Of a DNA stretch of 64,000 nt, positions 1 to 64,000 are shown piece after piece. Source of the DNA: a bacterium (GTDB lineage: Bacteria; UBA8248); assembly GCA_963692865.2 (NCBI GenBank), contig OY843592.1:2912001-2976000 (forward strand), in the 5' to 3' direction. The notes under the pieces are model-generated. The model did no database searches, had not been told where the DNA came from, and was given only the letters and a program-made list of their open reading frames with translations. Position 1 is the first letter of the stretch; the number at the start of each line of letters is the position of its first letter. The translations under genes were made by a program, and so were the position numbers.

Positions 1-685
<685 letters not shown>

Positions 686-986
686 TCACTGCTCCCTTTA
701 AGTTTCCTCATGCGAAAAATACGTCGCCTGAAATACGAACGAATCAGAACGTCAGACTTGTTATCGGATAAAATCCGTCGAACAGCCCCCGGACGAATTC
801 GCGGGCAAAAAAGTTCATCGCGCCTTCCAGCGAACTTCACCGCCCTCTCCATATCACGTCCCCCGCTCCGACGCCAGTCCGGGGGGAGAAGATTTCTTCA
901 ACTCCCCGAAGCCTCGAAATCCGGCTGGAATTTCGGGGCCGGTTCTGTTAGGGTGGGGTTGATTTTCAGGCGGCGCAAAGCCGCCC

Positions 987-1102
987 GGAATAAGTGAAAA
1001 TTTGGATAAAATTGGATAAATTCACGATGTTTTTCGATAAATTCGGCGAGACTTGAAACATCGGGAATGTTCTCATGTAACTCGTTCAAAATCAATCAAT
1101 TA
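987..1102 (-). repeat. Phased GAATTTAT repeat array (987-1044) plus IHF-consensus site (1090-1102); copy A of an inverted pair
   Basis: Minus strand GAATTTAT-N13-GAATTTAT-CC-AATTTTAT-CC-AAATTTTCACTTATTCC; 45/58 ungapped identity to 13582-13639; AATCAATCAATTA at 1090-1102 fits WATCAANNNNTTR. Confidence 0.6.
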
Positions 1103-1127
1103 TCCTCCCCCCGACGCGTGGTTGCCC

Positions 1128-1961
1128 ATGGCCCGTCGCAGAAGACCGAAACTCGGCCAACACTTCCTGCACGAAAAGAGGTATCTATCGCAAATCATTG
1201 ATTTAGCGGATATTATGCCGGGAGAAAATGTGCTCGAAATCGGCGTCGGCGAAGGCGCTCTCACGCGCCGCCTCCTCGACGCCGGCGCCATCGTCCACGG
1301 CATCGAAATCGACGAAGCGCTCATCCCCGCACTAAGAAAGCTGAAAGATGAACACGCTCGATTTCACCTGATTCAGGGCGACGCGCTCGAAATCGATTAC
1401 GCCGTCCTCCCAGAGAAAATGAAACTGGTGGCGAACCTGCCCTATCAGGTCGCTTCGGCGATAATCTCGCAACTCACTGAAAAGATTGAGCGATTTTCCC
1501 TCATGGTATTGATGGTGCAACGCGAAGTGGGCGAGAGGCTTTGCGCGGCGCCTGGTGGCAAGGATTATGGTTCACTCACTCTTTGGGTGGGGTATCGCTA
1601 TAAGACAGAGCTATGCCAAGTGGTGCCCCCAGGCGCTTTTCGGCCGCCTCCAAAGGTCAACTCCGCGATTGTTCGTCTGCAGGCGAGGGAAAAGCCCCAA
1701 GTAGAGGTGGGAAATGAAAACCTGTATTTCCATATCATCCAGGCGGGTTTCGCGCACCGCAGAAAAACCCTACTCAATAATCTCAAGGCGTTGAATCTAT
1801 GTGATTTAACAGGTTCGAAAAGCTTCTCCTCGAACCCGAAGGTTTTGCAAAATCTTCTCGAAAGAGCAAGCATCGACCCCGAACGGCGGGCCGAGACTCT
1901 GGACGCATACGAATTCGCGAGAATCGCCCGAGCCGTGGAATCGCTCATGGGGAACAAGTAG
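1128..1961 (+). CDS. rsmA: 16S rRNA m6(2)A1518/1519 dimethyltransferase RsmA/KsgA
   Basis: LGQHFL, VLEIGVGEGALT, VANLPYQ, MVQREV, FRPPPKVNS, RRAETL motifs; start placed at ATG 1128. Confidence 0.95.
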   Translation: MARRRRPKLGQHFLHEKRYLSQIIDLADIMPGENVLEIGVGEGALTRRLLDAGAIVHGIEIDEALIPALRKLKDEHARFHLIQGDALEIDYAVLPEKMKLVANLPYQVASAIISQLTEKIERFSLMVLMVQREVGERLCAAPGGKDYGSLTLWVGYRYKTELCQVVPPGAFRPPPKVNSAIVRLQAREKPQVEVGNENLYFHIIQAGFAHRRKTLLNNLKALNLCDLTGSKSFSSNPKVLQNLLERASIDPERRAETLDAYEFARIARAVESLMGNK

Positions 1962-1964
1962 GCG

Positions 1965-2864
1965 TTGGCGGCTAAAATCTTGATTTACCGAATGGGAGCA
2001 TTCGGGGACACTCTGCTATTGGCTTTATTATTCAAACAGTTACGCACTCATTACGAAAATGCTCACATTACCCTGGCTGCAAACCCCAATTATGCCGGCC
2101 CGCTCCTCGATTCGGGACTGATCCACGAAATTCTCGACGGGGCTTCATCCCCTTTCCATCTCTTGTATAGCGGTCAACCACAAGAAAACGACGCTCTGGC
2201 TCGACTCATTGAGCGCTATGACAGGTGCATGTTCTACAGTTCAGACATTTCAGGAGAACTCGCCAAACGGCTGCACATGCATGGATGGGGCAAATACCAG
2301 ATCCATCCGCCTCTTCCACCTGCCTCGGAGGAAGTTCATATCTGCGAGTGGATGATGCGTCCATGGCCATTTTCAGGCGTACGAAAAGCCGGGAATGTGA
2401 AGCTCATTCCTTCGCAAAAAAGTTTAACTTTATCCAATAAATTGTTGCAGGAGTATGGCATCAATGATTCTGTTTTCTTCGCCCTTCATCCAGGTGGCGG
2501 CGGACGCACCAAATGGGTTCCCCTTGAAATTCTCGCTACTGTAGGGCGAGAACATGCCGATAAAACAGGCCAGCGACCCGTCGTGTTGGAGGGGCCGGCG
2601 GATTCAGTGGCGAGCAAGGAATTTCAAAAGCTTTCAGACGATTTCATTCCCATTATTCGAGATATTCCACCCAAAGTTCTAAGCGCTCTTCTTTCAAAGT
2701 CTTCCGCGTATTTCGGGGGAGATTCCGGCGTTTCTCACCTCGCATCTCTTTATGCGCCTCGATCCACGGTCACGATATTATATGGCCCAGATACCAATAT
2801 GCGGGTTTGGCGTCCCATTGGCTCTGGCACACTCTGTATTCCATGGAAAACATTGCAGGGTTAA
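1965..2864 (+). CDS. Glycosyltransferase family 9 (LPS heptosyltransferase-like)
   Basis: RMGAFGDTLL N-terminus, LHPGGGGRTKW, GGDSGVSHLAS, LYGPDT motifs. Confidence 0.85.
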   Translation: MAAKILIYRMGAFGDTLLLALLFKQLRTHYENAHITLAANPNYAGPLLDSGLIHEILDGASSPFHLLYSGQPQENDALARLIERYDRCMFYSSDISGELAKRLHMHGWGKYQIHPPLPPASEEVHICEWMMRPWPFSGVRKAGNVKLIPSQKSLTLSNKLLQEYGINDSVFFALHPGGGGRTKWVPLEILATVGREHADKTGQRPVVLEGPADSVASKEFQKLSDDFIPIIRDIPPKVLSALLSKSSAYFGGDSGVSHLASLYAPRSTVTILYGPDTNMRVWRPIGSGTLCIPWKTLQG

Positions 2865-2926
2865 GTTTATCTTTATTCTTTGAAGCATTTTGGGCGAGAG
2901 AAGCGTAACTTCGACAAAAACAAAAA

Positions 2927-3655
2927 TCAATCAATAAGGTTCGCCAGCCTGCCCCAGCGCGGGGAACCTGAATCTCCGTTCCAAGACCAATAAATCATGA
3001 AAGCGGAACCACGGATCTTATCGTCCCAACACGGCGCAGACCATAACGAGCAAGGAAAAGGCAGGCCGAAAGCATATCCCGCAATACGAATCGGTATATG
3101 ATTCACGCGCTCACCCATTTTCAAAAAACCCCAAAATCGGCTGTCCTGGCTATTGTTTCGATTATCCCCCAGCATGAATAAGTGCCCAGGCGGAACTTTC
3201 TGCGGTCCCCATTTGCTCTCAAAACCTGCAGTGGCACCATTCGGCTTAAATTGCACATATTTCTCATACAGCGTCGCACACTTTTCCGGTGTATTCGGCG
3301 TGGCGCAGTTGATAAATACTTTTTCCCCTCGAACCATTACTTCCTCACCCGGCAAAGCAATGACACGCTTGATAAAATCCCGCCGTTCATCCTTGGGAAA
3401 CCTGAACACGATAATATCCCCGCGCTTAGGCTCGCGAAACCAATATATGAATTTATTGACGAGTATGTGGTCTCCGACAAGGAGGGTATTTTCCATCGAG
3501 CCCGATGGTATCTTAAATGCCTGCACCACAAAGGTGCGAACAAACATAGCCAACAACAAAGCAATGATGATCGCTTCAGTATATTCACGAAATGTTGATT
3601 TAGATTTGCGTTTACGTTTCGTACTATTGTCCGTTGCTAAACTGACATCCGACAC
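2927..3655 (-). CDS. lepB: Signal peptidase I
   Basis: TM helix, IPSGSMENTL (Ser), DFIKRVI (Lys), GDNRNNSQDSRFWG; follows lepA. Confidence 0.95.
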   Translation of the reverse strand: MSDVSLATDNSTKRKRKSKSTFREYTEAIIIALLLAMFVRTFVVQAFKIPSGSMENTLLVGDHILVNKFIYWFREPKRGDIIVFRFPKDERRDFIKRVIALPGEEVMVRGEKVFINCATPNTPEKCATLYEKYVQFKPNGATAGFESKWGPQKVPPGHLFMLGDNRNNSQDSRFWGFLKMGERVNHIPIRIAGYAFGLPFPCSLWSAPCWDDKIRGSAFMIYWSWNGDSGSPRWGRLANLID

Positions 3656-3657
3656 GT

Positions 3658-5460
3658 TTACTCCTTGCCCACATCCAAAACAGCCATAAATGCTTCTTGA
3701 GGCACTTCTACGGTACCAATATTCTTCATGCGTTTCTTCCCTTCTCGCTGCTTTTCCAACAACTTCCGTTTCCGCGTGATGTCACCACCATAGCATTTCG
3801 AAGTCACATCTTTTCTCAGTGCTCGAATCGTCTCGCGCGCAATCACCCGGTTCCCGACTGCGGCCTGTATGATAACCTCAAACATTTGCCTTGGGATGAT
3901 TTCTTTCATTTTTTGCACCAGTGCCCGGCCATGATAGTAGGCTTTTTCTTTATGAATGATCGTAGAAAATGGGTCTATCGGCTGTCCGTTGAGCAGGACA
4001 TCCAGCTTTACCACCTCAGCCGGACGGTAATCCAAGTGCTCATAGTCGAAACTCGCGTATCCGCGAGAAACGGATTTTAATTTGTCGTAAAAATCAAAGA
4101 GAATCTCGCTAAATGGCAATTCGTAGACGATTTGTACCGTTGTCGTATCGATATATTCCATAGAACGCTGTATCCCACGCTTCTCCTGCGCTAATTTGAG
4201 AACGGCACCCACATATTCCGAGGGCACAAGAATCGTGCCTAAAATGAAAGGTTCCTCGATCGACTCAATTCTCGATAGTTCGGGTAACTTCGCTGGGCTA
4301 TCAATTTCATCCACCGTAGCATCGCTGAGCAGAACACGAAAAATCACTGTCGGAGCCGTGATGATTAGCGTCAGATCATATTCACGCTCCAGCCTCTCGC
4401 GAATAATTTCCATGTGAAGGAGACCCAAAAATCCACACCTGAAACCAAATCCCAAGGCAACCGACGTCTCAGGTTCATAGGTAAAGGCCGAATCGTTCAG
4501 CCTGAGTTTCTCGAGCGCAGTCCTTAAATCTTCATATTCGGCACTGTCTGAGGCATATAAACCGCTATATACCATCGCTTTCGGCTCCTGGAAGCCTCGG
4601 ATAGCCTCATACGCAGGGTTATTGACAACCGTAATCGTGTCCCCCACCCGGGTATCGCTCACCTCACGTATCGAAGCAGACAGAGTTCCCACTTCGCCCG
4701 GCCCAAGTTCTTTTACTTTCACTTCATGTGGCGTGAATGTGCTCAAACTCAGTACCTGATACTCCTTGCCAGTCGACATGAACCGGACGATCTCGCCCCT
4801 GCGAATAGTGCCCTCGAACATCCGGAAAAGTGGAATGGCTCCCTGGTAGGAATCATACCAAGAATCTATGACAAGTCCTTGAGCGGAGCTTTCCGGCTCT
4901 CCACTTGGAGGAGGAATCCGTTCGACGATTGCTTCAAGTAGCGAATCCACGCCTTCGCCTTGTTTCGCGCTCACCAGGAGGCATTCATCCCCATCAATTC
5001 CGATGATGTCCTCCACTTGCTTTATCACGCGCTCAGGATCGGCCGCCGGCAGATCGATTTTGTTGATCACCGGGACGATGGCTAAGTCCTGCTCTAAAGC
5101 TAGATAGGCATTCGCCATCGTTTGCGCCTGGATACCCTGCGTCGCATCGACCAACAGCAAAGCGCCCTCGCAAGCCTGAAGACTTCGGGAAACTTCATAA
5201 CTGAAATCCACATGGCCGGGCGTGTCTATAAGGTTGAAGACATATTCTTCGTCCCGAACCGATCTATAGAAAATCCGAACCGTCGCCGCCTTGATGGTAA
5301 TGCCTCGCTCCTGCTCCAAGGCCATAGAATCCAGTACCTGAGAAGACATTTCACGCTTTGAGAGCGCTCCGGTCATTTCCAGAATGCGATCCGCCAAGGT
5401 GGACTTTCCATGGTCTATATGTGCGATGATGGAAAAGTTTCTGATTCGTTCGATATCCAC
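3658..5460 (-). CDS. lepA: Elongation factor 4 (LepA)
   Basis: [41 protein letters not shown]. Confidence 0.98.
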
Positions 5461-5745
5461 GATTAGAAGAAATCTCTCTGGGAAGGCGAATAGTGCAAAT
5501 GCCGGAATCGAGTGAGGCCAGTTGAAAAGCTCATGGCCGTTTCTCGATTCCCAAGCACCTGAAAAAAAGCAATCCTCAACAAACCTGCTAAATTCCCCTG
5601 TTATCGAGCGAACACGCTATATCAAACTTGTTCAACCTCGGTCAAATTGATTGCTCCCGGAAATACACGATGCTAGCATATACAAAGTGCGGTGTTTCGG
5701 ACGTTCATGCGTATTTCGGACCCAACGATTAGGGTACACTTGGCT

Positions 5746-7155
5746 ATGAGTTGCCGCAGTCTACATGTTTCTACCCACCTATTCTTATTGTTGTCCTGCT
5801 TACTATGCGCCTCACCAGTATCTGCGGCCATGTTTCACCCATTCGGTAGTCATCTCATCATTGATGCGGCCAAGAAATTACAACCTTCCGTTGTACATAT
5901 TCGTGTAAAACCAAAAGACACAGGAGGGAATCCGCTACTCAACCTCTTCGGCAGAGGACGTCAAAAAGACAACCCTCCAAAATTTGATCAGGGGAATGTG
6001 CCCTTTAGCGAGCACTACAACGTGGGATCAGGAATCATTGTCTCACAAAAAGGTCATATCTTAACCAATCACCACGTTATAAAGAACGCGCAAGAAATTA
6101 TGGTCAAACTCCATGAAGGAGAGGAATTTGCAGCCCGTTTGCTGGGTGTGGACGATAAAACAGATCTTGCATTGCTAAAAATAAAACCGACTCAAAAACT
6201 TCAAGAAGCATCTCTCGGAGATTCCGATAAAATAGATGTCGGACAGTGGGTTATAGCGATTGGCAGCCCGTTTGGCTTGGCGAATTCCGTATCGGTGGGA
6301 ATAATCAGCGCAAAAGGTCGGGATTTGAAAGAAGGTCCTTATGATGAGTATCTTCAAACCGACGCGTCGATCAACCCTGGCAACTCCGGTGGCCCACTCG
6401 CAAATACGGAAGGGGTCGTCATCGGGGTCAACACAGCGATATTTTCCAGTGGGTCACGCGCTTGGAGTTTGGGTATCGGTTTCGCTATTCCGATTAACCA
6501 AGCCAAAGCCGTTATTGATTCCCTTCGCCATACAGGCTATCCGGTACGGGGTCGTCTGGGTGCGGCCATATCAGCAGTCCCCCGGCAAGAGGGGAAGAAT
6601 CTGGGCTTAGCCCGCTTCGAGGGCGCCAAGCTCACGCAAGTTACTCGCGGGGGTCCCGCTCATCGTGCCGGCTTGCGCCGAGGAGACGTCGTTGTTGAAT
6701 TCGACGGCAAATCTGTCAGCACATGGCAGAGTCTTCCCCGCATAGTGGCCCGCACACAACCAAATTCCCTTGTGTTGATAAAATATTATCGAGAAAAACG
6801 TCTTGAGAGCGTCTACATACGCATAGGAAGCCAGCCCGAAGCGCCGCAATCACGACAGATGACAAACCATACTTTCATGGGAATGAAAGTAGAGATGCTT
6901 ACCCCGCATCTCGCCCAGCGTTTTGGGTTGATCTATGAGAAAAATAAATTGGTGGTTTCCTTGATTCTGAGAGGCGGAATCGCTGAACTCAGTGGAATCA
7001 GACCCGGCGATGAAATCCAAGAGGTAAACCACAAACCCGTAAACACTATAGAAGAGTTCCGATCCCTGATTGAGGAATCCCGCCTTGACGGTTCAGTACT
7101 CCTGTTCTTGAAAAGAAAAGAAACAAATCTTTTCGCTGCTCTTAAGACCAAGTAA
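5746..7155 (+). CDS. HtrA/DegQ periplasmic serine protease with two PDZ domains
   Basis: Signal-like N-terminus, TNHHV, TDLALLK, INPGNSGGPL, two PDZ-like regions; start uncertain (5692-5746). Confidence 0.92.
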   Translation: MSCRSLHVSTHLFLLLSCLLCASPVSAAMFHPFGSHLIIDAAKKLQPSVVHIRVKPKDTGGNPLLNLFGRGRQKDNPPKFDQGNVPFSEHYNVGSGIIVSQKGHILTNHHVIKNAQEIMVKLHEGEEFAARLLGVDDKTDLALLKIKPTQKLQEASLGDSDKIDVGQWVIAIGSPFGLANSVSVGIISAKGRDLKEGPYDEYLQTDASINPGNSGGPLANTEGVVIGVNTAIFSSGSRAWSLGIGFAIPINQAKAVIDSLRHTGYPVRGRLGAAISAVPRQEGKNLGLARFEGAKLTQVTRGGPAHRAGLRRGDVVVEFDGKSVSTWQSLPRIVARTQPNSLVLIKYYREKRLESVYIRIGSQPEAPQSRQMTNHTFMGMKVEMLTPHLAQRFGLIYEKNKLVVSLILRGGIAELSGIRPGDEIQEVNHKPVNTIEEFRSLIEESRLDGSVLLFLKRKETNLFAALKTK

Positions 7156-7248
7156 GCACTTCGCGACAACCTTGAAATGATGGATCAAAACCATCATCAT
7201 CCCAAGATTCATTTCTCCTTTTACCGAGGTTGAAGGAGACTTCAAAGA

Positions 7249-8391
7249 TTACACTCCCAACCATCGTTCATACTGTTGCAAGGCGTAACGGTCCGTCATT
7301 CCGGCGACATAATCACAAACCATTCGATGTCGTCCATCCGTTTTTTCCAGTTTGCGTACATGTTCCGGGATTTTATGTGGCTCGACGATGTACATGTGAA
7401 ATAATCCATTCAACGTTTTTCGAGCGCTTTTCTCTAATTTCATGACACGTTCGTTCTTATACATCCGCGCCATCAAGAAACGTTTGAGTTCGATGTTCTT
7501 CTCGTTCATCTCTTCATCGAAAACAACCAAATCATGCCCATTTTTTCTGACATCTAAAATATCCCGGATATTCCGAGTCATAAGGCGCTCGCATGTGGAT
7601 GTGATGATATCTTGAACTTGTGAGTTGATAATTCGGCGAATGGTGTCGTGCTTACTCTCTCGTCGGGAAGATTTGGGAAAAGATTTTTTTGAGTTTCCAT
7701 AGTGTTCACGCCAAAGGCGCGTATCCTGCAAATCTTCTAGATCGAATAGTCGTGATGACAAGCCATCGTCCAAATCGTGATTGTTGTATGCAATCTCATC
7801 CGCCACGTCTACCACCTGAGCTTCAAGGCTGGGAGAGACCCTATTCGTCAGACCCGGAGGCATCGGGCCTTCGTAGCGATGAAGGTATTTAATGATTCCT
7901 TCGCGTGTTTCCCATGTCAGGTTCAAACCCGGGAACGATGGGTAGCGCTTTTCTAAAACTTCGACGACCCGCAGGGCTTGCAAATTATGCTCAAACCCGC
8001 CGTGATCTTGCATCAGTTCATCTAAAACTTTCTCTCCGGCATGACCAAAAGGCGGATGACCCAAATCGTGCGCAAGGGCAACGGCCTCGGCAAGTTCTTC
8101 ATTCAAGCTTAGCGCACGCGCGATGGAGCGAGCGATTTGGCTTACCTCTATTGTGTGTGTCAAACGTGTCCGGTAATGATCCCCTTCATGATTCACAAAA
8201 ACCTGGGTCTTGTATTCAAGCCTCCTAAACGCCTGTGTATGGATAATCCGGTCCCGATCACGCTGAAAAGCCGTCCTCATGTCGTGTTCAGGTTCCGGGT
8301 GCCTCCGTCCGAGACTATCGGCGCTATGCGCGGCATAAGGGGCCAACAGGGACTTCTCTCTCTCCTCAATAGAAACTCGAGTGTTGTTCAT
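7249..8391 (-). CDS. dgt: dGTP triphosphohydrolase-like HD protein
   Basis: RTAFQRDRDRIIH, KTQVF, RTRLTHTIEV, HDLGHPPFGHAGE, CDYVAGMTD. Confidence 0.93.
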   Translation of the reverse strand: MNNTRVSIEEREKSLLAPYAAHSADSLGRRHPEPEHDMRTAFQRDRDRIIHTQAFRRLEYKTQVFVNHEGDHYRTRLTHTIEVSQIARSIARALSLNEELAEAVALAHDLGHPPFGHAGEKVLDELMQDHGGFEHNLQALRVVEVLEKRYPSFPGLNLTWETREGIIKYLHRYEGPMPPGLTNRVSPSLEAQVVDVADEIAYNNHDLDDGLSSRLFDLEDLQDTRLWREHYGNSKKSFPKSSRRESKHDTIRRIINSQVQDIITSTCERLMTRNIRDILDVRKNGHDLVVFDEEMNEKNIELKRFLMARMYKNERVMKLEKSARKTLNGLFHMYIVEPHKIPEHVRKLEKTDGRHRMVCDYVAGMTDRYALQQYERWLGV

Positions 8392-8412
8392 ATACTTACC
8401 AACTCTCAAAAA

Positions 8413-9348
8413 TCAGTCTGTTTCACAAACAGGCGGGATACTCGCGCGCCATGCGGCGAATAAGTAAGTCGTTGCCAGAGAAGCCCATGGATGCCACCTA
8501 TCAGCTTGCCTGCGCGCCGCTTCCTCGTCCACACGCTCTTCTCCGAAACAATAACGCGCCACAACTTTCTGTACTCCCAGATCACCGCCGGGAAATACCT
8601 CCACGCGGCCGAGCGCCCGAAACAACATTTGCTCGGCTGTCCAACGACCCACACCCCTTATCTCGGTCAAACGAGCCACCGCTTCATCTATAGGGAGAAT
8701 ACGCAGTTCGCTCTCTTCCAATCGACCCTCGAGAGCAGCGCGCGCCACGGCAATCACATATTCGGCCTTACGTTCCGAAAATTGCATCGCGCGAAAGGTG
8801 GATACGCGCGCTCTGGCCAAACGCTCCCGGCGCGGAAAAGCGTAATGCGTCTGTCCATCGATGCGCAATTTCCTCCCCCATCGCTTCACCATACGCCCCC
8901 GTATCGCGCCGGCGAACGTTAAATTCACCTGTTGCGCCGTAATCGCCGTAACAAGAGCCTCGAATACACTCAGGTATCGTATTGGTTTGAGCCCTTTGAA
9001 TTTTTTCGCAATCGGAGCCAAATTCATATCGTCTCTCGCCATCCTGTAAAATGGTCTCAAATCAAGATCAAAAGCCAAAATGTGCCTGATCGCTTCTAAA
9101 CCGGCATTTTGGGCCAATTTCGTCATCCGCCCTTCAGTGGTGATTCGAAACCGAATCGCGCCCCGGCCTTCGCCTTCATTTTCAGCTTCCAATAAGACCA
9201 ATTCACCATTCCCGTCTTCTACAACCCTGCGGTACACCCCGTCTGCGTAGGAGTTGACGAACTCCTCTCTGGAAACGCGGAAACGCAGCAAACTCTCGTG
9301 AAACAAAAAAGGCTCGGGGGGATGCAAGATTTTGGTTACAGATCCCAT
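8413..9348 (-). CDS. alkA: DNA-3-methyladenine glycosylase II (AlkA family)
   Basis: FEALVTAITAQQV, HhH motif IRGVGRWTAE, PGGDLGV, W-x-P-W C-terminus. Confidence 0.85.
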   Translation of the reverse strand: MGSVTKILHPPEPFLFHESLLRFRVSREEFVNSYADGVYRRVVEDGNGELVLLEAENEGEGRGAIRFRITTEGRMTKLAQNAGLEAIRHILAFDLDLRPFYRMARDDMNLAPIAKKFKGLKPIRYLSVFEALVTAITAQQVNLTFAGAIRGRMVKRWGRKLRIDGQTHYAFPRRERLARARVSTFRAMQFSERKAEYVIAVARAALEGRLEESELRILPIDEAVARLTEIRGVGRWTAEQMLFRALGRVEVFPGGDLGVQKVVARYCFGEERVDEEAARRQADRWHPWASLATTYLFAAWRASIPPVCETD

Positions 9349-9349
9349 A

Positions 9350-10123
9350 CTATTCCACCATCCGTCTACTCACCAAAACACAGGCGACAGCCAGGAACAA
9401 GAACGTAAAACCAAGTAGAAAAGAAAAATGCCAGATGAAATTCTCAACATGCCCATAAATAAACAAGCCGCGCGAGATTCTCACCGCATGCGTGAGCGGG
9501 AGAGCGTCGGATAAGCGTTCCACCCAAAGCGGAAGACCTTTGATCGGAAACAAAGTGCCCGCGAAGAAAAACATGGGCATGACGATGGCGGAAAAATAAA
9601 AATTGAAAAACGAAAAACTATGAGCCAACGACGTCGCAATCAGCCCCAAGGCTGCGAACATCACCGCTTCGATAAACAGAATCGGGAGAATCGCCACTGC
9701 CCACAACGATCCTACCAGGCCGAACAAACTCAAAACTACCAACATCAATGTCGAGCCAATCAATGCGCGGCTGGCGCACCAGAGAAGGTCCCCCAGCACG
9801 ATATCGCCCACCGTGAGCGGAGCCATCAACATGGATTCATACACGTTTTGAATTCTCATTCTCGAATAAGCCCCGTATGTGGACTCATACGTGGCGTTCC
9901 ACATGGCGACGGAAACCATCAACCCGGGGCCTATGAATTGCGCATATGAGATGCCGTCCAGACTCGGCACCAAGCGGCCGAGACCATAACCAAACGCCAC
10001 CAACCACAAAATATGTTCACCCAGATTGCCTGCCCATTCCGCCAGATAGAAAGAGCGATAGTACACCAGATGGCGAACCCAGACGCGAAAGGCGCGATGG
10101 CTCGGAGCCTGGGGGAAAAACAT
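9350..10123 (-). CDS. ABC-2 type exporter permease (NodJ-like)
   Basis: Six hydrophobic segments, YAQFIGPGL, PMFFFAGTLFP, LPLTHAV; ATG overlaps upstream TGA (TGATG). Confidence 0.85.
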   Translation of the reverse strand: MFFPQAPSHRAFRVWVRHLVYYRSFYLAEWAGNLGEHILWLVAFGYGLGRLVPSLDGISYAQFIGPGLMVSVAMWNATYESTYGAYSRMRIQNVYESMLMAPLTVGDIVLGDLLWCASRALIGSTLMLVVLSLFGLVGSLWAVAILPILFIEAVMFAALGLIATSLAHSFSFFNFYFSAIVMPMFFFAGTLFPIKGLPLWVERLSDALPLTHAVRISRGLFIYGHVENFIWHFSFLLGFTFLFLAVACVLVSRRMVE

Positions 10124-11049
10124 CAATCCCGAAGCTCCCGGCCAGTCAGCCTTAGAAACAAATCCTCCAGGGTGGCGGGTCTTCTTAAAAAATCCTTCCG
10201 CCCGCAAGAAATCAGATGCTCCATCACACCCGTTCCGTCGTGGCTGTACAGGTACAATATATCGGCAACGACTTCGGTGGTTACGGGGAGGCCTCGCAAC
10301 GAGTCGAGCAATTCTCCCGAAGCGCCGCCTCTCAGTTCGTACACCTCATCGCCTACTTGTTCCTGAACCAGGGTTTGCGGTGACCCCTCAAGAAGAAATT
10401 TCCCCACATCCATGATGCCGATGCGATCGCACATTTGGGCCGCCTCCTCCATATAATGCGTGGTGAGGAGGATGGTCAGACCCCGCGCCTTGAGTTCCCG
10501 GAGCCTCTGCCAGACAAGATGCCTCGCCTGCGGGTCGAGTCCCGTGGTGGGTTCATCCAGAATCAGGAATTTCGGTTCGTGAATGAGGGCGCGCGCAATG
10601 TGGAGGCGACGCTTCATTCCGCCGGACAGCGTCTTGATTCGCGAGTCCCATTTTTCGCTGAGTTGCATGAAATCGAGAAGATACTCGATTCGGGATAATG
10701 ACGCCTTCTTGGAAAGACTGAAAAATCCGGCATAGACCCAAAGATTTTCATATACGGTCAAATCCCGGTCCAGGGTATCTTCTTGCGACACGATGCCCAT
10801 CTGCGCTCGAACGAGGCGACTCTGGGTCGCCACATCTCTACCCAACACCCTCAGGGCGCCCGCATCAGGCTGAACGGCTCCATGCAGCATTTTGATTGTC
10901 GTGGTTTTGCCGGCCCCGTTCGGACCGAGAATCCCGAAACACTCCCCGGGCTTCACCTGAAGCGAGACGCCATCGACGGCTTTGAGCGTTCCGAAGGATT
11001 TTTCGATGCCTTGGGCGTCTATCACGAATTCAGACAACGAAAACTCCAC
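10123..11049 (-). CDS. ABC transporter ATP-binding protein (NodI/DrrA-like)
   Basis: GPNGAGKTT, LSGGMKRR, LILDEPTTGLDPQAR, LEDLFLRLTG. Confidence 0.92.
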   Translation of the reverse strand: MEFSLSEFVIDAQGIEKSFGTLKAVDGVSLQVKPGECFGILGPNGAGKTTTIKMLHGAVQPDAGALRVLGRDVATQSRLVRAQMGIVSQEDTLDRDLTVYENLWVYAGFFSLSKKASLSRIEYLLDFMQLSEKWDSRIKTLSGGMKRRLHIARALIHEPKFLILDEPTTGLDPQARHLVWQRLRELKARGLTILLTTHYMEEAAQMCDRIGIMDVGKFLLEGSPQTLVQEQVGDEVYELRGGASGELLDSLRGLPVTTEVVADILYLYSHDGTGVMEHLISCGRKDFLRRPATLEDLFLRLTGRELRD

Positions 11050-11063
11050 CGAACTGTTCGGCC

Positions 11064-12314
11064 CTACAAACCACGAAGACGTTCCGCCTCCGCCACTCTT
11101 TCAATCGCAAGGACAAAGGCCGCCGTGCGCAAAGACACCCGCTTCTCCTTTGCGGATTCATACACTTCCGCTGTGGCGCGCGTCATGATTTTGCCCAGTT
11201 CGCCGTTCACCCGAACTTCATCCCAGCCGAATTGCTGGATGTTCTGAACCCACTCGAAATACGAGACCGTCACGCCGCCTGAACTCGCCAGCACGTCCGG
11301 GATCAGCATGACGCTCCCGCTCTCGACCAGAATGTTTTCGCCTTCTTCCGTCACGGGCGCATTGGCCGCTTCCAGAATGACTCCGGCTTTCACGTTCGCC
11401 GCGTTTCCGGCGTGAATGGCGCCGCCGAGAGCCGCCGGAACCAGGATGTCCACATCGAGCGCCAGCAATTCTTCATTGGTGATCTCCTCGGCTCCGTCAA
11501 GACCCTCGAGCGTTCCCGTCTCCTTTCGATGCGCCGCAGCCGCTTCGATATCGATGCCGTCGCCGTTAAAGCAGGCGCCCCGGCTGCCCGAGACCGCCAC
11601 CACCCTCACCCCCAGCTCCTTCAGGAATCTGGCGGCGAACGAGCCGACGTTCCCGAAGCCTTGTATCGCCGCCGTCATGGCTCCGGGCTGCCAGCCTTCT
11701 CTTTTGGCGATCTCCTCATACGCCATCACGGCGCCCCGCCCCGTGGCGGCCTCGCGGCCCGGAGAACCGCCCATGGTCAAAGGCTTTCCGGTGACGCACG
11801 CCGGCGCATACCCGTGCCGGCTGCTGTATTCATCGAAAATCCACGCCATCACCTGCGCGTTCGTATTCACGTCGGGGGCGGGAACATCGCGGTATGGCCC
11901 CAGAATATGGCCGATGCGCGCGATGAATTTTCTGGTCAGCCGCTCCAGTTCATACACGCTGAGTTCTTTCACGTTGACGGTGATGCCGCCTTTTCCACCG
12001 CCGAAGGGAATGTCCACCAAAGCCGTCTTCCAGGCCATCAGGGCCGAGAGTCCGCGCACCTCATCCATGTCCACTTCGTGGTGGTAGCGGATCCCGCCCT
12101 TGAAGGGGCCCCGCGAGCCGTTGAACTGGACGCGGTAGCCCTGCCAAACGCCCAGGGAGCCGTCGTCCCTTCGGATGGGTATCTCGACTTTCATCTCGCG
12201 AAAGGGAGTCTTGAGGAGGAGCCGCATGTCATCGTCCAAACCGATGAGTTCCGCCGCCCGGTCGAACTGCGCATGCGCGGTTTCGAATACGTTGACTCGT
12301 TCGTCTTGCGGCAC
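11064..12314 (-). CDS. gdhA: Glu/Leu/Phe/Val dehydrogenase (glutamate dehydrogenase)
   Basis: GPFKGGIRY, PFGGGKGG, DVPAPDVNT, QGFGNVG, GGVTVSYFEWVQN. Confidence 0.9.
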   Translation of the reverse strand: MPQDERVNVFETAHAQFDRAAELIGLDDDMRLLLKTPFREMKVEIPIRRDDGSLGVWQGYRVQFNGSRGPFKGGIRYHHEVDMDEVRGLSALMAWKTALVDIPFGGGKGGITVNVKELSVYELERLTRKFIARIGHILGPYRDVPAPDVNTNAQVMAWIFDEYSSRHGYAPACVTGKPLTMGGSPGREAATGRGAVMAYEEIAKREGWQPGAMTAAIQGFGNVGSFAARFLKELGVRVVAVSGSRGACFNGDGIDIEAAAAHRKETGTLEGLDGAEEITNEELLALDVDILVPAALGGAIHAGNAANVKAGVILEAANAPVTEEGENILVESGSVMLIPDVLASSGGVTVSYFEWVQNIQQFGWDEVRVNGELGKIMTRATAEVYESAKEKRVSLRTAAFVLAIERVAEAERLRGL

Positions 12315-12394
12315 GATGTTCCCTCCCCTGGAGATTTCCTGAAAGGATAGAACGCGAATCAGGCGGCGGGAGAGTAAAACGCAGCCTTAAAGGC

Positions 12395-12625
12395 TCAGTG
12401 GCAAGAACACATGCCTCCGCAGCCGCCCCCGCCAGCGGAGTATCCGCTGAAGGTCGAGGCCGACGCCGCAGCGCCGGAAGCGGATTTGGCGAACAGGGAA
12501 AGCTTCTTGTGAACCTTCTTCGAGCCGCATTCAGGGCATTCCACCCGATCGGCGGCTTGCGCGGATGAAACGATGGTCTCGAAATCTTTCTCACAGCTTC
12601 CGCAAAGGAATTCATACATCGGCAT
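12395..12625 (-). CDS. FmdB-family zinc-ribbon protein
   Basis: C-terminal 76 aa of listed ORF: MPMYEFLCGSC...CPECGS...GGCGGMCSCH. Confidence 0.85.
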   Translation of the reverse strand: MPMYEFLCGSCEKDFETIVSSAQAADRVECPECGSKKVHKKLSLFAKSASGAAASASTFSGYSAGGGGCGGMCSCH

Positions 12626-12648
12626 GACTTTTCTAGCCTCCCGGAGAG

Positions 12649-13299
12649 TCAGCGCATTTCGTTGGCCCGGCGCCAGTCCGCCAGAAATTTCTCCAGCCCG
12701 ATATCCGTCAACGGGTGCTTGAGCAACTGCGCGATCACCCCGAAGGGGACCGTCGCGACGTCCGCCCCCATTTTCGCCGCCTCGAGCAGGTGGATCGGCG
12801 TCCGGACGCTGGCCACGAGCACCTCGGTGGCGAAGTCGTAGTTCTCGAAAATCCGCACGATGTCGCTCACGATCTGCATGCCGGGGTTCGAGATGTCGTC
12901 CAGCCGGCCCACGAAGGGGCTCACGAACGAGGCCCCCGCCTTGGCGGCCAGCATGGCCTGGGCGGGGCTGAAGATGAGCGTGACGTTCGTGTTGATGTTC
13001 TCCTCGCGCATGGCCTTGACGGCGCGCAGACCCTCGACGCCCACCGGAACCTTCACCACGACGTTCTCGTGGATCGCGGCCAGGTCGCGGCCTTCCTCCA
13101 CCATCTCCTTCCACTCCGTGGCGATGACCTCGGCACTCACCGGCCCGTCGACCACCTCGCATATCTCCTTGATCCTCGTGTGGTGGTCGGCGCCCTCTTT
13201 CGCGATGAGCGAGGGATTCGTCGTCACGCCGTCCAGAATGCCCGTGGACGCCGCTTCGGTGATTTCCTCGATATTGGCCGTGTCGATGAATATCTTCAA
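12649..13299 (-). CDS. fsa: Transaldolase / fructose-6-phosphate aldolase (small type)
   Basis: (M)[43 protein letters not shown]; TTG start after GGAGA RBS. Confidence 0.92.
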
Positions 13300-13357
13300 T
13301 GAATATCTCCCGCCGGACGTTTGGTTGCCCCAGCGGAGCCGCGCCCCGCTTACGGGC

Positions 13358-13385
13358 AGATTACGCCTCTGCGCCCAAATGTCAA
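13358..13385 (-). promoter_or_regulatory. Candidate sigma70 promoter for fsa
   Basis: Minus strand TTGACA-16 nt-TAATCT, about 60 nt upstream of the start codon. Confidence 0.5.
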
Positions 13386-13527
13386 CACGGCGGGGGGTGC
13401 GGAACTTGCGGGACAGCGCGGGGAAATGCGCCGAGATGCGCGCAACGCGCCGGATTTGCGGGCAAATGCGGTGCGCGAAAAATTTTTCCGGGCCTTTATT
13501 TGAGCGCCCGGCGCTCATATTTTTGAA

Positions 13528-13639
13528 AAAACCATTATATTTCAACGCCTTAGAGTGAACCTTCCGGCGATTATTTTTCAGGAATTTATACAAAAACCCC
13601 CTGAATTTATCTGAATTTATCCTATTTTTCAGGAATTCC
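13528..13639 (+). repeat. IHF-like site (13540-13552) plus phased GAATTTAT array (13582-13639); copy B of the inverted pair
   Basis: GAATTTAT-N13-GAATTTAT-CT-GAATTTAT-CC-TATTTTTCAGGAATTCC; homologous to the reverse complement of 987-1044. Confidence 0.6.
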
Positions 13640-14286
13640 GCATCCGCTCCCGCGCGCTCGTTCCTGCCGCCCGCCGTCGCCCGCGCGTAGCCGCAGGCGC
13701 CCGGGAGGCGCGCGAAGCGCTCCCTCCCCGGATGCGCCGGGGTGGGTTTACCGCCAAAAATCTTCTGCGTCATCTTCTCATCCTCATGCGGGAGCCGCGC
13801 GGGTTTCGCCCGCTCCGACGCCTCGCCCCGGCAAGGGGCGATTGCGCCGCCACCATAGCAGACGCCCGCGGCGCGCAAGAACCGCAAATGCGGGGAAATG
13901 CGCTTTCGTCGTGAAGTGAAAATATCCGGGAATAAAGGGAGAAAAAACCGCCGAAAGCCGAAGATACGGCGGCGAATGGCGATAGGTTCCCGAAATGAAA
14001 ACCCGGTCGATGAACCGGCGGCGTCATGCGGGGGCGTCGAACTTCCCCGAGGAGGGGTTGCTGGAAAACCCCGTCTTCGACTCCCCCAAACCGCCGCCGC
14101 CTCTTCCCTCACCCGTCGATACGCGGCTTCGTCGCTACTCAGGACGAGGCGGAGAGGGAGAATTGAAAAAGTCCATAGAAGGAGCGCACCGAATTTCACT
14201 CCCCCCTTGAGGGGGAGTGATTCCAGCCCCTCATAGAGCGTGATTTTGCTCGTCATTCCGGCGCACGCCGGAATCCAGAACAGATG

Positions 14287-14430
14287 AGATTGATACCGCC
14301 TGCCGCCCCGCCTTGAGGTCACAAATTGTGACCTCAAGGCGCCTGATTCGGGTTTCGTAAGCTGAAACGTGAAATCCGCCGGGAAACGATCCATGTTCCT
14401 CTTGACGCTCTGCAGGAAGGCTTTGTCGGA
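14287..14430 (-). pseudogene. ORF6N-domain gene fragment
   Basis: Translates [44 protein letters not shown], matching the ORF6N signature (VKRNxxRFPxDFMFQLT...LRSQFVTS...GGRRY); truncated on both sides by repeats. Confidence 0.7.
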
Positions 14431-14450
14431 ATCACAACCCCTCCCACAAT

Positions 14451-14641
14451 GGGGTTGTTGAAAAAGTCCTGATGAACGAGTGTTTTACGCGACGGGGAAG
14501 GAATGGTTTTTGTAGGTCAGACATATATGTCTGACATATCATGCGGCCCGCTTTGTGGAGCGAAAATCAGGGTCGCATGATATGCGACCCCTACGGGTAA
14601 AACGTAGTTGATCTGAGAGGGACAGGTTTTTCAACAACCCC
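14451..14641. mobile_element. MITE (191 bp) with perfect 15-bp TIRs carrying a REP doublet
   Basis: GGGGTTGTTGAAAAA...TTTTTCAACAACCCC; internal GTAGG...CCTAC inverted REP pair at 14512-14594; sister copy at 40972-41175. Confidence 0.75.
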
Positions 14642-15000
14642 GACAAAGGGGGGGTTGCATTTGCCCTGTCAGGCGGCTTTTTCAACAGCCCCCTCAAGGG
14701 GAGGAGTGATTTCAACCCTATAGGGCCTGGTTTTGTTCGTCATTCCGGCGCATGCCGGAATCCAGAACCAGGGAGAGTGATTATCTTTGGGATTCTCATT
14801 CCCTTTGCTATTGAATAAGCGAATATCTAGCTTGCGAAGTTGTGTTAGAATCGCCGTGAACTGCTGAGTTGGTAAACGAATCGGTGTCGCCTGCGAGAGT
14901 TAAACCGTAGATGCTGGCGCATCCCAGCAGGCCATTTATCATGCCCCTCGCTTTCAGCAACATGGCTCACTTCACTATCTGATTTCTGATTAAACAAAAA

Positions 15001-15504
15001 CTAATGTGTCCTGAATTTATTATAAGGCGTTCTCAATACCACGGCGCAATATATTTCTAACAATGCCTGCCTGATTGGGTCTGGCTCTTCGACGTATCGG
15101 AAGTCCATTTTCTTGATGCGCACTTTCGCACCCTCAAACGCTTTTTTGAAAGCCAAATCTTCCATCAAAACCTTTCGACTATTAGAACCTGAATCATAGC
15201 TAGCTTCGGTTTGTCCTGTTGCTTCTCGCGCAAGAAGAAATGCAAAGGGCGCTGAGTTGTGGGGTGAACTCGGCCTATGGTGCTGCCCATAGCGGTTGCG
15301 GATGTTTATTGATCGCCCAACATAAAGGTGCTTTTTCCCTTCACTGAATAGATAAACGCCTGGTTTCGACATTCCATTCGGCAAGTTGCCATGATGAACG
15401 GGGGGCATCTTTTTGAGCTTCTGGAAGAGCGAATCAAGTTTGTCAACCATCGCTCTGAATCTGCGTTGCACGGCGCTTGAATCTCCTTGGTTTGGCGTTC
15501 GCAT
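15001..15504 (-). CDS. GIY-YIG nuclease family protein
   Basis: PGVYLF...LYVGRS..IRNRYGQH...LLEIY...PYNKF; lower GC than flanks; start 15450 or 15504. Confidence 0.75.
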   Translation of the reverse strand: MRTPNQGDSSAVQRRFRAMVDKLDSLFQKLKKMPPVHHGNLPNGMSKPGVYLFSEGKKHLYVGRSINIRNRYGQHHRPSSPHNSAPFAFLLAREATGQTEASYDSGSNSRKVLMEDLAFKKAFEGAKVRIKKMDFRYVEEPDPIRQALLEIYCAVVLRTPYNKFRTH

Positions 15505-15595
15505 TCCTTCACATCAACTGTCCCACTCCCGCTAATTTTGCTCAAGGCAGATACGAAGGAATAACCACCGAAAATGTCTTTACAAACGGGCTCCC

Positions 15596-16225
15596 CTACC
15601 CCGCCAACCCGTCGATGATGTTACGCCACTCATCCGGCGTGACCTCCACGATTCGCATCTCGCCCACCGAGACGCTGCATATCACGACGTCCACTTCGAG
15701 TTCCCGGAGCGTTGCGAGGCTTCTCGCCAGTTCCGCCTCGTCTCCCCCGTCGTCGGCGACGACGATGGTCTTCCACTCGCCATCATCGAGATAGATCACG
15801 TCCCCGGTGAAGAGATACGTCTTGCCGTGAGGGGAGTGGTAGCGGTAGCAGACGCTGTTGTCCGTGTGGCCCGGCGTGTGGATCACCTCCAAGTCGCCTG
15901 CGAGATATTCGCGTGGGGGGGAGTCGAAAAGCACATCGGCGGAAACCGTCTTGGGGAGATATGGTTCCACGAGCGTATGGCAGCAGAGCTTGAAGCCGAA
16001 ACGCCCGGCCACGTCTGCGAGTGAATCGTCCACCTCGTGGCAATGGCTCAGGCAGTGATAGGCGATTCCACCCCGATCACCGATCGCATCGAAATCCTCT
16101 TTGCTCTTCGGGTTGTAGAAGAGGACGTTTCCCCCCGGACGCTCCAGCAGATAAGCGTGCACCGTCAGGACGCCAAACTGCTTCTGCTCGGCCGTCTGCC
16201 ACAGGTCGGGATAGAGTCGCTTCAA
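15596..16225 (-). CDS. Metallo-beta-lactamase-fold hydrolase
   Basis: LSHCHE, HTPGHT, LFTGD; TTG start after GGAGG. Confidence 0.8.
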   Translation of the reverse strand: MKRLYPDLWQTAEQKQFGVLTVHAYLLERPGGNVLFYNPKSKEDFDAIGDRGGIAYHCLSHCHEVDDSLADVAGRFGFKLCCHTLVEPYLPKTVSADVLFDSPPREYLAGDLEVIHTPGHTDNSVCYRYHSPHGKTYLFTGDVIYLDDGEWKTIVVADDGGDEAELARSLATLRELEVDVVICSVSVGEMRIVEVTPDEWRNIIDGLAG

Positions 16226-16303
16226 GCTCTTCGTCCTCCGATTGAGAAAACAAGTGTGTCGAAAACCCTGCGATGGAGAACGAAAGAACACCGTAGGAGT
16301 TGC

Positions 16304-17038
16304 CTACCCCCCCAACCTCCGATACGCCTCCGTGCCGCGCAAGTTGGAATCGGGCTTGACGCCCTCCAGGGGGGTGTGGCCTTCGGAATCTTTCGCGGCG
16401 GGGTCGGCGCCGGCGTCGAGGAGGGCTTCGACGACTTCGAGGACGACTTCGTCTTTCGCCGCCGCGTAGTGAAGAGGGGTCCGCACGCGGTTGTCGCGCA
16501 CGTCGGGGTTGGCGCCCGCCGCGAGCAGGGCCTTCACGACGGCGGGGGCCGTGCTGCGCATCCCCGCCCAGTGGAGCGGCGCCAGGCCTCTTCTGTCCGG
16601 CGTGTTCACGCGGGCGCCGCCGCGCGCCAGTATCCCCACGTTGGCGCCGATTTTTCCAAAGGCCGCCGACGCGTGAAGGGGCGTCCACCCGTATATGCCC
16701 TCCGCGTTCGGGTCGGCGCCCGCCGCCAGGAGCGCTTCGAGCACGGCGGGGTCCGCGCGGAACGCCGCCGCCGTGTGAAGCGGCGTCGCTCCCCTCCTGT
16801 CGCGCGCTTCCACGTCGGCGCCGGCCCGGAGCAGGACCCGCAAAACGTCCGGGTCCTGGACGTAGCGCACCGCCCGGTGGAGCGGCGTCGCCCCGTTCTT
16901 GTCGCGCCCGTCCACATCGGCCCCGGCCTCGATCAGGCTCCTCACGGCTTCCAGGGCGTCGCTGCCCATCACCGCGTGGTGCAGGGCGGTGGCGCCGTCT
17001 TCATCGCGCGCGTTCGGGCCGTTCGCTTCCGCAGACAT
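16304..17038 (-). CDS. Ankyrin-repeat protein (~7 repeats)
   Basis: Repeated G-x-TPLH-x-A...LL-x-AGAD/N units through the whole protein. Confidence 0.92.
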   Translation of the reverse strand: MSAEANGPNARDEDGATALHHAVMGSDALEAVRSLIEAGADVDGRDKNGATPLHRAVRYVQDPDVLRVLLRAGADVEARDRRGATPLHTAAAFRADPAVLEALLAAGADPNAEGIYGWTPLHASAAFGKIGANVGILARGGARVNTPDRRGLAPLHWAGMRSTAPAVVKALLAAGANPDVRDNRVRTPLHYAAAKDEVVLEVVEALLDAGADPAAKDSEGHTPLEGVKPDSNLRGTEAYRRLGG

Positions 17039-17182
17039 CAAGATTCTCCCGCTTCGGCGCGCGCCCGTATGCCAGCCTCCGGCGCTCAAATCTTCACGAG
17101 GCGCCCGCCTGGGTACTTTTTTTATCGAACTACATTCAATCAATTATATCAACCATATACGACAAACCGAATCAAATGCGCC

Positions 17183-17455
17183 CTAATTCTCCTCGGCGGG
17201 CGGGCCGCCTCTTTCGGCGAACTTCTCCGCGCACGAGACGCTGCAGAACGAACGCCTGCCGCCGCCCGCGCGCTTCGTGATCGCGATGCGCGAGGGGAAG
17301 AACGTCTCGCACTCGGGGCAACTCAGCATCTCGTCGTCCAGGCTGTCTTGCGATCCGCTATTCTTCCGGGCCGCGCTCCCGATACCACTGATCAGGCTGC
17401 GCACAAGATAGAATATCAGCCACGATAAAATCAGATAAAAAAGGAATCGGAACAT
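17183..17455 (-). CDS. Small membrane-anchored Zn-finger protein (PP0621/YHS-TRASH-like)
   Basis: N-terminal TM helix, CPEC...FCSVSC. Confidence 0.7.
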   Translation of the reverse strand: MFRFLFYLILSWLIFYLVRSLISGIGSAARKNSGSQDSLDDEMLSCPECETFFPSRIAITKRAGGGRRSFCSVSCAEKFAERGGPPAEEN

Positions 17456-17531
17456 GCGTTCGGGCCTCAGGAAGTGCGGCGAGCGTCTCGAAAAACGCCA
17501 CTCTACACCCAGAACCGCCGGATGGGAATCC

Positions 17532-20500
17532 TCAGGCGCGCGCGAGGGCGGGCGCGTTCGCGTGGTAATCCTGCAGGGAGCGCACCGAATACTCGTTCTC
17601 GCGCAGGATGCGTATCGCGCGTATGGCCGCCTGGCCCGCGGCGAGCGTGGTGCAGTAGAAGATGTTCCTCAAGAGCGCCGTTCTGCGGATGGAGTAGCTG
17701 TCCCGTATCGACTGCTTGCCCGAGGTGGTGTTGAGCACGAACTGCACCTCCCCCGCCTCCATCTGCTCCACGACGTGTCCCGCCTCGCCGTCTATCACCT
17801 TGTGGACGAAGTCCGCCTCGACCCCGTTCGCCATGAGCGCCGCCCTCGTCCCCGCCGTGGCCACGAGCGAGAAGCCCAGTTCGACGAGCAGTTGCGCCAA
17901 GGGGATGATGGCCGCCTTGTCTTCGTCCCGCACGGAGACGAACGCCCGGCCCGAAAGCGGGAGGACGGAGCCGGCCCCCTCCTGGGCCTTCAAGTAGGCC
18001 GTCGGGAAATCCGCCCCCAGCCCCATCACCTCGCCGGTGGACTTCATCTCGGGCCCCAGGATCACGTCCACGCCGGGGAACTTCTTGAAGGGGAACACCG
18101 CCTCCTTGACGCCGAAATGGCGCGGCTCGGGGTCGCGCTCCATCCCGAGCGCGCGCAGCGTCTCCCCCGCCATCACGCGGGCGGCTATCTTGGCGAAGGG
18201 CGCGCCCACCACCTTGCTCACGTAGGGCACGGTGCGGCTCGCGCGCGGGTTCACCTCCAGGATGAAGACCTGGCGCTTGTGGACGGCGAACTGCACGTTG
18301 TTGAGTCCGACGACGTTCAGGGATTTCGCCAGAATCCGCGTCTGGCGCTTGATCTCCTCCACGATGTCGGGGCCGAGCGTGTAGGGGGGGATGGAGCAGG
18401 CCGAATCGCCGCTGTGGATCCCCGCCTCCTCGATGTGCTCCATCACGCCCGCGATGATGACGTCCTCCCCGTCCGAGACCGCGTCCACGTCCACCTCCAC
18501 GGCGTCTTCGAGGAACCTGTCGATGAGCACGGGCCGCTCAGCGGAGGCGCGCACGGCGTCCCGCATGTAGGCGGAGAGCTCCTCCGCGTCGTGGACGAGC
18601 GCCATGGCGCGGCCGCCGAGCACGTAGCTGGGCCGCATGAGCACGGGATAGCCGATGGCGTTCGCGATCGCGAGCGCGTCCCCGGTGTTCGTGGCCGTCC
18701 CCGAGGGCGGCTGGGTGAGGTGGAGTTCCTTGAGCAGGTGGCTGAATCGGTCGCGGTCCTCGGTCAGGTCGATGCTCTCCGGCGAGGTTCCCAGAATCGG
18801 CGCGCCTGCGTCTTTCAGCGCGAGGGCGAGCTTGAGCGGCGTCTGGCCGCCGAACTGCACGATGACGCCGCGCGGCTTTTCGCGGTGGACGATCTCGAGC
18901 ACGTCCTCGAGCGTCAGGGGCTCGAAGTAGAGCCTGTCGCTCGTGTCGTAATCCGTGCTCACCGTCTCGGGGTTGCAGTTCACCATGATGGCCTCGAAGC
19001 CCGCCTCGGCCAGCGCCATCACGGCGTGGACGCAGCAGTAGTCGAACTCGATGCCCTGCCCGATGCGGTTGGGGCCGCCGCCCAGGATGATGATCTTCTC
19101 GCGCGCGGTCGGCGGCGCCTCGTCTTCCTGCTCGTATGTGGAATAGAGATACGGCGTATGGGCCTCGAACTCCGCCGCGCAGGTGTCCACCTGCTTGTAG
19201 ACGGGACGCACATTCATGCGGCGCCGCGCCGCGCGAACGGTTGCCTCATCAGCGCCCTGCCTCCGGGCGATCTCCAGGTCGCTGAAGCCGTTTTGCTTCA
19301 GGAACCTGAGCGCGGCCTCATCCTCCAGAAGACCGGGCGCGCCGGCGTCTTCCTCCATATCGACGAGTTCGGCCAGATGCGCGAGGAACCAGGGGTCGAC
19401 GCCCGAGGCGCGGTATATCTCATCCTCGGACATCCCCTCCCTGAACGCGCGGGCGACCGTCCAGAGGCGGTCCGGGCCGGGTATTCTCAATCCTTTCAGG
19501 ATCAGCTCCTTCCGCTCATTTTCGGATAATCCTTCGAGCTCCTCGGGCCTGGGGTCCGCCAGGCCGTAGCGGTCGATTTCGAGCGAGCGGACGGCCTTCA
19601 TCAAGGATTCGCGGAAGGTTCTCCCGATGGACATCACCTCCCCCACCGAGCGCATCTGGGTGTCGAGGACGGGGGGCGTCTCGGGGAATTTCTCGAAGGT
19701 GAAGCGCGGTATCTTGGTGACGCAGTAGTCGATGGACGGCTCGAACGAGGCGGGCGTCTGCCGCGTGATGTCGTTGGGTATCTCGTCCAGCGTGAGGCCG
19801 ACGGCGAGCTTGGCCGCTATCTTGGCGATGGGAAAGCCGGTGGCCTTGCTCGCGAGGGCCGAGCTTCTCGACACGCGCGGGTTCATCTCGATCACGACCA
19901 TCCGGCCGTCGGTGGGACTAAGGCCGAACTGGATGTTCGAGCCGCCGCACTCGACCCCGACCTTGCGGATGCAGGCGATGGCCGCGTCGCGCATGGTCTG
20001 GTACTCGCGGTCCGAGAGCGTCTGCGCGGGGGCGACGGTGATGGAGTCGCCCGTGTGGACGCCCATGGGGTCGAAGTTCTCGATGGAGCAGATGATGGAG
20101 ACATTGTCCTTCAAGTCGCGCATCACTTCGAGTTCGAATTCCTTCCAGCCCAGGACGCTTTCTTCCAAAAGCACCTGATCCACCGGACTTTCCGAGAGCG
20201 CCCAGGCGAGTTTCTCCTCGAACTCGTCTTCGGTGAACGCCACGGCCCCGCCCGAGCCGCCCAGCGTGAAGGCGGGGCGCAGGATAATCGGGAAGCCGAT
20301 GCCGCGCGCCGCCGCCCAGCCTTGGGCCATCGTGGTGACGACCTCGCTCCGGGGGAGATCCAGACCAATCTCGCGCATCGCCCGCTTGAAGAGATCGCGA
20401 TCTTCCGCGCAGCGGATGGCGGGCAGCTTGGCGCCGATGAGCTCCACGTCCAGCGCGTCGAGCGCGCCGCTCTCCGCGAGAGCCACCGCCGTGTTCAGCC

Positions 20501-20783
20501 CCGTCTGGCCGCCCATGGTGGGCAGCAGGGCGTCCGGGCGCTCCTTCTTGATGATCTCCTCCACCACCTTCGGCGTGATGGGTTCGACGTAGGTGGCGTC
20601 GGCCATCTCGGGGTCGGTCATGATGGTGGCGGGGTTCGAGTTCACCAGCACCACCTCGTAGCCCTCCTCGCGCAGGGCCTTACACGCCTGCGCGCCCGAA
20701 TAGTCGAACTCGCACGCCTGCCCGATGACGATGGGGCCGGAGCCGATGATCAGTATCTTGGATATGTCCGTTCGTTTCGGCAT
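17532..20783 (-). CDS. carB: Carbamoyl-phosphate synthase large subunit
   Basis: [17 protein letters not shown], two ATP-grasp halves, MGS domain. Confidence 0.98.
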
Positions 20784-20904
20784 GAATCAGGCCACTCGCT
20801 CTAAGTAAGAAGGTAAATATAGGGAATTACATACTTGCGTTGACGATTTCTTCTCGCCGGTCAATTCATCATTCCCTCTCCAAAACCATCCCTCACGCCC
20901 GGGT

Positions 20905-21105
20905 TTCCTTACTCCCCCCTTGTAGGGGTCGGGTATCCCGAGGGGAATGCCCGATGAAAAACCCTTGATTCAGCGGTTTGGTTCGACGGTTGTGAAGGTG
21001 TAGGTCGGACATATATGTCCGACATATATGCGACCCGGCCTTTTTTCGCCGCCCGTCATGGGCCGCATATATGTGTGGGACAACCCCGAGGAGGGGTTGT
21101 CACCT
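20905..21105. repeat. REP-type repeat cluster between carA and carB
   Basis: GTAGGTCGGACATATATGTCCGAC at 21000 (same family as 14512 and 41048), GACAACCCCGAGGAGGGGTTGTC hairpin. Confidence 0.65.
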
Positions 21106-21158
21106 ATAAAAACAACTCCATTCGCCCCATAAGAATCAACTCCGCGCATTTCCTTATC

Positions 21159-22250
21159 TCACTCCCCCACGCAGAAGCTGAAAAATTCATCGAACAGCGC
21201 GCCCGCGTCGCGCGGGCCGGGGCAGGCCTCGGGGTGGTACTGTACGCTGAACACTTTGGGAGAGTCCGAACGCAGTCCCTCGCAAGTGTTGTCGTTGAGA
21301 GAGGAATGCGTGACGGCCACGCCGGCGGGCAGGCTCTCCGGGTCCACGGCGAAGGAGTGGTTCTGGGAGGTGATGTCCACCTTTTTCGTGCTCAAATCCT
21401 GCACGGGGTGGTTCGCCCCGTGGTGGCCGAACTTGAGCTTGTACGTCCTGCCGCCCAGGGCCTGCGCGAGTATCTGGTGCCCCAAGCAGATGCCCACAAT
21501 CGGCGCCCGGCCCATGATGCCCCGCACGTTTTCGACGACGTAGCCGAGGGCCGCCGGGTCGCCCGGGCCGTTCGAGAGGAAAACGGCGGCGGGCTTTCTC
21601 GCCAGTACGCTCTCGGCGGTCTCCGTCGCCGGCACGATTTCGAGATCGAAGCGCTTCCCGAGTTCCCGGAAAATGTTGTCCTTCGCCCCCAGGTCGTAGG
21701 CCACGCAGAGCGGGCGGCCTTTTCTCTCGCCCCAGGCGTGCGCGGCATCGCAGGTCACGCCGCGCACCATGTCGCGCCCGTCCAGCCCCGGACTCGCCTT
21801 GGCGCGCGCGATGAGGCTCCCCTCGTCCAAATCCGTGGAGGAGAGCACCGCCTTGAGCGCGCCCGCTTCGCGGACGTGGCGCGTGAGCGCGCGCGTATCG
21901 ACGCCCTCGATTCCGGGAACCCCCTGTTCTTTGAGGTAGGAATCCAGGTCCCCGTTCGCCCGGAAGTTGCTGTGGCGCCTCGAGACTTCCTTCACGATGA
22001 AGGCCTCGACCCAGACGCGGCGGGATTCCTCATCCCCCGGGATGACGCCGTAGTTCCCGATGTGGGGATAGGTCATCACCACCATCTGGCCGCGGTAGGA
22101 GGGGTCGGTGAGCACCTCCTGGTAGCCCGTCATCGCCGTGTTGAAGACGAGTTCGCCTTCCGCGTCCGCGTCCGCCCCGAAACCCGCGCCCCGGAAGACT
22201 CTGCCGTCCTCCAGGGCCAGGAGCGCCGGTTTGATTTTCCGTCCTCTCAT
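21159..22250 (-). CDS. carA: Carbamoyl-phosphate synthase small subunit
   Basis: FNTAMTGYQE, SNGPGDP, GICLGHQ, QYHPEA. Confidence 0.98.
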   Translation of the reverse strand: MRGRKIKPALLALEDGRVFRGAGFGADADAEGELVFNTAMTGYQEVLTDPSYRGQMVVMTYPHIGNYGVIPGDEESRRVWVEAFIVKEVSRRHSNFRANGDLDSYLKEQGVPGIEGVDTRALTRHVREAGALKAVLSSTDLDEGSLIARAKASPGLDGRDMVRGVTCDAAHAWGERKGRPLCVAYDLGAKDNIFRELGKRFDLEIVPATETAESVLARKPAAVFLSNGPGDPAALGYVVENVRGIMGRAPIVGICLGHQILAQALGGRTYKLKFGHHGANHPVQDLSTKKVDITSQNHSFAVDPESLPAGVAVTHSSLNDNTCEGLRSDSPKVFSVQYHPEACPGPRDAGALFDEFFSFCVGE

Positions 22251-23569
22251 GTGGCGAGCGCCTCCTGGGCGGAGATTTTCATTTCACGGCCAAGCCTGCT
22301 CATCCGCACTTCTCCGCCGACGACAGTGGCGACGGCGCAGCCCCTGAGCTTCCAGCCCGCGAAGGGGGTGTTCCTGCCGTTGCTCTCGAACGCGTCGGGG
22401 TCGACCGTGATTTCGCGCTCGGGGTCCAAAATCGTCACGTCGCCCGGAGCGCCCTCTTTCAGCGTGCCGTGGGGCAGGCCCAGCACCTCGCGCGGCCCCG
22501 AGGTGAACTTGGCGATCATCTCGGGGAGGGTGAGCACGCCCCCGCCCACGAGCCTGTCCAGCGCGAGCGATACGGCCGTTTCCAGCCCCACGACCCCGAA
22601 CGGCACGGCGTCGAACTCCCTCTGGGTCTCGGCCTCGTAGTGCGGCGCGTGGTCCGATGCGATGACGGAAATCGTGCCGTCCCTGAGTCCCTCCAGCAGC
22701 GCCTGTCTGTTCGCCTCATCGCGCAGCGGAGGCGCCATCTTGGCCGAGGAGTCGAAGTCCTGTATCACCTCGTCGGTCAGGGAGAAATGGTGCGGCGTCA
22801 CCTCCGCCGTCACGCGCACCCCGCGCGCCCGCGCCGCCCGCACCAGGTCCACCGCGCCCGCGGAAGTAACATGTAGAATGTGGAGCCTGCCGCCGGTCAG
22901 CTCCGCCAGGCGGATGTCGCGATATACGCAGATGTCCTCGCTCGCCGCCGGGTTGCCCGCGAGCCCCAGCAGGGTGGAGACCGCCCCCTCGTTCATCACC
23001 TTCGCGCCCGAGAGCGACATATCCTCCGCGTGGTCGAGCACGCTCACGCCGAGCATTCCGGCGTATTCCAAGGCCGCGCGCATGAGCGCCGCCGTCTTGA
23101 CGGGCGCGCCGTCGTCGCTGAAGGCCACCGCGCCCGCCTCCATCTGCTCGGCCATCTCGCTCAACTCCTCGCCCTTAAGACACACCGAGACCGCGCCGAT
23201 GGGGAACACGCGGCAGGCGCCCACCTCGCGCGCGCGCTTGAGTATCCGCTCGGTGATGGAACTCGTGTCGTTCACCGGGTCGGTGTTCGCCATACACGCC
23301 ACGCCGGTGAAGCCGCCCGCGGCGGCGGCGCGGGTGCCGCTCTCGATGTCTTCCTTGTATTCCTGGCCCGGTTCGCGGAAATGGACGTGCATGTCGATGA
23401 AGCCGGGCGCGACGACGAGTCCCGCCGCGTCGATGACTTCATCCCCGCCGCGCGACGGGATGTTCTTCTTCCTGCGGGCGACTTGTCCCCCCTCGATCAG
23501 GATGTCGCATACCTCATCGACGCCGTCCGGGGGGTCGATGAGGCGGCCTCCCCTAATGAGCAACGGCAT
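22247..23569 (-). CDS. pyrC: Dihydroorotase (type I)
   Basis: [27 protein letters not shown]; pyr operon context. Confidence 0.95.
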
Positions 23570-24572
23570 CTCTCGCCTCCTCCCGCGATTTCCTGGGCGC
23601 GGCGGCGTCTTCCCCCTCCGGATCCGCATCCTCCGACTCCTCGTCCCGACTCACCGAGAGGAGATAGAGGATCGCCATGCGGCAGGCGACGCCGTACTCG
23701 ACCTGCTCCAGGATGACGGAGAACGGCCCGTCCGCCACGTCGGGGGACATCTCCACGCCCCGGTTGATGGGGCCCGGGTGCATGATGAGCAGGTCGCGCT
23801 TGGCCCCCCGGAGCTTCTTCTTGGTGATCCCGTATGTGCTGGCGTACTCGCGCGCGCTGGGGAAGGCGCTCCCCGCGCCCCGCTCCAGCTGGATTCTGAG
23901 CGCGATGAGCACGTCCGCCCCGTCGATGGCCTCGTCGAGCCGCGTCGTCACGCGCGCGCCCAGGCACTCGACTTCCGCGGGCAGCATCGTGGAGGGGCCG
24001 CAGAAGGTGACGTTCGCGCCCAGCTTCAGGAGGCCGGCCACGTTCGAGCGCGCCACGCGGCTGTGCGCGATGTCCCCCACGATGGAGACGTTCAGGCCCT
24101 CGAACTTCTTCTTGTGCTCCCGGATGGTGTAGAGGTCGAGCAGCGCCTGCGTGGGGTGTTCGTGGCAGCCGTCGCCCGCGTTCACGACGGCGCAGTCGAG
24201 TTCCCGGCCCAGATAGGCGGGCGCGCCCGACGCCGAGTGGCGGACGACGAGCACGTCGGTCGCCATCGCCTCGATGTTCCGCGCCGTGTCGCGCAGGGTT
24301 TCGCCCTTCGCCGCCGAACTCGTGGAGACGGAGAGGTTGATCACGTCCGCCGAGAGGCGCTTGCCCGCGATCTCGAACGAAGCGCGCGTGCGCGTGCTGT
24401 TCTCGAAGAACAGGTTGACGATGGTCTTTCCCCGCAGCGTGGGCACTTTCTTGATGTCGCGCTCGTTGATCTCGCGGAAAGAATCGGTCTGATCGAGCAG
24501 AAACGTGATTTCCCCGGGCTCCAGTTCCCGGATCGAGAGCAAATCCTTTCTTCGGTAGGTTTCCAGGCTCAT
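23553..24572 (-). CDS. pyrB: Aspartate carbamoyltransferase catalytic subunit
   Basis: [25 protein letters not shown]. Confidence 0.97.
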
Positions 24573-24611
24573 ATTATCCCCCCCTTGTAACGCCCCGGCT
24601 TCGAGGCCCGC

Positions 24612-25136
24612 TTATCGCTTGAAAACGGCGTCGCGGCCGTCTGTTTCCTCCAGATGCACCCGCACTTCCTCGGGGTGGACCGCCTCGATGTTCTTGCCCA
24701 CGAAATCGGCGCGGATGGGCAATTCGCGCCCCCCCCTGTCCACCAGGATGGCGAGCCGCACCCTGCGGGGCCTGCCGAAGCTCATGAGCGCGGCCAGGGC
24801 GGCGCGCGCCGTGCGGCCCGTGTAGAGCACGTCGTCAACGAGAACCACGTCCTTGCTCTCGCAGGAGAAGGGGAGGTCCGTCTTCTTGAGGCCGGTTCTC
24901 ACGCCTCCCCCGTGGTTCAGGTCGTCGCGGTAGAGCGTCACGTCGAGCGCGCCCACGAGCGGATGCACGCCCACCAGAGACTGGAGCTCCCGCGCCAGCC
25001 TTTGCGCGAGCGGCGCGCCCCTCGTGCGGATGCCGATGAAAACCAGATCCGACAGATCGGCCGTACGCTCCAGAATCTCGTGCGAGAGGCGCCTCAGGGT
25101 GCGCCTCAGTTGCTCGGCGTCGAGTTGTTGCGTCAT
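24612..25136 (-). CDS. pyrR: PyrR attenuation protein / UPRTase
   Basis: RRLSHEILER, GIRTRG, LYRDDL, LVDDVLYTGRT, RELPIRADFVGKN. Confidence 0.95.
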   Translation of the reverse strand: MTQQLDAEQLRRTLRRLSHEILERTADLSDLVFIGIRTRGAPLAQRLARELQSLVGVHPLVGALDVTLYRDDLNHGGGVRTGLKKTDLPFSCESKDVVLVDDVLYTGRTARAALAALMSFGRPRRVRLAILVDRGGRELPIRADFVGKNIEAVHPEEVRVHLEETDGRDAVFKR

Positions 25137-25181
25137 CAGGGCGAAATCCGGTGCCCGGGCGTTTGCGCGTGAAAGGAACGC

Positions 25182-25213
25182 AAAAAAAACTCCATGCCCA
25201 CAGGGCATGGAGT
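25182..25213 (-). terminator. Attenuator terminator in pyr leader
   Basis: ACTCCATGCCC-TGT-GGGCATGGAGT followed by a T-run on the minus strand. Confidence 0.85.
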
Positions 25214-25254
25214 CTCGAAAACAGGCGAGAAAACGGCAATCATCTGCGCATCCT

Positions 25255-25285
25255 CCTTCGCCGCCTCACGGGACGGCATTAAAGG
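25255..25285 (-). promoter_or_regulatory. PyrR-binding RNA loop
   Basis: CCUUUAA-UGCC-GUCCCGUGAGGC-GGCGAAGG matches the PyrR consensus (UUUAA...RUCCnGnGAGGY). Confidence 0.85.
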
Positions 25286-25383
25286 GGAATCTCTTTATCA
25301 CCGGTTTGTTTCCGCCCGGCGAATATCCGGCCGGGCCATTTCCCCGAAACTAGCAGTCTTTGCCGCAAAGGGCAAGGGCGGAT

Positions 25384-25698
25384 TCAGGTTCGCTTCAAAA
25401 AATCCATCGGCCCGCCGGAGATTTCCTCCCTTTCGTCTGGCGCGTGAGCCGTTTCCTCCAGAATCTCGAACAGGCCGGATGCGTCCTTTTTCGACAGATT
25501 GCGCGTCGCCTCCCCCAGCACGCGGACCCGCAGGGTCCTGTTCTCTAACTTAAGCCTCAGCACGTCGCCGACCTCCACCCGGGAGGAGGCTTTGGCCGCT
25601 TTCCCCTCGATCTCGACCCCGCCCGAATCCGCCAGGCTCTTGGCGAGGGGACGACGCTTGACCAGGCGGCTAAGGCGCAAGAACTGATCCAGGCGCAT
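25384..25698 (-). CDS. S4-domain RNA-binding protein (Hsp15/RqcP-like)
   Basis: MRLDQFL..RLVKRR..AK...AKASSRVEVGD. Confidence 0.88.
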   Translation of the reverse strand: MRLDQFLRLSRLVKRRPLAKSLADSGGVEIEGKAAKASSRVEVGDVLRLKLENRTLRVRVLGEATRNLSKKDASGLFEILEETAHAPDEREEISGGPMDFLKRT

Positions 25699-25707
25699 CT
25701 TGCGTCG

Positions 25708-27192
25708 TCATTGGGTGATTTCTTTGGGGTCCGCCACGATGCTGCGCGTCTTCTGGACCTCCACCTCGAAGTCGAGCCGCGCGGCCTTGTTCTCCGTGTC
25801 GAAGGACATCTTTTTCGACCCCGTTTTTCCTCCTTCGTCCTTCGACTGTTCGGAGAACGCCTTGATCATATCCGCAAAACTGACTTTGTCGATAAACGAG
25901 TCGGGCAGCAGATACACGTAGCGGAACAAATAGATGTTCGCCGAGGGGTCGGGACTCACGAACAGCCTGTGTCCCGCCGCCAGGGCGCCGATGGCGTCTT
26001 TCCCCACGCTGGCGCCCTCGCCCACCTTCACCCTGTCCGATTTCCAGCGGGGCTTGTCCCGCCTCGCGCCGTAGGTCCACAAAACCCTGTCCTGGCCGAA
26101 CAGCCCTCCCTTCTCCTTGAGCTTGATGCCGACCAGCCGGAAGCTGATCTGCTCGCGAACGTCCTTAAAGACGGCGGAAAGGCCGCCGGGCGAAGGGCTG
26201 GGGTCGTAGCTGATTTCCAGAAAAGCGGCTCTCTTGAGATCGGTCACCCATTCGCGGCGTCTCTTGGCGAGTTTTTCCCGGAACATCTTGTCGCGGATTT
26301 TGCCGGATACCCTGTCGAGAGTAATCACCTTGCCCGGCGTAACGTCATCGACGCGAATGACGTGAAAACCCACTCTCGTCCTCGTGGGCTTGCTCGTCGC
26401 GCCCTTCGCCGTCGCGAAAATGAGTTGTTCGAGTTCGGGAAAAACCTCGCCCTTCTTCACGGAGCCCAGCGCGCCGCCTCGGCTCCGGGCGGGGCCTTCG
26501 GAATGCTTCTCGGCCAGCCTGGCGAAATCCGCGCCCGGCTTCGCGGCCTCCTCGTACGCAAGGTCCGCTTTTTTTCGCTGCGCTTCGATCTCCCCGGCGA
26601 AAGCGTCCTTGCTCACGGGAAAGAAAATCTGCCGCACCACCCGGCTCTCGGCCTCACGGTAGTCATCGGCATGCGCTTCGTAATAATCCGCGATTTCCTG
26701 CTCCACCACCGAGACGCGCGCGCCGACTTCCATGCTCTCCACTTTCCGCGCCAGCAACTTCTTGCGAAGCTCGTCGCGGTACTTCTCCATCGTCATTCCC
26801 TGCAACGACAAAAACGAGCGCAATCCGGCCGTCGTCGTTTTGTTCTGGCGAAGTATGCCCGCGATTGCTTTTTCAATTTCTTTTTCGCTGACTTTCAACG
26901 CCAGAGCCGAGGAGCGCTTCAAAATGAGTTTGCTCTGGATCATGGCGTCGAGCGCCTTGATTTCGAGTTCGCGAATCCGCCGGTTCAGTTGCGCTCCCCT
27001 GTAATCCCGCCTCAACTTGTCGACCCTCGGCTTCACGAAGTCCTGAAGCTCCGAGAGCATGATGATGTCATCGTCAACCTTCGCGATGATCCTCTCGATC
27101 GTTACGGAGGCGGCGGTCGCCGCGACGGGCGCGCCCGCCAGGGCGCAAAACGCAATCGCCGACACGCAGAAACGCCTAGCCCGATACGACAT
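25708..27192 (-). CDS. SurA-family PPIase/chaperone with extra C-terminal domain
   Basis: Signal peptide, IIAKVDDDIIMLSEL, parvulin FARLAEKHSEGP...GGALG...GFHVI; ~160 aa extra C-terminus. Confidence 0.85.
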   Translation of the reverse strand: MSYRARRFCVSAIAFCALAGAPVAATAASVTIERIIAKVDDDIIMLSELQDFVKPRVDKLRRDYRGAQLNRRIRELEIKALDAMIQSKLILKRSSALALKVSEKEIEKAIAGILRQNKTTTAGLRSFLSLQGMTMEKYRDELRKKLLARKVESMEVGARVSVVEQEIADYYEAHADDYREAESRVVRQIFFPVSKDAFAGEIEAQRKKADLAYEEAAKPGADFARLAEKHSEGPARSRGGALGSVKKGEVFPELEQLIFATAKGATSKPTRTRVGFHVIRVDDVTPGKVITLDRVSGKIRDKMFREKLAKRRREWVTDLKRAAFLEISYDPSPSPGGLSAVFKDVREQISFRLVGIKLKEKGGLFGQDRVLWTYGARRDKPRWKSDRVKVGEGASVGKDAIGALAAGHRLFVSPDPSANIYLFRYVYLLPDSFIDKVSFADMIKAFSEQSKDEGGKTGSKKMSFDTENKAARLDFEVEVQKTRSIVADPKEITQ

Positions 27193-28162
27193 TTTCAAGA
27201 TTTTCCAGATAGTATGTGATCTTCGCATTTCGTTTGAGTTCTCCGAGCCAGCCTTCGAGCCGCGCCCTTCCCTTATCGGCCAGCAAACGTTTTTTGATGT
27301 CATTCTTCACGGACGCGAGAGTTTTCTGGAGCGGGAGCCTCCTCTCCGAGACCTCGAGGAGGTGGAAACCCGCCGGGCTCCGAACGACCCGGCTCACCTC
27401 GCCCAATTTCAGCGATTTCACCACGTTCTCGATGTATTCGGGCAACTCCCCCGGCTGGAAATAGCCCAAATCGCCGCCCACGCCGCGCTCGGGGCCGATG
27501 GAGTGCTTTTGCGCGAGAGACGCGAACGATTTGCCGTCGAGAACGAATTTTCTCAACCGCTCGGCCATTTTAGCCGAAGAGACGACGATCTGGCGAACCC
27601 GCAGGCGCCTCCCGACCCGGAATTTCTCCTTGTTGCGGTTATAGTAATCTTCAATCTCGGCTTCGGAGACCTCCAGCTTCGAATACACCTCCTTTTCCAG
27701 CAGATGTTCGATTTCGAGCGTCTCGCGCATCGTCTTGAGCCACGACTCCTTGTCGACCCCCTGCTCTTTCAGGACGGCGTCCAAATCCTCTCCGCCATAT
27801 TGGCCGCGAACGAATTCGACGAAACGCCGCACCCTGCCTTCGCTCACATATCCGTCCCCCTCCCGGAAGCGCTGAAGCAAGAGGCGCCTTTCCACGAGTT
27901 GATCCAGCACGATCCTGGATATGGGTTTTTCGGCCCTGCCCGAAACCTTCTCGCTCGCGCGCGTCATGAAATGCGCGCGCACGTCCGCCTCGGTAATCGG
28001 CTCGCCGTTCACCTGCGCCAGCAGGATATCCTTTTTCTCGCTTTTCGCCTGGAACGAAAAATCACAGCCCGCCGCGACGAGCAGCGCCGCCCAACAAACC
28101 CAAGCCCGCCGTGTTCGACCGCCCCGCATCAGACGCCGCGCGCTTCCCCCGTTTTCCGCCAT
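27176..28162 (-). CDS. Parvulin-type PPIase lipoprotein (PrsA/SurA-like)
   Basis: Lipobox-like AAGC, LAQVNGEPIT, FASLAQKHS..GGDLGYF, GFHLLEV; follows mfd. Confidence 0.88.
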   Translation of the reverse strand: MAENGGSARRLMRGGRTRRAWVCWAALLVAAGCDFSFQAKSEKKDILLAQVNGEPITEADVRAHFMTRASEKVSGRAEKPISRIVLDQLVERRLLLQRFREGDGYVSEGRVRRFVEFVRGQYGGEDLDAVLKEQGVDKESWLKTMRETLEIEHLLEKEVYSKLEVSEAEIEDYYNRNKEKFRVGRRLRVRQIVVSSAKMAERLRKFVLDGKSFASLAQKHSIGPERGVGGDLGYFQPGELPEYIENVVKSLKLGEVSRVVRSPAGFHLLEVSERRLPLQKTLASVKNDIKKRLLADKGRARLEGWLGELKRNAKITYYLENLENVVSG

Positions 28163-28169
28163 GAGAGCC

Positions 28170-31100
28170 TCACGCTCCTTCCACCACAAACTCGCCTTCG
28201 GAGACCTTGCACACTTCCAAAGCATCCAGCACCTGAACGAGAAAGTCAAAATCCTCCGGCCAGCGCCCGCTGATGCCCGCTCGAAAAGCATGGGCGTCGG
28301 TGAACACCATGCCCGGCATATCGAGAAAAGCGGCCGTCAACTCGTAGTCGCCCGGGAAAATCTCCATATGCGCCTCCTTGCCGCGAAAATGAAGGGATTT
28401 GATTCCGCAAAGGCGGGCGCGCAAACGGATTTCCCCCAGTTGCAGAAGGTGGAGGGCGCGCTCCGGCATCTCGCCGTATTTGTCCCTGAGCTCCACGCCC
28501 AACTCTCTCAATTCGGCCGGCGCCTGCGCCGATGCGATTCGGCGATACACGTCGAGGCGCTCGGCCTGGGCCGGAATCCACGAAGGCGGCAGCGTGCCCG
28601 CCACCGGCGCGACGATCTCGGGCTCACGGCGCTCGACGGCCTCGCCCTTGGCCTCCTGCACCACCTCTTCCAGAAGGCGGCAGTACATGTCGAATCCCAC
28701 GGCCGAGATTTGCCCCGATTGCCGATGCCCGAGCAAATGGCCTGCGCCGCGAATTTCCAGATCGCGCATGGCCAGCCTGAAGCCGGCTCCCAGTTCGCTC
28801 AACTCCTCGAGCGCCTGGAGCCGCTCTCTGGCCTGCCTCGTCAGGGAGCCTCCGCCGGAGACAAGGAGGTAGGCGTGCGCTTCGAACCTGTCGCGCCCTA
28901 CCCGGCCGCGCAACTGGTACAGTTGCGCCATGCCGAACGTGTCCGCCCGGTTGATCACGATCGTGTTCACCGAGGGGATGTCGAGGCCGCTTTCGATGAT
29001 CGTGGTGCAGAGAAGCACGTCGGCCCGGCGGGTCACGAACCGCTCCATCACCTCTTCGAGTTCTCTTTCCTTCATCTGGCCGTGGCCCACCAGTATCCGC
29101 GCGTCGGGCGCGAGTTTCTGCAGAAGCTGCCGCATGGCGGGGAGGCTCCTCACCCGGTTGTGCACGAAAAACACCTGGCCCCCCCGGTCGATTTCCTTGG
29201 TGATGGCGTCTTTGATGAGTTTTTCGCTGAAGCGCGATATGTAGGTGCGCGGCGCGACCCGGTGGCGCGGGGGCGTTTCGATGACGCTCAAATCGCGCGT
29301 GCCCGAAAGCGCCATCTGCAAGGTTCGGGGAATGGGCGTGGCGGTGAGCGTCAGAACGTCCACGTCGACGCGGAGTTTCTTGAGCTTCTCTTTATGGGAA
29401 ACGCCGAAACGATGCTCTTCGTCGATGACCAAAAGCCCCAGATCGCGAAACGACACGTCTTTCTGCAACAGTCGATGGGTGCCGACGACGATGTCCACGC
29501 GACCGGTGGAGAGTCCCTCGACCACTTCGTTCTGCTCTTTTCTGCTTCTGAAGCGCGAGAGCATCTCCACATGGACCGGCAACGATTCGAAGCGCTTGCC
29601 GAACGTGTCCCGATGCTGGTGCGCCAGCAGCGTCGTCGGCACGATGACGGCGACTTGCTTGCCCGCCGAAATCGCCCGGGCGGCGGCGCGGAGCGCCACC
29701 TCCGTCTTTCCGTAGCCGACATCCCCGCAGATGAGGCGGTCCATCGGGCGGGCGCGCTCCATATCTCCCAGCACGGCGCGAATGGCCTGTTCCTGATCGG
29801 GCGTTTCCTCGAACCCGAAGCTGGCGGAGATTTCATGATCGAACGCGCCTTCCGTCGAAAAGGAATATCCCTCGGCGGCGCTTCGCTCCGAATACAGGCG
29901 CACCAGATCGCGAGCGATCCCCCGGAGCGATTTCTTGACGTTGTTCTTCGTCCTGCTCCACCGGTTCCCGCCCAATCTGTCCAGGGGCGGCGGGACGCCC
30001 GCGCCGCGATATTTGTGGATGCGCTCGACGTCGTCCATCGGGACGTAGAGTTTGTCGCTTCCCGCATACTGGAGAGTGAGGAATTCGTTCTCCCCGTCCC
30101 GATGCTCGATGACGCGCGTGCCCATATAGCGGCCGACGCCGTGCTCCACGTGCACCACAAGGTCGTTTTCATTGAGGTCCTTCAGGCCCTCGCCGGGCCT
30201 CGACTTCGGGAGGCGGCGCGAATCCCCGCCCAAAGCGCCGACCAGCAGGTCCTGCGCGCGGAACAACACCCTTCGCTCTTCGGGGAGCCGGAAGCCGTCG
30301 CCGAGTTTCCCCTCCGCCAGAACGACGTCGTGGCGGCCATCCATCAGCGAGGCGCCCTGGGGCAAAACTTCCACGCCCACTTCATGCTCGCGCAGGAGCG
30401 CCTGTATCCTGAGCGCTAGTGTCCTCTCCTCCGCCACGATGACGACGCTCTCATCCTCCCGGCGCCATGCGCGGAGTTGATCGACGAACGCCTCCACCCG
30501 CCCCCGGAAGGGGCTGATGTTTTCCGCGCGCAAAACCTCGTCCGCCTCGAAGCCCTCCTCGGGATTCGGGGCGTCCAGCCCCAGGGAATCGAACTCGAGG
30601 CGCGGCCAGATGGATAGCTCCTCGCGAATCTCCTCCGGCGCGAGCCACAAACGCTCGGGGGCGAAGGAAACGAGGCCCCTCTCGGGCGCCAGACGCGCCT
30701 CCTCGTTCACTTCCTCCCACAACTTCTCCATCGCCTCGTCGATGTTCTCCGCTTCGTTCAGGATCCAGAGCGCGCTTCCGGGCGCCACGTCGAACAAGGT
30801 CGTCATCTCGGACAGGAACATGGGCGCGAGACCCTCCATGCCCGAAAAGTGCCCGTCCGCGTCCAGGTATTCGAGAAGGCGCTCCATCCGTTCGATCGTT
30901 TCCGGCGCGGCGGCTTCCGAAAGCGCGCCGCGGCCCCTCTCCACCTCCTCCGGCGAGAAAACAATCTCTTTCGCCGGAAAAACGTCCACGCTTTGCAGGG
31001 TGTCCAGATTCCGCTGCGTCTGGGGATGGAAACTTCGCAAGGAATCGAGTTCATCCCCCCGAAACTCCAGGCGCGTCGGATATGCGTTCTGGGGGGAGAA

Positions 31101-31637
31101 GAAATCCAGAATACCGCCCCTTACGGCATATTCTCCGGGAGATTCAACCACCGACCTCCTTTGGTACGTCAGTGATTCGAGCGAACCGATGAACGGGTCG
31201 CGCTCGATCTCCATGCCTTCGCGCAAGTGAACGATGGCGTCGTTCAACCGCTCCGGCGGGGGCACGCGCATCCCCATGGCCAGCACGCTCGTCAGGACGA
31301 CGCCTCGCTCCCCGCCGCGCAAAAACCGCAGCGCGGACATCCTCTCTCCGACGACCTCACTGGACGGAGACAACCGGGAGAAGGGGTACACGTCCCACGC
31401 CGGGAAGCCCAGCACCGGCAAATTCCCCGCCCCCGACGAGGAAGCGCCGACGAACAGCTTCATGTTCGCTTTCATCGCGTCGAGGCGGCGCGGCTCTCCT
31501 TCGACGAAAATAACGGGCCCGGCGTGTTCGCGCGCGATCCTGGCCAGCCACCAGGCGACCGACGCATCGCTGGCGCCGCGCAGGTGAACCCGCTTGGCTC
31601 CATCGACATCCAGAAGCGGCAAAAAGGATTTATTCAT
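28170..31637 (-). CDS. mfd: Transcription-repair coupling factor
   Basis: VVHVEHGVG, CGDVGYGKTEVA, DEEHRFGV, QLRGRVGR, DLEIRGAG. Confidence 0.98.
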   Translation of the reverse strand: MNKSFLPLLDVDGAKRVHLRGASDASVAWWLARIAREHAGPVIFVEGEPRRLDAMKANMKLFVGASSSGAGNLPVLGFPAWDVYPFSRLSPSSEVVGERMSALRFLRGGERGVVLTSVLAMGMRVPPPERLNDAIVHLREGMEIERDPFIGSLESLTYQRRSVVESPGEYAVRGGILDFFSPQNAYPTRLEFRGDELDSLRSFHPQTQRNLDTLQSVDVFPAKEIVFSPEEVERGRGALSEAAAPETIERMERLLEYLDADGHFSGMEGLAPMFLSEMTTLFDVAPGSALWILNEAENIDEAMEKLWEEVNEEARLAPERGLVSFAPERLWLAPEEIREELSIWPRLEFDSLGLDAPNPEEGFEADEVLRAENISPFRGRVEAFVDQLRAWRREDESVVIVAEERTLALRIQALLREHEVGVEVLPQGASLMDGRHDVVLAEGKLGDGFRLPEERRVLFRAQDLLVGALGGDSRRLPKSRPGEGLKDLNENDLVVHVEHGVGRYMGTRVIEHRDGENEFLTLQYAGSDKLYVPMDDVERIHKYRGAGVPPPLDRLGGNRWSRTKNNVKKSLRGIARDLVRLYSERSAAEGYSFSTEGAFDHEISASFGFEETPDQEQAIRAVLGDMERARPMDRLICGDVGYGKTEVALRAAARAISAGKQVAVIVPTTLLAHQHRDTFGKRFESLPVHVEMLSRFRSRKEQNEVVEGLSTGRVDIVVGTHRLLQKDVSFRDLGLLVIDEEHRFGVSHKEKLKKLRVDVDVLTLTATPIPRTLQMALSGTRDLSVIETPPRHRVAPRTYISRFSEKLIKDAITKEIDRGGQVFFVHNRVRSLPAMRQLLQKLAPDARILVGHGQMKERELEEVMERFVTRRADVLLCTTIIESGLDIPSVNTIVINRADTFGMAQLYQLRGRVGRDRFEAHAYLLVSGGGSLTRQARERLQALEELSELGAGFRLAMRDLEIRGAGHLLGHRQSGQISAVGFDMYCRLLEEVVQEAKGEAVERREPEIVAPVAGTLPPSWIPAQAERLDVYRRIASAQAPAELRELGVELRDKYGEMPERALHLLQLGEIRLRARLCGIKSLHFRGKEAHMEIFPGDYELTAAFLDMPGMVFTDAHAFRAGISGRWPEDFDFLVQVLDALEVCKVSEGEFVVEGA

Positions 31638-31724
31638 GACGTGAAATTTCAGATGTCAAATCGAACATCAGGCAATGAAGTGTGTCGAAATATCTCGTAT
31701 CGCATGAAAAATTGCAGAAAACGA

Positions 31725-32951
31725 TTAATTCAAATACTTTTTGGTGATGATGAAATCTCTGAGCACGTTGGAAGAATCCCTGGGCAACGCGATCTGCGAA
31801 CCGTTCAGGGATATCTGGGTGCCCGCCACGTTTCCCACGGTAAGGCTGAATTTTTCCGACGCTTCCCAGTTTCTCTCCTTGCCCGCCGACAAAAGGAGTT
31901 CTTCCTTGTTTTTCGCATCGATCACGATTCGCAGCCAAGTGTCTTCCGTCGCAAAAACCTTGAGCGTCAGCGGCGGCGCTCCCGGCTCCGACCGGGCAGG
32001 AGCCGCCGCGGTCTGCCGCCCTTGCGGCGTGGCTTGATCGTTCGATGCCCCCTCCCGGACGACTTGGTTTGCGACCGGAGCGCTCGCTTGCGCCGAAGGG
32101 TTCGACGAGGCCGGCGGATTCTCCGGAGGCGAGGGTTCCCCTTGGGCAACGGGAGTCTCCCGGAGCGGAGCGCGCGCCTGCGCGGCGGAGCCGTCTTGGG
32201 CCCGGGCGGCGGGACTCCCCTGAGCCGGAGGGGTCGCCGCAGCCCCAGGAGTCTCCGGGGCGGGGGCGCCGGCTTGAACGGGCGGCTTCTTCTCCTGGCC
32301 GGACTCTTCGGAAACCGGAGGCTCCCTCGAATTCACGGTCGAGACGGGAGGGCGGCCTTGCTCGGGAACCTTCTCCTCGACGCCGCCTACCCGGCCTTCT
32401 CCACCTTCGTTTTTCGCTTTCCCGCTCATGCCGTTAAGCCGAGGGAGCTTATCCGCCACGGGCGCGACCGCCGTCTTGATCCTGCCGACAATCGAGCCGA
32501 CCGGAACAAGCTGCTCCGTTCTTCCCTTCATGAACCAGAGAAGTCCGCCGCCGGCGAGAAGAAAAATCAATACGAAAACAAAGGTCGCGACGGATGAGAA
32601 CCGATTCGTCCGAAGAGACGGGGAGAACGAGGAGGTGGTCTCGGGAGCGAATCCAAACTCTTCCGACGGGGCGTCGTCCGCAATTTCGCGTTTATAGCTC
32701 TCGGCGACGGCCCGGCTGTCCACGCCGACCGCATCCGCAAAGGCGCGAATGAAACCCAAACCGACCGGCCCCGTCGGCAATCTATCGAAATCACCGCTTT
32801 CGATATTTTCCAGATAGTATGTTCGGATTCGCGTGTGTTCGGAGATCGAACGCAGGGTTACGTCTTTTTTCTCTCTCGCGCGCCGCAAGAAAGCGCCCAG
32901 ACCCTCTTTTTCTATCTGCGCCATCAGTGTCGGGTCGAGATCTGTCATCAT
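31725..32951 (-). CDS. rodZ: RodZ-like HTH membrane protein (DUF4115)
   Basis: N-terminal HTH (LRRAREKK...YLENIE), TM helix, Pro/Ala-rich linker, TWLRIVID...VGNVAG C-terminus. Confidence 0.8.
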   Translation of the reverse strand: MMTDLDPTLMAQIEKEGLGAFLRRAREKKDVTLRSISEHTRIRTYYLENIESGDFDRLPTGPVGLGFIRAFADAVGVDSRAVAESYKREIADDAPSEEFGFAPETTSSFSPSLRTNRFSSVATFVFVLIFLLAGGGLLWFMKGRTEQLVPVGSIVGRIKTAVAPVADKLPRLNGMSGKAKNEGGEGRVGGVEEKVPEQGRPPVSTVNSREPPVSEESGQEKKPPVQAGAPAPETPGAAATPPAQGSPAARAQDGSAAQARAPLRETPVAQGEPSPPENPPASSNPSAQASAPVANQVVREGASNDQATPQGRQTAAAPARSEPGAPPLTLKVFATEDTWLRIVIDAKNKEELLLSAGKERNWEASEKFSLTVGNVAGTQISLNGSQIALPRDSSNVLRDFIITKKYLN

Positions 32952-33095
32952 GCGCCCCATTTCGCCAAAATTCAACAAAACGACCCGAAATATGGCAATC
33001 GAGTCTATTCACAATCGGTTCGAAAGTCAATGTTGGAAAATGGGGAAAGCCTTCCCGCACCCGCTCGAAGCCCGTCAACGACGAATCGAGCGGCG

Positions 33096-33965
33096 TTACG
33101 AAACAATGGAAAGAATCGCGGGCGTTACGTGGCAGATATTCGGATTCGCGGCGGCGGTGAACAGGGTGTCCCCGCCTCTGCCGTAGAGCAAAATGGGAAC
33201 GGAGTTCGTCGTGTGCGCGGACGTTTCCATGTCCTCCACGTTGCCGTGGTCGCTGCTCAGAATGAACGTATCCCCGGACGGGTCGATATGCCGGAGCGCG
33301 GCCCGCAGAAACCGGTTCAAATCCGCCAGAACCTCGAAGGCATCCTCCGCTGTTCCGCGATGTCCGACGTGATCGGTCTGGAAAAACTCATAGACCAGCA
33401 GGTCCTTCGCGCGCGCCAGCCTGCCGAGGCGGTCGCCCGCCTCCTCGGGGTCGAGCCTGGCCACGTCATGGCCCTGCTCGGCGATGATCGCGTTCGTGTA
33501 GTCGCGGTAAACGGCCCTGCCCGCGACGAGGTCTTCGAGGCGGTTCAGGCGAAGGCCCGCGCTTTCGGCCATCACCGTGGTCACCGAGCGGATGCGGTTC
33601 CTGCCGCGCATGAAAAAACGAGGCGTATACGTGTTGGCGAATCCGACGGCGGCGCCCTTCTCGCGGGCGCGCCTCAAGAGCCCGTTTCGAGAGATGATGC
33701 GGCGCAACTGCGTATTCGGCAGGGCCTGGACGTGCCTGCCCACCGCCTTGGGCGCGTTCACCCCCGTGAACAGGGCGGTTCCGCCCGTCGCGCTCTGGGG
33801 GACGCCCTCGACGCCGAGGCGGGCATCCGCCTCGATGAGGCGGAAACCGGGCGCCTCGTTTCCGCAAATAAGCCCCAGCGGAGGCTCCAGGACGCGGGAG
33901 AGCGGATTGCCCGGCCCCGGCGGAGCGACGCCCAGGCCGTCCACGAACACGAAAAGAACGGACAT
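33096..33965 (-). CDS. Alkaline-phosphatase-superfamily metalloenzyme (phosphoglycerate mutase/phosphopentomutase-like)
   Basis: FVDGLG, PQSATG, TDHVGH, SDHGNVED..HTTNSVP. Confidence 0.82.
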   Translation of the reverse strand: MSVLFVFVDGLGVAPPGPGNPLSRVLEPPLGLICGNEAPGFRLIEADARLGVEGVPQSATGGTALFTGVNAPKAVGRHVQALPNTQLRRIISRNGLLRRAREKGAAVGFANTYTPRFFMRGRNRIRSVTTVMAESAGLRLNRLEDLVAGRAVYRDYTNAIIAEQGHDVARLDPEEAGDRLGRLARAKDLLVYEFFQTDHVGHRGTAEDAFEVLADLNRFLRAALRHIDPSGDTFILSSDHGNVEDMETSAHTTNSVPILLYGRGGDTLFTAAANPNICHVTPAILSIVS

Positions 33966-33966
33966 G

Positions 33967-34986
33967 CTACAGCGTTCTTCCGACGGCCTCTGCGAATGCC
34001 TTGAGCTCCTCGACGAGGGCGGCGAACTTCTGCGGTTTGAGCGACTGGGGGCCGTCGCTCATCGCCTTTTCGGGTTCGGGGTGCATCTCGAGCATCAGGC
34101 CGTCCGCCCCGACCGCCACGGCCGCCTTCGCCAGCGGCGCGACCAACCGCCAGGCGCCCGCCGCGTGGCTCGGGTCCACCACGACCGGCAGATGCGTCTG
34201 CTCCTTGAGCACGGGCACGGCGCTGATGTCCAGCGTGTTGCGCGTGGCCGTCTCGAAGGTGCGTATCCCCCGCTCGCACAGCACGACGTTCGGGTTCCCC
34301 TGGCTCATGATGTATTCGGCCGACATCAGAAACTCTTCTATGGTCGTGGACATGCCGCGCTTCAGGAAGATGGTCTTGTTCGTCTTGCCGACTTTTTTGA
34401 GCAACGAGAAGTTCTGCACGTTGCGCGCGCCGATTTGCAGCACGTCCGCGTACTCGCAGCACACGCCGATGTCTTCGGAGTCCATGACTTCCGTCTGGAT
34501 GGGGAGCCCCGTCCTTTCGCGCGCCTCGGCGAGGAGCGCCAGGCCTTCTTCCGCCATCCCCTGGAAGCTGTACGGCGAAGTGCGCGGCTTGTACGCGCCG
34601 CCCCTCAGGACGTGGCCGCCGCCCGCCTTCACCGCATCTGCGGATTCCATGATCTGCTCCTTGCTCTCCACGGAGCACGGCCCGCCGATGACGATGATTT
34701 GCTCGCCGCCGATTTCCACTCCCTCGCCCATCGGCAACTGGCTGCGCTCGGGCCTTCCCTCCGCGCTCGCCAGCTTGAAGGGCTTGAGGATAGGCATCGC
34801 GCTTTCCACGCCGTTCAGGGAAACGAGCGACTCCAGCATGTATTTCCCCCGTTCGTCCCCGATGGCGCCGATCACGGTGCGCTCCACGCCTTTGATGACG
34901 TGCTCCTTGTAGCCGAGTTCGTTGATCCTGGCGATGGCGTTCCCAATCTCGTCATCCGTCGCGCCCTGTTTCATCACGATAATCAA
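33967..34986 (-). CDS. aroF: DAHP synthase type I-beta with N-terminal ACT domain
   Basis: [43 protein letters not shown]. Confidence 0.95.
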
Positions 34987-35030
34987 AACGAATCTCCTTT
35001 TTCCTTCCCTGAATTTTCAGCGTAATCCTC

Positions 35031-35062
35031 AAAAAAAACCGCCGTGAGGCTCTCCCACGGCG
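35031..35062 (-). terminator. Intrinsic terminator in aroF leader
   Basis: CGCCGUGGG-AGAGC-CUCACGGCG stem followed by G-U8, ~45 nt before the aroF start. Confidence 0.8.
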
Positions 35063-35117
35063 AGTGTTTCCCTATCGTCCGTGGCGACCGGGCCGTCCGC
35101 CCGCCCGCCGTTCGTTT

Positions 35118-35195
35118 TCACATGACGGCGCGCGGACGGACGGTGATAAAGCCGAAAAAGCAATATCCCTCGCCACATTTCTGGAACGTCCGCAT
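35118..35195 (-). CDS. Putative aromatic leader peptide MRTFQKCGEGYCFFGFITVRPRAVM
   Basis: 25 codons with 4 Phe and 1 Tyr (YCFFGF cluster), upstream of the terminator and aroF. Confidence 0.6.
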   Translation of the reverse strand: MRTFQKCGEGYCFFGFITVRPRAVM

Positions 35196-35302
35196 CTTGC
35201 TCGCCTTTGAAATTGCGAAAGTTTTAACGCCCTGAAAAACAAGGCCGTAAAATAGTCCTGGAAAAACGGGTAGTCAACCCCCGTCGGCGAAAACTTTTCG
35301 GA

Positions 35303-36469
35303 TTATCTCGGCTTCCGCGCCACCTCGGCGAGCCTGCGCCGTCCCGCCCCCGAGGGTCTCAGCAGCCTGCCTCCCAGAACCACGTGCGTCGCCTCGAGCA
35401 TTTGGTCCCCCTTGCGCCGCGCCCCCATGGAATCCTCGAAAACGAACCGGCCCTCGCGCATCCGGAACACGGCGGCGTCGCCCCGCGCGCCTTTTTTGAG
35501 CGTCCCCACCTCGCCCCCCAGGCCAATCCACTCCGCCGCCGTCTGCGTGCTGAGGCGCACTACTTCAGCAAGAGGGAAGCCCAGGGCCAGGAACTTGCTC
35601 ATGAGGCTGGGGAAATCATAAACCGGCCCGTGGATGCAGTGCGTGTGGAGGTCGGTGCTCAGGTTCCCCGGCATCAGCCCTTGCGCCATGGCGCGCTCCA
35701 TGATCTCGAAGCTGAAGCTCGAACGCCCGTGGGCCACGTCGAGCAGCACGCCCGAATCCCGCGCCTCCCACACCGCGCGGCGCACCCGGCCCCGCGTGTC
35801 GAGTATGTTCTCCCGCCTGCAGTGAAAGGCGTGCGTGAGCACGTCGCCCGGGCGAAGGCGCTTCAGGATGCTCGGTAAGGAAGAAGGCGTATCGCCTACG
35901 TGCGCCATGAGAGGGACTTTCAGGAACTCCGCCGCCTCGAGCGCCGCGTCCAGGGGCTTGGAGCCGCTGCGCTCCACCACGTTCTTGCTCAGGCGCACCT
36001 TCATGCCGATCAGGTATTTCCGGTGCGCCTCGTAGCACGCCACCGCCCTGTCCACGCGCAGCGCGCGCATGTCGATGTTCTCGCCGAGGCCGTCTATCAG
36101 GAGTCCGCCTTCGGAGATGTTGAGATACGCGCGCACCGTCGGGCGCGCCTTCTCCAGGAACCACTCCTGAAAACCGGGATACGTCTGCGCCCCCGCGCTG
36201 CCGGTATCCACCGCCGTCGTCACGCCGCGCGAGAGCATGGCGGCGTCCAGGTTCACGCCGTAGTGCGTTACGCCCTCGTAAAAATGGCAGTGGAGGTCGA
36301 CCAGGCCGGGCGTTACGATCTTCCCCCGCGCGTTGAGCGTCTGCCTGCCCTTCGGTTCGATATGGGGCGCCACCCTTCGTACGCGGCCGCGCGCTATCTC
36401 GACGTCCATCGTTCCCTCCAGATTCTGGGACGGGTCGATCACGTATCCGCCGCGTATGACGAGGTCCAT
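35303..36469 (-). CDS. Amidohydrolase/deacetylase family metallohydrolase (dihydroorotase-like)
   Basis: DLHCH, GVTTAVDTGSAG, GMKVRLS, LTHAFH, DVAHG, STDLH. Confidence 0.85.
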   Translation of the reverse strand: MDLVIRGGYVIDPSQNLEGTMDVEIARGRVRRVAPHIEPKGRQTLNARGKIVTPGLVDLHCHFYEGVTHYGVNLDAAMLSRGVTTAVDTGSAGAQTYPGFQEWFLEKARPTVRAYLNISEGGLLIDGLGENIDMRALRVDRAVACYEAHRKYLIGMKVRLSKNVVERSGSKPLDAALEAAEFLKVPLMAHVGDTPSSLPSILKRLRPGDVLTHAFHCRRENILDTRGRVRRAVWEARDSGVLLDVAHGRSSFSFEIMERAMAQGLMPGNLSTDLHTHCIHGPVYDFPSLMSKFLALGFPLAEVVRLSTQTAAEWIGLGGEVGTLKKGARGDAAVFRMREGRFVFEDSMGARRKGDQMLEATHVVLGGRLLRPSGAGRRRLAEVARKPR

Positions 36470-36649
36470 GCGGAAAACTCCTCAGAGAAACGGAGCGCAT
36501 GCCGAGAGGTTCGGCGCACGCCGGAGCAAAAAAGTTAACTCGGGGCATTATTCCCCCCGAAAGCGTTGACATGCAATCACTGCGGAGTGGATTATGAAAC
36601 CCTGGAATTTGGCGCTTTCTCAAAATAATCAAACCACCGGAGCCAAGAA

Positions 36650-37822
36650 ATGAGCCTGCAAACGGAAACCACGCTGCAATTCGACCTCGACGAAACCCAG
36701 AAGATGCTCCGCCGGACGGTGCGCGAACTCTCGGAGCGCTACATCGCCCCGCGCGCCGCCGAGATCGACGAGAACGAGGAATACCCCGAGGACATCTTCC
36801 AGCTCCAGAAAGAATACGGCCTGCTCGGCATCTTCTTCCCCGAGGAATACGGGGGCGGCGGCATGGGTTTTCTGGGCGGCTGCGTCGCCATCGAGGAAAT
36901 AGCCCGCGTCTGCTCGAACTCCCCGCTGTTCATCGTGCTCAACATGCTATCGAGCCGCGTCATCGACCTGAGCGGCACGCAGGAGCAGAAAGACCACTAC
37001 ATGACGGGCCTCGCGAAAGGAGACCTCAGAGGCTCCTACGCCCTCACCGAACCCCACGCGGGTTCAGACGCCGGCAACATCCGCACCCGCGCCGTCAAGG
37101 AGGGCGACGAGTGGGTGCTCAACGGCACCAAGTGCTTCTGCACGGGGCCGGACAAGGCGGATTTCATCACCGTCGCCGCCAAGACCGACCCGCACGCGGG
37201 AACGCGCGGCATCACCTACTACATCGTGCCCACCGACGCGCCGGGCTTCAGCATCGCCAAGCACGAGCGCAAGATGGGGATGCGCGGCATCGCGACCTGC
37301 ATGCTCAACCTCGACAACGTGGCCGTCCCGCTCGAGAACCAGGTGGGCGAGCTCAACGCGGGCTTCAAGACCGCGATGATCGGCTTCAACCAGATGCGGC
37401 CCGCCATCGGCTCGCGCGCGGTGGGCCTGGCCCAGGGATGCCTCGACTACGCGGCAAACTACGCCAAGGAGCGCGAGGCGTTCGGGAAGCCCATCGCCCA
37501 GCACCAGGCCGTGCAGTTCATGCTCGCCGACATGTTCATGGACATCGAGGCGGCGCGGCTGCTCGTCTACCGCGCGGCCGCCATGGTGGACGCAGGGAAA
37601 ATCGGCAAGGAGAACGCCAGGTATTTCTCCACGGCCAAGACCTACGCGGCCGACATGGCGATGAAGTGCGCGATAGACAGCATCCAGGTGCTCGGCGGCG
37701 CGGGCTACATGAAGGACCACCCGCTCGAGCGCTTCATGCGCGACGCCAAGCAAATCCAGATCGTCGAGGGAACGAGCCAGATACAGCGGATGATCATCGC
37801 CCGGAACCTGCTCGACCTATAG
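36650..37822 (+). CDS. Acyl-CoA dehydrogenase
   Basis: ALTEPHAGSD, LNGTK, REAFGKPI, GGAGY, IVEGTSQIQR. Confidence 0.93.
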   Translation: MSLQTETTLQFDLDETQKMLRRTVRELSERYIAPRAAEIDENEEYPEDIFQLQKEYGLLGIFFPEEYGGGGMGFLGGCVAIEEIARVCSNSPLFIVLNMLSSRVIDLSGTQEQKDHYMTGLAKGDLRGSYALTEPHAGSDAGNIRTRAVKEGDEWVLNGTKCFCTGPDKADFITVAAKTDPHAGTRGITYYIVPTDAPGFSIAKHERKMGMRGIATCMLNLDNVAVPLENQVGELNAGFKTAMIGFNQMRPAIGSRAVGLAQGCLDYAANYAKEREAFGKPIAQHQAVQFMLADMFMDIEAARLLVYRAAAMVDAGKIGKENARYFSTAKTYAADMAMKCAIDSIQVLGGAGYMKDHPLERFMRDAKQIQIVEGTSQIQRMIIARNLLDL

Positions 37823-37834
37823 GAGCGAGCCGAG

Positions 37835-39001
37835 GTGACGGGAAGTCCGGATTCCGGGGGCGCGTTCGAACTCAAACCGGCCCAGCGGATGCTGGCCGAG
37901 ACGGTGTATGAACTGAGCCGCCGCCACGTCGCGCCGCGCGCCGCCGAGATCGACGAGAACGACGAATACCCCGAAGATATTTTCGAACTCCTGAAATCCC
38001 ACGACCTGCTAGGCCTCTACGTTTCCGAAGCCTACGGCGGGGCGGGCCTCGGCATTCTGGAAACGTGCGTCGCCATCGAGCAGATGGCGCGTTTTTGCTC
38101 GAACTCCCCTCTTTTCTTCTCCGTCCACCTGCTCGCCACGCGGCCCGTCGCCATCGGCGGAAGCGAGGAGCAGAAGCGGACCTACCTCACCGGCGTCGCT
38201 CGGGGCGAGTTGCGGCCCGCCTTCTCGCTCACCGAACCGCACGCGGGTTCCGACGCCGCGAGCATATCGACGAGGGCGGTCCGGGACGGGGATTCGTGGG
38301 TCATCAACGGCCAGAAGTGCTATTGCACGGGGTCGAGCGTGGCGGACTTCATCACCGTGGCGGCGAAGACCGAACCCGGGATGGGAGCGAGGGGGATATC
38401 GTTTTTCATCGTCCCCAGGGGCGAGTTCCGCGTGGGGCGGCACGAGCGCAAGATGGGGATGCGGGGCATCCCGACGTGCGAGGTTTTTCTCGAAAACGCG
38501 CGCGTTCCCCTTGAAAACATGATCGGCGAACAAGGCCTGGGCTTCAAGACCGCCATGCTCGGCTTCAACCAGGCGCGGCCCGCCATCGGCGCGCGGGGCG
38601 TGGGTCTGGCGCAGGGGTGTCTCGATTGCGCCGGAAACTACGCAAAAGAGCGCGAAGCCTTCGGAAAACCCATCGCGCAGCATCAGGCGGTGCAGTTCAT
38701 GCTCGCCGACATGTTCATGGAAACGGAAGCGGCCCGTATGCTCGTTTACCGCGCCGCCTCGATGGTGGATAATGGCCGCTACCAAAAAGAAGACGTGCAT
38801 TTCATCTGCGCCGCGAAATGCTACGCCACCGACGCCGCCATGAAGACCGCCGTAGACGGCGTTCAGGTGCTCGGCGGCGCGGGCTATATGAAAGACCATC
38901 CGCTCGAGCGTTTCATGAGAGACGCCAAGCAACTGCAGATTATCGAGGGTACCAACCAGATACAGCGCATGGTCATCGCCCAGAATTTATTGAGTCTATA
39001 G
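37835..39001 (+). CDS. Acyl-CoA dehydrogenase (tandem paralog)
   Basis: SLTEPHAGSD, REAFGKPIAQHQAVQFMLADM, IIEGTNQIQR; highly similar to the upstream gene. Confidence 0.93.
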   Translation: MTGSPDSGGAFELKPAQRMLAETVYELSRRHVAPRAAEIDENDEYPEDIFELLKSHDLLGLYVSEAYGGAGLGILETCVAIEQMARFCSNSPLFFSVHLLATRPVAIGGSEEQKRTYLTGVARGELRPAFSLTEPHAGSDAASISTRAVRDGDSWVINGQKCYCTGSSVADFITVAAKTEPGMGARGISFFIVPRGEFRVGRHERKMGMRGIPTCEVFLENARVPLENMIGEQGLGFKTAMLGFNQARPAIGARGVGLAQGCLDCAGNYAKEREAFGKPIAQHQAVQFMLADMFMETEAARMLVYRAASMVDNGRYQKEDVHFICAAKCYATDAAMKTAVDGVQVLGGAGYMKDHPLERFMRDAKQLQIIEGTNQIQRMVIAQNLLSL

Positions 39002-39029
39002 TTCCAGTTCTTCACCACGGAGATTCGAG

Positions 39030-39638
39030 ATGAGCCAGATGATTGAAATCCTGCAGCCCACCTCCTTCATCCGCGCGGGCGACCACCCCCTCGCGGAGCG
39101 GCCCGAGGACATCGGGGGCCTCAGGGTCGGCTTCTTCCACAACAACAAGCCCAACGCCGACGTCCTGCTCGAACAGGTCGAGGAGCTTTTCGCGCGCGAA
39201 GACGAGACGCTGCGCGTCGTCCGCTGGGGAAAGCCGAACCCCACCCTCCCCGAAGACCGGATTGAGGAATTCATCGAACAGGTGGACGTGGCCGTCTGCG
39301 CGGTGGGCGACTGAGGGAGCTGCACGTCATGGAGTATCCATGACTCGGTGGTGATGGAGAAGGCGGGCGTCCCCACGGCCACGTTCTGCTCCAGCGAATT
39401 CTCGGCCCTGGGCGCGAACGAGAGAACCGCCCTGGGCATGCCCGGCCTCCCGATAGTCGTCGTGGCGCATCCGGTGGGCGGCATCGCGCCCGAACAAGCG
39501 CGCGCCCTGGGCGACGGCGCCGTGGAGGAGATTCGGCGAATCCTCACGAGCGACGCCGAATCGCTCAGGCGGGAATACCGCGAGCGCGAATACGTCCCGC
39601 CCCGCAAGACGGTGCGCCACAAGGCGCTCTTCGCTTAG
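39030..39638 (+). CDS. UGSC-family selenoprotein (Sec at TGA 39312-39314), 202 aa
   Basis: ORFs 39030-39314 and 39348-39638 are in the same frame; read-through gives CAVGD-U-GSCTSWSIHD, the UGSC (UxxC) motif; SECIS-like hairpin downstream. Confidence 0.88.
39326..39344 (+). promoter_or_regulatory. Bacterial SECIS element
   Basis: GUCAUGGA-GUA-UCCAUGAC perfect stem starting 12 nt after UGA; first loop base is G, 20 nt from UGA. Confidence 0.75.
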
Positions 39639-39650
39639 GCGGGCCAGACA

Positions 39651-40727
39651 GTGAACGATCACTCTCAGGAGAATATCGTGTTCGAGAGCGAGCGCGTGAA
39701 GGTGCGCGACACGCCCGAGGCGATGGCGCGTCTGCTCGAAGCAAGAGGCTGGGGCGACGGCCTGCCCGTCGTCCCCCCCACGCCCGAGCGCGTCGCCCGG
39801 ATGGTGGAGGGCGCGGGTCTCGCGCCCGATGCGGAGATCGGCCTCATGCCCCCTCGGCAGGGAGTCGTCACGGTCGAAGTCCTCGCCGTGAACGCCGTGA
39901 TGGCAGGCTGTCTTCCGGCATATATGCCCGTTCTCGCGGCAGCGGCCCGCGCGGTGCTCGAACCCGAGTTCTCGCTACACGCGATTCAGGCGACGACCCA
40001 CCCGGTGGCGCCCCTCATCATCGTGAACGGCCCCATCGTCGAAGATATCGGCTTGAACGCCGAGTATGGATGCTTCGCCCCCGGCAACCGCGCGAACGCG
40101 ACGATTGGCCGAGCGATGCGCCTGACGCTTCTGAACGTGGGCGGCGCGAGCCCCGGCGTTCTGGACCGCGCCACGCAAGGCTCACCCGCCAAATACGCGT
40201 ACTGCATCGCAGAGAACGAGGCGGCCTCGCCCTGGGAGCCGCTCCACGTCGAGCGCGGTTTCTCTCCCGGTGATAGCGCGGTGACGCTCGTGGGCTGCGA
40301 GGGTCCCCACAACATCAACGATCACGTGAGCCATACGGCGGAGGGAATACTCGCCACCGCCGCCGACACCATGGCCGTCATGGGGTGTAACAATTTCTAT
40401 CTGCGCGGCGAGCCCGTTCTCGCCCTCGGCCCCGAGCACGCGGCCACCATCGCGGGTGACGGCCTCACAAAGGCGGACGTGAAGCAGAGAATTTTCGAAC
40501 TCGCCCGAAAGCCCGTGCGGCAGTTAAAGCGCGGCGCCATGTGGGGGATGCAGACCTGGGGCGAGGAGATAGCCGAGCACGAAGACGACGATGATTTCGA
40601 GATTCCCCTTCTCGACGGGCCCGAGGACCTGCTCCTTATCGTCGCGGGCGGCGCGGGCAAGCACTCGTGCTGCATGCCCACCTTCGGTCCCACGCGCTCG
40701 GTGACCCGGAAGATCGACACCACCTGA
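39651..40727 (+). CDS. Conserved UGSC-partner protein of unknown function
   Basis: GWGDGLPVVPPTPERV, AVNAVMAGC, NRANATIGRA, ENEAASPW, AGGAGKHS; 12 nt after the selenoprotein. Confidence 0.75.
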   Translation: MNDHSQENIVFESERVKVRDTPEAMARLLEARGWGDGLPVVPPTPERVARMVEGAGLAPDAEIGLMPPRQGVVTVEVLAVNAVMAGCLPAYMPVLAAAARAVLEPEFSLHAIQATTHPVAPLIIVNGPIVEDIGLNAEYGCFAPGNRANATIGRAMRLTLLNVGGASPGVLDRATQGSPAKYAYCIAENEAASPWEPLHVERGFSPGDSAVTLVGCEGPHNINDHVSHTAEGILATAADTMAVMGCNNFYLRGEPVLALGPEHAATIAGDGLTKADVKQRIFELARKPVRQLKRGAMWGMQTWGEEIAEHEDDDDFEIPLLDGPEDLLLIVAGGAGKHSCCMPTFGPTRSVTRKIDTT

Positions 40728-40729
40728 TA

Positions 40730-41310
40730 AGGGATTGTTGAAAGACCCTGCCTGCAGAACCCTGAAGAAGATAGAAATTGCCGGTTCGCTCACTGCCTTG
40801 AATCGGGCGCTTTTCCCTCACCCCGAGCAGTAGCCTCCCGACTCGCCTCATCCTGAGTAGCGGCGAAGCCGCGTATCGAAGGTCAATCGCAACCAATGCG
40901 GGAGCGATTGCCTCTCGCCCGGCGCGAAGCGCTCGACTCCCCTCGTCCTTCGATACAAACGCTCCTTCATCGGGGCCGTTGAAAAAGCCTGTTCCGGGGT
41001 CGGGCGGACACACAGGTCCGCCCCTGCGTTTCGTTTCGCAGAGGTTGGCAGGTCAGACATATATGTCTGGTATATCATGCGACCCGTATTGTGAAGGCGA
41101 AAAGGCAGGGCCGCATGATATGCGGCCCCTACGGCGGGATACCGACCGGCCCGCAAGGGGTTTTTCAACAACCCCTTCTCAGTCGCGTTTGACCTTCGGC
41201 GGCTACTCAGGGTGAGGAGGGGTGGTTGCGCGCCAAGGCGGCAAACGCGTCGTCAATGCCAAGCGATGAAAGAGAAAATACCGCCGTCATTCCGGCATCA
41301 ATTCCGACCC
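40730..41310. repeat. Repeat nest
   Basis: CCTCATCCTGAGTAGCGGCGAAGCCGCGTATCGAAGG (~40846-40882) and inverted partial copy at ~41200-41218; TIR-like end at 40731; partial GTCATTCCGGC at ~41286. Confidence 0.7.
40972..41175. mobile_element. MITE (204 bp) carrying a REP doublet
   Basis: GGGGCCGTTGAAAAA...TTTTTCAACAACCCC; internal 41048-41132 closely matches 14512-14594. Confidence 0.7.
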
Positions 41311-41355
41311 ATGAGGAAGGGATGGTTATTTTGAAAACCGCTCTTTTTCGGAAGT

Positions 41356-41955
41356 CTAGCAAGCCGCTTCCGGCGGCGGCAACATGGCTTCCACCTGTCC
41401 GACGATGGATTGCGGAAAACTCCGATCGGGGGAGACGCGCGCCAACACCCTGAGTCCGAGAAACAGACCGAACAAAGATTTCGCCGTTTGGTCCGGAACA
41501 ACTCGGGGGCATATCTCCCCGCAAGCCTGCCCCCGCTTGATGGAAGCGTGAAAAAACTCCGTCATGCCGGCGAACGCGCCGGCCACGAACGAAGCCACCT
41601 CTTCATCATGCGCCCCGAGCTCGAGGGCGACGTTGACTTCGAAGCAGCCCTCGCTCGACTCGTTGTCCACAGCCTTCGAGGCGACCGCTTTGAATACAGA
41701 GATCACCGCTCTGCGCGGCGAAGAATCCTTTTCGAGTTCCTGTATCGGAACTACGCGGTAAAACCGGTCGTAATGGTAAAGCGCCCGCAAGAACATCTGA
41801 CGCTTGCCGCCGAACGCATGGTACAGGCTGCCTCGCAAGAGACCCGTCGCCTTCTCCAGATCCCGAATCGACGTCGCCGAATAGCCATAGCGCCAAAACT
41901 GATCCATTGTTTTCGTCAAAATTTCGTCCATATCGAACTTTGGCGCTTTCCCCAT
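41356..41955 (-). CDS. TetR-family transcriptional regulator (ComR/NemR-like)
   Basis: FWRYGYSATSIRDL...GSLYHAFGGK, GCFEVN. Confidence 0.9.
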   Translation of the reverse strand: MGKAPKFDMDEILTKTMDQFWRYGYSATSIRDLEKATGLLRGSLYHAFGGKRQMFLRALYHYDRFYRVVPIQELEKDSSPRRAVISVFKAVASKAVDNESSEGCFEVNVALELGAHDEEVASFVAGAFAGMTEFFHASIKRGQACGEICPRVVPDQTAKSLFGLFLGLRVLARVSPDRSFPQSIVGQVEAMLPPPEAAC

Positions 41956-42270
41956 GGGTCCTCTCTTCGTTTTTCCCCGTTTTTACGCCGAATCACGGAA
42001 TTCCTGCTAACGCCATGTCAAAGCTGTAGCGGCTCAAGCCAGCCCACCAATTTGATGGTTAGCACACGGGCAAGCCCGTTTCAAGAAAAATCGTTCCCCG
42101 GCGGATTATTCCCCGGGAAGCGCTCGTGCGCCTGCGTTTAGAGTCTTTTTTGCCCGGTGGCGCGGGATAAATCCATTCATTTGCATTGCCTCGTGTTCGG
42201 CCCCGTGCTAGATTCTCGTTTCCGGGGAAGCCGACCTTTCTTTTCTGCCGAGACGCGGGAGGAACAACCC

Positions 42271-42663
42271 ATGGCGAAGCAACGAATCGACTCCGACAAG
42301 GTGAAGCCTGTCGCCGCGTATTCCACGGGCTGGAAGGTATCGAACGGACATCTCATCATGCTGGCGGGCCAGGTGGCGGTCGCCGTGGACGGCAACACCA
42401 TCGGCGGCGACGACATCCGGGCACAGACCCGGCAGGTGTACGAGAACATCAAGGCCGCGCTGGAGGCGGCGGGCGCCGGGATGGCGGACATCATCCGCCT
42501 CACGGTCTATATCACCGATCCTGCGAATGTCCCGGGATGTATGGAGGTGCGGCAGACCTACTTCGGCGAACCCTACCCTGCGAGCACGCTCCTGATCGTG
42601 AGCGGCCTGGCGAAACCGGAGTGGCTCATCGAGATCGACGCGATCGCCTTCGTGGAAGACTAG
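42271..42663 (+). CDS. RidA/YjgF family protein
   Basis: AAYS, LAGQVA, QTRQVYENI, PASTL, LIEIDAIA; ATG after GGAGG. Confidence 0.9.
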   Translation: MAKQRIDSDKVKPVAAYSTGWKVSNGHLIMLAGQVAVAVDGNTIGGDDIRAQTRQVYENIKAALEAAGAGMADIIRLTVYITDPANVPGCMEVRQTYFGEPYPASTLLIVSGLAKPEWLIEIDAIAFVED

Positions 42664-42667
42664 AAAC

Positions 42668-43522
42668 ATGAGCAGCCGCAGGGCCATCGCCGATACGCTC
42701 GTGCTCGTCAAGGGAGGCGGAGACCTCGCCACAGGCGTCGCGCACCGTCTGTACCGCGCGGGGTTTCCACTCGTTATCACCGAAATTGAAAACCCCACCA
42801 TGGTGAGGCGCACCGTCTCCTTCGCCGAATGCCTCTACGCCGATGGATGGCAAGTAGAGGGCGTAACCTCCGCCCGGGCGGACGGCGAAACTCCCTCGGA
42901 AAAAGCAATGAGCGCGCGCGCCATCCTGGAGGCGGGTTCGATTCCGGTGATGGTGGACCCGCGCGCAGACGCAATCGCCCACGTCCGGCCCGCCGTCGTG
43001 GTCGATGCGATTCTGGCGAAGCGGAACCTCGGCACGCGCATCGATGACGCGGAGGTCGTGGTCGGCCTGGGGCCGGGCTTCACGGCGGGCGTGGATTGCC
43101 ACGCCGTCATCGAGACCTCGCGGGGGCATGACCTGGGACGGGTGATTCTGGAGGGCGCGGCCAAACCGAACACGGGCGTTCCGGGGCCCATCGGCGGCTA
43201 CACCACCGAGCGGCTCTTGCGCGCTCCCAAGGCCGGCGTCTTCACCTCCATCGCCCGAATCGGCGACACGGTGCGCGCGGGAGAAGCCGTCGCCCGCGTG
43301 GACGGCGAGGAGGTGCGCTCCGCCATCGACGGCGTTTTGCGCGGGCTTCTGAGAGACGGCATCGAGGTGAGCGACGGCTTCAAGGTGGGCGACGTCGACC
43401 CGAGGGCCGAGCCCTCCCATTGCCACACGATATCGGATAAATCGCGCGCCATCGGCGGCGGCGCGCTCGAGGCCATCATGATGTTCCTGTTCGGCGTTTC
43501 AGCCATGGAGTATGCGAATTGA
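42668..43522 (+). CDS. yqeB: Selenium-dependent molybdenum hydroxylase system protein YqeB
   Basis: KGGGDLATGVA, VRRTVSF, DAILAKRNLGT, GLGPGFTAG, ETSRGHDLG, KVGDVDPR, ISDKSRAIGG. Confidence 0.92.
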   Translation: MSSRRAIADTLVLVKGGGDLATGVAHRLYRAGFPLVITEIENPTMVRRTVSFAECLYADGWQVEGVTSARADGETPSEKAMSARAILEAGSIPVMVDPRADAIAHVRPAVVVDAILAKRNLGTRIDDAEVVVGLGPGFTAGVDCHAVIETSRGHDLGRVILEGAAKPNTGVPGPIGGYTTERLLRAPKAGVFTSIARIGDTVRAGEAVARVDGEEVRSAIDGVLRGLLRDGIEVSDGFKVGDVDPRAEPSHCHTISDKSRAIGGGALEAIMMFLFGVSAMEYAN

Positions 43523-44403
43523 GTACCGAGATATTGAGTGAAACGGTGGAAAACGGCGTCTACAACATCGGACGCAGCGAAATCCCCATCAACGAGACCA
43601 ACGGCAACTCCTTCGTTCCCCCTGCGCAGTTCTATCTGGCGGCGGGCGACGCGCTCGAGCGCATCGCGTGGGCGGTGAGCCAAAACCTGCCCGTCCTCCT
43701 CGTGGGGGAGACCGGCGTCGGCAAGACCCTCTCGGTGCGCCACCTCGCCCACATGACGAACAACGGCTTCCGGCGCGTGAACCTAAACGGCATGACCACG
43801 GTCGATGAGTTCGTGGGCAAGCTGATGATCAACGAACAGGGCACCTACTGGGTGAACGGCATCCTGGTCGACGCCATGGAATCGGGCGACTGGCTGCTTA
43901 TCGACGAGATCAACGCATGTCTGCCGGAAATCGCCTTCTGCCTGCACAGCCTGCTCGACGACGACCGCATGATCGTCTTGTCCGAATACGACGGCCGCAT
44001 CGTCAAGCCCCACCCGAATTTCAGGCTCTTCGCCAGCATGAACCCGCACGAGGACCGCAGATACGGCGGCACCAAGCCCCTGAACGAGGCGCTTCTGGAT
44101 CGCTTCCCGGTCACCGTGAAGATGGACTACCTGCCTTTCGAGGCGGAAGTCGAGGTCATCATGCAGCAGAGCGGGAACCGCGACGAGGAGCTCGTCAAGC
44201 GCATGGTGCGCGTGGGCCACGACGTGCGCGAGGCCATGCAGAACGAGAAGGTGTTCTGCACGTTCAGCACCCGGCGCCTCATCGACTGGGCGCGCATGGC
44301 GGCGCAGTTCGACCCCATGGAAGCCGCCGTCTCGACGATTTTCAGCAAGGTCAACTCTTTCGACGCCAAGGTGCTCGAGGACATCGTAGACAACCACTTC
44401 TAG
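43519..44403 (+). CDS. MoxR-clade AAA+ ATPase (CbbQ/NirQ/NorQ/CobS type)
   Basis: GETGVGKT, LLIDEINA, HPNFRLFASMNP, LNEALLDRF, FSTRRLI C-terminal motif; start overlaps the yqeB stop. Confidence 0.9.
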   Translation: MSTEILSETVENGVYNIGRSEIPINETNGNSFVPPAQFYLAAGDALERIAWAVSQNLPVLLVGETGVGKTLSVRHLAHMTNNGFRRVNLNGMTTVDEFVGKLMINEQGTYWVNGILVDAMESGDWLLIDEINACLPEIAFCLHSLLDDDRMIVLSEYDGRIVKPHPNFRLFASMNPHEDRRYGGTKPLNEALLDRFPVTVKMDYLPFEAEVEVIMQQSGNRDEELVKRMVRVGHDVREAMQNEKVFCTFSTRRLIDWARMAAQFDPMEAAVSTIFSKVNSFDAKVLEDIVDNHF

Positions 44404-44417
44404 CCGGGAGATGAGGC

Positions 44418-46189
44418 ATGGAGCGCCGACGCGCCCGTCTCGAAGCGCTCGCGCAGGTGACCGCGCACGATTACGACCTCGCCCTGAACTTCGGCCCCAA
44501 GGCGAAGAACGGCGAGGACGCCATTCACGTCGAGGACCCCGAACAGACCCTGGCGCGCCTGGGCGGCGGACTCAACGACGAGCACGTCCTCAGATTCCAG
44601 AAAGGCATGACGCTCATCGAAGTGGCCCACAAAATCCACGGCACGTTCCGCTGGGCGGGGCGCGCCGCGCTCGCGAACCGCGAGAGGCCGGGTCTTTTCC
44701 ACATCTGGCACACGCTCGAGGACGCGCGGTGCGAAAACCGCCTCGCCGAATCGCTGCCCGGCACCAGGAAGAATTTCCGCGCCTTCATTCTGCCTGCCAT
44801 CGAGGCGGCCGAACGCAACCAGATGAGCGGGCAACTCCCCTTGTTTCTCCAGATCCAGTGGGGAATCTACCTCGCCGGGATCGGGCAGACGCCCGGCGTC
44901 CCCTCCTCGCGGCCCGGAGACTTGCCGGCGGCCTGGTTCGACACCGCCGTCGTCCAGATATTCCACAGGCTCACCCCGCTGGTAGACCGCGCCTGCGCCG
45001 CCGATGACCCCAAGACCGCCTTCGATTGCGCGAACGAGATCTACGACGCCATCCAGCGCTATCTCACCGAAGAGCAACTGGCCCGGATGAGCGAGGATCA
45101 GGACCTCTCGGATATCCCCGAGGAAATTTTAGAGAAAATCGAGAGCCAGAACCTCGAAGGCGACGACGACGAAGCGATGGAGATGCTTCACCCCGAAGCG
45201 GCGGAGGAAATCGACGAAGAGGACGTGGGCGAGCAGGTCGAACTGAGTCCCGAGGAACTCGCGGCGCTCGGGCACTGGGCCGCCCCCTGGTTCGAGTTAG
45301 AGGGCAACAAGAAGGAAATCCACCCCACCGCCGAGCATCCCGACGAGCGCACGGTCGTACTGCCGCCGGAGGGCAAGGCCGAGGAATACGCGGCGGTCAT
45401 CGACAATGCGGGCAGCCAAATCAAGGTGCTGGTGTGGAAGCTCATGCAGATCATCCAGGAGAGAACCTACACCCGCTACAGCGGCTCGCACCGCTCGGGC
45501 AAGCTGAACCTCCCCAAGCTGTGGAAACAGCGGCTGGGGAAATTCCATCTCTTCCACCGCAGGGAAGAGCCCGACAACTCGACGTGTGCTTCACGCTGCT
45601 CGTGGACGAGAGCGGCAGCATGAACCGCGAGTCGAAATACATGGCCGCCCGGGAGGCGACCATCTTCTTCGCCGAAGCGCTCGACCGCATCGACGTGCCC
45701 TTCGAGGTCATCGGCTATTCCACCGAGAGCTCGGAAGCCGCCATGGCGGCGGCCCTGGGCCACATCCCGGCGTTCAAGTTCCGCCACATCCGGCACTCGC
45801 CGCTGCAACACCGCATCTACAAGGGCTTTGAGGATCAGTTCGCCCAGGTGAAGCACAGGCTCGTCAACATCTATCCGCGCTTCAACAACTGGGACGAGGA
45901 GCACCTGCTCTTCGCCTACCGCAGGCTCATCCAGCGGCCCGAGGAGGAGAAGATCATCATCATCACCTCCGACGGCCAGCCCAACGGGGACGCGACCCAC
46001 CTCGTGAACACGGTGAACCGGCTGCAGAAACTCGGCGTCCGCGTCATCGGCGTCGGCGTGGTGGACCCATTCGTGGAGCAGATCTACCCCAACCACATCG
46101 TCGTGCAGGACCTCTCCCAGCTTTCCACCGAACTCGTGAACATCCTGAGGCGCGAACTGCTCGGCGGGTTGGAGAGCCGCGCTTGGTAG
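44418..46189 (+). CDS. CobT/NorD-like vWA-domain protein, split by a -1 frameshift near 45576
   Basis: Frame 1: HTLEDARCE, acidic linker, SGKLN. Frame -1: LDVCFTLLVDESGSM (MIDAS), IIIITSDGQPN. One extra base gives ~590 aa. Confidence 0.8.
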
Positions 46190-47010
46190 CGCGAGAGAGC
46201 GTCGTCCGCTCCCTCGGGGTCGAACCGGGCCAGAGCGTCGCGGCTGTCGGCGGGGGCGGAAAAACGAGCCTGCTGACGGCCATCGCCAGGCAGTTTCACG
46301 CCCAAAACGGAATGCCTGCGATTCTCACGACGACTACGAAGATTTTCGCGCCCCTCCCCGAAGAAGGAATCCATCTCGCTTTGGGCGACGCCGAGACGCT
46401 CGCAGAGAACCTCCGCCCCTACATGGGCGCCTGCGGCATATCCTGGCTCGCCAGAAAGCGCGAGGGCGAAGCCCCAATTCCGGGCCGGGAGAGCGAGCGG
46501 CGCATGAAGCTGGGCGGTTTTACGCCTTCGGAAATTGCCCGCTTCACGCCGGGTGACGCCCTGACGCTCATCGAGGCGGACGGCGCGAGAAGACTGCCCA
46601 TCAAGGCGCCCGGCCCCGGTGAGCCCGTCCTGCCCGAAGGCCTGGACGCCGTGCTGGGCGTCATCGGGCTGGACGCGCTGGGCGCGCCCTTGAGCGAGGC
46701 GCACGTCTTCCGCCCCGATGCGCTCTCACGCATATGCGATCTGGGAGCCGGAGAAGAGATTACGGCGGAGACGGTCGGGAAGTTGTGCGCGCATCCTGAT
46801 GGTCTTTTTCATAAAGCGGAGGCCGGCGCCCGCAAGTGGATCGTCATCAACAAGGCGGATCTGGAAACCTCGCTGGAAAAATTGCGCGAAATCGCATATA
46901 TTGTATGGGAGTTTGCCGGAAAACCTCATGGCCCGGCGGACGGCATCCTCTTTACGTCTTGTACGAACAACGAATGTGAAGTATTCATACGTATCACACA
47001 AGATGCGTAA
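46183..47010 (+). CDS. yqeC: Selenium cofactor biosynthesis protein YqeC
   Basis: VGGGGKTS, TTTTKIF, IEADGARRLPIKAP, EPVLP, VIGLDALG, INKAD. Confidence 0.9.
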   Translation: MVARESVVRSLGVEPGQSVAAVGGGGKTSLLTAIARQFHAQNGMPAILTTTTKIFAPLPEEGIHLALGDAETLAENLRPYMGACGISWLARKREGEAPIPGRESERRMKLGGFTPSEIARFTPGDALTLIEADGARRLPIKAPGPGEPVLPEGLDAVLGVIGLDALGAPLSEAHVFRPDALSRICDLGAGEEITAETVGKLCAHPDGLFHKAEAGARKWIVINKADLETSLEKLREIAYIVWEFAGKPHGPADGILFTSCTNNECEVFIRITQDA

Positions 47011-47041
47011 CGACTGCAATTCCAAGCAGGCGGAGCAAGGA

Positions 47042-48187
47042 ATGAGCAAGGACGTATTCAGGGAAATGGCGAAACTCAAGGAAGACGGCCAGGGCGGCGC
47101 GCTCGCCACCGTCGTGGCCCGCAAGGGGTCCGCGCCCATGAGCGGCGATGCGAAGATGCTCGTGCGCGAGGACGGCAGCACGGAGGGCACGGTCGGCGGC
47201 GGCTGTCTCGAAGCCGAAGTCTGGGAAACCGCCATGAGCGTCCTGGAGACGGGCGCACCCGAAAAGCTGCGCTTCGACCTCACCCAGCAGGAAGCCGAAG
47301 ACAGCGGGCACATCTGCGGCGGCGTGGTGGAGATACTCGTGGAGCCGTTCCAGGCGTTCCAGGAAGAGTTGCTCGGCGAGATCAACCGCATCAGAACCGA
47401 GGGCGGCAGCGCCGCGCTGGCGACCATCGTTCAGCCGGGCGATATCGACGCGCCGAATGCGGAGAACAGGAAGATGCTCTTCCGGCGCGACGGCAGCGCC
47501 GTGGGCGATATTCCCACCTACTCGACGGAGATATGGGCGGAGAGCACCCAGATCATCCGAAACGGCAGCCCCACGCTCCTGCAGTTCAACAGGGACGCCG
47601 CGCGCGCCGGAGAAAAGCGCTCGACGCTCACCGAGGCCACCGAAATTTTCGTCGAACCCATATCCGGCCAGCCCCTCGTCTATATTTTCGGCGGCGGTCA
47701 CGTCTCCTTCTGCGTCGCGCAGGCGGCCTACCTCGCGGGATTCCGCGTTTCGGTCGTCGAGGACAGACCCTCGTTCGCCAACAAGGAGCGCTTCCCGATG
47801 GCGGAATCGTTCCACGTGGGGGAATTCCCTGAAATTTTCGAGAAAATCCCGGTCGATGAGTCCGACTACCTGGCCATCATCACCCGAGGCCACGCGAACG
47901 ACGAGGTCGTCCTCGAGTGGGCGATGAAGTCCGACGCGCGCTACATCGGGATGATTGGCTCCAAAAGCAAGGTGCTGCTCACCTATCGCCACCTCCAGGA
48001 CAAGGGGTATGACCGCGGCGAACTCATCGAGCGCGTCCATGCGCCCATAGGCCTCGACATCGGCGCCGATACGCCGGGCGAGATCGGGGTGGCCATCGTC
48101 GCCGAACTCATCCGGCACCGCCGCAAAGGCGAGGCGCAGGGCGAAGGCGCGGGCAGCAAGAGGGTGCAACTCAGAAGAAAATCCTAA
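47042..48187 (+). CDS. xdhC: XdhC/CoxF-family Moco-insertion chaperone
   Basis: GTVGGGCLE, CGG, FGGGHVS, YIGMIGSKSK, APIGLDIGADTPGEIGVAI. Confidence 0.9.
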   Translation: MSKDVFREMAKLKEDGQGGALATVVARKGSAPMSGDAKMLVREDGSTEGTVGGGCLEAEVWETAMSVLETGAPEKLRFDLTQQEAEDSGHICGGVVEILVEPFQAFQEELLGEINRIRTEGGSAALATIVQPGDIDAPNAENRKMLFRRDGSAVGDIPTYSTEIWAESTQIIRNGSPTLLQFNRDAARAGEKRSTLTEATEIFVEPISGQPLVYIFGGGHVSFCVAQAAYLAGFRVSVVEDRPSFANKERFPMAESFHVGEFPEIFEKIPVDESDYLAIITRGHANDEVVLEWAMKSDARYIGMIGSKSKVLLTYRHLQDKGYDRGELIERVHAPIGLDIGADTPGEIGVAIVAELIRHRRKGEAQGEGAGSKRVQLRRKS

Positions 48188-48267
48188 ATCTTCACGCCGC
48201 AGCCGGCCCGTCCGAGGAGGGCCGCATTCCTTAAAACCCGGACCCATGGAAGGTTCTTGCAGGAACC

Positions 48268-49023
48268 ATGGGTTATCTCCGCAGGCTCATCGGCGCAGCG
48301 ACGGATTTCCTCATTCCCCCGAAATGCCTCTTGTGTTCGGCTTCCATGAATATCGGCGAACCGCATGCGATATGCGCGCCATGCACGGAAGCCTTCGAGC
48401 GCTTCGAACCGCCCTGGTGCCCGAGATGCGGCAATCCCTTCCATTCCATGACCGCCCTCGCCCACTCCCCGGCGCACGTCTGCGCGGATTGCCTCGAAAG
48501 CGGACATCACTACGACATGGCCCGCGCCATCGGCGCGTATGAGGGCCTGCTGAGGGACTCGGTCCACCTCTTCAAGTTCCAGGGTTTCACGAAGCTCGCC
48601 CGCGAGTTCGCGCCCCTCCTCGCCGGGCTTGCGGCGGAGGAGTTCGGTATCGAAGATGACGCGCAGAACGTGGTCGTGACGCACGTGCCCATCGCCCCCG
48701 CCCGCTGGCGGACGAGAGGCTTCGATCAGGCGAAGCTGCTCGCCCTCATGACGGCGGAATGCCTGGAGCGGCCCCACGCGGATTTTATCGAGCGCGCGAA
48801 GGAGACCCGCTCGCAGACGGGCCTCACCGCGCGGGAGCGGCGCCGGAACATGCGCGGCGTCTTCGGTGTTCGGAACAAGGGAGTGCGCGAAAAACTCGAA
48901 GCGGCCACGTGCATCCTCGTTGACGACGTCGTCACGACCGGCTCGACCGCCTCGGCCTGCGCCCGCGAACTCAAAAAAGCAGGCGCCGAAGCGGTGCACC
49001 TGCTCACGATATGCAGGTCTTGA
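48268..49023 (+). CDS. comF: ComF family protein (double zinc ribbon + PRTase)
   Basis: Four CxxC pairs, RGFDQA, LVDDVVTTGST. Confidence 0.9.
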   Translation: MGYLRRLIGAATDFLIPPKCLLCSASMNIGEPHAICAPCTEAFERFEPPWCPRCGNPFHSMTALAHSPAHVCADCLESGHHYDMARAIGAYEGLLRDSVHLFKFQGFTKLAREFAPLLAGLAAEEFGIEDDAQNVVVTHVPIAPARWRTRGFDQAKLLALMTAECLERPHADFIERAKETRSQTGLTARERRRNMRGVFGVRNKGVREKLEAATCILVDDVVTTGSTASACARELKKAGAEAVHLLTICRS

Positions 49024-49148
49024 AGGCGAGAGTTTTCGTAGCGCGACCTGTCCCTACGGATTAAATCTTCAAAAAACCACGAACAAAATAACGAAACCAA
49101 GCAAATATGACGGAAGGCATAACAACGATTTGAATGACAACAAAATAG

Positions 49149-49195
49149 TTGACAACATATTTGATGTATGATTAAATTCAACAGATATGTTGAAT
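49149..49195 (+). promoter_or_regulatory. Candidate promoter with overlapping palindromic operator
   Basis: TTGACA (49149)-18 nt-TAAATT; perfect inverted repeat ATTCAACA-gata-TGTTGAAT at 49176-49195; AT-rich leader. Confidence 0.5.
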
Positions 49196-49223
49196 CACAA
49201 AGAAATTTACGAAAGGAATTCGT

Positions 49224-50456
49224 ATGAAATCATCCACTGGCCGCTGGGTGAGCGGCGACGACTTTTTTGATCGTGAACCCGAATTACAGATACTGGAAGC
49301 ACAAGTCCAAGACCGCAATCACGTATTGTTGACCGGACAGCGGCGCATGGGAAAAACCAGCATTGCCCGAGAACTCGGGAGGTGGCTAGAAGCCAAAGAC
49401 TGGGTTTTCCTCTTCGCAGACGTAGAGGGGGCAGCTTGTCCGGAGGACGTTATCGCCCAAATCGCCCAAGCTGCGCATCCGGTTCGCGCGCTCTCCTCGC
49501 GTTTCACCGCCTGGTCTGAGCGCTTCTTTAGCGACAACATCGAGGAAATCAACGCGCTCGATTTTGGCGTGAAGTTCCGCGCCGGGCTGGATGCAGGCAG
49601 CTGGCGACGTCACGGAGAGCGACTGTTTCGAGATTGCGCCGAGTATGACAAGCCTGTTTTGCTCGTCATCGACGAATTGCCGATCTTCCTGAAACGGATG
49701 CTCCACAATGACGGCGATGCACGGCGGGTCGACGAGTTCATGAGTTGGCTGCGCGGCGTGCTTCAGGCGCTGGGAGAAGATTCTCCAGTCCTCATGTTAT
49801 CAGGAAGCATCGGGCTGGAGCCTCTTATGCGCAGACTCGGCCTGCCCGACCGCATCAACCATCTGTACCCCTTTCGCCTGGGTCCGTGGAGCCGCGACAC
49901 CTCCATCGAGTGTTTCGAACATCTCTCGGAGAGTTACGAAATATCCGTCGAGGCCGGGGTGGCGGATGCAGTATACGAAACCTTGGGAGTCGGCATACCT
50001 CACCATGTGCAGTCTTTCTTTGCGCGTTTGCGGGATTTCGCCACGATGCAGGAGCGGGAGCGGATAACGGTTGAAGACGTCGGCGAAGTCTATCGCAACG
50101 CGCTTCTGGGGGCTTCGGGACAAAATGATCTCGTACACTACGAAACACGCCTGAAAGAAGGCATCGAGGATGAAAACTACTCCATCGCCATGGAGATTCT
50201 GGCCGAGGCGGCGACTCTGGAGGTATTCACGCCCGCTGCCAGAAAGTGTCTCGAACGCTTGTATTCCACGGTGGTAGACGATGCGCCCAGTCGCATTGCG
50301 GACATTATCGAAGTCCTCGCGTACGACGGGTATCTGGAATCCGGCGATGGCGGCTACCGTTTCCCGTCGCGCTTGCTCAAGGATTGGTGGTCGGCGCGCT
50401 TCCGCGATCATCACACGCCCCTCGAAAAACGCCGACCCGAGGACAAATCACAATAG
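49224..50456 (+). CDS. AAA/STAND-type ATPase with C-terminal winged helix
   Basis: FFDRE, GQRRMGKT, LLVIDELP, SGSIGL, GIPHHVQ, DGYL...YRFPSRLLKDWW. Confidence 0.82.
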   Translation: MKSSTGRWVSGDDFFDREPELQILEAQVQDRNHVLLTGQRRMGKTSIARELGRWLEAKDWVFLFADVEGAACPEDVIAQIAQAAHPVRALSSRFTAWSERFFSDNIEEINALDFGVKFRAGLDAGSWRRHGERLFRDCAEYDKPVLLVIDELPIFLKRMLHNDGDARRVDEFMSWLRGVLQALGEDSPVLMLSGSIGLEPLMRRLGLPDRINHLYPFRLGPWSRDTSIECFEHLSESYEISVEAGVADAVYETLGVGIPHHVQSFFARLRDFATMQERERITVEDVGEVYRNALLGASGQNDLVHYETRLKEGIEDENYSIAMEILAEAATLEVFTPAARKCLERLYSTVVDDAPSRIADIIEVLAYDGYLESGDGGYRFPSRLLKDWWSARFRDHHTPLEKRRPEDKSQ

Positions 50457-50464
50457 AGGACCCA

Positions 50465-53047
50465 ATGAACGAAACGTCCAACAGGCAAATCCGCAAGTTC
50501 AACCCGGGCGCATACCAGTCGGATGAGGAGTTGATGGAGCAATTCGTCGTCCGAAACCGCGAACTGGAAATCGTACTCGAAGTGCTCCGCGCGAACATCG
50601 ACTCCCCATCGTGTCAGCACGTTCTGGCCGTCGCCCCGCGCGGTCGAGGGAAAACCATGCTTCTGGCCCGCGCCGCAGCGGAAATCCGCGCAAACGACGA
50701 ACTCGCCCGACGCCTGTTGCCCGTCCGTTTCATGGAAGAGAGCCAAGAGATTTTCCATATGGCCGACTTCTGGCTGGAGGCGCTGTTTCACCTGGCCAGA
50801 GAGAGCGCCCCTCACGATCCCGAACTCGCGCAAGAACTGCGAGCTACGCACGCCGACCTGGCCGCTCACTGGGGAGATCGGTCGCTTGAAGACCGCGCCC
50901 GCGCCGCCGTTCTGCAGGCGGCGGATCGACTGGACAGAAAACTCGTGCTGATGGTCGAGAACCTGCAAGCTCTGTGCGACAGCGTGGATGCGGATTTCGG
51001 CTGGAAGCTGCGCGGGGCGTTGCAGTCCGAACCCAAGATAATGCTGCTCGCCTCCGCCACCAGCCGCTTCGAGAGTCTGGACGATGCGCAGCAACCCTTC
51101 TTCGAGTTGTTTCGTATCATCTGCCTGGAGCCGCTGACCACCGAAGAGTGCCGTCTCCTGTGGCAGGCGGTGAGTGGGGACGAAGTGAGCGGGCGCGAGA
51201 TCAGGCCGCTTCAGATACTGACCGGAGGCAGCCCCCGCCTCCTCGTCATCGTCGCCGGATTCGCGCGCCATCACTCCCTTCGCCAGTTGATGGAAGAGTT
51301 GGTGACGCTGATAGACGAGCACACCGAGTATTTCCGAAGCCATCTGGAAGTCCTGGCCAAAACTGAACGCCGCGTCTATCTCGCGGTAATCGACCTTTGG
51401 CGGCCGTCGAGCACCTCCGAAATCGCGGCGCGCGCGCGCATGGACGTTCGGACCGTATCGACCATGCTCGGGCGGCTTGTCGAGCGGGGTGCGGTGATCG
51501 TGGAAGGAAAAGGCAGGAAGCGCCATTACGCCGCCGCCGAACGTCTCTACAGCATTTACTACAAGCTGCGGCGCGAAAGAGACGAAGCGGCCGTCGTGGA
51601 GAATCTGATCCGTTTCATGGTGGTTTTCTACAACGAAGAAGAACGGGCGGAGATGTTCCCCCGGCTGATTCGGGAGGCGACGGAATCAGCCGCCATTCGG
51701 GAGGGTCTCGACAGGGCGGCCGCCGGACTCCCGGAATTCGAGAGCCTGTATACCGGCATCATGCAGAGAAGCCGGTGGGAGCATCTAGTGGAGGAGATTG
51801 CAACGGCGTTCAAAGGGAGGGACTTCCAGAAAGTCATCGAGACCATAGGCCGCGCGTTTGCCGTCGATGGCGCAAACCGGTCTCAAGCGTCGGAGTCCAT
51901 CATTGCCTGGCTATTGCTTCGGAAGGCGTATTCACATCAAGAACTAGGCGATTTCGAAGCGGCGATAACAACCTATGAAGAGATAGCCGAACGCTTTGCC
52001 GACAGCGACGAACCTGAAATCCAACAGCGCGTCGCTACGGCGTTGGTAGACAAGGGAGATGTGCTGGAAGAACTCGGCGACTTCAAGGCGGCGATTGCAA
52101 CATACAGTGAGTTAGTCAATCGTTTTGGTGGCAGCAACACACTGGATATCCAATGGTGGGTCGCTACAGCTTTGGTTTGCAATGGAAATGCACTGGAAGA
52201 ACTCGGGGATTTCGAAGCGGCGATTATCACCTACGAGGAAGTTGTCAAGCGTTTTTCAAACAGCAACGTACCTGAAATCCAGTGGTGGGTCGCTGCAGCG
52301 TTAATCAATCAGGGGGATGTACAAAGCGAACTTGGCAATTGCGAAGTAGCAATAGCGACTTACAATGAAGTAGTAAAGCGCTTTGGTAACATCAACTCGC
52401 CGGAGATTCAGGAGCGGGTCGCCGTTGCGTTGGTCTTCAAGGGAATTGTGCGAGAAAAACTCGGCGATTTCGAAAGGGCGATTGCGGCCTATAAAGAAGT
52501 GGTCGAACGTTTTATCGACAACAGTGCGCCGGAATTGCAATTGTGGATAGCGAGGGCATTAGCCGATATGAGTATTGCACAAACTCAAATCGGTCGCGCA
52601 GATGAAGCACTGCACACTTGCGAGGAACTCGAACGAAGACTCGGAACATTCCTGACCGGCGAAGAAGAAACCGAGTTTCGGTGGCGAGTGATGTACACGC
52701 GAGTCTTGGCTCTACTAGGAAAGGGAGAACACCGAGCCGCCATGGACGCGTTTCGCTCCGCGTATGTCGAGTTCCTTCCTCGCAACGAAATCCCGATTCA
52801 CGAAATGCTGCGATTAGTGCCTAACTTGATCGCAGCGGGCGCATCGACCCATAAGCTCGTCGAAATCCTCACGAGCGATGAGACGAAATCCGGCGCGTTG
52901 GCACCCCTGATCGTCGCCCTGCGTCAACATGCTGGCGAGGCTGTTCGTGCGCCGGCGGAAGTGCTCGAAGTGGCTGCGGATATCCTTGAACGTATCGAGG
53001 AACAATCAGAGAAAGGTGTTTCCGGGGCTTCCCGACAACCTGAATAA
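50465..53047 (+). CDS. STAND-like ATPase-wHTH-TPR repeat protein (860 aa)
   Basis: APRGRGKT, degenerate Walker B VLMVENL, TGGSPR, wHTH SEIAARARM...LGRLVERG, five to six 43-aa TPR-like repeats. Confidence 0.8.
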   Translation: MNETSNRQIRKFNPGAYQSDEELMEQFVVRNRELEIVLEVLRANIDSPSCQHVLAVAPRGRGKTMLLARAAAEIRANDELARRLLPVRFMEESQEIFHMADFWLEALFHLARESAPHDPELAQELRATHADLAAHWGDRSLEDRARAAVLQAADRLDRKLVLMVENLQALCDSVDADFGWKLRGALQSEPKIMLLASATSRFESLDDAQQPFFELFRIICLEPLTTEECRLLWQAVSGDEVSGREIRPLQILTGGSPRLLVIVAGFARHHSLRQLMEELVTLIDEHTEYFRSHLEVLAKTERRVYLAVIDLWRPSSTSEIAARARMDVRTVSTMLGRLVERGAVIVEGKGRKRHYAAAERLYSIYYKLRRERDEAAVVENLIRFMVVFYNEEERAEMFPRLIREATESAAIREGLDRAAAGLPEFESLYTGIMQRSRWEHLVEEIATAFKGRDFQKVIETIGRAFAVDGANRSQASESIIAWLLLRKAYSHQELGDFEAAITTYEEIAERFADSDEPEIQQRVATALVDKGDVLEELGDFKAAIATYSELVNRFGGSNTLDIQWWVATALVCNGNALEELGDFEAAIITYEEVVKRFSNSNVPEIQWWVAAALINQGDVQSELGNCEVAIATYNEVVKRFGNINSPEIQERVAVALVFKGIVREKLGDFERAIAAYKEVVERFIDNSAPELQLWIARALADMSIAQTQIGRADEALHTCEELERRLGTFLTGEEETEFRWRVMYTRVLALLGKGEHRAAMDAFRSAYVEFLPRNEIPIHEMLRLVPNLIAAGASTHKLVEILTSDETKSGALAPLIVALRQHAGEAVRAPAEVLEVAADILERIEEQSEKGVSGASRQPE

Positions 53048-53078
53048 AGCCGCGTGGATATTCCCAACAACCTTCCCC

Positions 53079-54152
53079 TCACCCATTCCCAACCATCCGC
53101 GCCGCGAGGATGAGCGCATCCGCCATGCTGGCGGGGTCGGCGAGGCCGCGCCCGGCGATGGGATAGCCCGTCCCGTGCTCGACCGAGGTCCTGACGATAG
53201 GCAGGCCCAGCGTGACGTTGACGCCGCGCACGCTCGCCTGCCCCCGGGAGTCGAAGCGAAAGCACATCAGCTTGCCCGGAATGTGGCCCTGATCGTGATA
53301 CATGGCCACGACGCCGCTGTAGTAGCCGCCGCGCAGTTTGCCGAAAATCGTGTCCGGCGGCTCCGGGCCGTGCGCGTCGACGCCCATCTTCCTTAAATCC
53401 GCAACCGCAGGCGCGATTTCCTCCATCTCCTCTTTTCCGAACAGACCCGCCTCGCCCGCGTGGGGATTGAGCCCCGCAACGCCGATTCTGGGCGTTTTGC
53501 GGTCGAGCAGGCGCAGGGCGTCGTCCAGAACGCGCGCCACGTAGACGATTCTCTTTTGCTTGACGCGCCGGAGCGCGACTCGCAAGGGGCAGTGGGTGGA
53601 CAGGTGCGCGATGCGAATCCCCCGGTGCGCCAACATCATCACGGGCTGGCCGCCGTTGCACAGATCGGCGAGCATTTCGGTATGGCCGGGGTAGTCGTAG
53701 CCTCCGGCTTGCAGGGATTCCTTGTTGATCGGCGCAGTCGCTATGGCGTCCACAAAGCCCGCGCGCGCCATCGAGACGGCCCTTTCGATGTACCGGCCCG
53801 CCGCCGCACCCAGTTCGGGGAGAACTTTTCCGTACACGCGGTGCTCGGGAGCGACGTTTTTGAGATCGATCACGGGCGTGGCGGCCGAGCCTTCGTATTG
53901 CGCCAGTTTCGCCTCATCGGTTACCCGCTCCAGACGCGCGGGAATCTTCATCCGCCGGGCGTGTTTCCTGAGCACGGCCATATCGCCCACGATGAGGGGC
54001 GCGCATTTTTTCAGCACGCTCGGCTCCAGAGCGGCCTTGAGGCACACCTCGGGTCCCACCCCCGCCGGGTCTCCCATGGTCATGGCGATTACGGGTCTTC
54101 GCTTCAACGCGGCTTCCTTTTCTGCTCGGCGCGTCATGCGCAGAAAACGCAC
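53079..54152 (-). CDS. pdxA: 4-hydroxythreonine-4-phosphate dehydrogenase family
   Basis: TMGDPAGVGPE, PGHTE, GLNPHAGE, AMYHDQG, NVTLGLPIVRTSVEHGT; start uncertain. Confidence 0.93.
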   Translation of the reverse strand: MRFLRMTRRAEKEAALKRRPVIAMTMGDPAGVGPEVCLKAALEPSVLKKCAPLIVGDMAVLRKHARRMKIPARLERVTDEAKLAQYEGSAATPVIDLKNVAPEHRVYGKVLPELGAAAGRYIERAVSMARAGFVDAIATAPINKESLQAGGYDYPGHTEMLADLCNGGQPVMMLAHRGIRIAHLSTHCPLRVALRRVKQKRIVYVARVLDDALRLLDRKTPRIGVAGLNPHAGEAGLFGKEEMEEIAPAVADLRKMGVDAHGPEPPDTIFGKLRGGYYSGVVAMYHDQGHIPGKLMCFRFDSRGQASVRGVNVTLGLPIVRTSVEHGTGYPIAGRGLADPASMADALILAARMVGNG

Positions 54153-54319
54153 CCCGTCCGCAAGAATCCAAGCATATCACTTCGGGCAGGTTATCATATT
54201 CCCGCCGTCTCCGATTCGAGCAAAAATTTCGCCGGGAACCCTTGACTTCAAAGACGCGCGGCGCGGAAGATGGCCCTTCGGCAGATGAGAATATGCAATT
54301 CCCACCGAGAGGAAAATCC

Positions 54320-54829
54320 TTGAGCGATAAGGGCGCAAGCGCACAGAAAACCGTTCAGAAACTTCACGAACTCGGCTTCACGCACGCTCTCATGATCCCC
54401 GACAGCGAGAGCCGTCTTCTATACGAAGCGCTGGAAAACGACCCCGAAATCGACCTGATCACCCCCTGCCGGGAGGGAGAGTCGGTCGCCATTGCGGCAG
54501 GACTCTGGACGGGCGGCCTCAAACCCTTGCTCGTCATTCAGAACACGGGCCTGATGGAGGCGGGAGACTCCCTGAGGGGCTGCGGCGTCGGCCCCAGGGT
54601 GCCCCTGCGCATGATGGTCGGCTGGCGGGGGTACGGCGGGGCGATGGCGGGCAAGCTCCCCATCGATTCGGCCTATACCTTCACGGAGCCGCTGTTCGGG
54701 GCGTGGAAAATCCCGACCTGGCGCCTCATGTCCGACGACGACCTGGGAACGCTCGAACTGATGGACCAAACTGCGGCGGATACTTCCTATCCGGCGGCCG
54801 TGATCACCGGCTACGGGTTCAAACCCTGA
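54320..54829 (+). CDS. TPP enzyme alpha subunit (sulfopyruvate decarboxylase ComD-like)
   Basis: IPDS, REGESVAIAAG, IQNTGL, GWRG; TTG after GAGG. Confidence 0.72.
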   Translation: MSDKGASAQKTVQKLHELGFTHALMIPDSESRLLYEALENDPEIDLITPCREGESVAIAAGLWTGGLKPLLVIQNTGLMEAGDSLRGCGVGPRVPLRMMVGWRGYGGAMAGKLPIDSAYTFTEPLFGAWKIPTWRLMSDDDLGTLELMDQTAADTSYPAAVITGYGFKP

Positions 54830-54842
54830 AAGGCGGACTCCC

Positions 54843-55427
54843 TTGATAGAGCGCATGGATCTGTTCCGAACCGTGGCGGAACAAAGGACAAACGAGATCG
54901 TGGTGATGACGATGACGGCCACCCTGCAGTGGCCGCTGGTTTCCGAGAGTGACCTCGATTTCGATTTTCTGGCCTTCGGCATGGGGCACGCCGCCGATTT
55001 CGGCTTAGGGTTAGCCATCGCCCGGCCCGAGCGAAAAACCATCGTCTGGAAGGGCGACGGGGGAATGCTGATGAGCCTGGGCTCGCTGGTGACGCTGGCG
55101 CGGTATGCGCCGGAAAACCTCGTGGTCTTCCTGCTCGAGAACAGGAGCTACGAGATGGTGGGCGGGCAGGAGCTCCCCCCTCGGGCCGATTTCGTCGAAC
55201 TGGCGCGCGCCTCGGGATTCGAGGGCGGCGGAGCGACGTCCAAAGGCAAGGTCGAGCAAATCGATTCTCTCGAAGCGTTTCAGAACGCCCTGCCCCGCAT
55301 ACTTGCCGAGGCGGGTCCCCATTTCATCGTTTTGCCGGTTACGAACAGGGAAAAACTTCCGCCGGTGAACCACTCCGATCATGCAGGGAGAATCCGGGGC
55401 CTGAGAAAGGCCCTGAACGTTTCATAA
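54843..55427 (+). CDS. TPP enzyme beta subunit (ComE-like)
   Basis: GMGHA..GLGLA, GDGGMLM...ENRSY TPP-binding motif. Confidence 0.75.
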   Translation: MIERMDLFRTVAEQRTNEIVVMTMTATLQWPLVSESDLDFDFLAFGMGHAADFGLGLAIARPERKTIVWKGDGGMLMSLGSLVTLARYAPENLVVFLLENRSYEMVGGQELPPRADFVELARASGFEGGGATSKGKVEQIDSLEAFQNALPRILAEAGPHFIVLPVTNREKLPPVNHSDHAGRIRGLRKALNVS

Positions 55428-55442
55428 GCCCCCCACAGGGCC

Positions 55443-56132
55443 TCACTTGTGAACCAATACCCTCCCCAGTTCGTCGAGCGAGGTGATTTCCGCGTCGATT
55501 TCATGCGGGACGCGCTCTTTTTTCTGCGCAAAGCGATTCACCCAGACGACGCGGTACCCGAAATGAGAAGCGCCCGCGATGTCCCAGCCGTTTGAGGAGA
55601 AAAAACATATCCTATCGGCGGGAACACCAAGGCGGTCCACCGCCAGTTGATAGACCGATGCGTGCACCTTGAATATCCCCACACTCTCTACGGACAGGAT
55701 TTCTTCGAGATATTCCTCGATTCCGGCGTTTTTCACCGCGCTGTCGAGCATTTCGGGAGAACCGTTCGAGAGAATCGCGGCCCGTACTCCGTCTTCCCGC
55801 AGCTTTTTGAGCACGCCCCCCACTTCAGGGTACGCGCTCAGTTGCTTGTAGAGCATCATGAGTTCTTCGCGAAGGCCCGGTCTCTCCATTCCCAGCGTAT
55901 CCATGGCGAAATCGAGCGCATCGCCCGTTACCCGCCAGAAATCCGCATGGTTGCCCATCAGGCTTCTCAGCCACGTATATTCGATCTGCTTGGTGCGCCA
56001 GAGCGAGGAGAGCGCCTGCCACCCCTCGCCGATTTCTGATTGTTTTTCCGCCGCCGCAGCGGACACGTCGAACAGGGTGCCGTAGGCGTCGAACAGACAC
56101 AGGTCGATTTCATGATCACCCAGCAGGAGCAT
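55443..56132 (-). CDS. (S)-2-haloacid dehalogenase type II
   Basis: FDAYGTLFDV, WRTKQIEY, LSNG, SSNGWDIAGA. Confidence 0.88.
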   Translation of the reverse strand: MLLLGDHEIDLCLFDAYGTLFDVSAAAAEKQSEIGEGWQALSSLWRTKQIEYTWLRSLMGNHADFWRVTGDALDFAMDTLGMERPGLREELMMLYKQLSAYPEVGGVLKKLREDGVRAAILSNGSPEMLDSAVKNAGIEEYLEEILSVESVGIFKVHASVYQLAVDRLGVPADRICFFSSNGWDIAGASHFGYRVVWVNRFAQKKERVPHEIDAEITSLDELGRVLVHK

Positions 56133-56168
56133 CTGTCATCCACCTCCTCGAAGTGCGGGGATTCCCCG

Positions 56169-57143
56169 CTAGGGCGCCAAATTTATCTTGCCCAAAAACT
56201 TGCCGCTCAGAAGAACCTCGTGCGATTCGTTCGCCTGCCCCAGCGGAAGCTCTCGTCCGATATGCGGCTTGACGGCTCCGCCCTCCAGTAAGGGCTCCAG
56301 ACGCTTCAGAATGCCCGGGACGAGGGGATTCAGATTGCCCGATGAGAGCGCCAGTATCCGGGCGTCCCGCCCCATGGCCGCAGGCAGGGGAATCGTCACA
56401 TCCGGCCCTTTGCCCGTTCCGGTCCCAACGATGACGATCCGGCCGTTGATGGCGTTGAGCTTGAGATCCGAAGGCAGGTTGTCACAGCCTATGTTTTCGA
56501 CGACGACATCGACGCCACGGCCCGAAGTCAACTCCATCACGCGCTCGGGCACGTCTTCTTCCCTGTAATTGATGGCCGCATCGGCGCCCGCCGCCAGGCA
56601 AAAGTCCGCCTTCTCCTTGGAACTCACCGTCGCAAACACCCGGCAGCCCATCGCGCGGGCGAGCTGAACCGCCAGATAACCCACGCCGCCGGCTCCCCCC
56701 TGCACGAGCACGCAATCGCCCGGAGCCGCCTCTCCCTTCACAACCAGGGCGTTCCAGGCCGTAAGGAGCGGGATTGGCAGCGCGGCCCCTTCCGCGAAGG
56801 AGATGGAATCCGGCAGTTTTCCCGTCGAGCCTGCGGGAATCAGCCCTTTTTCGGCGTACGCTCCGGTGGACGCCCTGCCCCACACCCTGTCGCCCGGCGC
56901 AAACGCCTCGACGCCCTCGCCCACCGCCTCCACTTCACCCGCGACGTCCGTGCCGCAGGTATAGGGCAGCGTCATCGCCCCCGCGCGCGGATGATTCCCC
57001 GTGCGTATGGCGACTTCCAGAGGGTTCACTCCCGCCGCTGCGATTCGCACCAGCATCTCCCCCGGCCCAGGCTTCGGCTCCGCCACTTCCTCCAACTCCA
57101 TCGGATTCTCCAGCCCGAACCGCATCACTCTCACAGCTTTCAT
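56169..57143 (-). CDS. NADPH:quinone reductase (MDR/zeta-crystallin)
   Basis: AAGVNP, VQGGAGGVG, GRGVDVV, GKINL. Confidence 0.88.
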   Translation of the reverse strand: MKAVRVMRFGLENPMELEEVAEPKPGPGEMLVRIAAAGVNPLEVAIRTGNHPRAGAMTLPYTCGTDVAGEVEAVGEGVEAFAPGDRVWGRASTGAYAEKGLIPAGSTGKLPDSISFAEGAALPIPLLTAWNALVVKGEAAPGDCVLVQGGAGGVGYLAVQLARAMGCRVFATVSSKEKADFCLAAGADAAINYREEDVPERVMELTSGRGVDVVVENIGCDNLPSDLKLNAINGRIVIVGTGTGKGPDVTIPLPAAMGRDARILALSSGNLNPLVPGILKRLEPLLEGGAVKPHIGRELPLGQANESHEVLLSGKFLGKINLAP

Positions 57144-57173
57144 CTCGCTCTCCTTCTTTGCCTCGGTTCGCGG

Positions 57174-58148
57174 CTACGGAACCAGAACGACCTTGCCCAG
57201 GAACTGACCTTCCAGAACATAATCATGCGCCTCGTTCGCTTCCTCGAAACTCGACGCCTTGTCGACGTTGATCTTAAACGCCCCCTCTTGCAGCAGGGGC
57301 GTGAAACGGCGCACCAGCTCCGGCATTTTCGGAAACAGATTCACCACGGCCAGCCCCAGCACCACGGCGTCTTTCGTCATGACTGCAGGCACCCGGAATT
57401 CCGCGCCCGGCCCTTTCCCCGTGCCCGTGCCGATGACGATGATTCTCCCATCCACCCGGATGGCGTCCAGGTCCTTGTCGAAATTATCGCAGGCGCAAAG
57501 CTCGACGACGACGTCGACGCCGCGTCCGCTGGTGAGCTCCATGCAACGCTCGGCGAAATCCTCCTCGCGGTAGTTAATCGTCTCGTCCGCGCCCATGTCC
57601 TGGCAGAACTTCGCCTTCGCATCGGAACTCACCGTCGCGAAAACGCGGCACCCCAGACGCTTGGCGAGCTGAATCGCCGCCATGCCGACGCCTCCCGCGC
57701 CGCCTTGCACCAGCACCGTCTCGCCGGGGCCCGCGTTGGCCTTGATGACGAGCGCGTTCCAGGCCGTGTAGAACGCCACCGTGATGCACGCCCCCTCTTC
57801 ATAAGAGTAGGCCTCGGGCAACTCGGCCGTAGCGTCGGCCGCGAGCCGCACGTTCTCGGCGTAGCTTCCGCCGATGGCGCGGCCGTATACGCGCTCCCCG
57901 ATCCGCCGGCCCGCCACACCATCGCCCAAGGCGATGATCTCTCCCGCCGCCTCGGCTCCGGGAACATAAGGCGGCGTAACCAGTTTGGCGTAAGGGTGCT
58001 TGGCGGCCCGAATGGCAAGGTCCACCGGGTTCACACCGACTGCCCCGGCCTTAATCAGCACTTCGCCGGGCGCAGGCTTCGCGTCTTCCACCTCATCCAC
58101 CCGCATGGGAACGTCCATGTTGAATTGATGCACGCGCACGGCTTTCAT
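57174..58148 (-). CDS. NADPH:quinone reductase (tandem paralog)
   Basis: Same length (324 aa) and motifs as the neighbour. Confidence 0.88.
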   Translation of the reverse strand: MKAVRVHQFNMDVPMRVDEVEDAKPAPGEVLIKAGAVGVNPVDLAIRAAKHPYAKLVTPPYVPGAEAAGEIIALGDGVAGRRIGERVYGRAIGGSYAENVRLAADATAELPEAYSYEEGACITVAFYTAWNALVIKANAGPGETVLVQGGAGGVGMAAIQLAKRLGCRVFATVSSDAKAKFCQDMGADETINYREEDFAERCMELTSGRGVDVVVELCACDNFDKDLDAIRVDGRIIVIGTGTGKGPGAEFRVPAVMTKDAVVLGLAVVNLFPKMPELVRRFTPLLQEGAFKINVDKASSFEEANEAHDYVLEGQFLGKVVLVP

Positions 58149-58244
58149 CAGAATTCACTCTCCTCGGTTTTGAGAATCAGTCCGAAAGTTATCGAACGAT
58201 AGAAAGAATCCACCTCATAACTCATAAAAACATACGAAGAATCA

Positions 58245-59096
58245 CTAATACTCATCCGTCCAGCTTCTGCGGCGTCTTTCGCCTGCGTCACATGGCGGGG
58301 CCGCTCTCGACACCAGAACGGCGCTTTCCGGAGGGTCCGGCGGATCAACCGCTCGTTTCTTTTCTTTTTCCGGCAAGTTGACAATCTCCAGAATCAGTTT
58401 CCTGCGGATGGCGCGTCCGAAAGACTTGAAATCATTCGCTACCACCAGGAAAGCGCGCCTGCCTCCGATGACGCATTTCCTGTAATACAGATCCAGGTTC
58501 GGCATCGGCATCCTTCCCCAGGGGCTCGGACGGTTGTTCATGATGGGAAGCCCGTTAATCGTCACGCCGGCGCGCAAGGCCTTGTCCCGCGCATGAATCA
58601 CGAAATCTCCGCTGTTGTTCGGACCGTCGCCGGAAATGTCGATTACGCGGCGCTCACTCTTGTAACCGTTGTTCTCGAACAAGGGAAGTGCGAACTCTAT
58701 CGCGCCGCTGATTGAGGTGTAGGGACCCACCCCCACCGGTTTTCGAGAGAGCTCGGAAGCGAACTCCTCGGCGCTCGCTTTGTCATGAATCTGCCTCCAG
58801 CCCACGACGACTCTCTGGAAATCGAAGCCCGCCCATTCCATATAACTGACCGCAATGCTTTTGCGCCTCCCGGATTGAATGGCGCGCAAAACCGAGGGGG
58901 AGCGAAAGGCGTCCACGTACCCCATCCGCTGGAGCTTGCCTTCTTCCTCGTCCACGCTCCCGGAAACATCGACGGCCAGGACGAGTTCCAAATCCACACC
59001 GACCGGAGCAGGCCACGCGAGACTCGAACCCAGCAGAATCGCGAAACCAGCCATGAGCACCGCCCGACCGCCTCCCACCCTCAGGTAGCGCATCAT
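58245..59096 (-). CDS. DUF1194 vWA-like secreted protein
   Basis: Signal peptide, VDLELVLAVDVSGSVD, RVIDISGDGPNN, GVTINGLPI, CVIGG. Confidence 0.85.
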   Translation of the reverse strand: MMRYLRVGGGRAVLMAGFAILLGSSLAWPAPVGVDLELVLAVDVSGSVDEEEGKLQRMGYVDAFRSPSVLRAIQSGRRKSIAVSYMEWAGFDFQRVVVGWRQIHDKASAEEFASELSRKPVGVGPYTSISGAIEFALPLFENNGYKSERRVIDISGDGPNNSGDFVIHARDKALRAGVTINGLPIMNNRPSPWGRMPMPNLDLYYRKCVIGGRRAFLVVANDFKSFGRAIRRKLILEIVNLPEKEKKRAVDPPDPPESAVLVSRAAPPCDAGERRRRSWTDEY

Positions 59097-59135
59097 TTCC
59101 GCCCGCTCCTCGGGTTTTCGCGAATCACCGGAGAA

Positions 59136-60137
59136 TCACTTCTCTTTCAAAACGCCGGCAGCGGATTCCAGTTCCAGGCGAATCTGTTCTATCAGGGAGG
59201 CATACATGTGTTTTTCTGTCAGCAACGCCCTGGTCTCCTCCGCCACTTCCCGCCGTTTGCCCAAGGCGTAATCACAGCGAAGAATCCGCCACCGCGAAAA
59301 CCGGCGGTAGAGTTTCGTGATGTCGCCTTCGGACCGATTGAATCTCGACTGCAATTTCGCATATTCCGCTCGCGCGCGCGGGTAATCCCCCGCGATGAAA
59401 AAACTTTCCGCATACGCGATGTCGTACAAGGGGTTCTTTGGATAGCGCCCGCGCAGGAACGCGGCGTCCTTTCGCGCCTCCTTGAATTTCTCCACCCGGT
59501 AGAGCGCCCAAATGAGAGCCAGCCGCGCCGAATTGGATATCCACCCTTTTGCATCGACCGCGCGGCGCAGATAGGTCCTGCCCTTCCCGCTCGTATCGCC
59601 GATGAAAAACCGGAACATCCTCACCCAGCTCTCGGTGCTTCCCCGGATGTGGTAAATCCCCAGCCCGTAGTAGGCGTCGTGAAGTTTCGGATCCAGTTCG
59701 AGCGCCTTTTCCAAGTGCTCCTGCATGGCGCCGGCACGCAGGAACGCTGTGAGGTAGCTGCCGCCGTCGAGCGCGTCGACGATCCGCATGCCCTCCGTCA
59801 GGCCGGCGACGAGGAGGGCTCTCGTGTCTTTCGGGTTTTTCTCCAGCAAAGCCTCGGAGAGGGCGAGGGCCTTCTCCGCGTTTTTCCGCCATGTTTCCTT
59901 ATAGCCCTTGCGCTGGATATGCCCTTTGAGTATGTGGAAAACCGACGCCTTGAAGAAATATCCCTCCGGGCGCTCGGGCGACGACGAGATCACGCGATCA
60001 AACGTATCCGAGGCGGCCGAATAATCGCCGGAGGCGACCTGCTCGAGGCCTGCGTCAATCGACTTTACATTCAGGGGCGCGCCATGACACACGCTCGCCG
60101 AGACCGAGGAAACGACGAACAAAACACACGCTTTCAT
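59136..60137 (-). CDS. Secreted TPR-repeat protein
   Basis: Signal peptide, KALELDPKLHDAYYGLGIY. Confidence 0.7.
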   Translation of the reverse strand: MKACVLFVVSSVSASVCHGAPLNVKSIDAGLEQVASGDYSAASDTFDRVISSSPERPEGYFFKASVFHILKGHIQRKGYKETWRKNAEKALALSEALLEKNPKDTRALLVAGLTEGMRIVDALDGGSYLTAFLRAGAMQEHLEKALELDPKLHDAYYGLGIYHIRGSTESWVRMFRFFIGDTSGKGRTYLRRAVDAKGWISNSARLALIWALYRVEKFKEARKDAAFLRGRYPKNPLYDIAYAESFFIAGDYPRARAEYAKLQSRFNRSEGDITKLYRRFSRWRILRCDYALGKRREVAEETRALLTEKHMYASLIEQIRLELESAAGVLKEK

Positions 60138-60287
60138 ATATTGGCGCAAGTCGGCTCCTCCGGTGAGCAGGCGGCGACAGCCTCCGGGGTCGGGCGGGCG
60201 TTTCCCCGAAGGACGGTTTGCCCGCGCTCGGGATTGGGCCTATCGTAGTATTGATGATTCGGGTATTTCAACCACGGCGGGGCGACG

Positions 60288-61616
60288 ATGCTGAACATAA
60301 AGCCTCCGGATACGGCGATTCAGATTATCGAAGCGCTTCAAGCCTCGGGCTATCGAGCGCTTCTGGCCGGCGGATGCGTGCGGGACGCCCTGCTCGGCCA
60401 CGAACCCAAAGACTGGGATATCGCCACGGACGCAACGCCCGAAATCGTGCAGGGGCGTTTCGAGAAAACCGTCGCAGTGGGGTCGCAGTTCGGAGTGGTG
60501 CGCGTGCGGGCGGACGACCACGAGTTCGAAGTGGCGCAATTTCGAGAAGACGGCGCCTACGGCGACGGGAGACACCCCGACTCTGTCCGTTCCTCCGATG
60601 AGCGAGGAGACGCGAGGCGGCGCGATTTCACCATCAACGGGATGTTTTACGACGCACTGAACGACCGGGTTCTCGATTACGTCGGCGGCCGGCGCGACCT
60701 TAAAGCGGGCATCATCCGGGCCATCGGCGAGCCGAAACTCAGGTTCCGCGAGGATCATTTGCGGATGATGCGGGCGGTTCGCTTCTCGGCGCGGTTCGGT
60801 TTCGCGCTCGACCCCGCGACCGCCGCCGCCATCGAAGCCCATTCGAAGCTCATCGTGAAAATCAGCCCCGAAAGAATCCGCGACGAGCTGACGACGATTC
60901 TGACCCAGGAGAACGCCGACGCCGCCCTCGCCATGCTCGATTCCACAGGACTCCTGGAGCACCTCCTTTCTGAAGTCGCCGCCATGAAAGGCGTCGCGCA
61001 GCCGCACGAGTTTCATCCAGAAGGCGACGTGTGGACGCACGTGCTCGCCATGCTGCGCATCAAGAAACGCTCCGCCCCGCCGACGCTCGCCTGGGGCGTG
61101 TTGCTCCATGATATCGGGAAACCCCCGACGTATACCGAAACCGACCGAATCCGCTTCAACGGGCACGACAAGGCCGGCGCGGCGATGAGTTCGGACATCT
61201 GCGATAGGCTCCGCATGCCCAAGGCGCGCGCGGCGAGAATCCGCGAACTCGTCGCCAATCACATGCGCTTCATGCACGTGGAGAAAATGAGGGCGAGCCG
61301 CCTCAAGCGCTTTCTGCGCGAACCGTATTTCGAAGAACTGCTCGAACTCCACCGCCTCGATTGCCTCGCCAGCCACGGGAACCTGAGGACCCATGAATTC
61401 TGCAAGCGCAAACTCGCGGAGCTTCGCGAGGAGGATTTGCGTCCGCCCCGCCTGCTCGACGGCCACGAACTCATGGCGATGGGCTACCCACCGGGACCCG
61501 GGCTGGGGGAAATCCTCCTCGCGCTCGAAGACGAGCAACTTGAGGGACGCATCTCCACCAGGGAGGAGGCCAGGGACTTCGCCGGGCGGAATTTCCCGCT
61601 CCACGAGGGTGATTGA
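60288..61616 (+). CDS. cca: CCA tRNA nucleotidyltransferase with HD domain
   Basis: GGCVRD, KDWDIAT, RRDFTING, EDHLRMMRAVRF, HPEGDVWTH, LLHDIGK. Confidence 0.92.
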   Translation: MLNIKPPDTAIQIIEALQASGYRALLAGGCVRDALLGHEPKDWDIATDATPEIVQGRFEKTVAVGSQFGVVRVRADDHEFEVAQFREDGAYGDGRHPDSVRSSDERGDARRRDFTINGMFYDALNDRVLDYVGGRRDLKAGIIRAIGEPKLRFREDHLRMMRAVRFSARFGFALDPATAAAIEAHSKLIVKISPERIRDELTTILTQENADAALAMLDSTGLLEHLLSEVAAMKGVAQPHEFHPEGDVWTHVLAMLRIKKRSAPPTLAWGVLLHDIGKPPTYTETDRIRFNGHDKAGAAMSSDICDRLRMPKARAARIRELVANHMRFMHVEKMRASRLKRFLREPYFEELLELHRLDCLASHGNLRTHEFCKRKLAELREEDLRPPRLLDGHELMAMGYPPGPGLGEILLALEDEQLEGRISTREEARDFAGRNFPLHEGD

Positions 61617-61676
61617 TCCGCGCGCCCGCCGGCGCTAGGATGGCCGAATCCGCATCCCTCGACTCTGGACGCCCCC

Positions 61677-62210
61677 ATGACGCGAATCTCCATCATGACG
61701 GCGCGCGAACTCGAACTCTCGCTCAGAAGAATCGCCTCCGAGATGGCCGAGGCCTGCGCGGCGGAAGAGAACGTCGCCCTCATCGGCGTGCTGACGCGCG
61801 GAGAACCGCTCGCCAGGCGGCTCAAGCGACACATTGAGGAACTGGAAGGCATCACCCCCCCCCTGGGCGCGCTCGACATCGGGCTTCACAGGGACGACGC
61901 CGGCCACCCCGCCGAGGGGCGCGGTTTCGAACCCACCCTCATCGACTTCGATCTCACGGGGCGGGGGGTGTTCCTGGTCGACGACGTCTTTTTCACGGGC
62001 AGGACGGCGCGCGCGGCCATAGACGCCGTGATGGAACTCGGACGCCCGCGCAAGATATGGCTCGCCGCCCTCATCGACCGCGGCCACAGGGAGCTCCCCT
62101 TCCGGCCCGACTTCATCGGCAAGAACGTGCCCACCTCGCTCGATGAGCGCGTCCGTGTCGGGATGCGCGAGGTGGACGGCGAGGACGGCGTGTGGCTGCT
62201 CAGGCAGTGA
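61677..62210 (+). CDS. pyrR: Second PyrR/UPRTase paralog
   Basis: GVLTRG, LHRDD, LVDDVFFTGRT, DRGHRELPFRPDFIGKN. Confidence 0.85.
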   Translation: MTRISIMTARELELSLRRIASEMAEACAAEENVALIGVLTRGEPLARRLKRHIEELEGITPPLGALDIGLHRDDAGHPAEGRGFEPTLIDFDLTGRGVFLVDDVFFTGRTARAAIDAVMELGRPRKIWLAALIDRGHRELPFRPDFIGKNVPTSLDERVRVGMREVDGEDGVWLLRQ

Positions 62211-62399
62211 CCCCGCCCGACGGCAAGTCCAACGTGGGGATGGGGGAGGGTTCGCAGCGCGGCCAAATGCGGGGAATTGCGGGCGAGGAGCGATTCCCGG
62301 CCGGGGCGGGAGGGGCCGCCGACCGACGAGCAAGGGCCGGATTGCGCGGTTTCGCAGGGACAGCTGGCGACCCGTCCCTGCAAAGCAACCGGCCGCATC

Positions 62400-62865
62400 G
62401 GGGTTGTTGAAAAAGCCCCCCTGAAAAGGGTGGTTGGGGGTCGAACCCGACCGGGGAGGGGTTGTTGAAAAAGTCCTCCACCGCCTCATTCTGCGTAGGC
62501 GTCTCCCAACCCGCCTCATCCCGATCAGCACCTACCCCAACCACCTCATCCTGAGTAGCGGCGGAGCCGCGTATCGAAGGATGCCCTCTCGCCACGACGC
62601 GGGAGGGTCGGCTCCCCCCGCCGCCTTTGACAGGCTCAGGACAGGCCCCTTCGATACGCGGCTCCGCCGCTACTCAGGGTGAGGAAAGAGACGTCGTCGG
62701 TTTGCAGGGTCGCATATGGGGCTTTTTCAACAGCCCCGGGGCGGGAGGGTTTGGAGGGAATCATGCTTCACCCGCTCCGCTCGCCCTCCCTCGGCTTGAA
62801 AACCAACCCCCTTGTCCCCCCCTGGTAAAAGCAACACCCCCGGCGAGAGGTTTTTCAACAGGTCT
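62400..62865. mobile_element. Nested MITE (outer 466 bp with GCATC target duplication; inner 62458-62737)
   Basis: GCATC|GGGGTTGTTGAAAAA...TTTTTCAACAGGTCT|GCATC; inner GGGGTTGTTGAAAAA...TTTTTCAACAGCCCC enclosing inverted CCTCATCCTGAGTAGCGG...TCGAAGG units. Confidence 0.78.
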
Positions 62866-63060
62866 GCATCCATGAGGCTCCTGCACGGAAACTCTCCGTT
62901 TGCGGAAGCGGTTCTTGACCGTCAAACGCGGAATTTCCCCCTACCCCGGGGCGCGCGCTTGTTGTAAGATGCCCTGTCCGGCCAAGGACGGCGCGGGCTT
63001 CGGTCCGCGTCGTATACCGCCGCTTCCGAACGCCGGGATTTCATATTGGGAGATACCCTG

Positions 63061-64000
63061 ATGGCCTCCCCGCCCGACCTTCCCGAGCGCCTCCTGGTCG
63101 CCGTGGGCGGCAACGCGACCCATCCGCCCGAGATACGCGGCACCGCCGCCGAGCAGGCCGCCATCGCCGCAGCGACCGGCCGCGCGCTGCTTCCCCTGCT
63201 CCAGCTTGAGAACGAACTCATCATCACGCACGGAAATGGGCCCGTCGTCGGCAAGATACTCATGCGCCAGGCGGTATCGAGCGAGCAGGTGACGCCCATG
63301 ACGCTCGACATCTGCGTCGCCCACAGCCAGGGGGGCATCGCCTACCTCCTCATGCAGGCGTTCGAGAACGCGCTGAGGCGCGCGGGCGACCCGCGCCACG
63401 TGGTCTGCCTGCTGACGCAGGTGGAGGTCGATCCGGCGGACCCGGCGTTCGACGCGCCCACCAAGTTCGTGGGCTACACCTACACGAAGGAAGAGGCGAA
63501 AAGATACGAGAAGGAGATGGGCTGGACGTTCCGCGAGGACGCGGGACGCGGCTGGCGGCACGTGGTCGCATCCCCAAAACCCAGGCACATCGTGGACATC
63601 TCGCTCATCGAGACGATCGCCAAAAGCGGCGCGGTGGTCATCGCGGGCGGCGGCGGTGGCATCCCCGTCGTGAGGGAAGCCGACGGCGCGCGCCGGGGGC
63701 TCGCCGCCGTGATCGACAAGGATTTGACTTCGGCCCTCATGGCGAACGTGCTCGGGGTCGAGACGATGATGATCCTCACCGCCGTGCCCCGTGTGGCGAT
63801 CCGTTTCGGGACGCCCGAACAGCAGGAACTGGAAAGAGTCTCCCTTGCAGACATCAAGGAATACCACGCCGAGGGCCACTTCCCGCCCGGCAGCATGGGT
63901 CCCAAGATAGACGCGGCGATCCGCTTTCTCGAAGGCGGCGGACGGCGGGTTTACATCGCCGCGCTGGAGGACGCCGTCCCCGCCCTGCGCGGCGAGACGG
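63061..64000 (+). CDS. arcC: Carbamate kinase (runs off right edge)
   Basis: Not in ORF track. Manual translation MASPPDLPERLLVAVGGNA...ITHGNGPVVG...PTKFVG...GGGGIPV...AVIDKDL...GSMGPKI. Confidence 0.93.
   Translation, partial: MASPPDLPERLLVAVGGNATHPPEIRGTAAEQAAIAAATGRALLPLLQLENELIITHGNGPVVGKILMRQAVSSEQVTPMTLDICVAHSQGGIAYLLMQAFENALRRAGDPRHVVCLLTQVEVDPADPAFDAPTKFVGYTYTKEEAKRYEKEMGWTFREDAGRGWRHVVASPKPRHIVDISLIETIAKSGAVVIAGGGGGIPVVREADGARRGLAAVIDKDLTSALMANVLGVETMMILTAVPRVAIRFGTPEQQELERVSLADIKEYHAEGHFPPGSMGPKIDAAIRFLEGGGRRVYIAALEDAVPALRGET

Follow-up and report, generated by a model that had tools for sequence, protein, structure and literature searches.

An AAA+ ATPase and vWA adaptor pair within a selenium-molybdenum cofactor maturation operon, probably an accessory remodeller of molybdenum hydroxylases

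The window, by which the whole analysed stretch of 64,000 nucleotides is meant, carries a cluster of six genes on its plus strand and, upstream of it, a divergently transcribed gene for a TetR-family protein:

41356..41955, minus strand: TetR-family regulator (TetR_N, TetR_C_13)
42271..42663, plus strand: ridA, Rid-family protein (YjgF/RidA-like), 130 aa; Ribonuc_L-PSP, 95 bits
42668..43522, plus strand: yqeB, selenium-dependent Mo-cofactor accessory protein, 284 aa; TIGR03309, 363 bits
43519..44403, plus strand: AAA+ ATPase of the midasin/CobS/NorQ/CbbQ class, 294 aa; AAA_5, CbbQ_C
44418..46189, plus strand: vWA adaptor, CobT/NorD-like, about 590 aa; CobT_C, 67 bits, and a VWA match
45605..45619, plus strand: MIDAS motif DESGS in the vWA domain, read from the sequence
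46183..47010, plus strand: yqeC, selenium cofactor biosynthesis protein, 275 aa; TIGR03172, 157 bits; Pfam YqeC, 116 bits
47042..48187, plus strand: xdhC, XdhC-family Moco insertion/maturation factor, 381 aa; XdhC_CoxI, 88.8 bits, and XdhC_C, 128.6 bits

All six genes of the order ridA-yqeB-AAA-vWA-yqeC-xdhC given in a preliminary description of this DNA were found in place, as were the two gene overlaps it had reported. The yqeB stop and the TTG start codon of the AAA+ gene share the TTGA at 43519-43522, and yqeC, with its TTG start at 46183, begins within the last 7 nt of the vWA gene, whose stop is the TAG at 46187-46189; these overlaps suggest co-translation. YqeB and YqeC score well above the cut-offs of their families (220 for TIGR03309 and 73 for TIGR03172). 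XdhC stays below that of the equivalog NF045664 (XdhC_rel_AOR; 311 bits, cut-off 350), and RidA reaches the Pfam Rid-family domain but not the subfamily TIGR00004 (77.7 bits, cut-off 106.25). The TetR gene, which together with a ComF-like gene completes the immediate neighbourhood, is kept upstream of the operon in seven close relatives (L020-L022 and L024-L027, 67-77%) and its product is a possible regulator of the operon.

In the deposited sequence the vWA gene is split over two frames (44418-45623 and 45026-46189) because one base, an A, is missing near 45575-45578. Contigs from three independently assembled runs (X1, X2 and X3, with depths of 44, 28 and 56), derived from three samples of one study that possibly include the source sample, carry an extra A behind 45575 and show no further difference from the window across 601 nt. 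With this base the sequence reads GAC AAA CTC and yields a single vWA open reading frame of about 590 aa. One more base at the same site is likewise present in all 17 relatives aligned by blastn, every one of them in frame. Since the runs and the relatives agree, the frameshift is an assembly error, and the possibility that the vWA gene is a true pseudogene in all relatives, raised earlier as an outcome that would undo the proposal, is ruled out. Judged by the reads, the gene is intact in the organism of the window as well.

The ATPase matches AAA_5 with 100.5 bits (cut-off 22) and carries the C-terminal CbbQ/NirQ/NorQ lid domain CbbQ_C (39.9 bits, cut-off 20.6); its GETGVGKT, DEIN, DRF and STRR motifs are invariant across 13 sequences. 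Among sequences of solved structures it matches midasin with 350 bits, a sum over six AAA domains, followed by CobS (97 bits), NorQ (82 bits), CbbQ (80 bits) and MoxR (2r44; 45 bits). The adaptor consists of a helical N domain, an acidic linker and a C-terminal vWA/MIDAS domain, in which the complete MIDAS motif (D-x-S-x-S...T...D) is invariant in 20 sequences (alignment A2). The best fold matches of its vWA domain, obtained with the predicted fold of the L022 orthologue, are the MIDAS domain of MDN1/Rea1 and the vWA domain of NorD. Wherever an orthologous locus offers enough sequence, the two genes adjoin each other. The two proteins fall into the midasin/CobS/NorQ and CobT/NorD class and are neither CoxD/CoxE nor a cobaltochelatase, since the genome holds a separate CoxD/E-like pair and, at 97.4% completeness, has no match to the CobN/Mg-chelatase H family (PF02514; genome G000). 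The earlier assignment to a CbbQ/NorQ/CobS and CobT/NorD type rather than to CoxD/E thus stands.

Several known AAA+/vWA systems are available for comparison. NorQ and NorD of nitric oxide reductase, which serve iron insertion, combine an AAA_5/CbbQ_C ATPase with a long adaptor ending in a MIDAS vWA domain, and the best fold matches of the adaptor include NorD vWA chains from NorQD complexes. Identity with NorQ/NorD was rejected: no norCB or other nor genes lie beside the pair, whose neighbours are yqeB, yqeC, xdhC or hydroxylase subunits instead. The Rubisco activase CbbQ/CbbO, a remodeller that uses ATP and a MIDAS contact to reopen an inhibited enzyme, shares the ATPase class, as judged from CbbQ, but differs in client and context. 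Midasin (Rea1/MDN1) provides the best sequence match of the ATPase and the best fold match of the vWA domain, but it is one giant eukaryotic ribosome-assembly protein, whereas two small bacterial proteins are found here. Among curated families, and among PDB sequences other than midasin, CobS/CobT come nearest, and CobT has the N domain, acidic linker and vWA domain in common with the adaptor. CoxD/CoxE of aerobic CO dehydrogenase resemble the pair in being encoded with an XdhC-family protein (CoxF) and in serving a xanthine-oxidase-family Mo enzyme. However, the ATPase shares only 26% identity (209 aa, 28.5 bits) with the CoxD-like protein of its own genome and the adaptor 21% (38.5 bits) with the CoxE-like protein, which scores 205 bits against VWA_CoxE while the adaptor, with 19 bits, falls below the cut-off of 26.4; identity with CoxD/CoxE was rejected on these grounds. 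The adaptor of about 590 aa with its CobT-like N domain also differs from CoxE, which has 399 aa (PMC4240915). No published description of the pair was found.

Orthologous loci were collected from species genomes (29 loci, at least 64% identity) and metagenomes (16 loci, at least 53%). In 44 of these 45, maturation or structural genes of Mo hydroxylases adjoin the pair, in one of two arrangements. Type 1 (yqeB-AAA-vWA, 22/45) is that of the window; yqeC-xdhC follow in 14 of the 16 type-1 genome loci with enough downstream sequence. The gene ridA, whose product may clear 2-aminoacrylate according to the earlier description, accompanies only 16 of the 20 type-1 genome loci. Conservation is highest for yqeB-AAA-vWA, a core that persists without adjacent yqeC-xdhC in L038 and L048. 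In type 2 (22/45) the pair follows coxM, coxS and a split coxL, with no yqeB or yqeC adjacent, and a metallo-beta-lactamase-fold gene precedes the cluster in all eight genome loci with enough upstream sequence. The expected synteny with yqeB/yqeC is accordingly seen in part: the pair does adjoin Mo-hydroxylase genes, but 22 loci lack adjacent yqeB/yqeC. The refuting outcome named earlier, orthologues that mostly occur apart from yqeB/yqeC/xdhC, does not hold in the form in which it was put.

Within the phylum of the window the ATPase occurs in 47 of 51 species genomes and a full yqeB in the same 47, in each case on one contig and less than 100 bp apart; two genomes without either gene are also without any Mo hydroxylase. 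In a sample of 201 genomes of a Chloroflexota class, where yqeB has a base rate of 58-60% (116-120 genomes), the pair is absent from 118 of 120 yqeB-positive genomes, and it is therefore an accessory rather than a core or general part of the selenium trait. The orthologues form a tight group (63-98% identity) set off by long branches from distant homologues (at most 52% identity; Omnitrophota, Planctomycetota and others), near which no Mo genes were found. The pair is confined to two or three independent lineages, so that the locus counts overstate independence.

The genome of the window has one yqeB, one such pair and a single XdhC, the xdhC product of the operon being its sole XdhC_CoxI match, but 11 Mo-hydroxylase genes. 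These, and a selD gene with one in-frame TGA (C1:65915-66877, 335 bits), are located elsewhere in the genome, in keeping with the earlier remark that the window itself holds neither a target hydroxylase nor selD. No orthologue of the type-2 hydroxylase was found in this genome, where the best identities are 31-41% and similar across all paralogues, so that either the two contexts have different clients or the client is generic.

Each of the two halves of the type-2 hydroxylase aligns from end to end with PDB 3HRD, the selenium-containing nicotinate dehydrogenase NdhL/NdhM, at 221 and 246 bits, ahead of the next PDB matches at 162 and 167 bits. Nicotinic acid hydroxylase is counted among the selenium-dependent Mo hydroxylases in a published account (PMC11448449). 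The type-2 enzyme is nicotinate-dehydrogenase-like, with selenium at its Mo site a candidate feature; as yqeB and yqeC are not adjacent, the selenium link of this context rests on homology to that one solved enzyme. All five type-2 genomes tested have selD with an in-frame TGA and adjacent yqeB-yqeC elsewhere in the genome. YqeB is found in 9 of 10 type-2 genomes, which are interrelated, weakly above the class base rate; the tenth, G257, of unstated completeness, gave no yqeB match. NdhM-like subunits of at least 75% identity occur in only two of the 201 genomes of the Chloroflexota class sample, both ATPase-positive, whereas 15 others have 46-63% homologues and no pair, which indicates a client-specific partnership.

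In bacteria with selD, yqeB and yqeC, the AAA+ protein and the vWA adaptor probably constitute a two-part ATP-driven remodeller, of the mechanical class of CobS/CobT, NorQ/NorD, CbbQ/CbbO and midasin, recruited to help, as an accessory, in maturing or reactivating xanthine-oxidase-family Mo hydroxylases. Its genes are identified, its catalytic and MIDAS motifs are intact, conservation is strong and two Mo-hydroxylase contexts recur; because the pair lies between yqeB and yqeC in one and beside a Mo enzyme in the other, it probably aids Mo-enzyme maturation. What we infer is which client it has, which step it serves and whether it is specific for selenium. By analogy, the ATPase would assemble as a ring, to which the adaptor would bind through its N-terminal part and linker, and the MIDAS site of the adaptor would grip an acidic residue of the client, for which the folded large subunit of the apo-hydroxylase is the likeliest candidate and a complex of XdhC, YqeB or YqeC with the cofactor the alternative. 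ATP hydrolysis would then loosen the client so that its buried Mo site could take the cofactor or the terminal sulfur or selenium ligand. A precedent in the same enzyme family is CoxD, an AAA+ protein described as required for sulfuration of the MoO3 site within the already folded apo-CO dehydrogenase (PMC4240915). That the pair serves a selenium-specific step is plausible, though this part of the statement, counted within the probability of the whole, is put forward tentatively. Unlikely, but inspired by the CbbQ/CbbO concept, is a stronger version in which the pair is an in-place selenation machine or 'reactivase' that would open folded Mo hydroxylases for YqeB/YqeC to install or re-install the labile selenium ligand on Mo. 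If true, a metallocofactor would have a repair cycle resembling that of Rubisco activase, by which bacteria of oxygen-exposed habitats could keep their selenium-dependent hydroxylases active. Of the remodeller interpretation as originally given, the type of pair and the Mo-hydroxylase context are upheld, whereas adjacency to yqeB/yqeC is missing in half of the loci.

Three other explanations were weighed against this remodeller. Identification as the aerobic cobaltochelatase motor CobS/CobT is suggested by the top curated-family matches and by the PDB matches, where CobS and CobT rank best after midasin, by the label 'cobaltochelatase CobS' on homologues in some public annotations, and by an ESM Atlas lead that places the N-terminal part of the adaptor in a CobT-domain cluster. 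It is nevertheless close to refuted, as the scores of 85.1 bits (CobS, TIGR01650) and 55.4 bits (CobT, TIGR01651) fall far short of the equivalog cut-offs of 558.55 and 759.05, CobN is missing from a nearly complete genome, and none of the 45 loci, 44 of them beside Mo-hydroxylase genes, has a cob context; the clustering with CobST in cob contexts that had been named as a refuting outcome is thus not seen. MoxR-class pairs serve many unrelated clients, and together with the distant homologues that have no Mo genes nearby this could mean that the pair acts on a different client or in a different process, for instance on some other metal centre, in a stress response or in a conflict system, with its neighbourhood a historical accident. 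Such an accident is improbable given two different conserved neighbourhoods around the same enzyme family in 44/45 loci, codon overlaps that suggest co-translation, and an orthologue group so clearly separated from those homologues.

Closest to the remodeller with a possible selenium role comes a general Mo-hydroxylase chaperone for Moco insertion, sulfuration or subunit assembly, which would have no link to selenium and would lie between yqeB and yqeC merely by sharing a maturation operon. The type-2 pair, which adjoins structural genes and not yqeB/yqeC, is what such a chaperone would lead one to expect, as are the 118 of 120 yqeB-positive genomes of the Chloroflexota class sample that do without the pair and the commonness of yqeB in that class; CoxD, too, is described as working in sulfuration and not in selenation (PMC4240915). 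This reading is nonetheless rather unlikely in view of the type-1 arrangement, in which the pair is set precisely between yqeB and yqeC, with stop and start codons that overlap, the yqeB-AAA adjacency holds in 47/47 genomes and yqeB-AAA-vWA is kept together even where yqeC-xdhC are not next to it. The type-2 loci also argue against it, since the closest solved relative of their enzyme contains selenium and selD accompanies them in 5/5 genomes tested.

Gene calls and profile matches place an AAA+ ATPase and a vWA adaptor between yqeB and yqeC, within a run of six co-directional genes that carries both of the start/stop overlaps reported in the preliminary description.

42271-42663, + strand: ridA-like gene (Ribonuc_L-PSP 95 bits; under the RidA subfamily cut-off)
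42668-43522, + strand: yqeB (TIGR03309 363 bits, cut-off 220)
43519-44403, + strand: AAA+ ATPase gene (AAA_5 100 bits, CbbQ_C 40 bits)
44418-46189, + strand: vWA protein gene (CobT_C 67 bits)
46183-47010, + strand: yqeC (TIGR03172 157 bits, cut-off 73)
47042-48187, + strand: xdhC (XdhC_CoxI and XdhC_C)

TTGA is shared between the stop of yqeB and the start of the ATPase gene, and the yqeC start (TTG) overlaps the end of the vWA gene by 7 nt. The operon is flanked by a divergent TetR gene upstream and a ComF-like gene downstream. A promoter and terminator scan of 41300-49300 gave no signal above chance and no terminator-like site on the + strand within the operon, and RNA runs contained small shares of the stretch (0.05-0.09). 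Directly downstream of the ComF-like gene lie two adjacent STAND-like NTPase genes (49224-53047), the first with an AAA_16 domain and the other, 933 aa long, with numerous TPR repeats, which appear unconnected with the operon. Positions 1-10000 of the window, with a G+C content of 0.48-0.52 against about 0.63 over the remainder, may represent foreign or otherwise distinct DNA.

As deposited, the vWA gene is split over two frames; a true pseudogene in all relatives had been named in the preliminary description as speaking against its proposal. One additional base is present at 45575-45578 in all 17 relatives aligned by blastn. Independently built contigs from three sequencing runs (X1-X3; one study, three samples, the source possibly among them) differ from the window at a single point in 601 nt, an A inserted after 45575, and have depths of 44, 28 and 56. 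In a further run (X5), a related strain shows G at this site, the same as the relatives. The error in the deposited assembly is a one-base homopolymer loss, with AAA read as AA. Because the X1-X3 contigs carry the extra A and the relatives are in frame, the gene is intact in the organism, encoding about 590 aa with Lys-Leu-Asp ahead of the MIDAS strand, which rules out both a pseudogene and a programmed frameshift. Apparent frameshifts elsewhere in the same assembly may likewise be artefacts.

AAA+/vWA pairs serving metalloenzyme maturation are already known as a kind. In public annotation the genes carry generic or wrong labels ('MoxR family ATPase', 'cobaltochelatase CobS', 'midasin'); none of the curated NCBIfam models exceeds its cut-off for either protein. 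The top PDB sequence match of the ATPase is to the AAA domains of midasin (six stretches, 350 bits together), followed by CobS (97 bits), NorQ (82), CbbQ (80) and classical MoxR (2r44; 45), and its nucleotide-binding and hydrolysis motifs are invariant across 13 homologues. The adaptor matches CobT with 52 bits over residues 221-526. In the AlphaFold model of a 96% identical adaptor orthologue (L022; mean pLDDT 76), a helical N domain is followed by an acidic linker, which is disordered, and then by a vWA domain; the latter finds its top fold matches in the MIDAS domain of MDN1/Rea1 and in NorD chains of NorQD complexes. Across 20 sequences there is little or no variation in the MIDAS residues and in the motif W-H-x-L-E-D-x-R-x-E-N of the N domain. 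For this N-terminal part the ESM Atlas gives a lead, and no more than that, to a CobT-domain cluster.

These CobS and CobT matches do not make the pair a cobaltochelatase, the identity that the preliminary description had named as speaking against its proposal: the ATPase scores 85 against a cut-off of 558 and the adaptor 55 against 759, and the window genome, which is 97% complete, has no CobN match. CoxD and CoxE serve the same enzyme family, the xanthine-oxidase family, as is proposed for the pair, but they are not orthologous to it. The window genome has a separate coxM-coxS-CoxD-like-CoxE-like cluster of its own (VWA_CoxE 205 bits); its CoxD/E-like proteins, which served as reference for the pairwise comparison, share 26% and 21% identity with the window ATPase and adaptor, respectively, ruling out a CoxD/CoxE identity in keeping with the earlier view that the pair is not of the CoxD/E type. 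This cluster (G000:C1:2428553-2432238; 8553-12238 of locus L076, - strand) has no Mo large-subunit gene directly adjoining, the nearest MoCoBD_1 match being about 30 kb off.

The ATPase is strongly conserved, with 63-98% identity among the 120 matches listed. As samples, a one-genome-per-species scan yielded at least 55 loci, at least 29 of them at 64% identity or more, and a metagenome scan at least 58 loci, at least 16 of them at 53% or more; neighbour genes were found by tblastn with the proteins of the window and of locus L044. Two contexts occur among the loci listed. The first, yqeB-AAA-vWA (type 1), comprises 20 genome loci as well as L078 and L079, with ridA upstream in 16 of the 20 genome loci listed and yqeC-xdhC downstream in 14 of the 16 listed that have sufficient sequence; L038 and L048 have no yqeC-xdhC nearby, and L038 carries coxM/L/S-like genes 3.5 kb downstream. 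The second (type 2) comprises 9 Chloroflexota genome loci and 13 metagenome loci among those listed, in the order coxM-coxS, the Mo subunit in two halves and then the pair, preceded by a metallo-beta-lactamase-fold gene in all 8 genome loci listed with sufficient upstream sequence; Pfam matches back this arrangement in L042 and L044. The expected synteny with yqeB and yqeC holds for most type-1 loci, while at type-2 loci hydroxylase genes adjoin the pair instead. One short contig (L090) gave no neighbour match, and among the loci listed none of the type-1 or type-2 neighbour genes was seen beside homologues at 52% identity or less. In L042 (5260-7038), the FAD subunit, of 592 aa, has a fused N-terminal NAD_binding_2 domain (6-phosphogluconate-dehydrogenase-like).

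A maximum-likelihood tree built from 37 ATPases sets type 2 apart on one side of a single branch (81/100), and type 1 falls in an unresolved basal position, the root being a midpoint only; very long branches lead to the distant homologues, the CoxD-like protein and the MoxR protein. Judged by its sequences, the pair is a distinct, tightly conserved clade in a new context, and its client class is probably new. The carrier lineages are few and uncultured, and record titles of relatives and the runs containing the stretch point to sponge-associated and marine bacteria.

To our knowledge, just one Mo-Se enzyme has been solved structurally. Both halves of the type-2 hydroxylase have their best PDB match, end to end, in 3HRD (221 and 246 bits; next matches 162 and 167), the nicotinate dehydrogenase holding NdhL and NdhM. 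The Mo subunit of that enzyme is split likewise, according to the accessible part of one paper (PMC10331938), and the portion seen of another counts it among the selenium-dependent Mo hydroxylases, citing a 'Mo-Se active site' paper (PMC11448449). In a 201-genome sample of the Chloroflexota class, the 2 ATPase-positive genomes are the only ones with NdhM-like subunits of at least 75% identity, and 15 other genomes have NdhM-like homologues at 46-63% identity without the pair, a distribution which suggests that the pair has a dedicated client in type 2. Complex prediction with the type-2 vWA domain (residues 370-581 of the L044 protein) and the NdhL-like and NdhM-like subunits (alignments A3-A5) scored 0.00 and 0.00 (mark 0.32), which speaks neither for nor against binding. 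The window genome has 11 hydroxylase genes, with a single yqeB, a single xdhC and a single pair to serve them, and no orthologue of the type-2 hydroxylase was found in it, the best identities being 31-41% and alike across all paralogues.

The best-supported reading is that the pair would act as an ATP-driven remodeller aiding the maturation of xanthine-oxidase-family hydroxylases. As in NorQD, CobST or CbbQO, an ATPase ring would work through the adaptor, whose MIDAS would grip the client. By analogy with CoxD, the pair might give access to Mo inside the folded apoenzyme; in the part of the work available, CoxD is needed for sulfuration of the Mo within already folded apo-CO dehydrogenase, where the cofactor is buried about 17 Å beneath the surface (PMC4240915). 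The pair would be the second AAA+/vWA system, besides the non-orthologous CoxD/E, recruited to this family, which suggests that the buried Mo site requires ATP-driven opening in more than one of its branches. No description of the pair was found in the literature searched, most subscription journals and supplementary files lying outside it. Supplements aside, PMC5322559 and PMC11448449 do not mention MoxR, AAA, von Willebrand or VWA, nor does PMC2276186 mention ATPase, AAA or von Willebrand. With subscription journals outside the search, no paper was found joining MoxR to selenium-dependent enzymes, or CobS, CobT, xanthine dehydrogenase and XdhC; the CoxDEF paper alone joins XdhC, MoxR and von Willebrand, and likewise molybdenum hydroxylase, AAA+, VWA and maturation.

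Selenium installation, the step put forward in the preliminary description, is plausible, since the pair sits between yqeB and yqeC with a yqeB-AAA-vWA core, its candidate client is nicotinate-dehydrogenase-like and selD occurs in all type-2 genomes tested (with an in-frame TGA in 5/5). We know of no established mechanism for YqeB or YqeC. A conserved motor and adaptor between their genes, and elsewhere beside a Mo-Se enzyme homologue, would give reconstitution work concrete candidate proteins and a specific client. The route of the labile selenium ligand into molybdenum hydroxylases is called unknown in the accessible part of a recent genetic study (PMC11448449).

Among 51 species genomes of the window's phylum, the ATPase is present in 47 and full-length yqeB in the identical 47, adjacent on one contig in every case. 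Two further genomes (67% and 92% complete, in 460-490 contigs) have a yqeB fragment only, covering the first 137 or 91 of 256 model positions, and no ATPase match; the two genomes without yqeB and ATPase are also without any Mo hydroxylase. In the Chloroflexota class sample, yqeB is found in 120 genomes (116 over the cut-off) and the ATPase in 2, so that the pair is absent from 118 of the 120 yqeB-positive genomes, yqeB being common and the ATPase rare. The presence of yqeB in 9 of 10 type-2 genomes, which are related to one another, is for the same reason only weakly above the base rate; it adjoins yqeC elsewhere in the genome in 5/5. In type-2 Chloroflexota genomes G001-G005 the open frames containing the yqeC match are 356-472 aa long, against 275 aa here, and YqeC may be fused to a further domain. 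One genome of the window's phylum carries a second yqeB copy (317 bits), apart from the operon copy, at G055:C125:5964-6746. Of the 11 Mo-hydroxylase genes in the window genome, two (C1:1120953 and C1:251099) are each preceded, at a distance of about 3 kb, by a SelD-like, AIR-synthase-related match under the selD cut-off (L013 and L014; 92 and 71 bits; G000:C1:1117392-1118126 and C1:247572-248357); these two matches may be hydroxylase-linked SelD paralogues.
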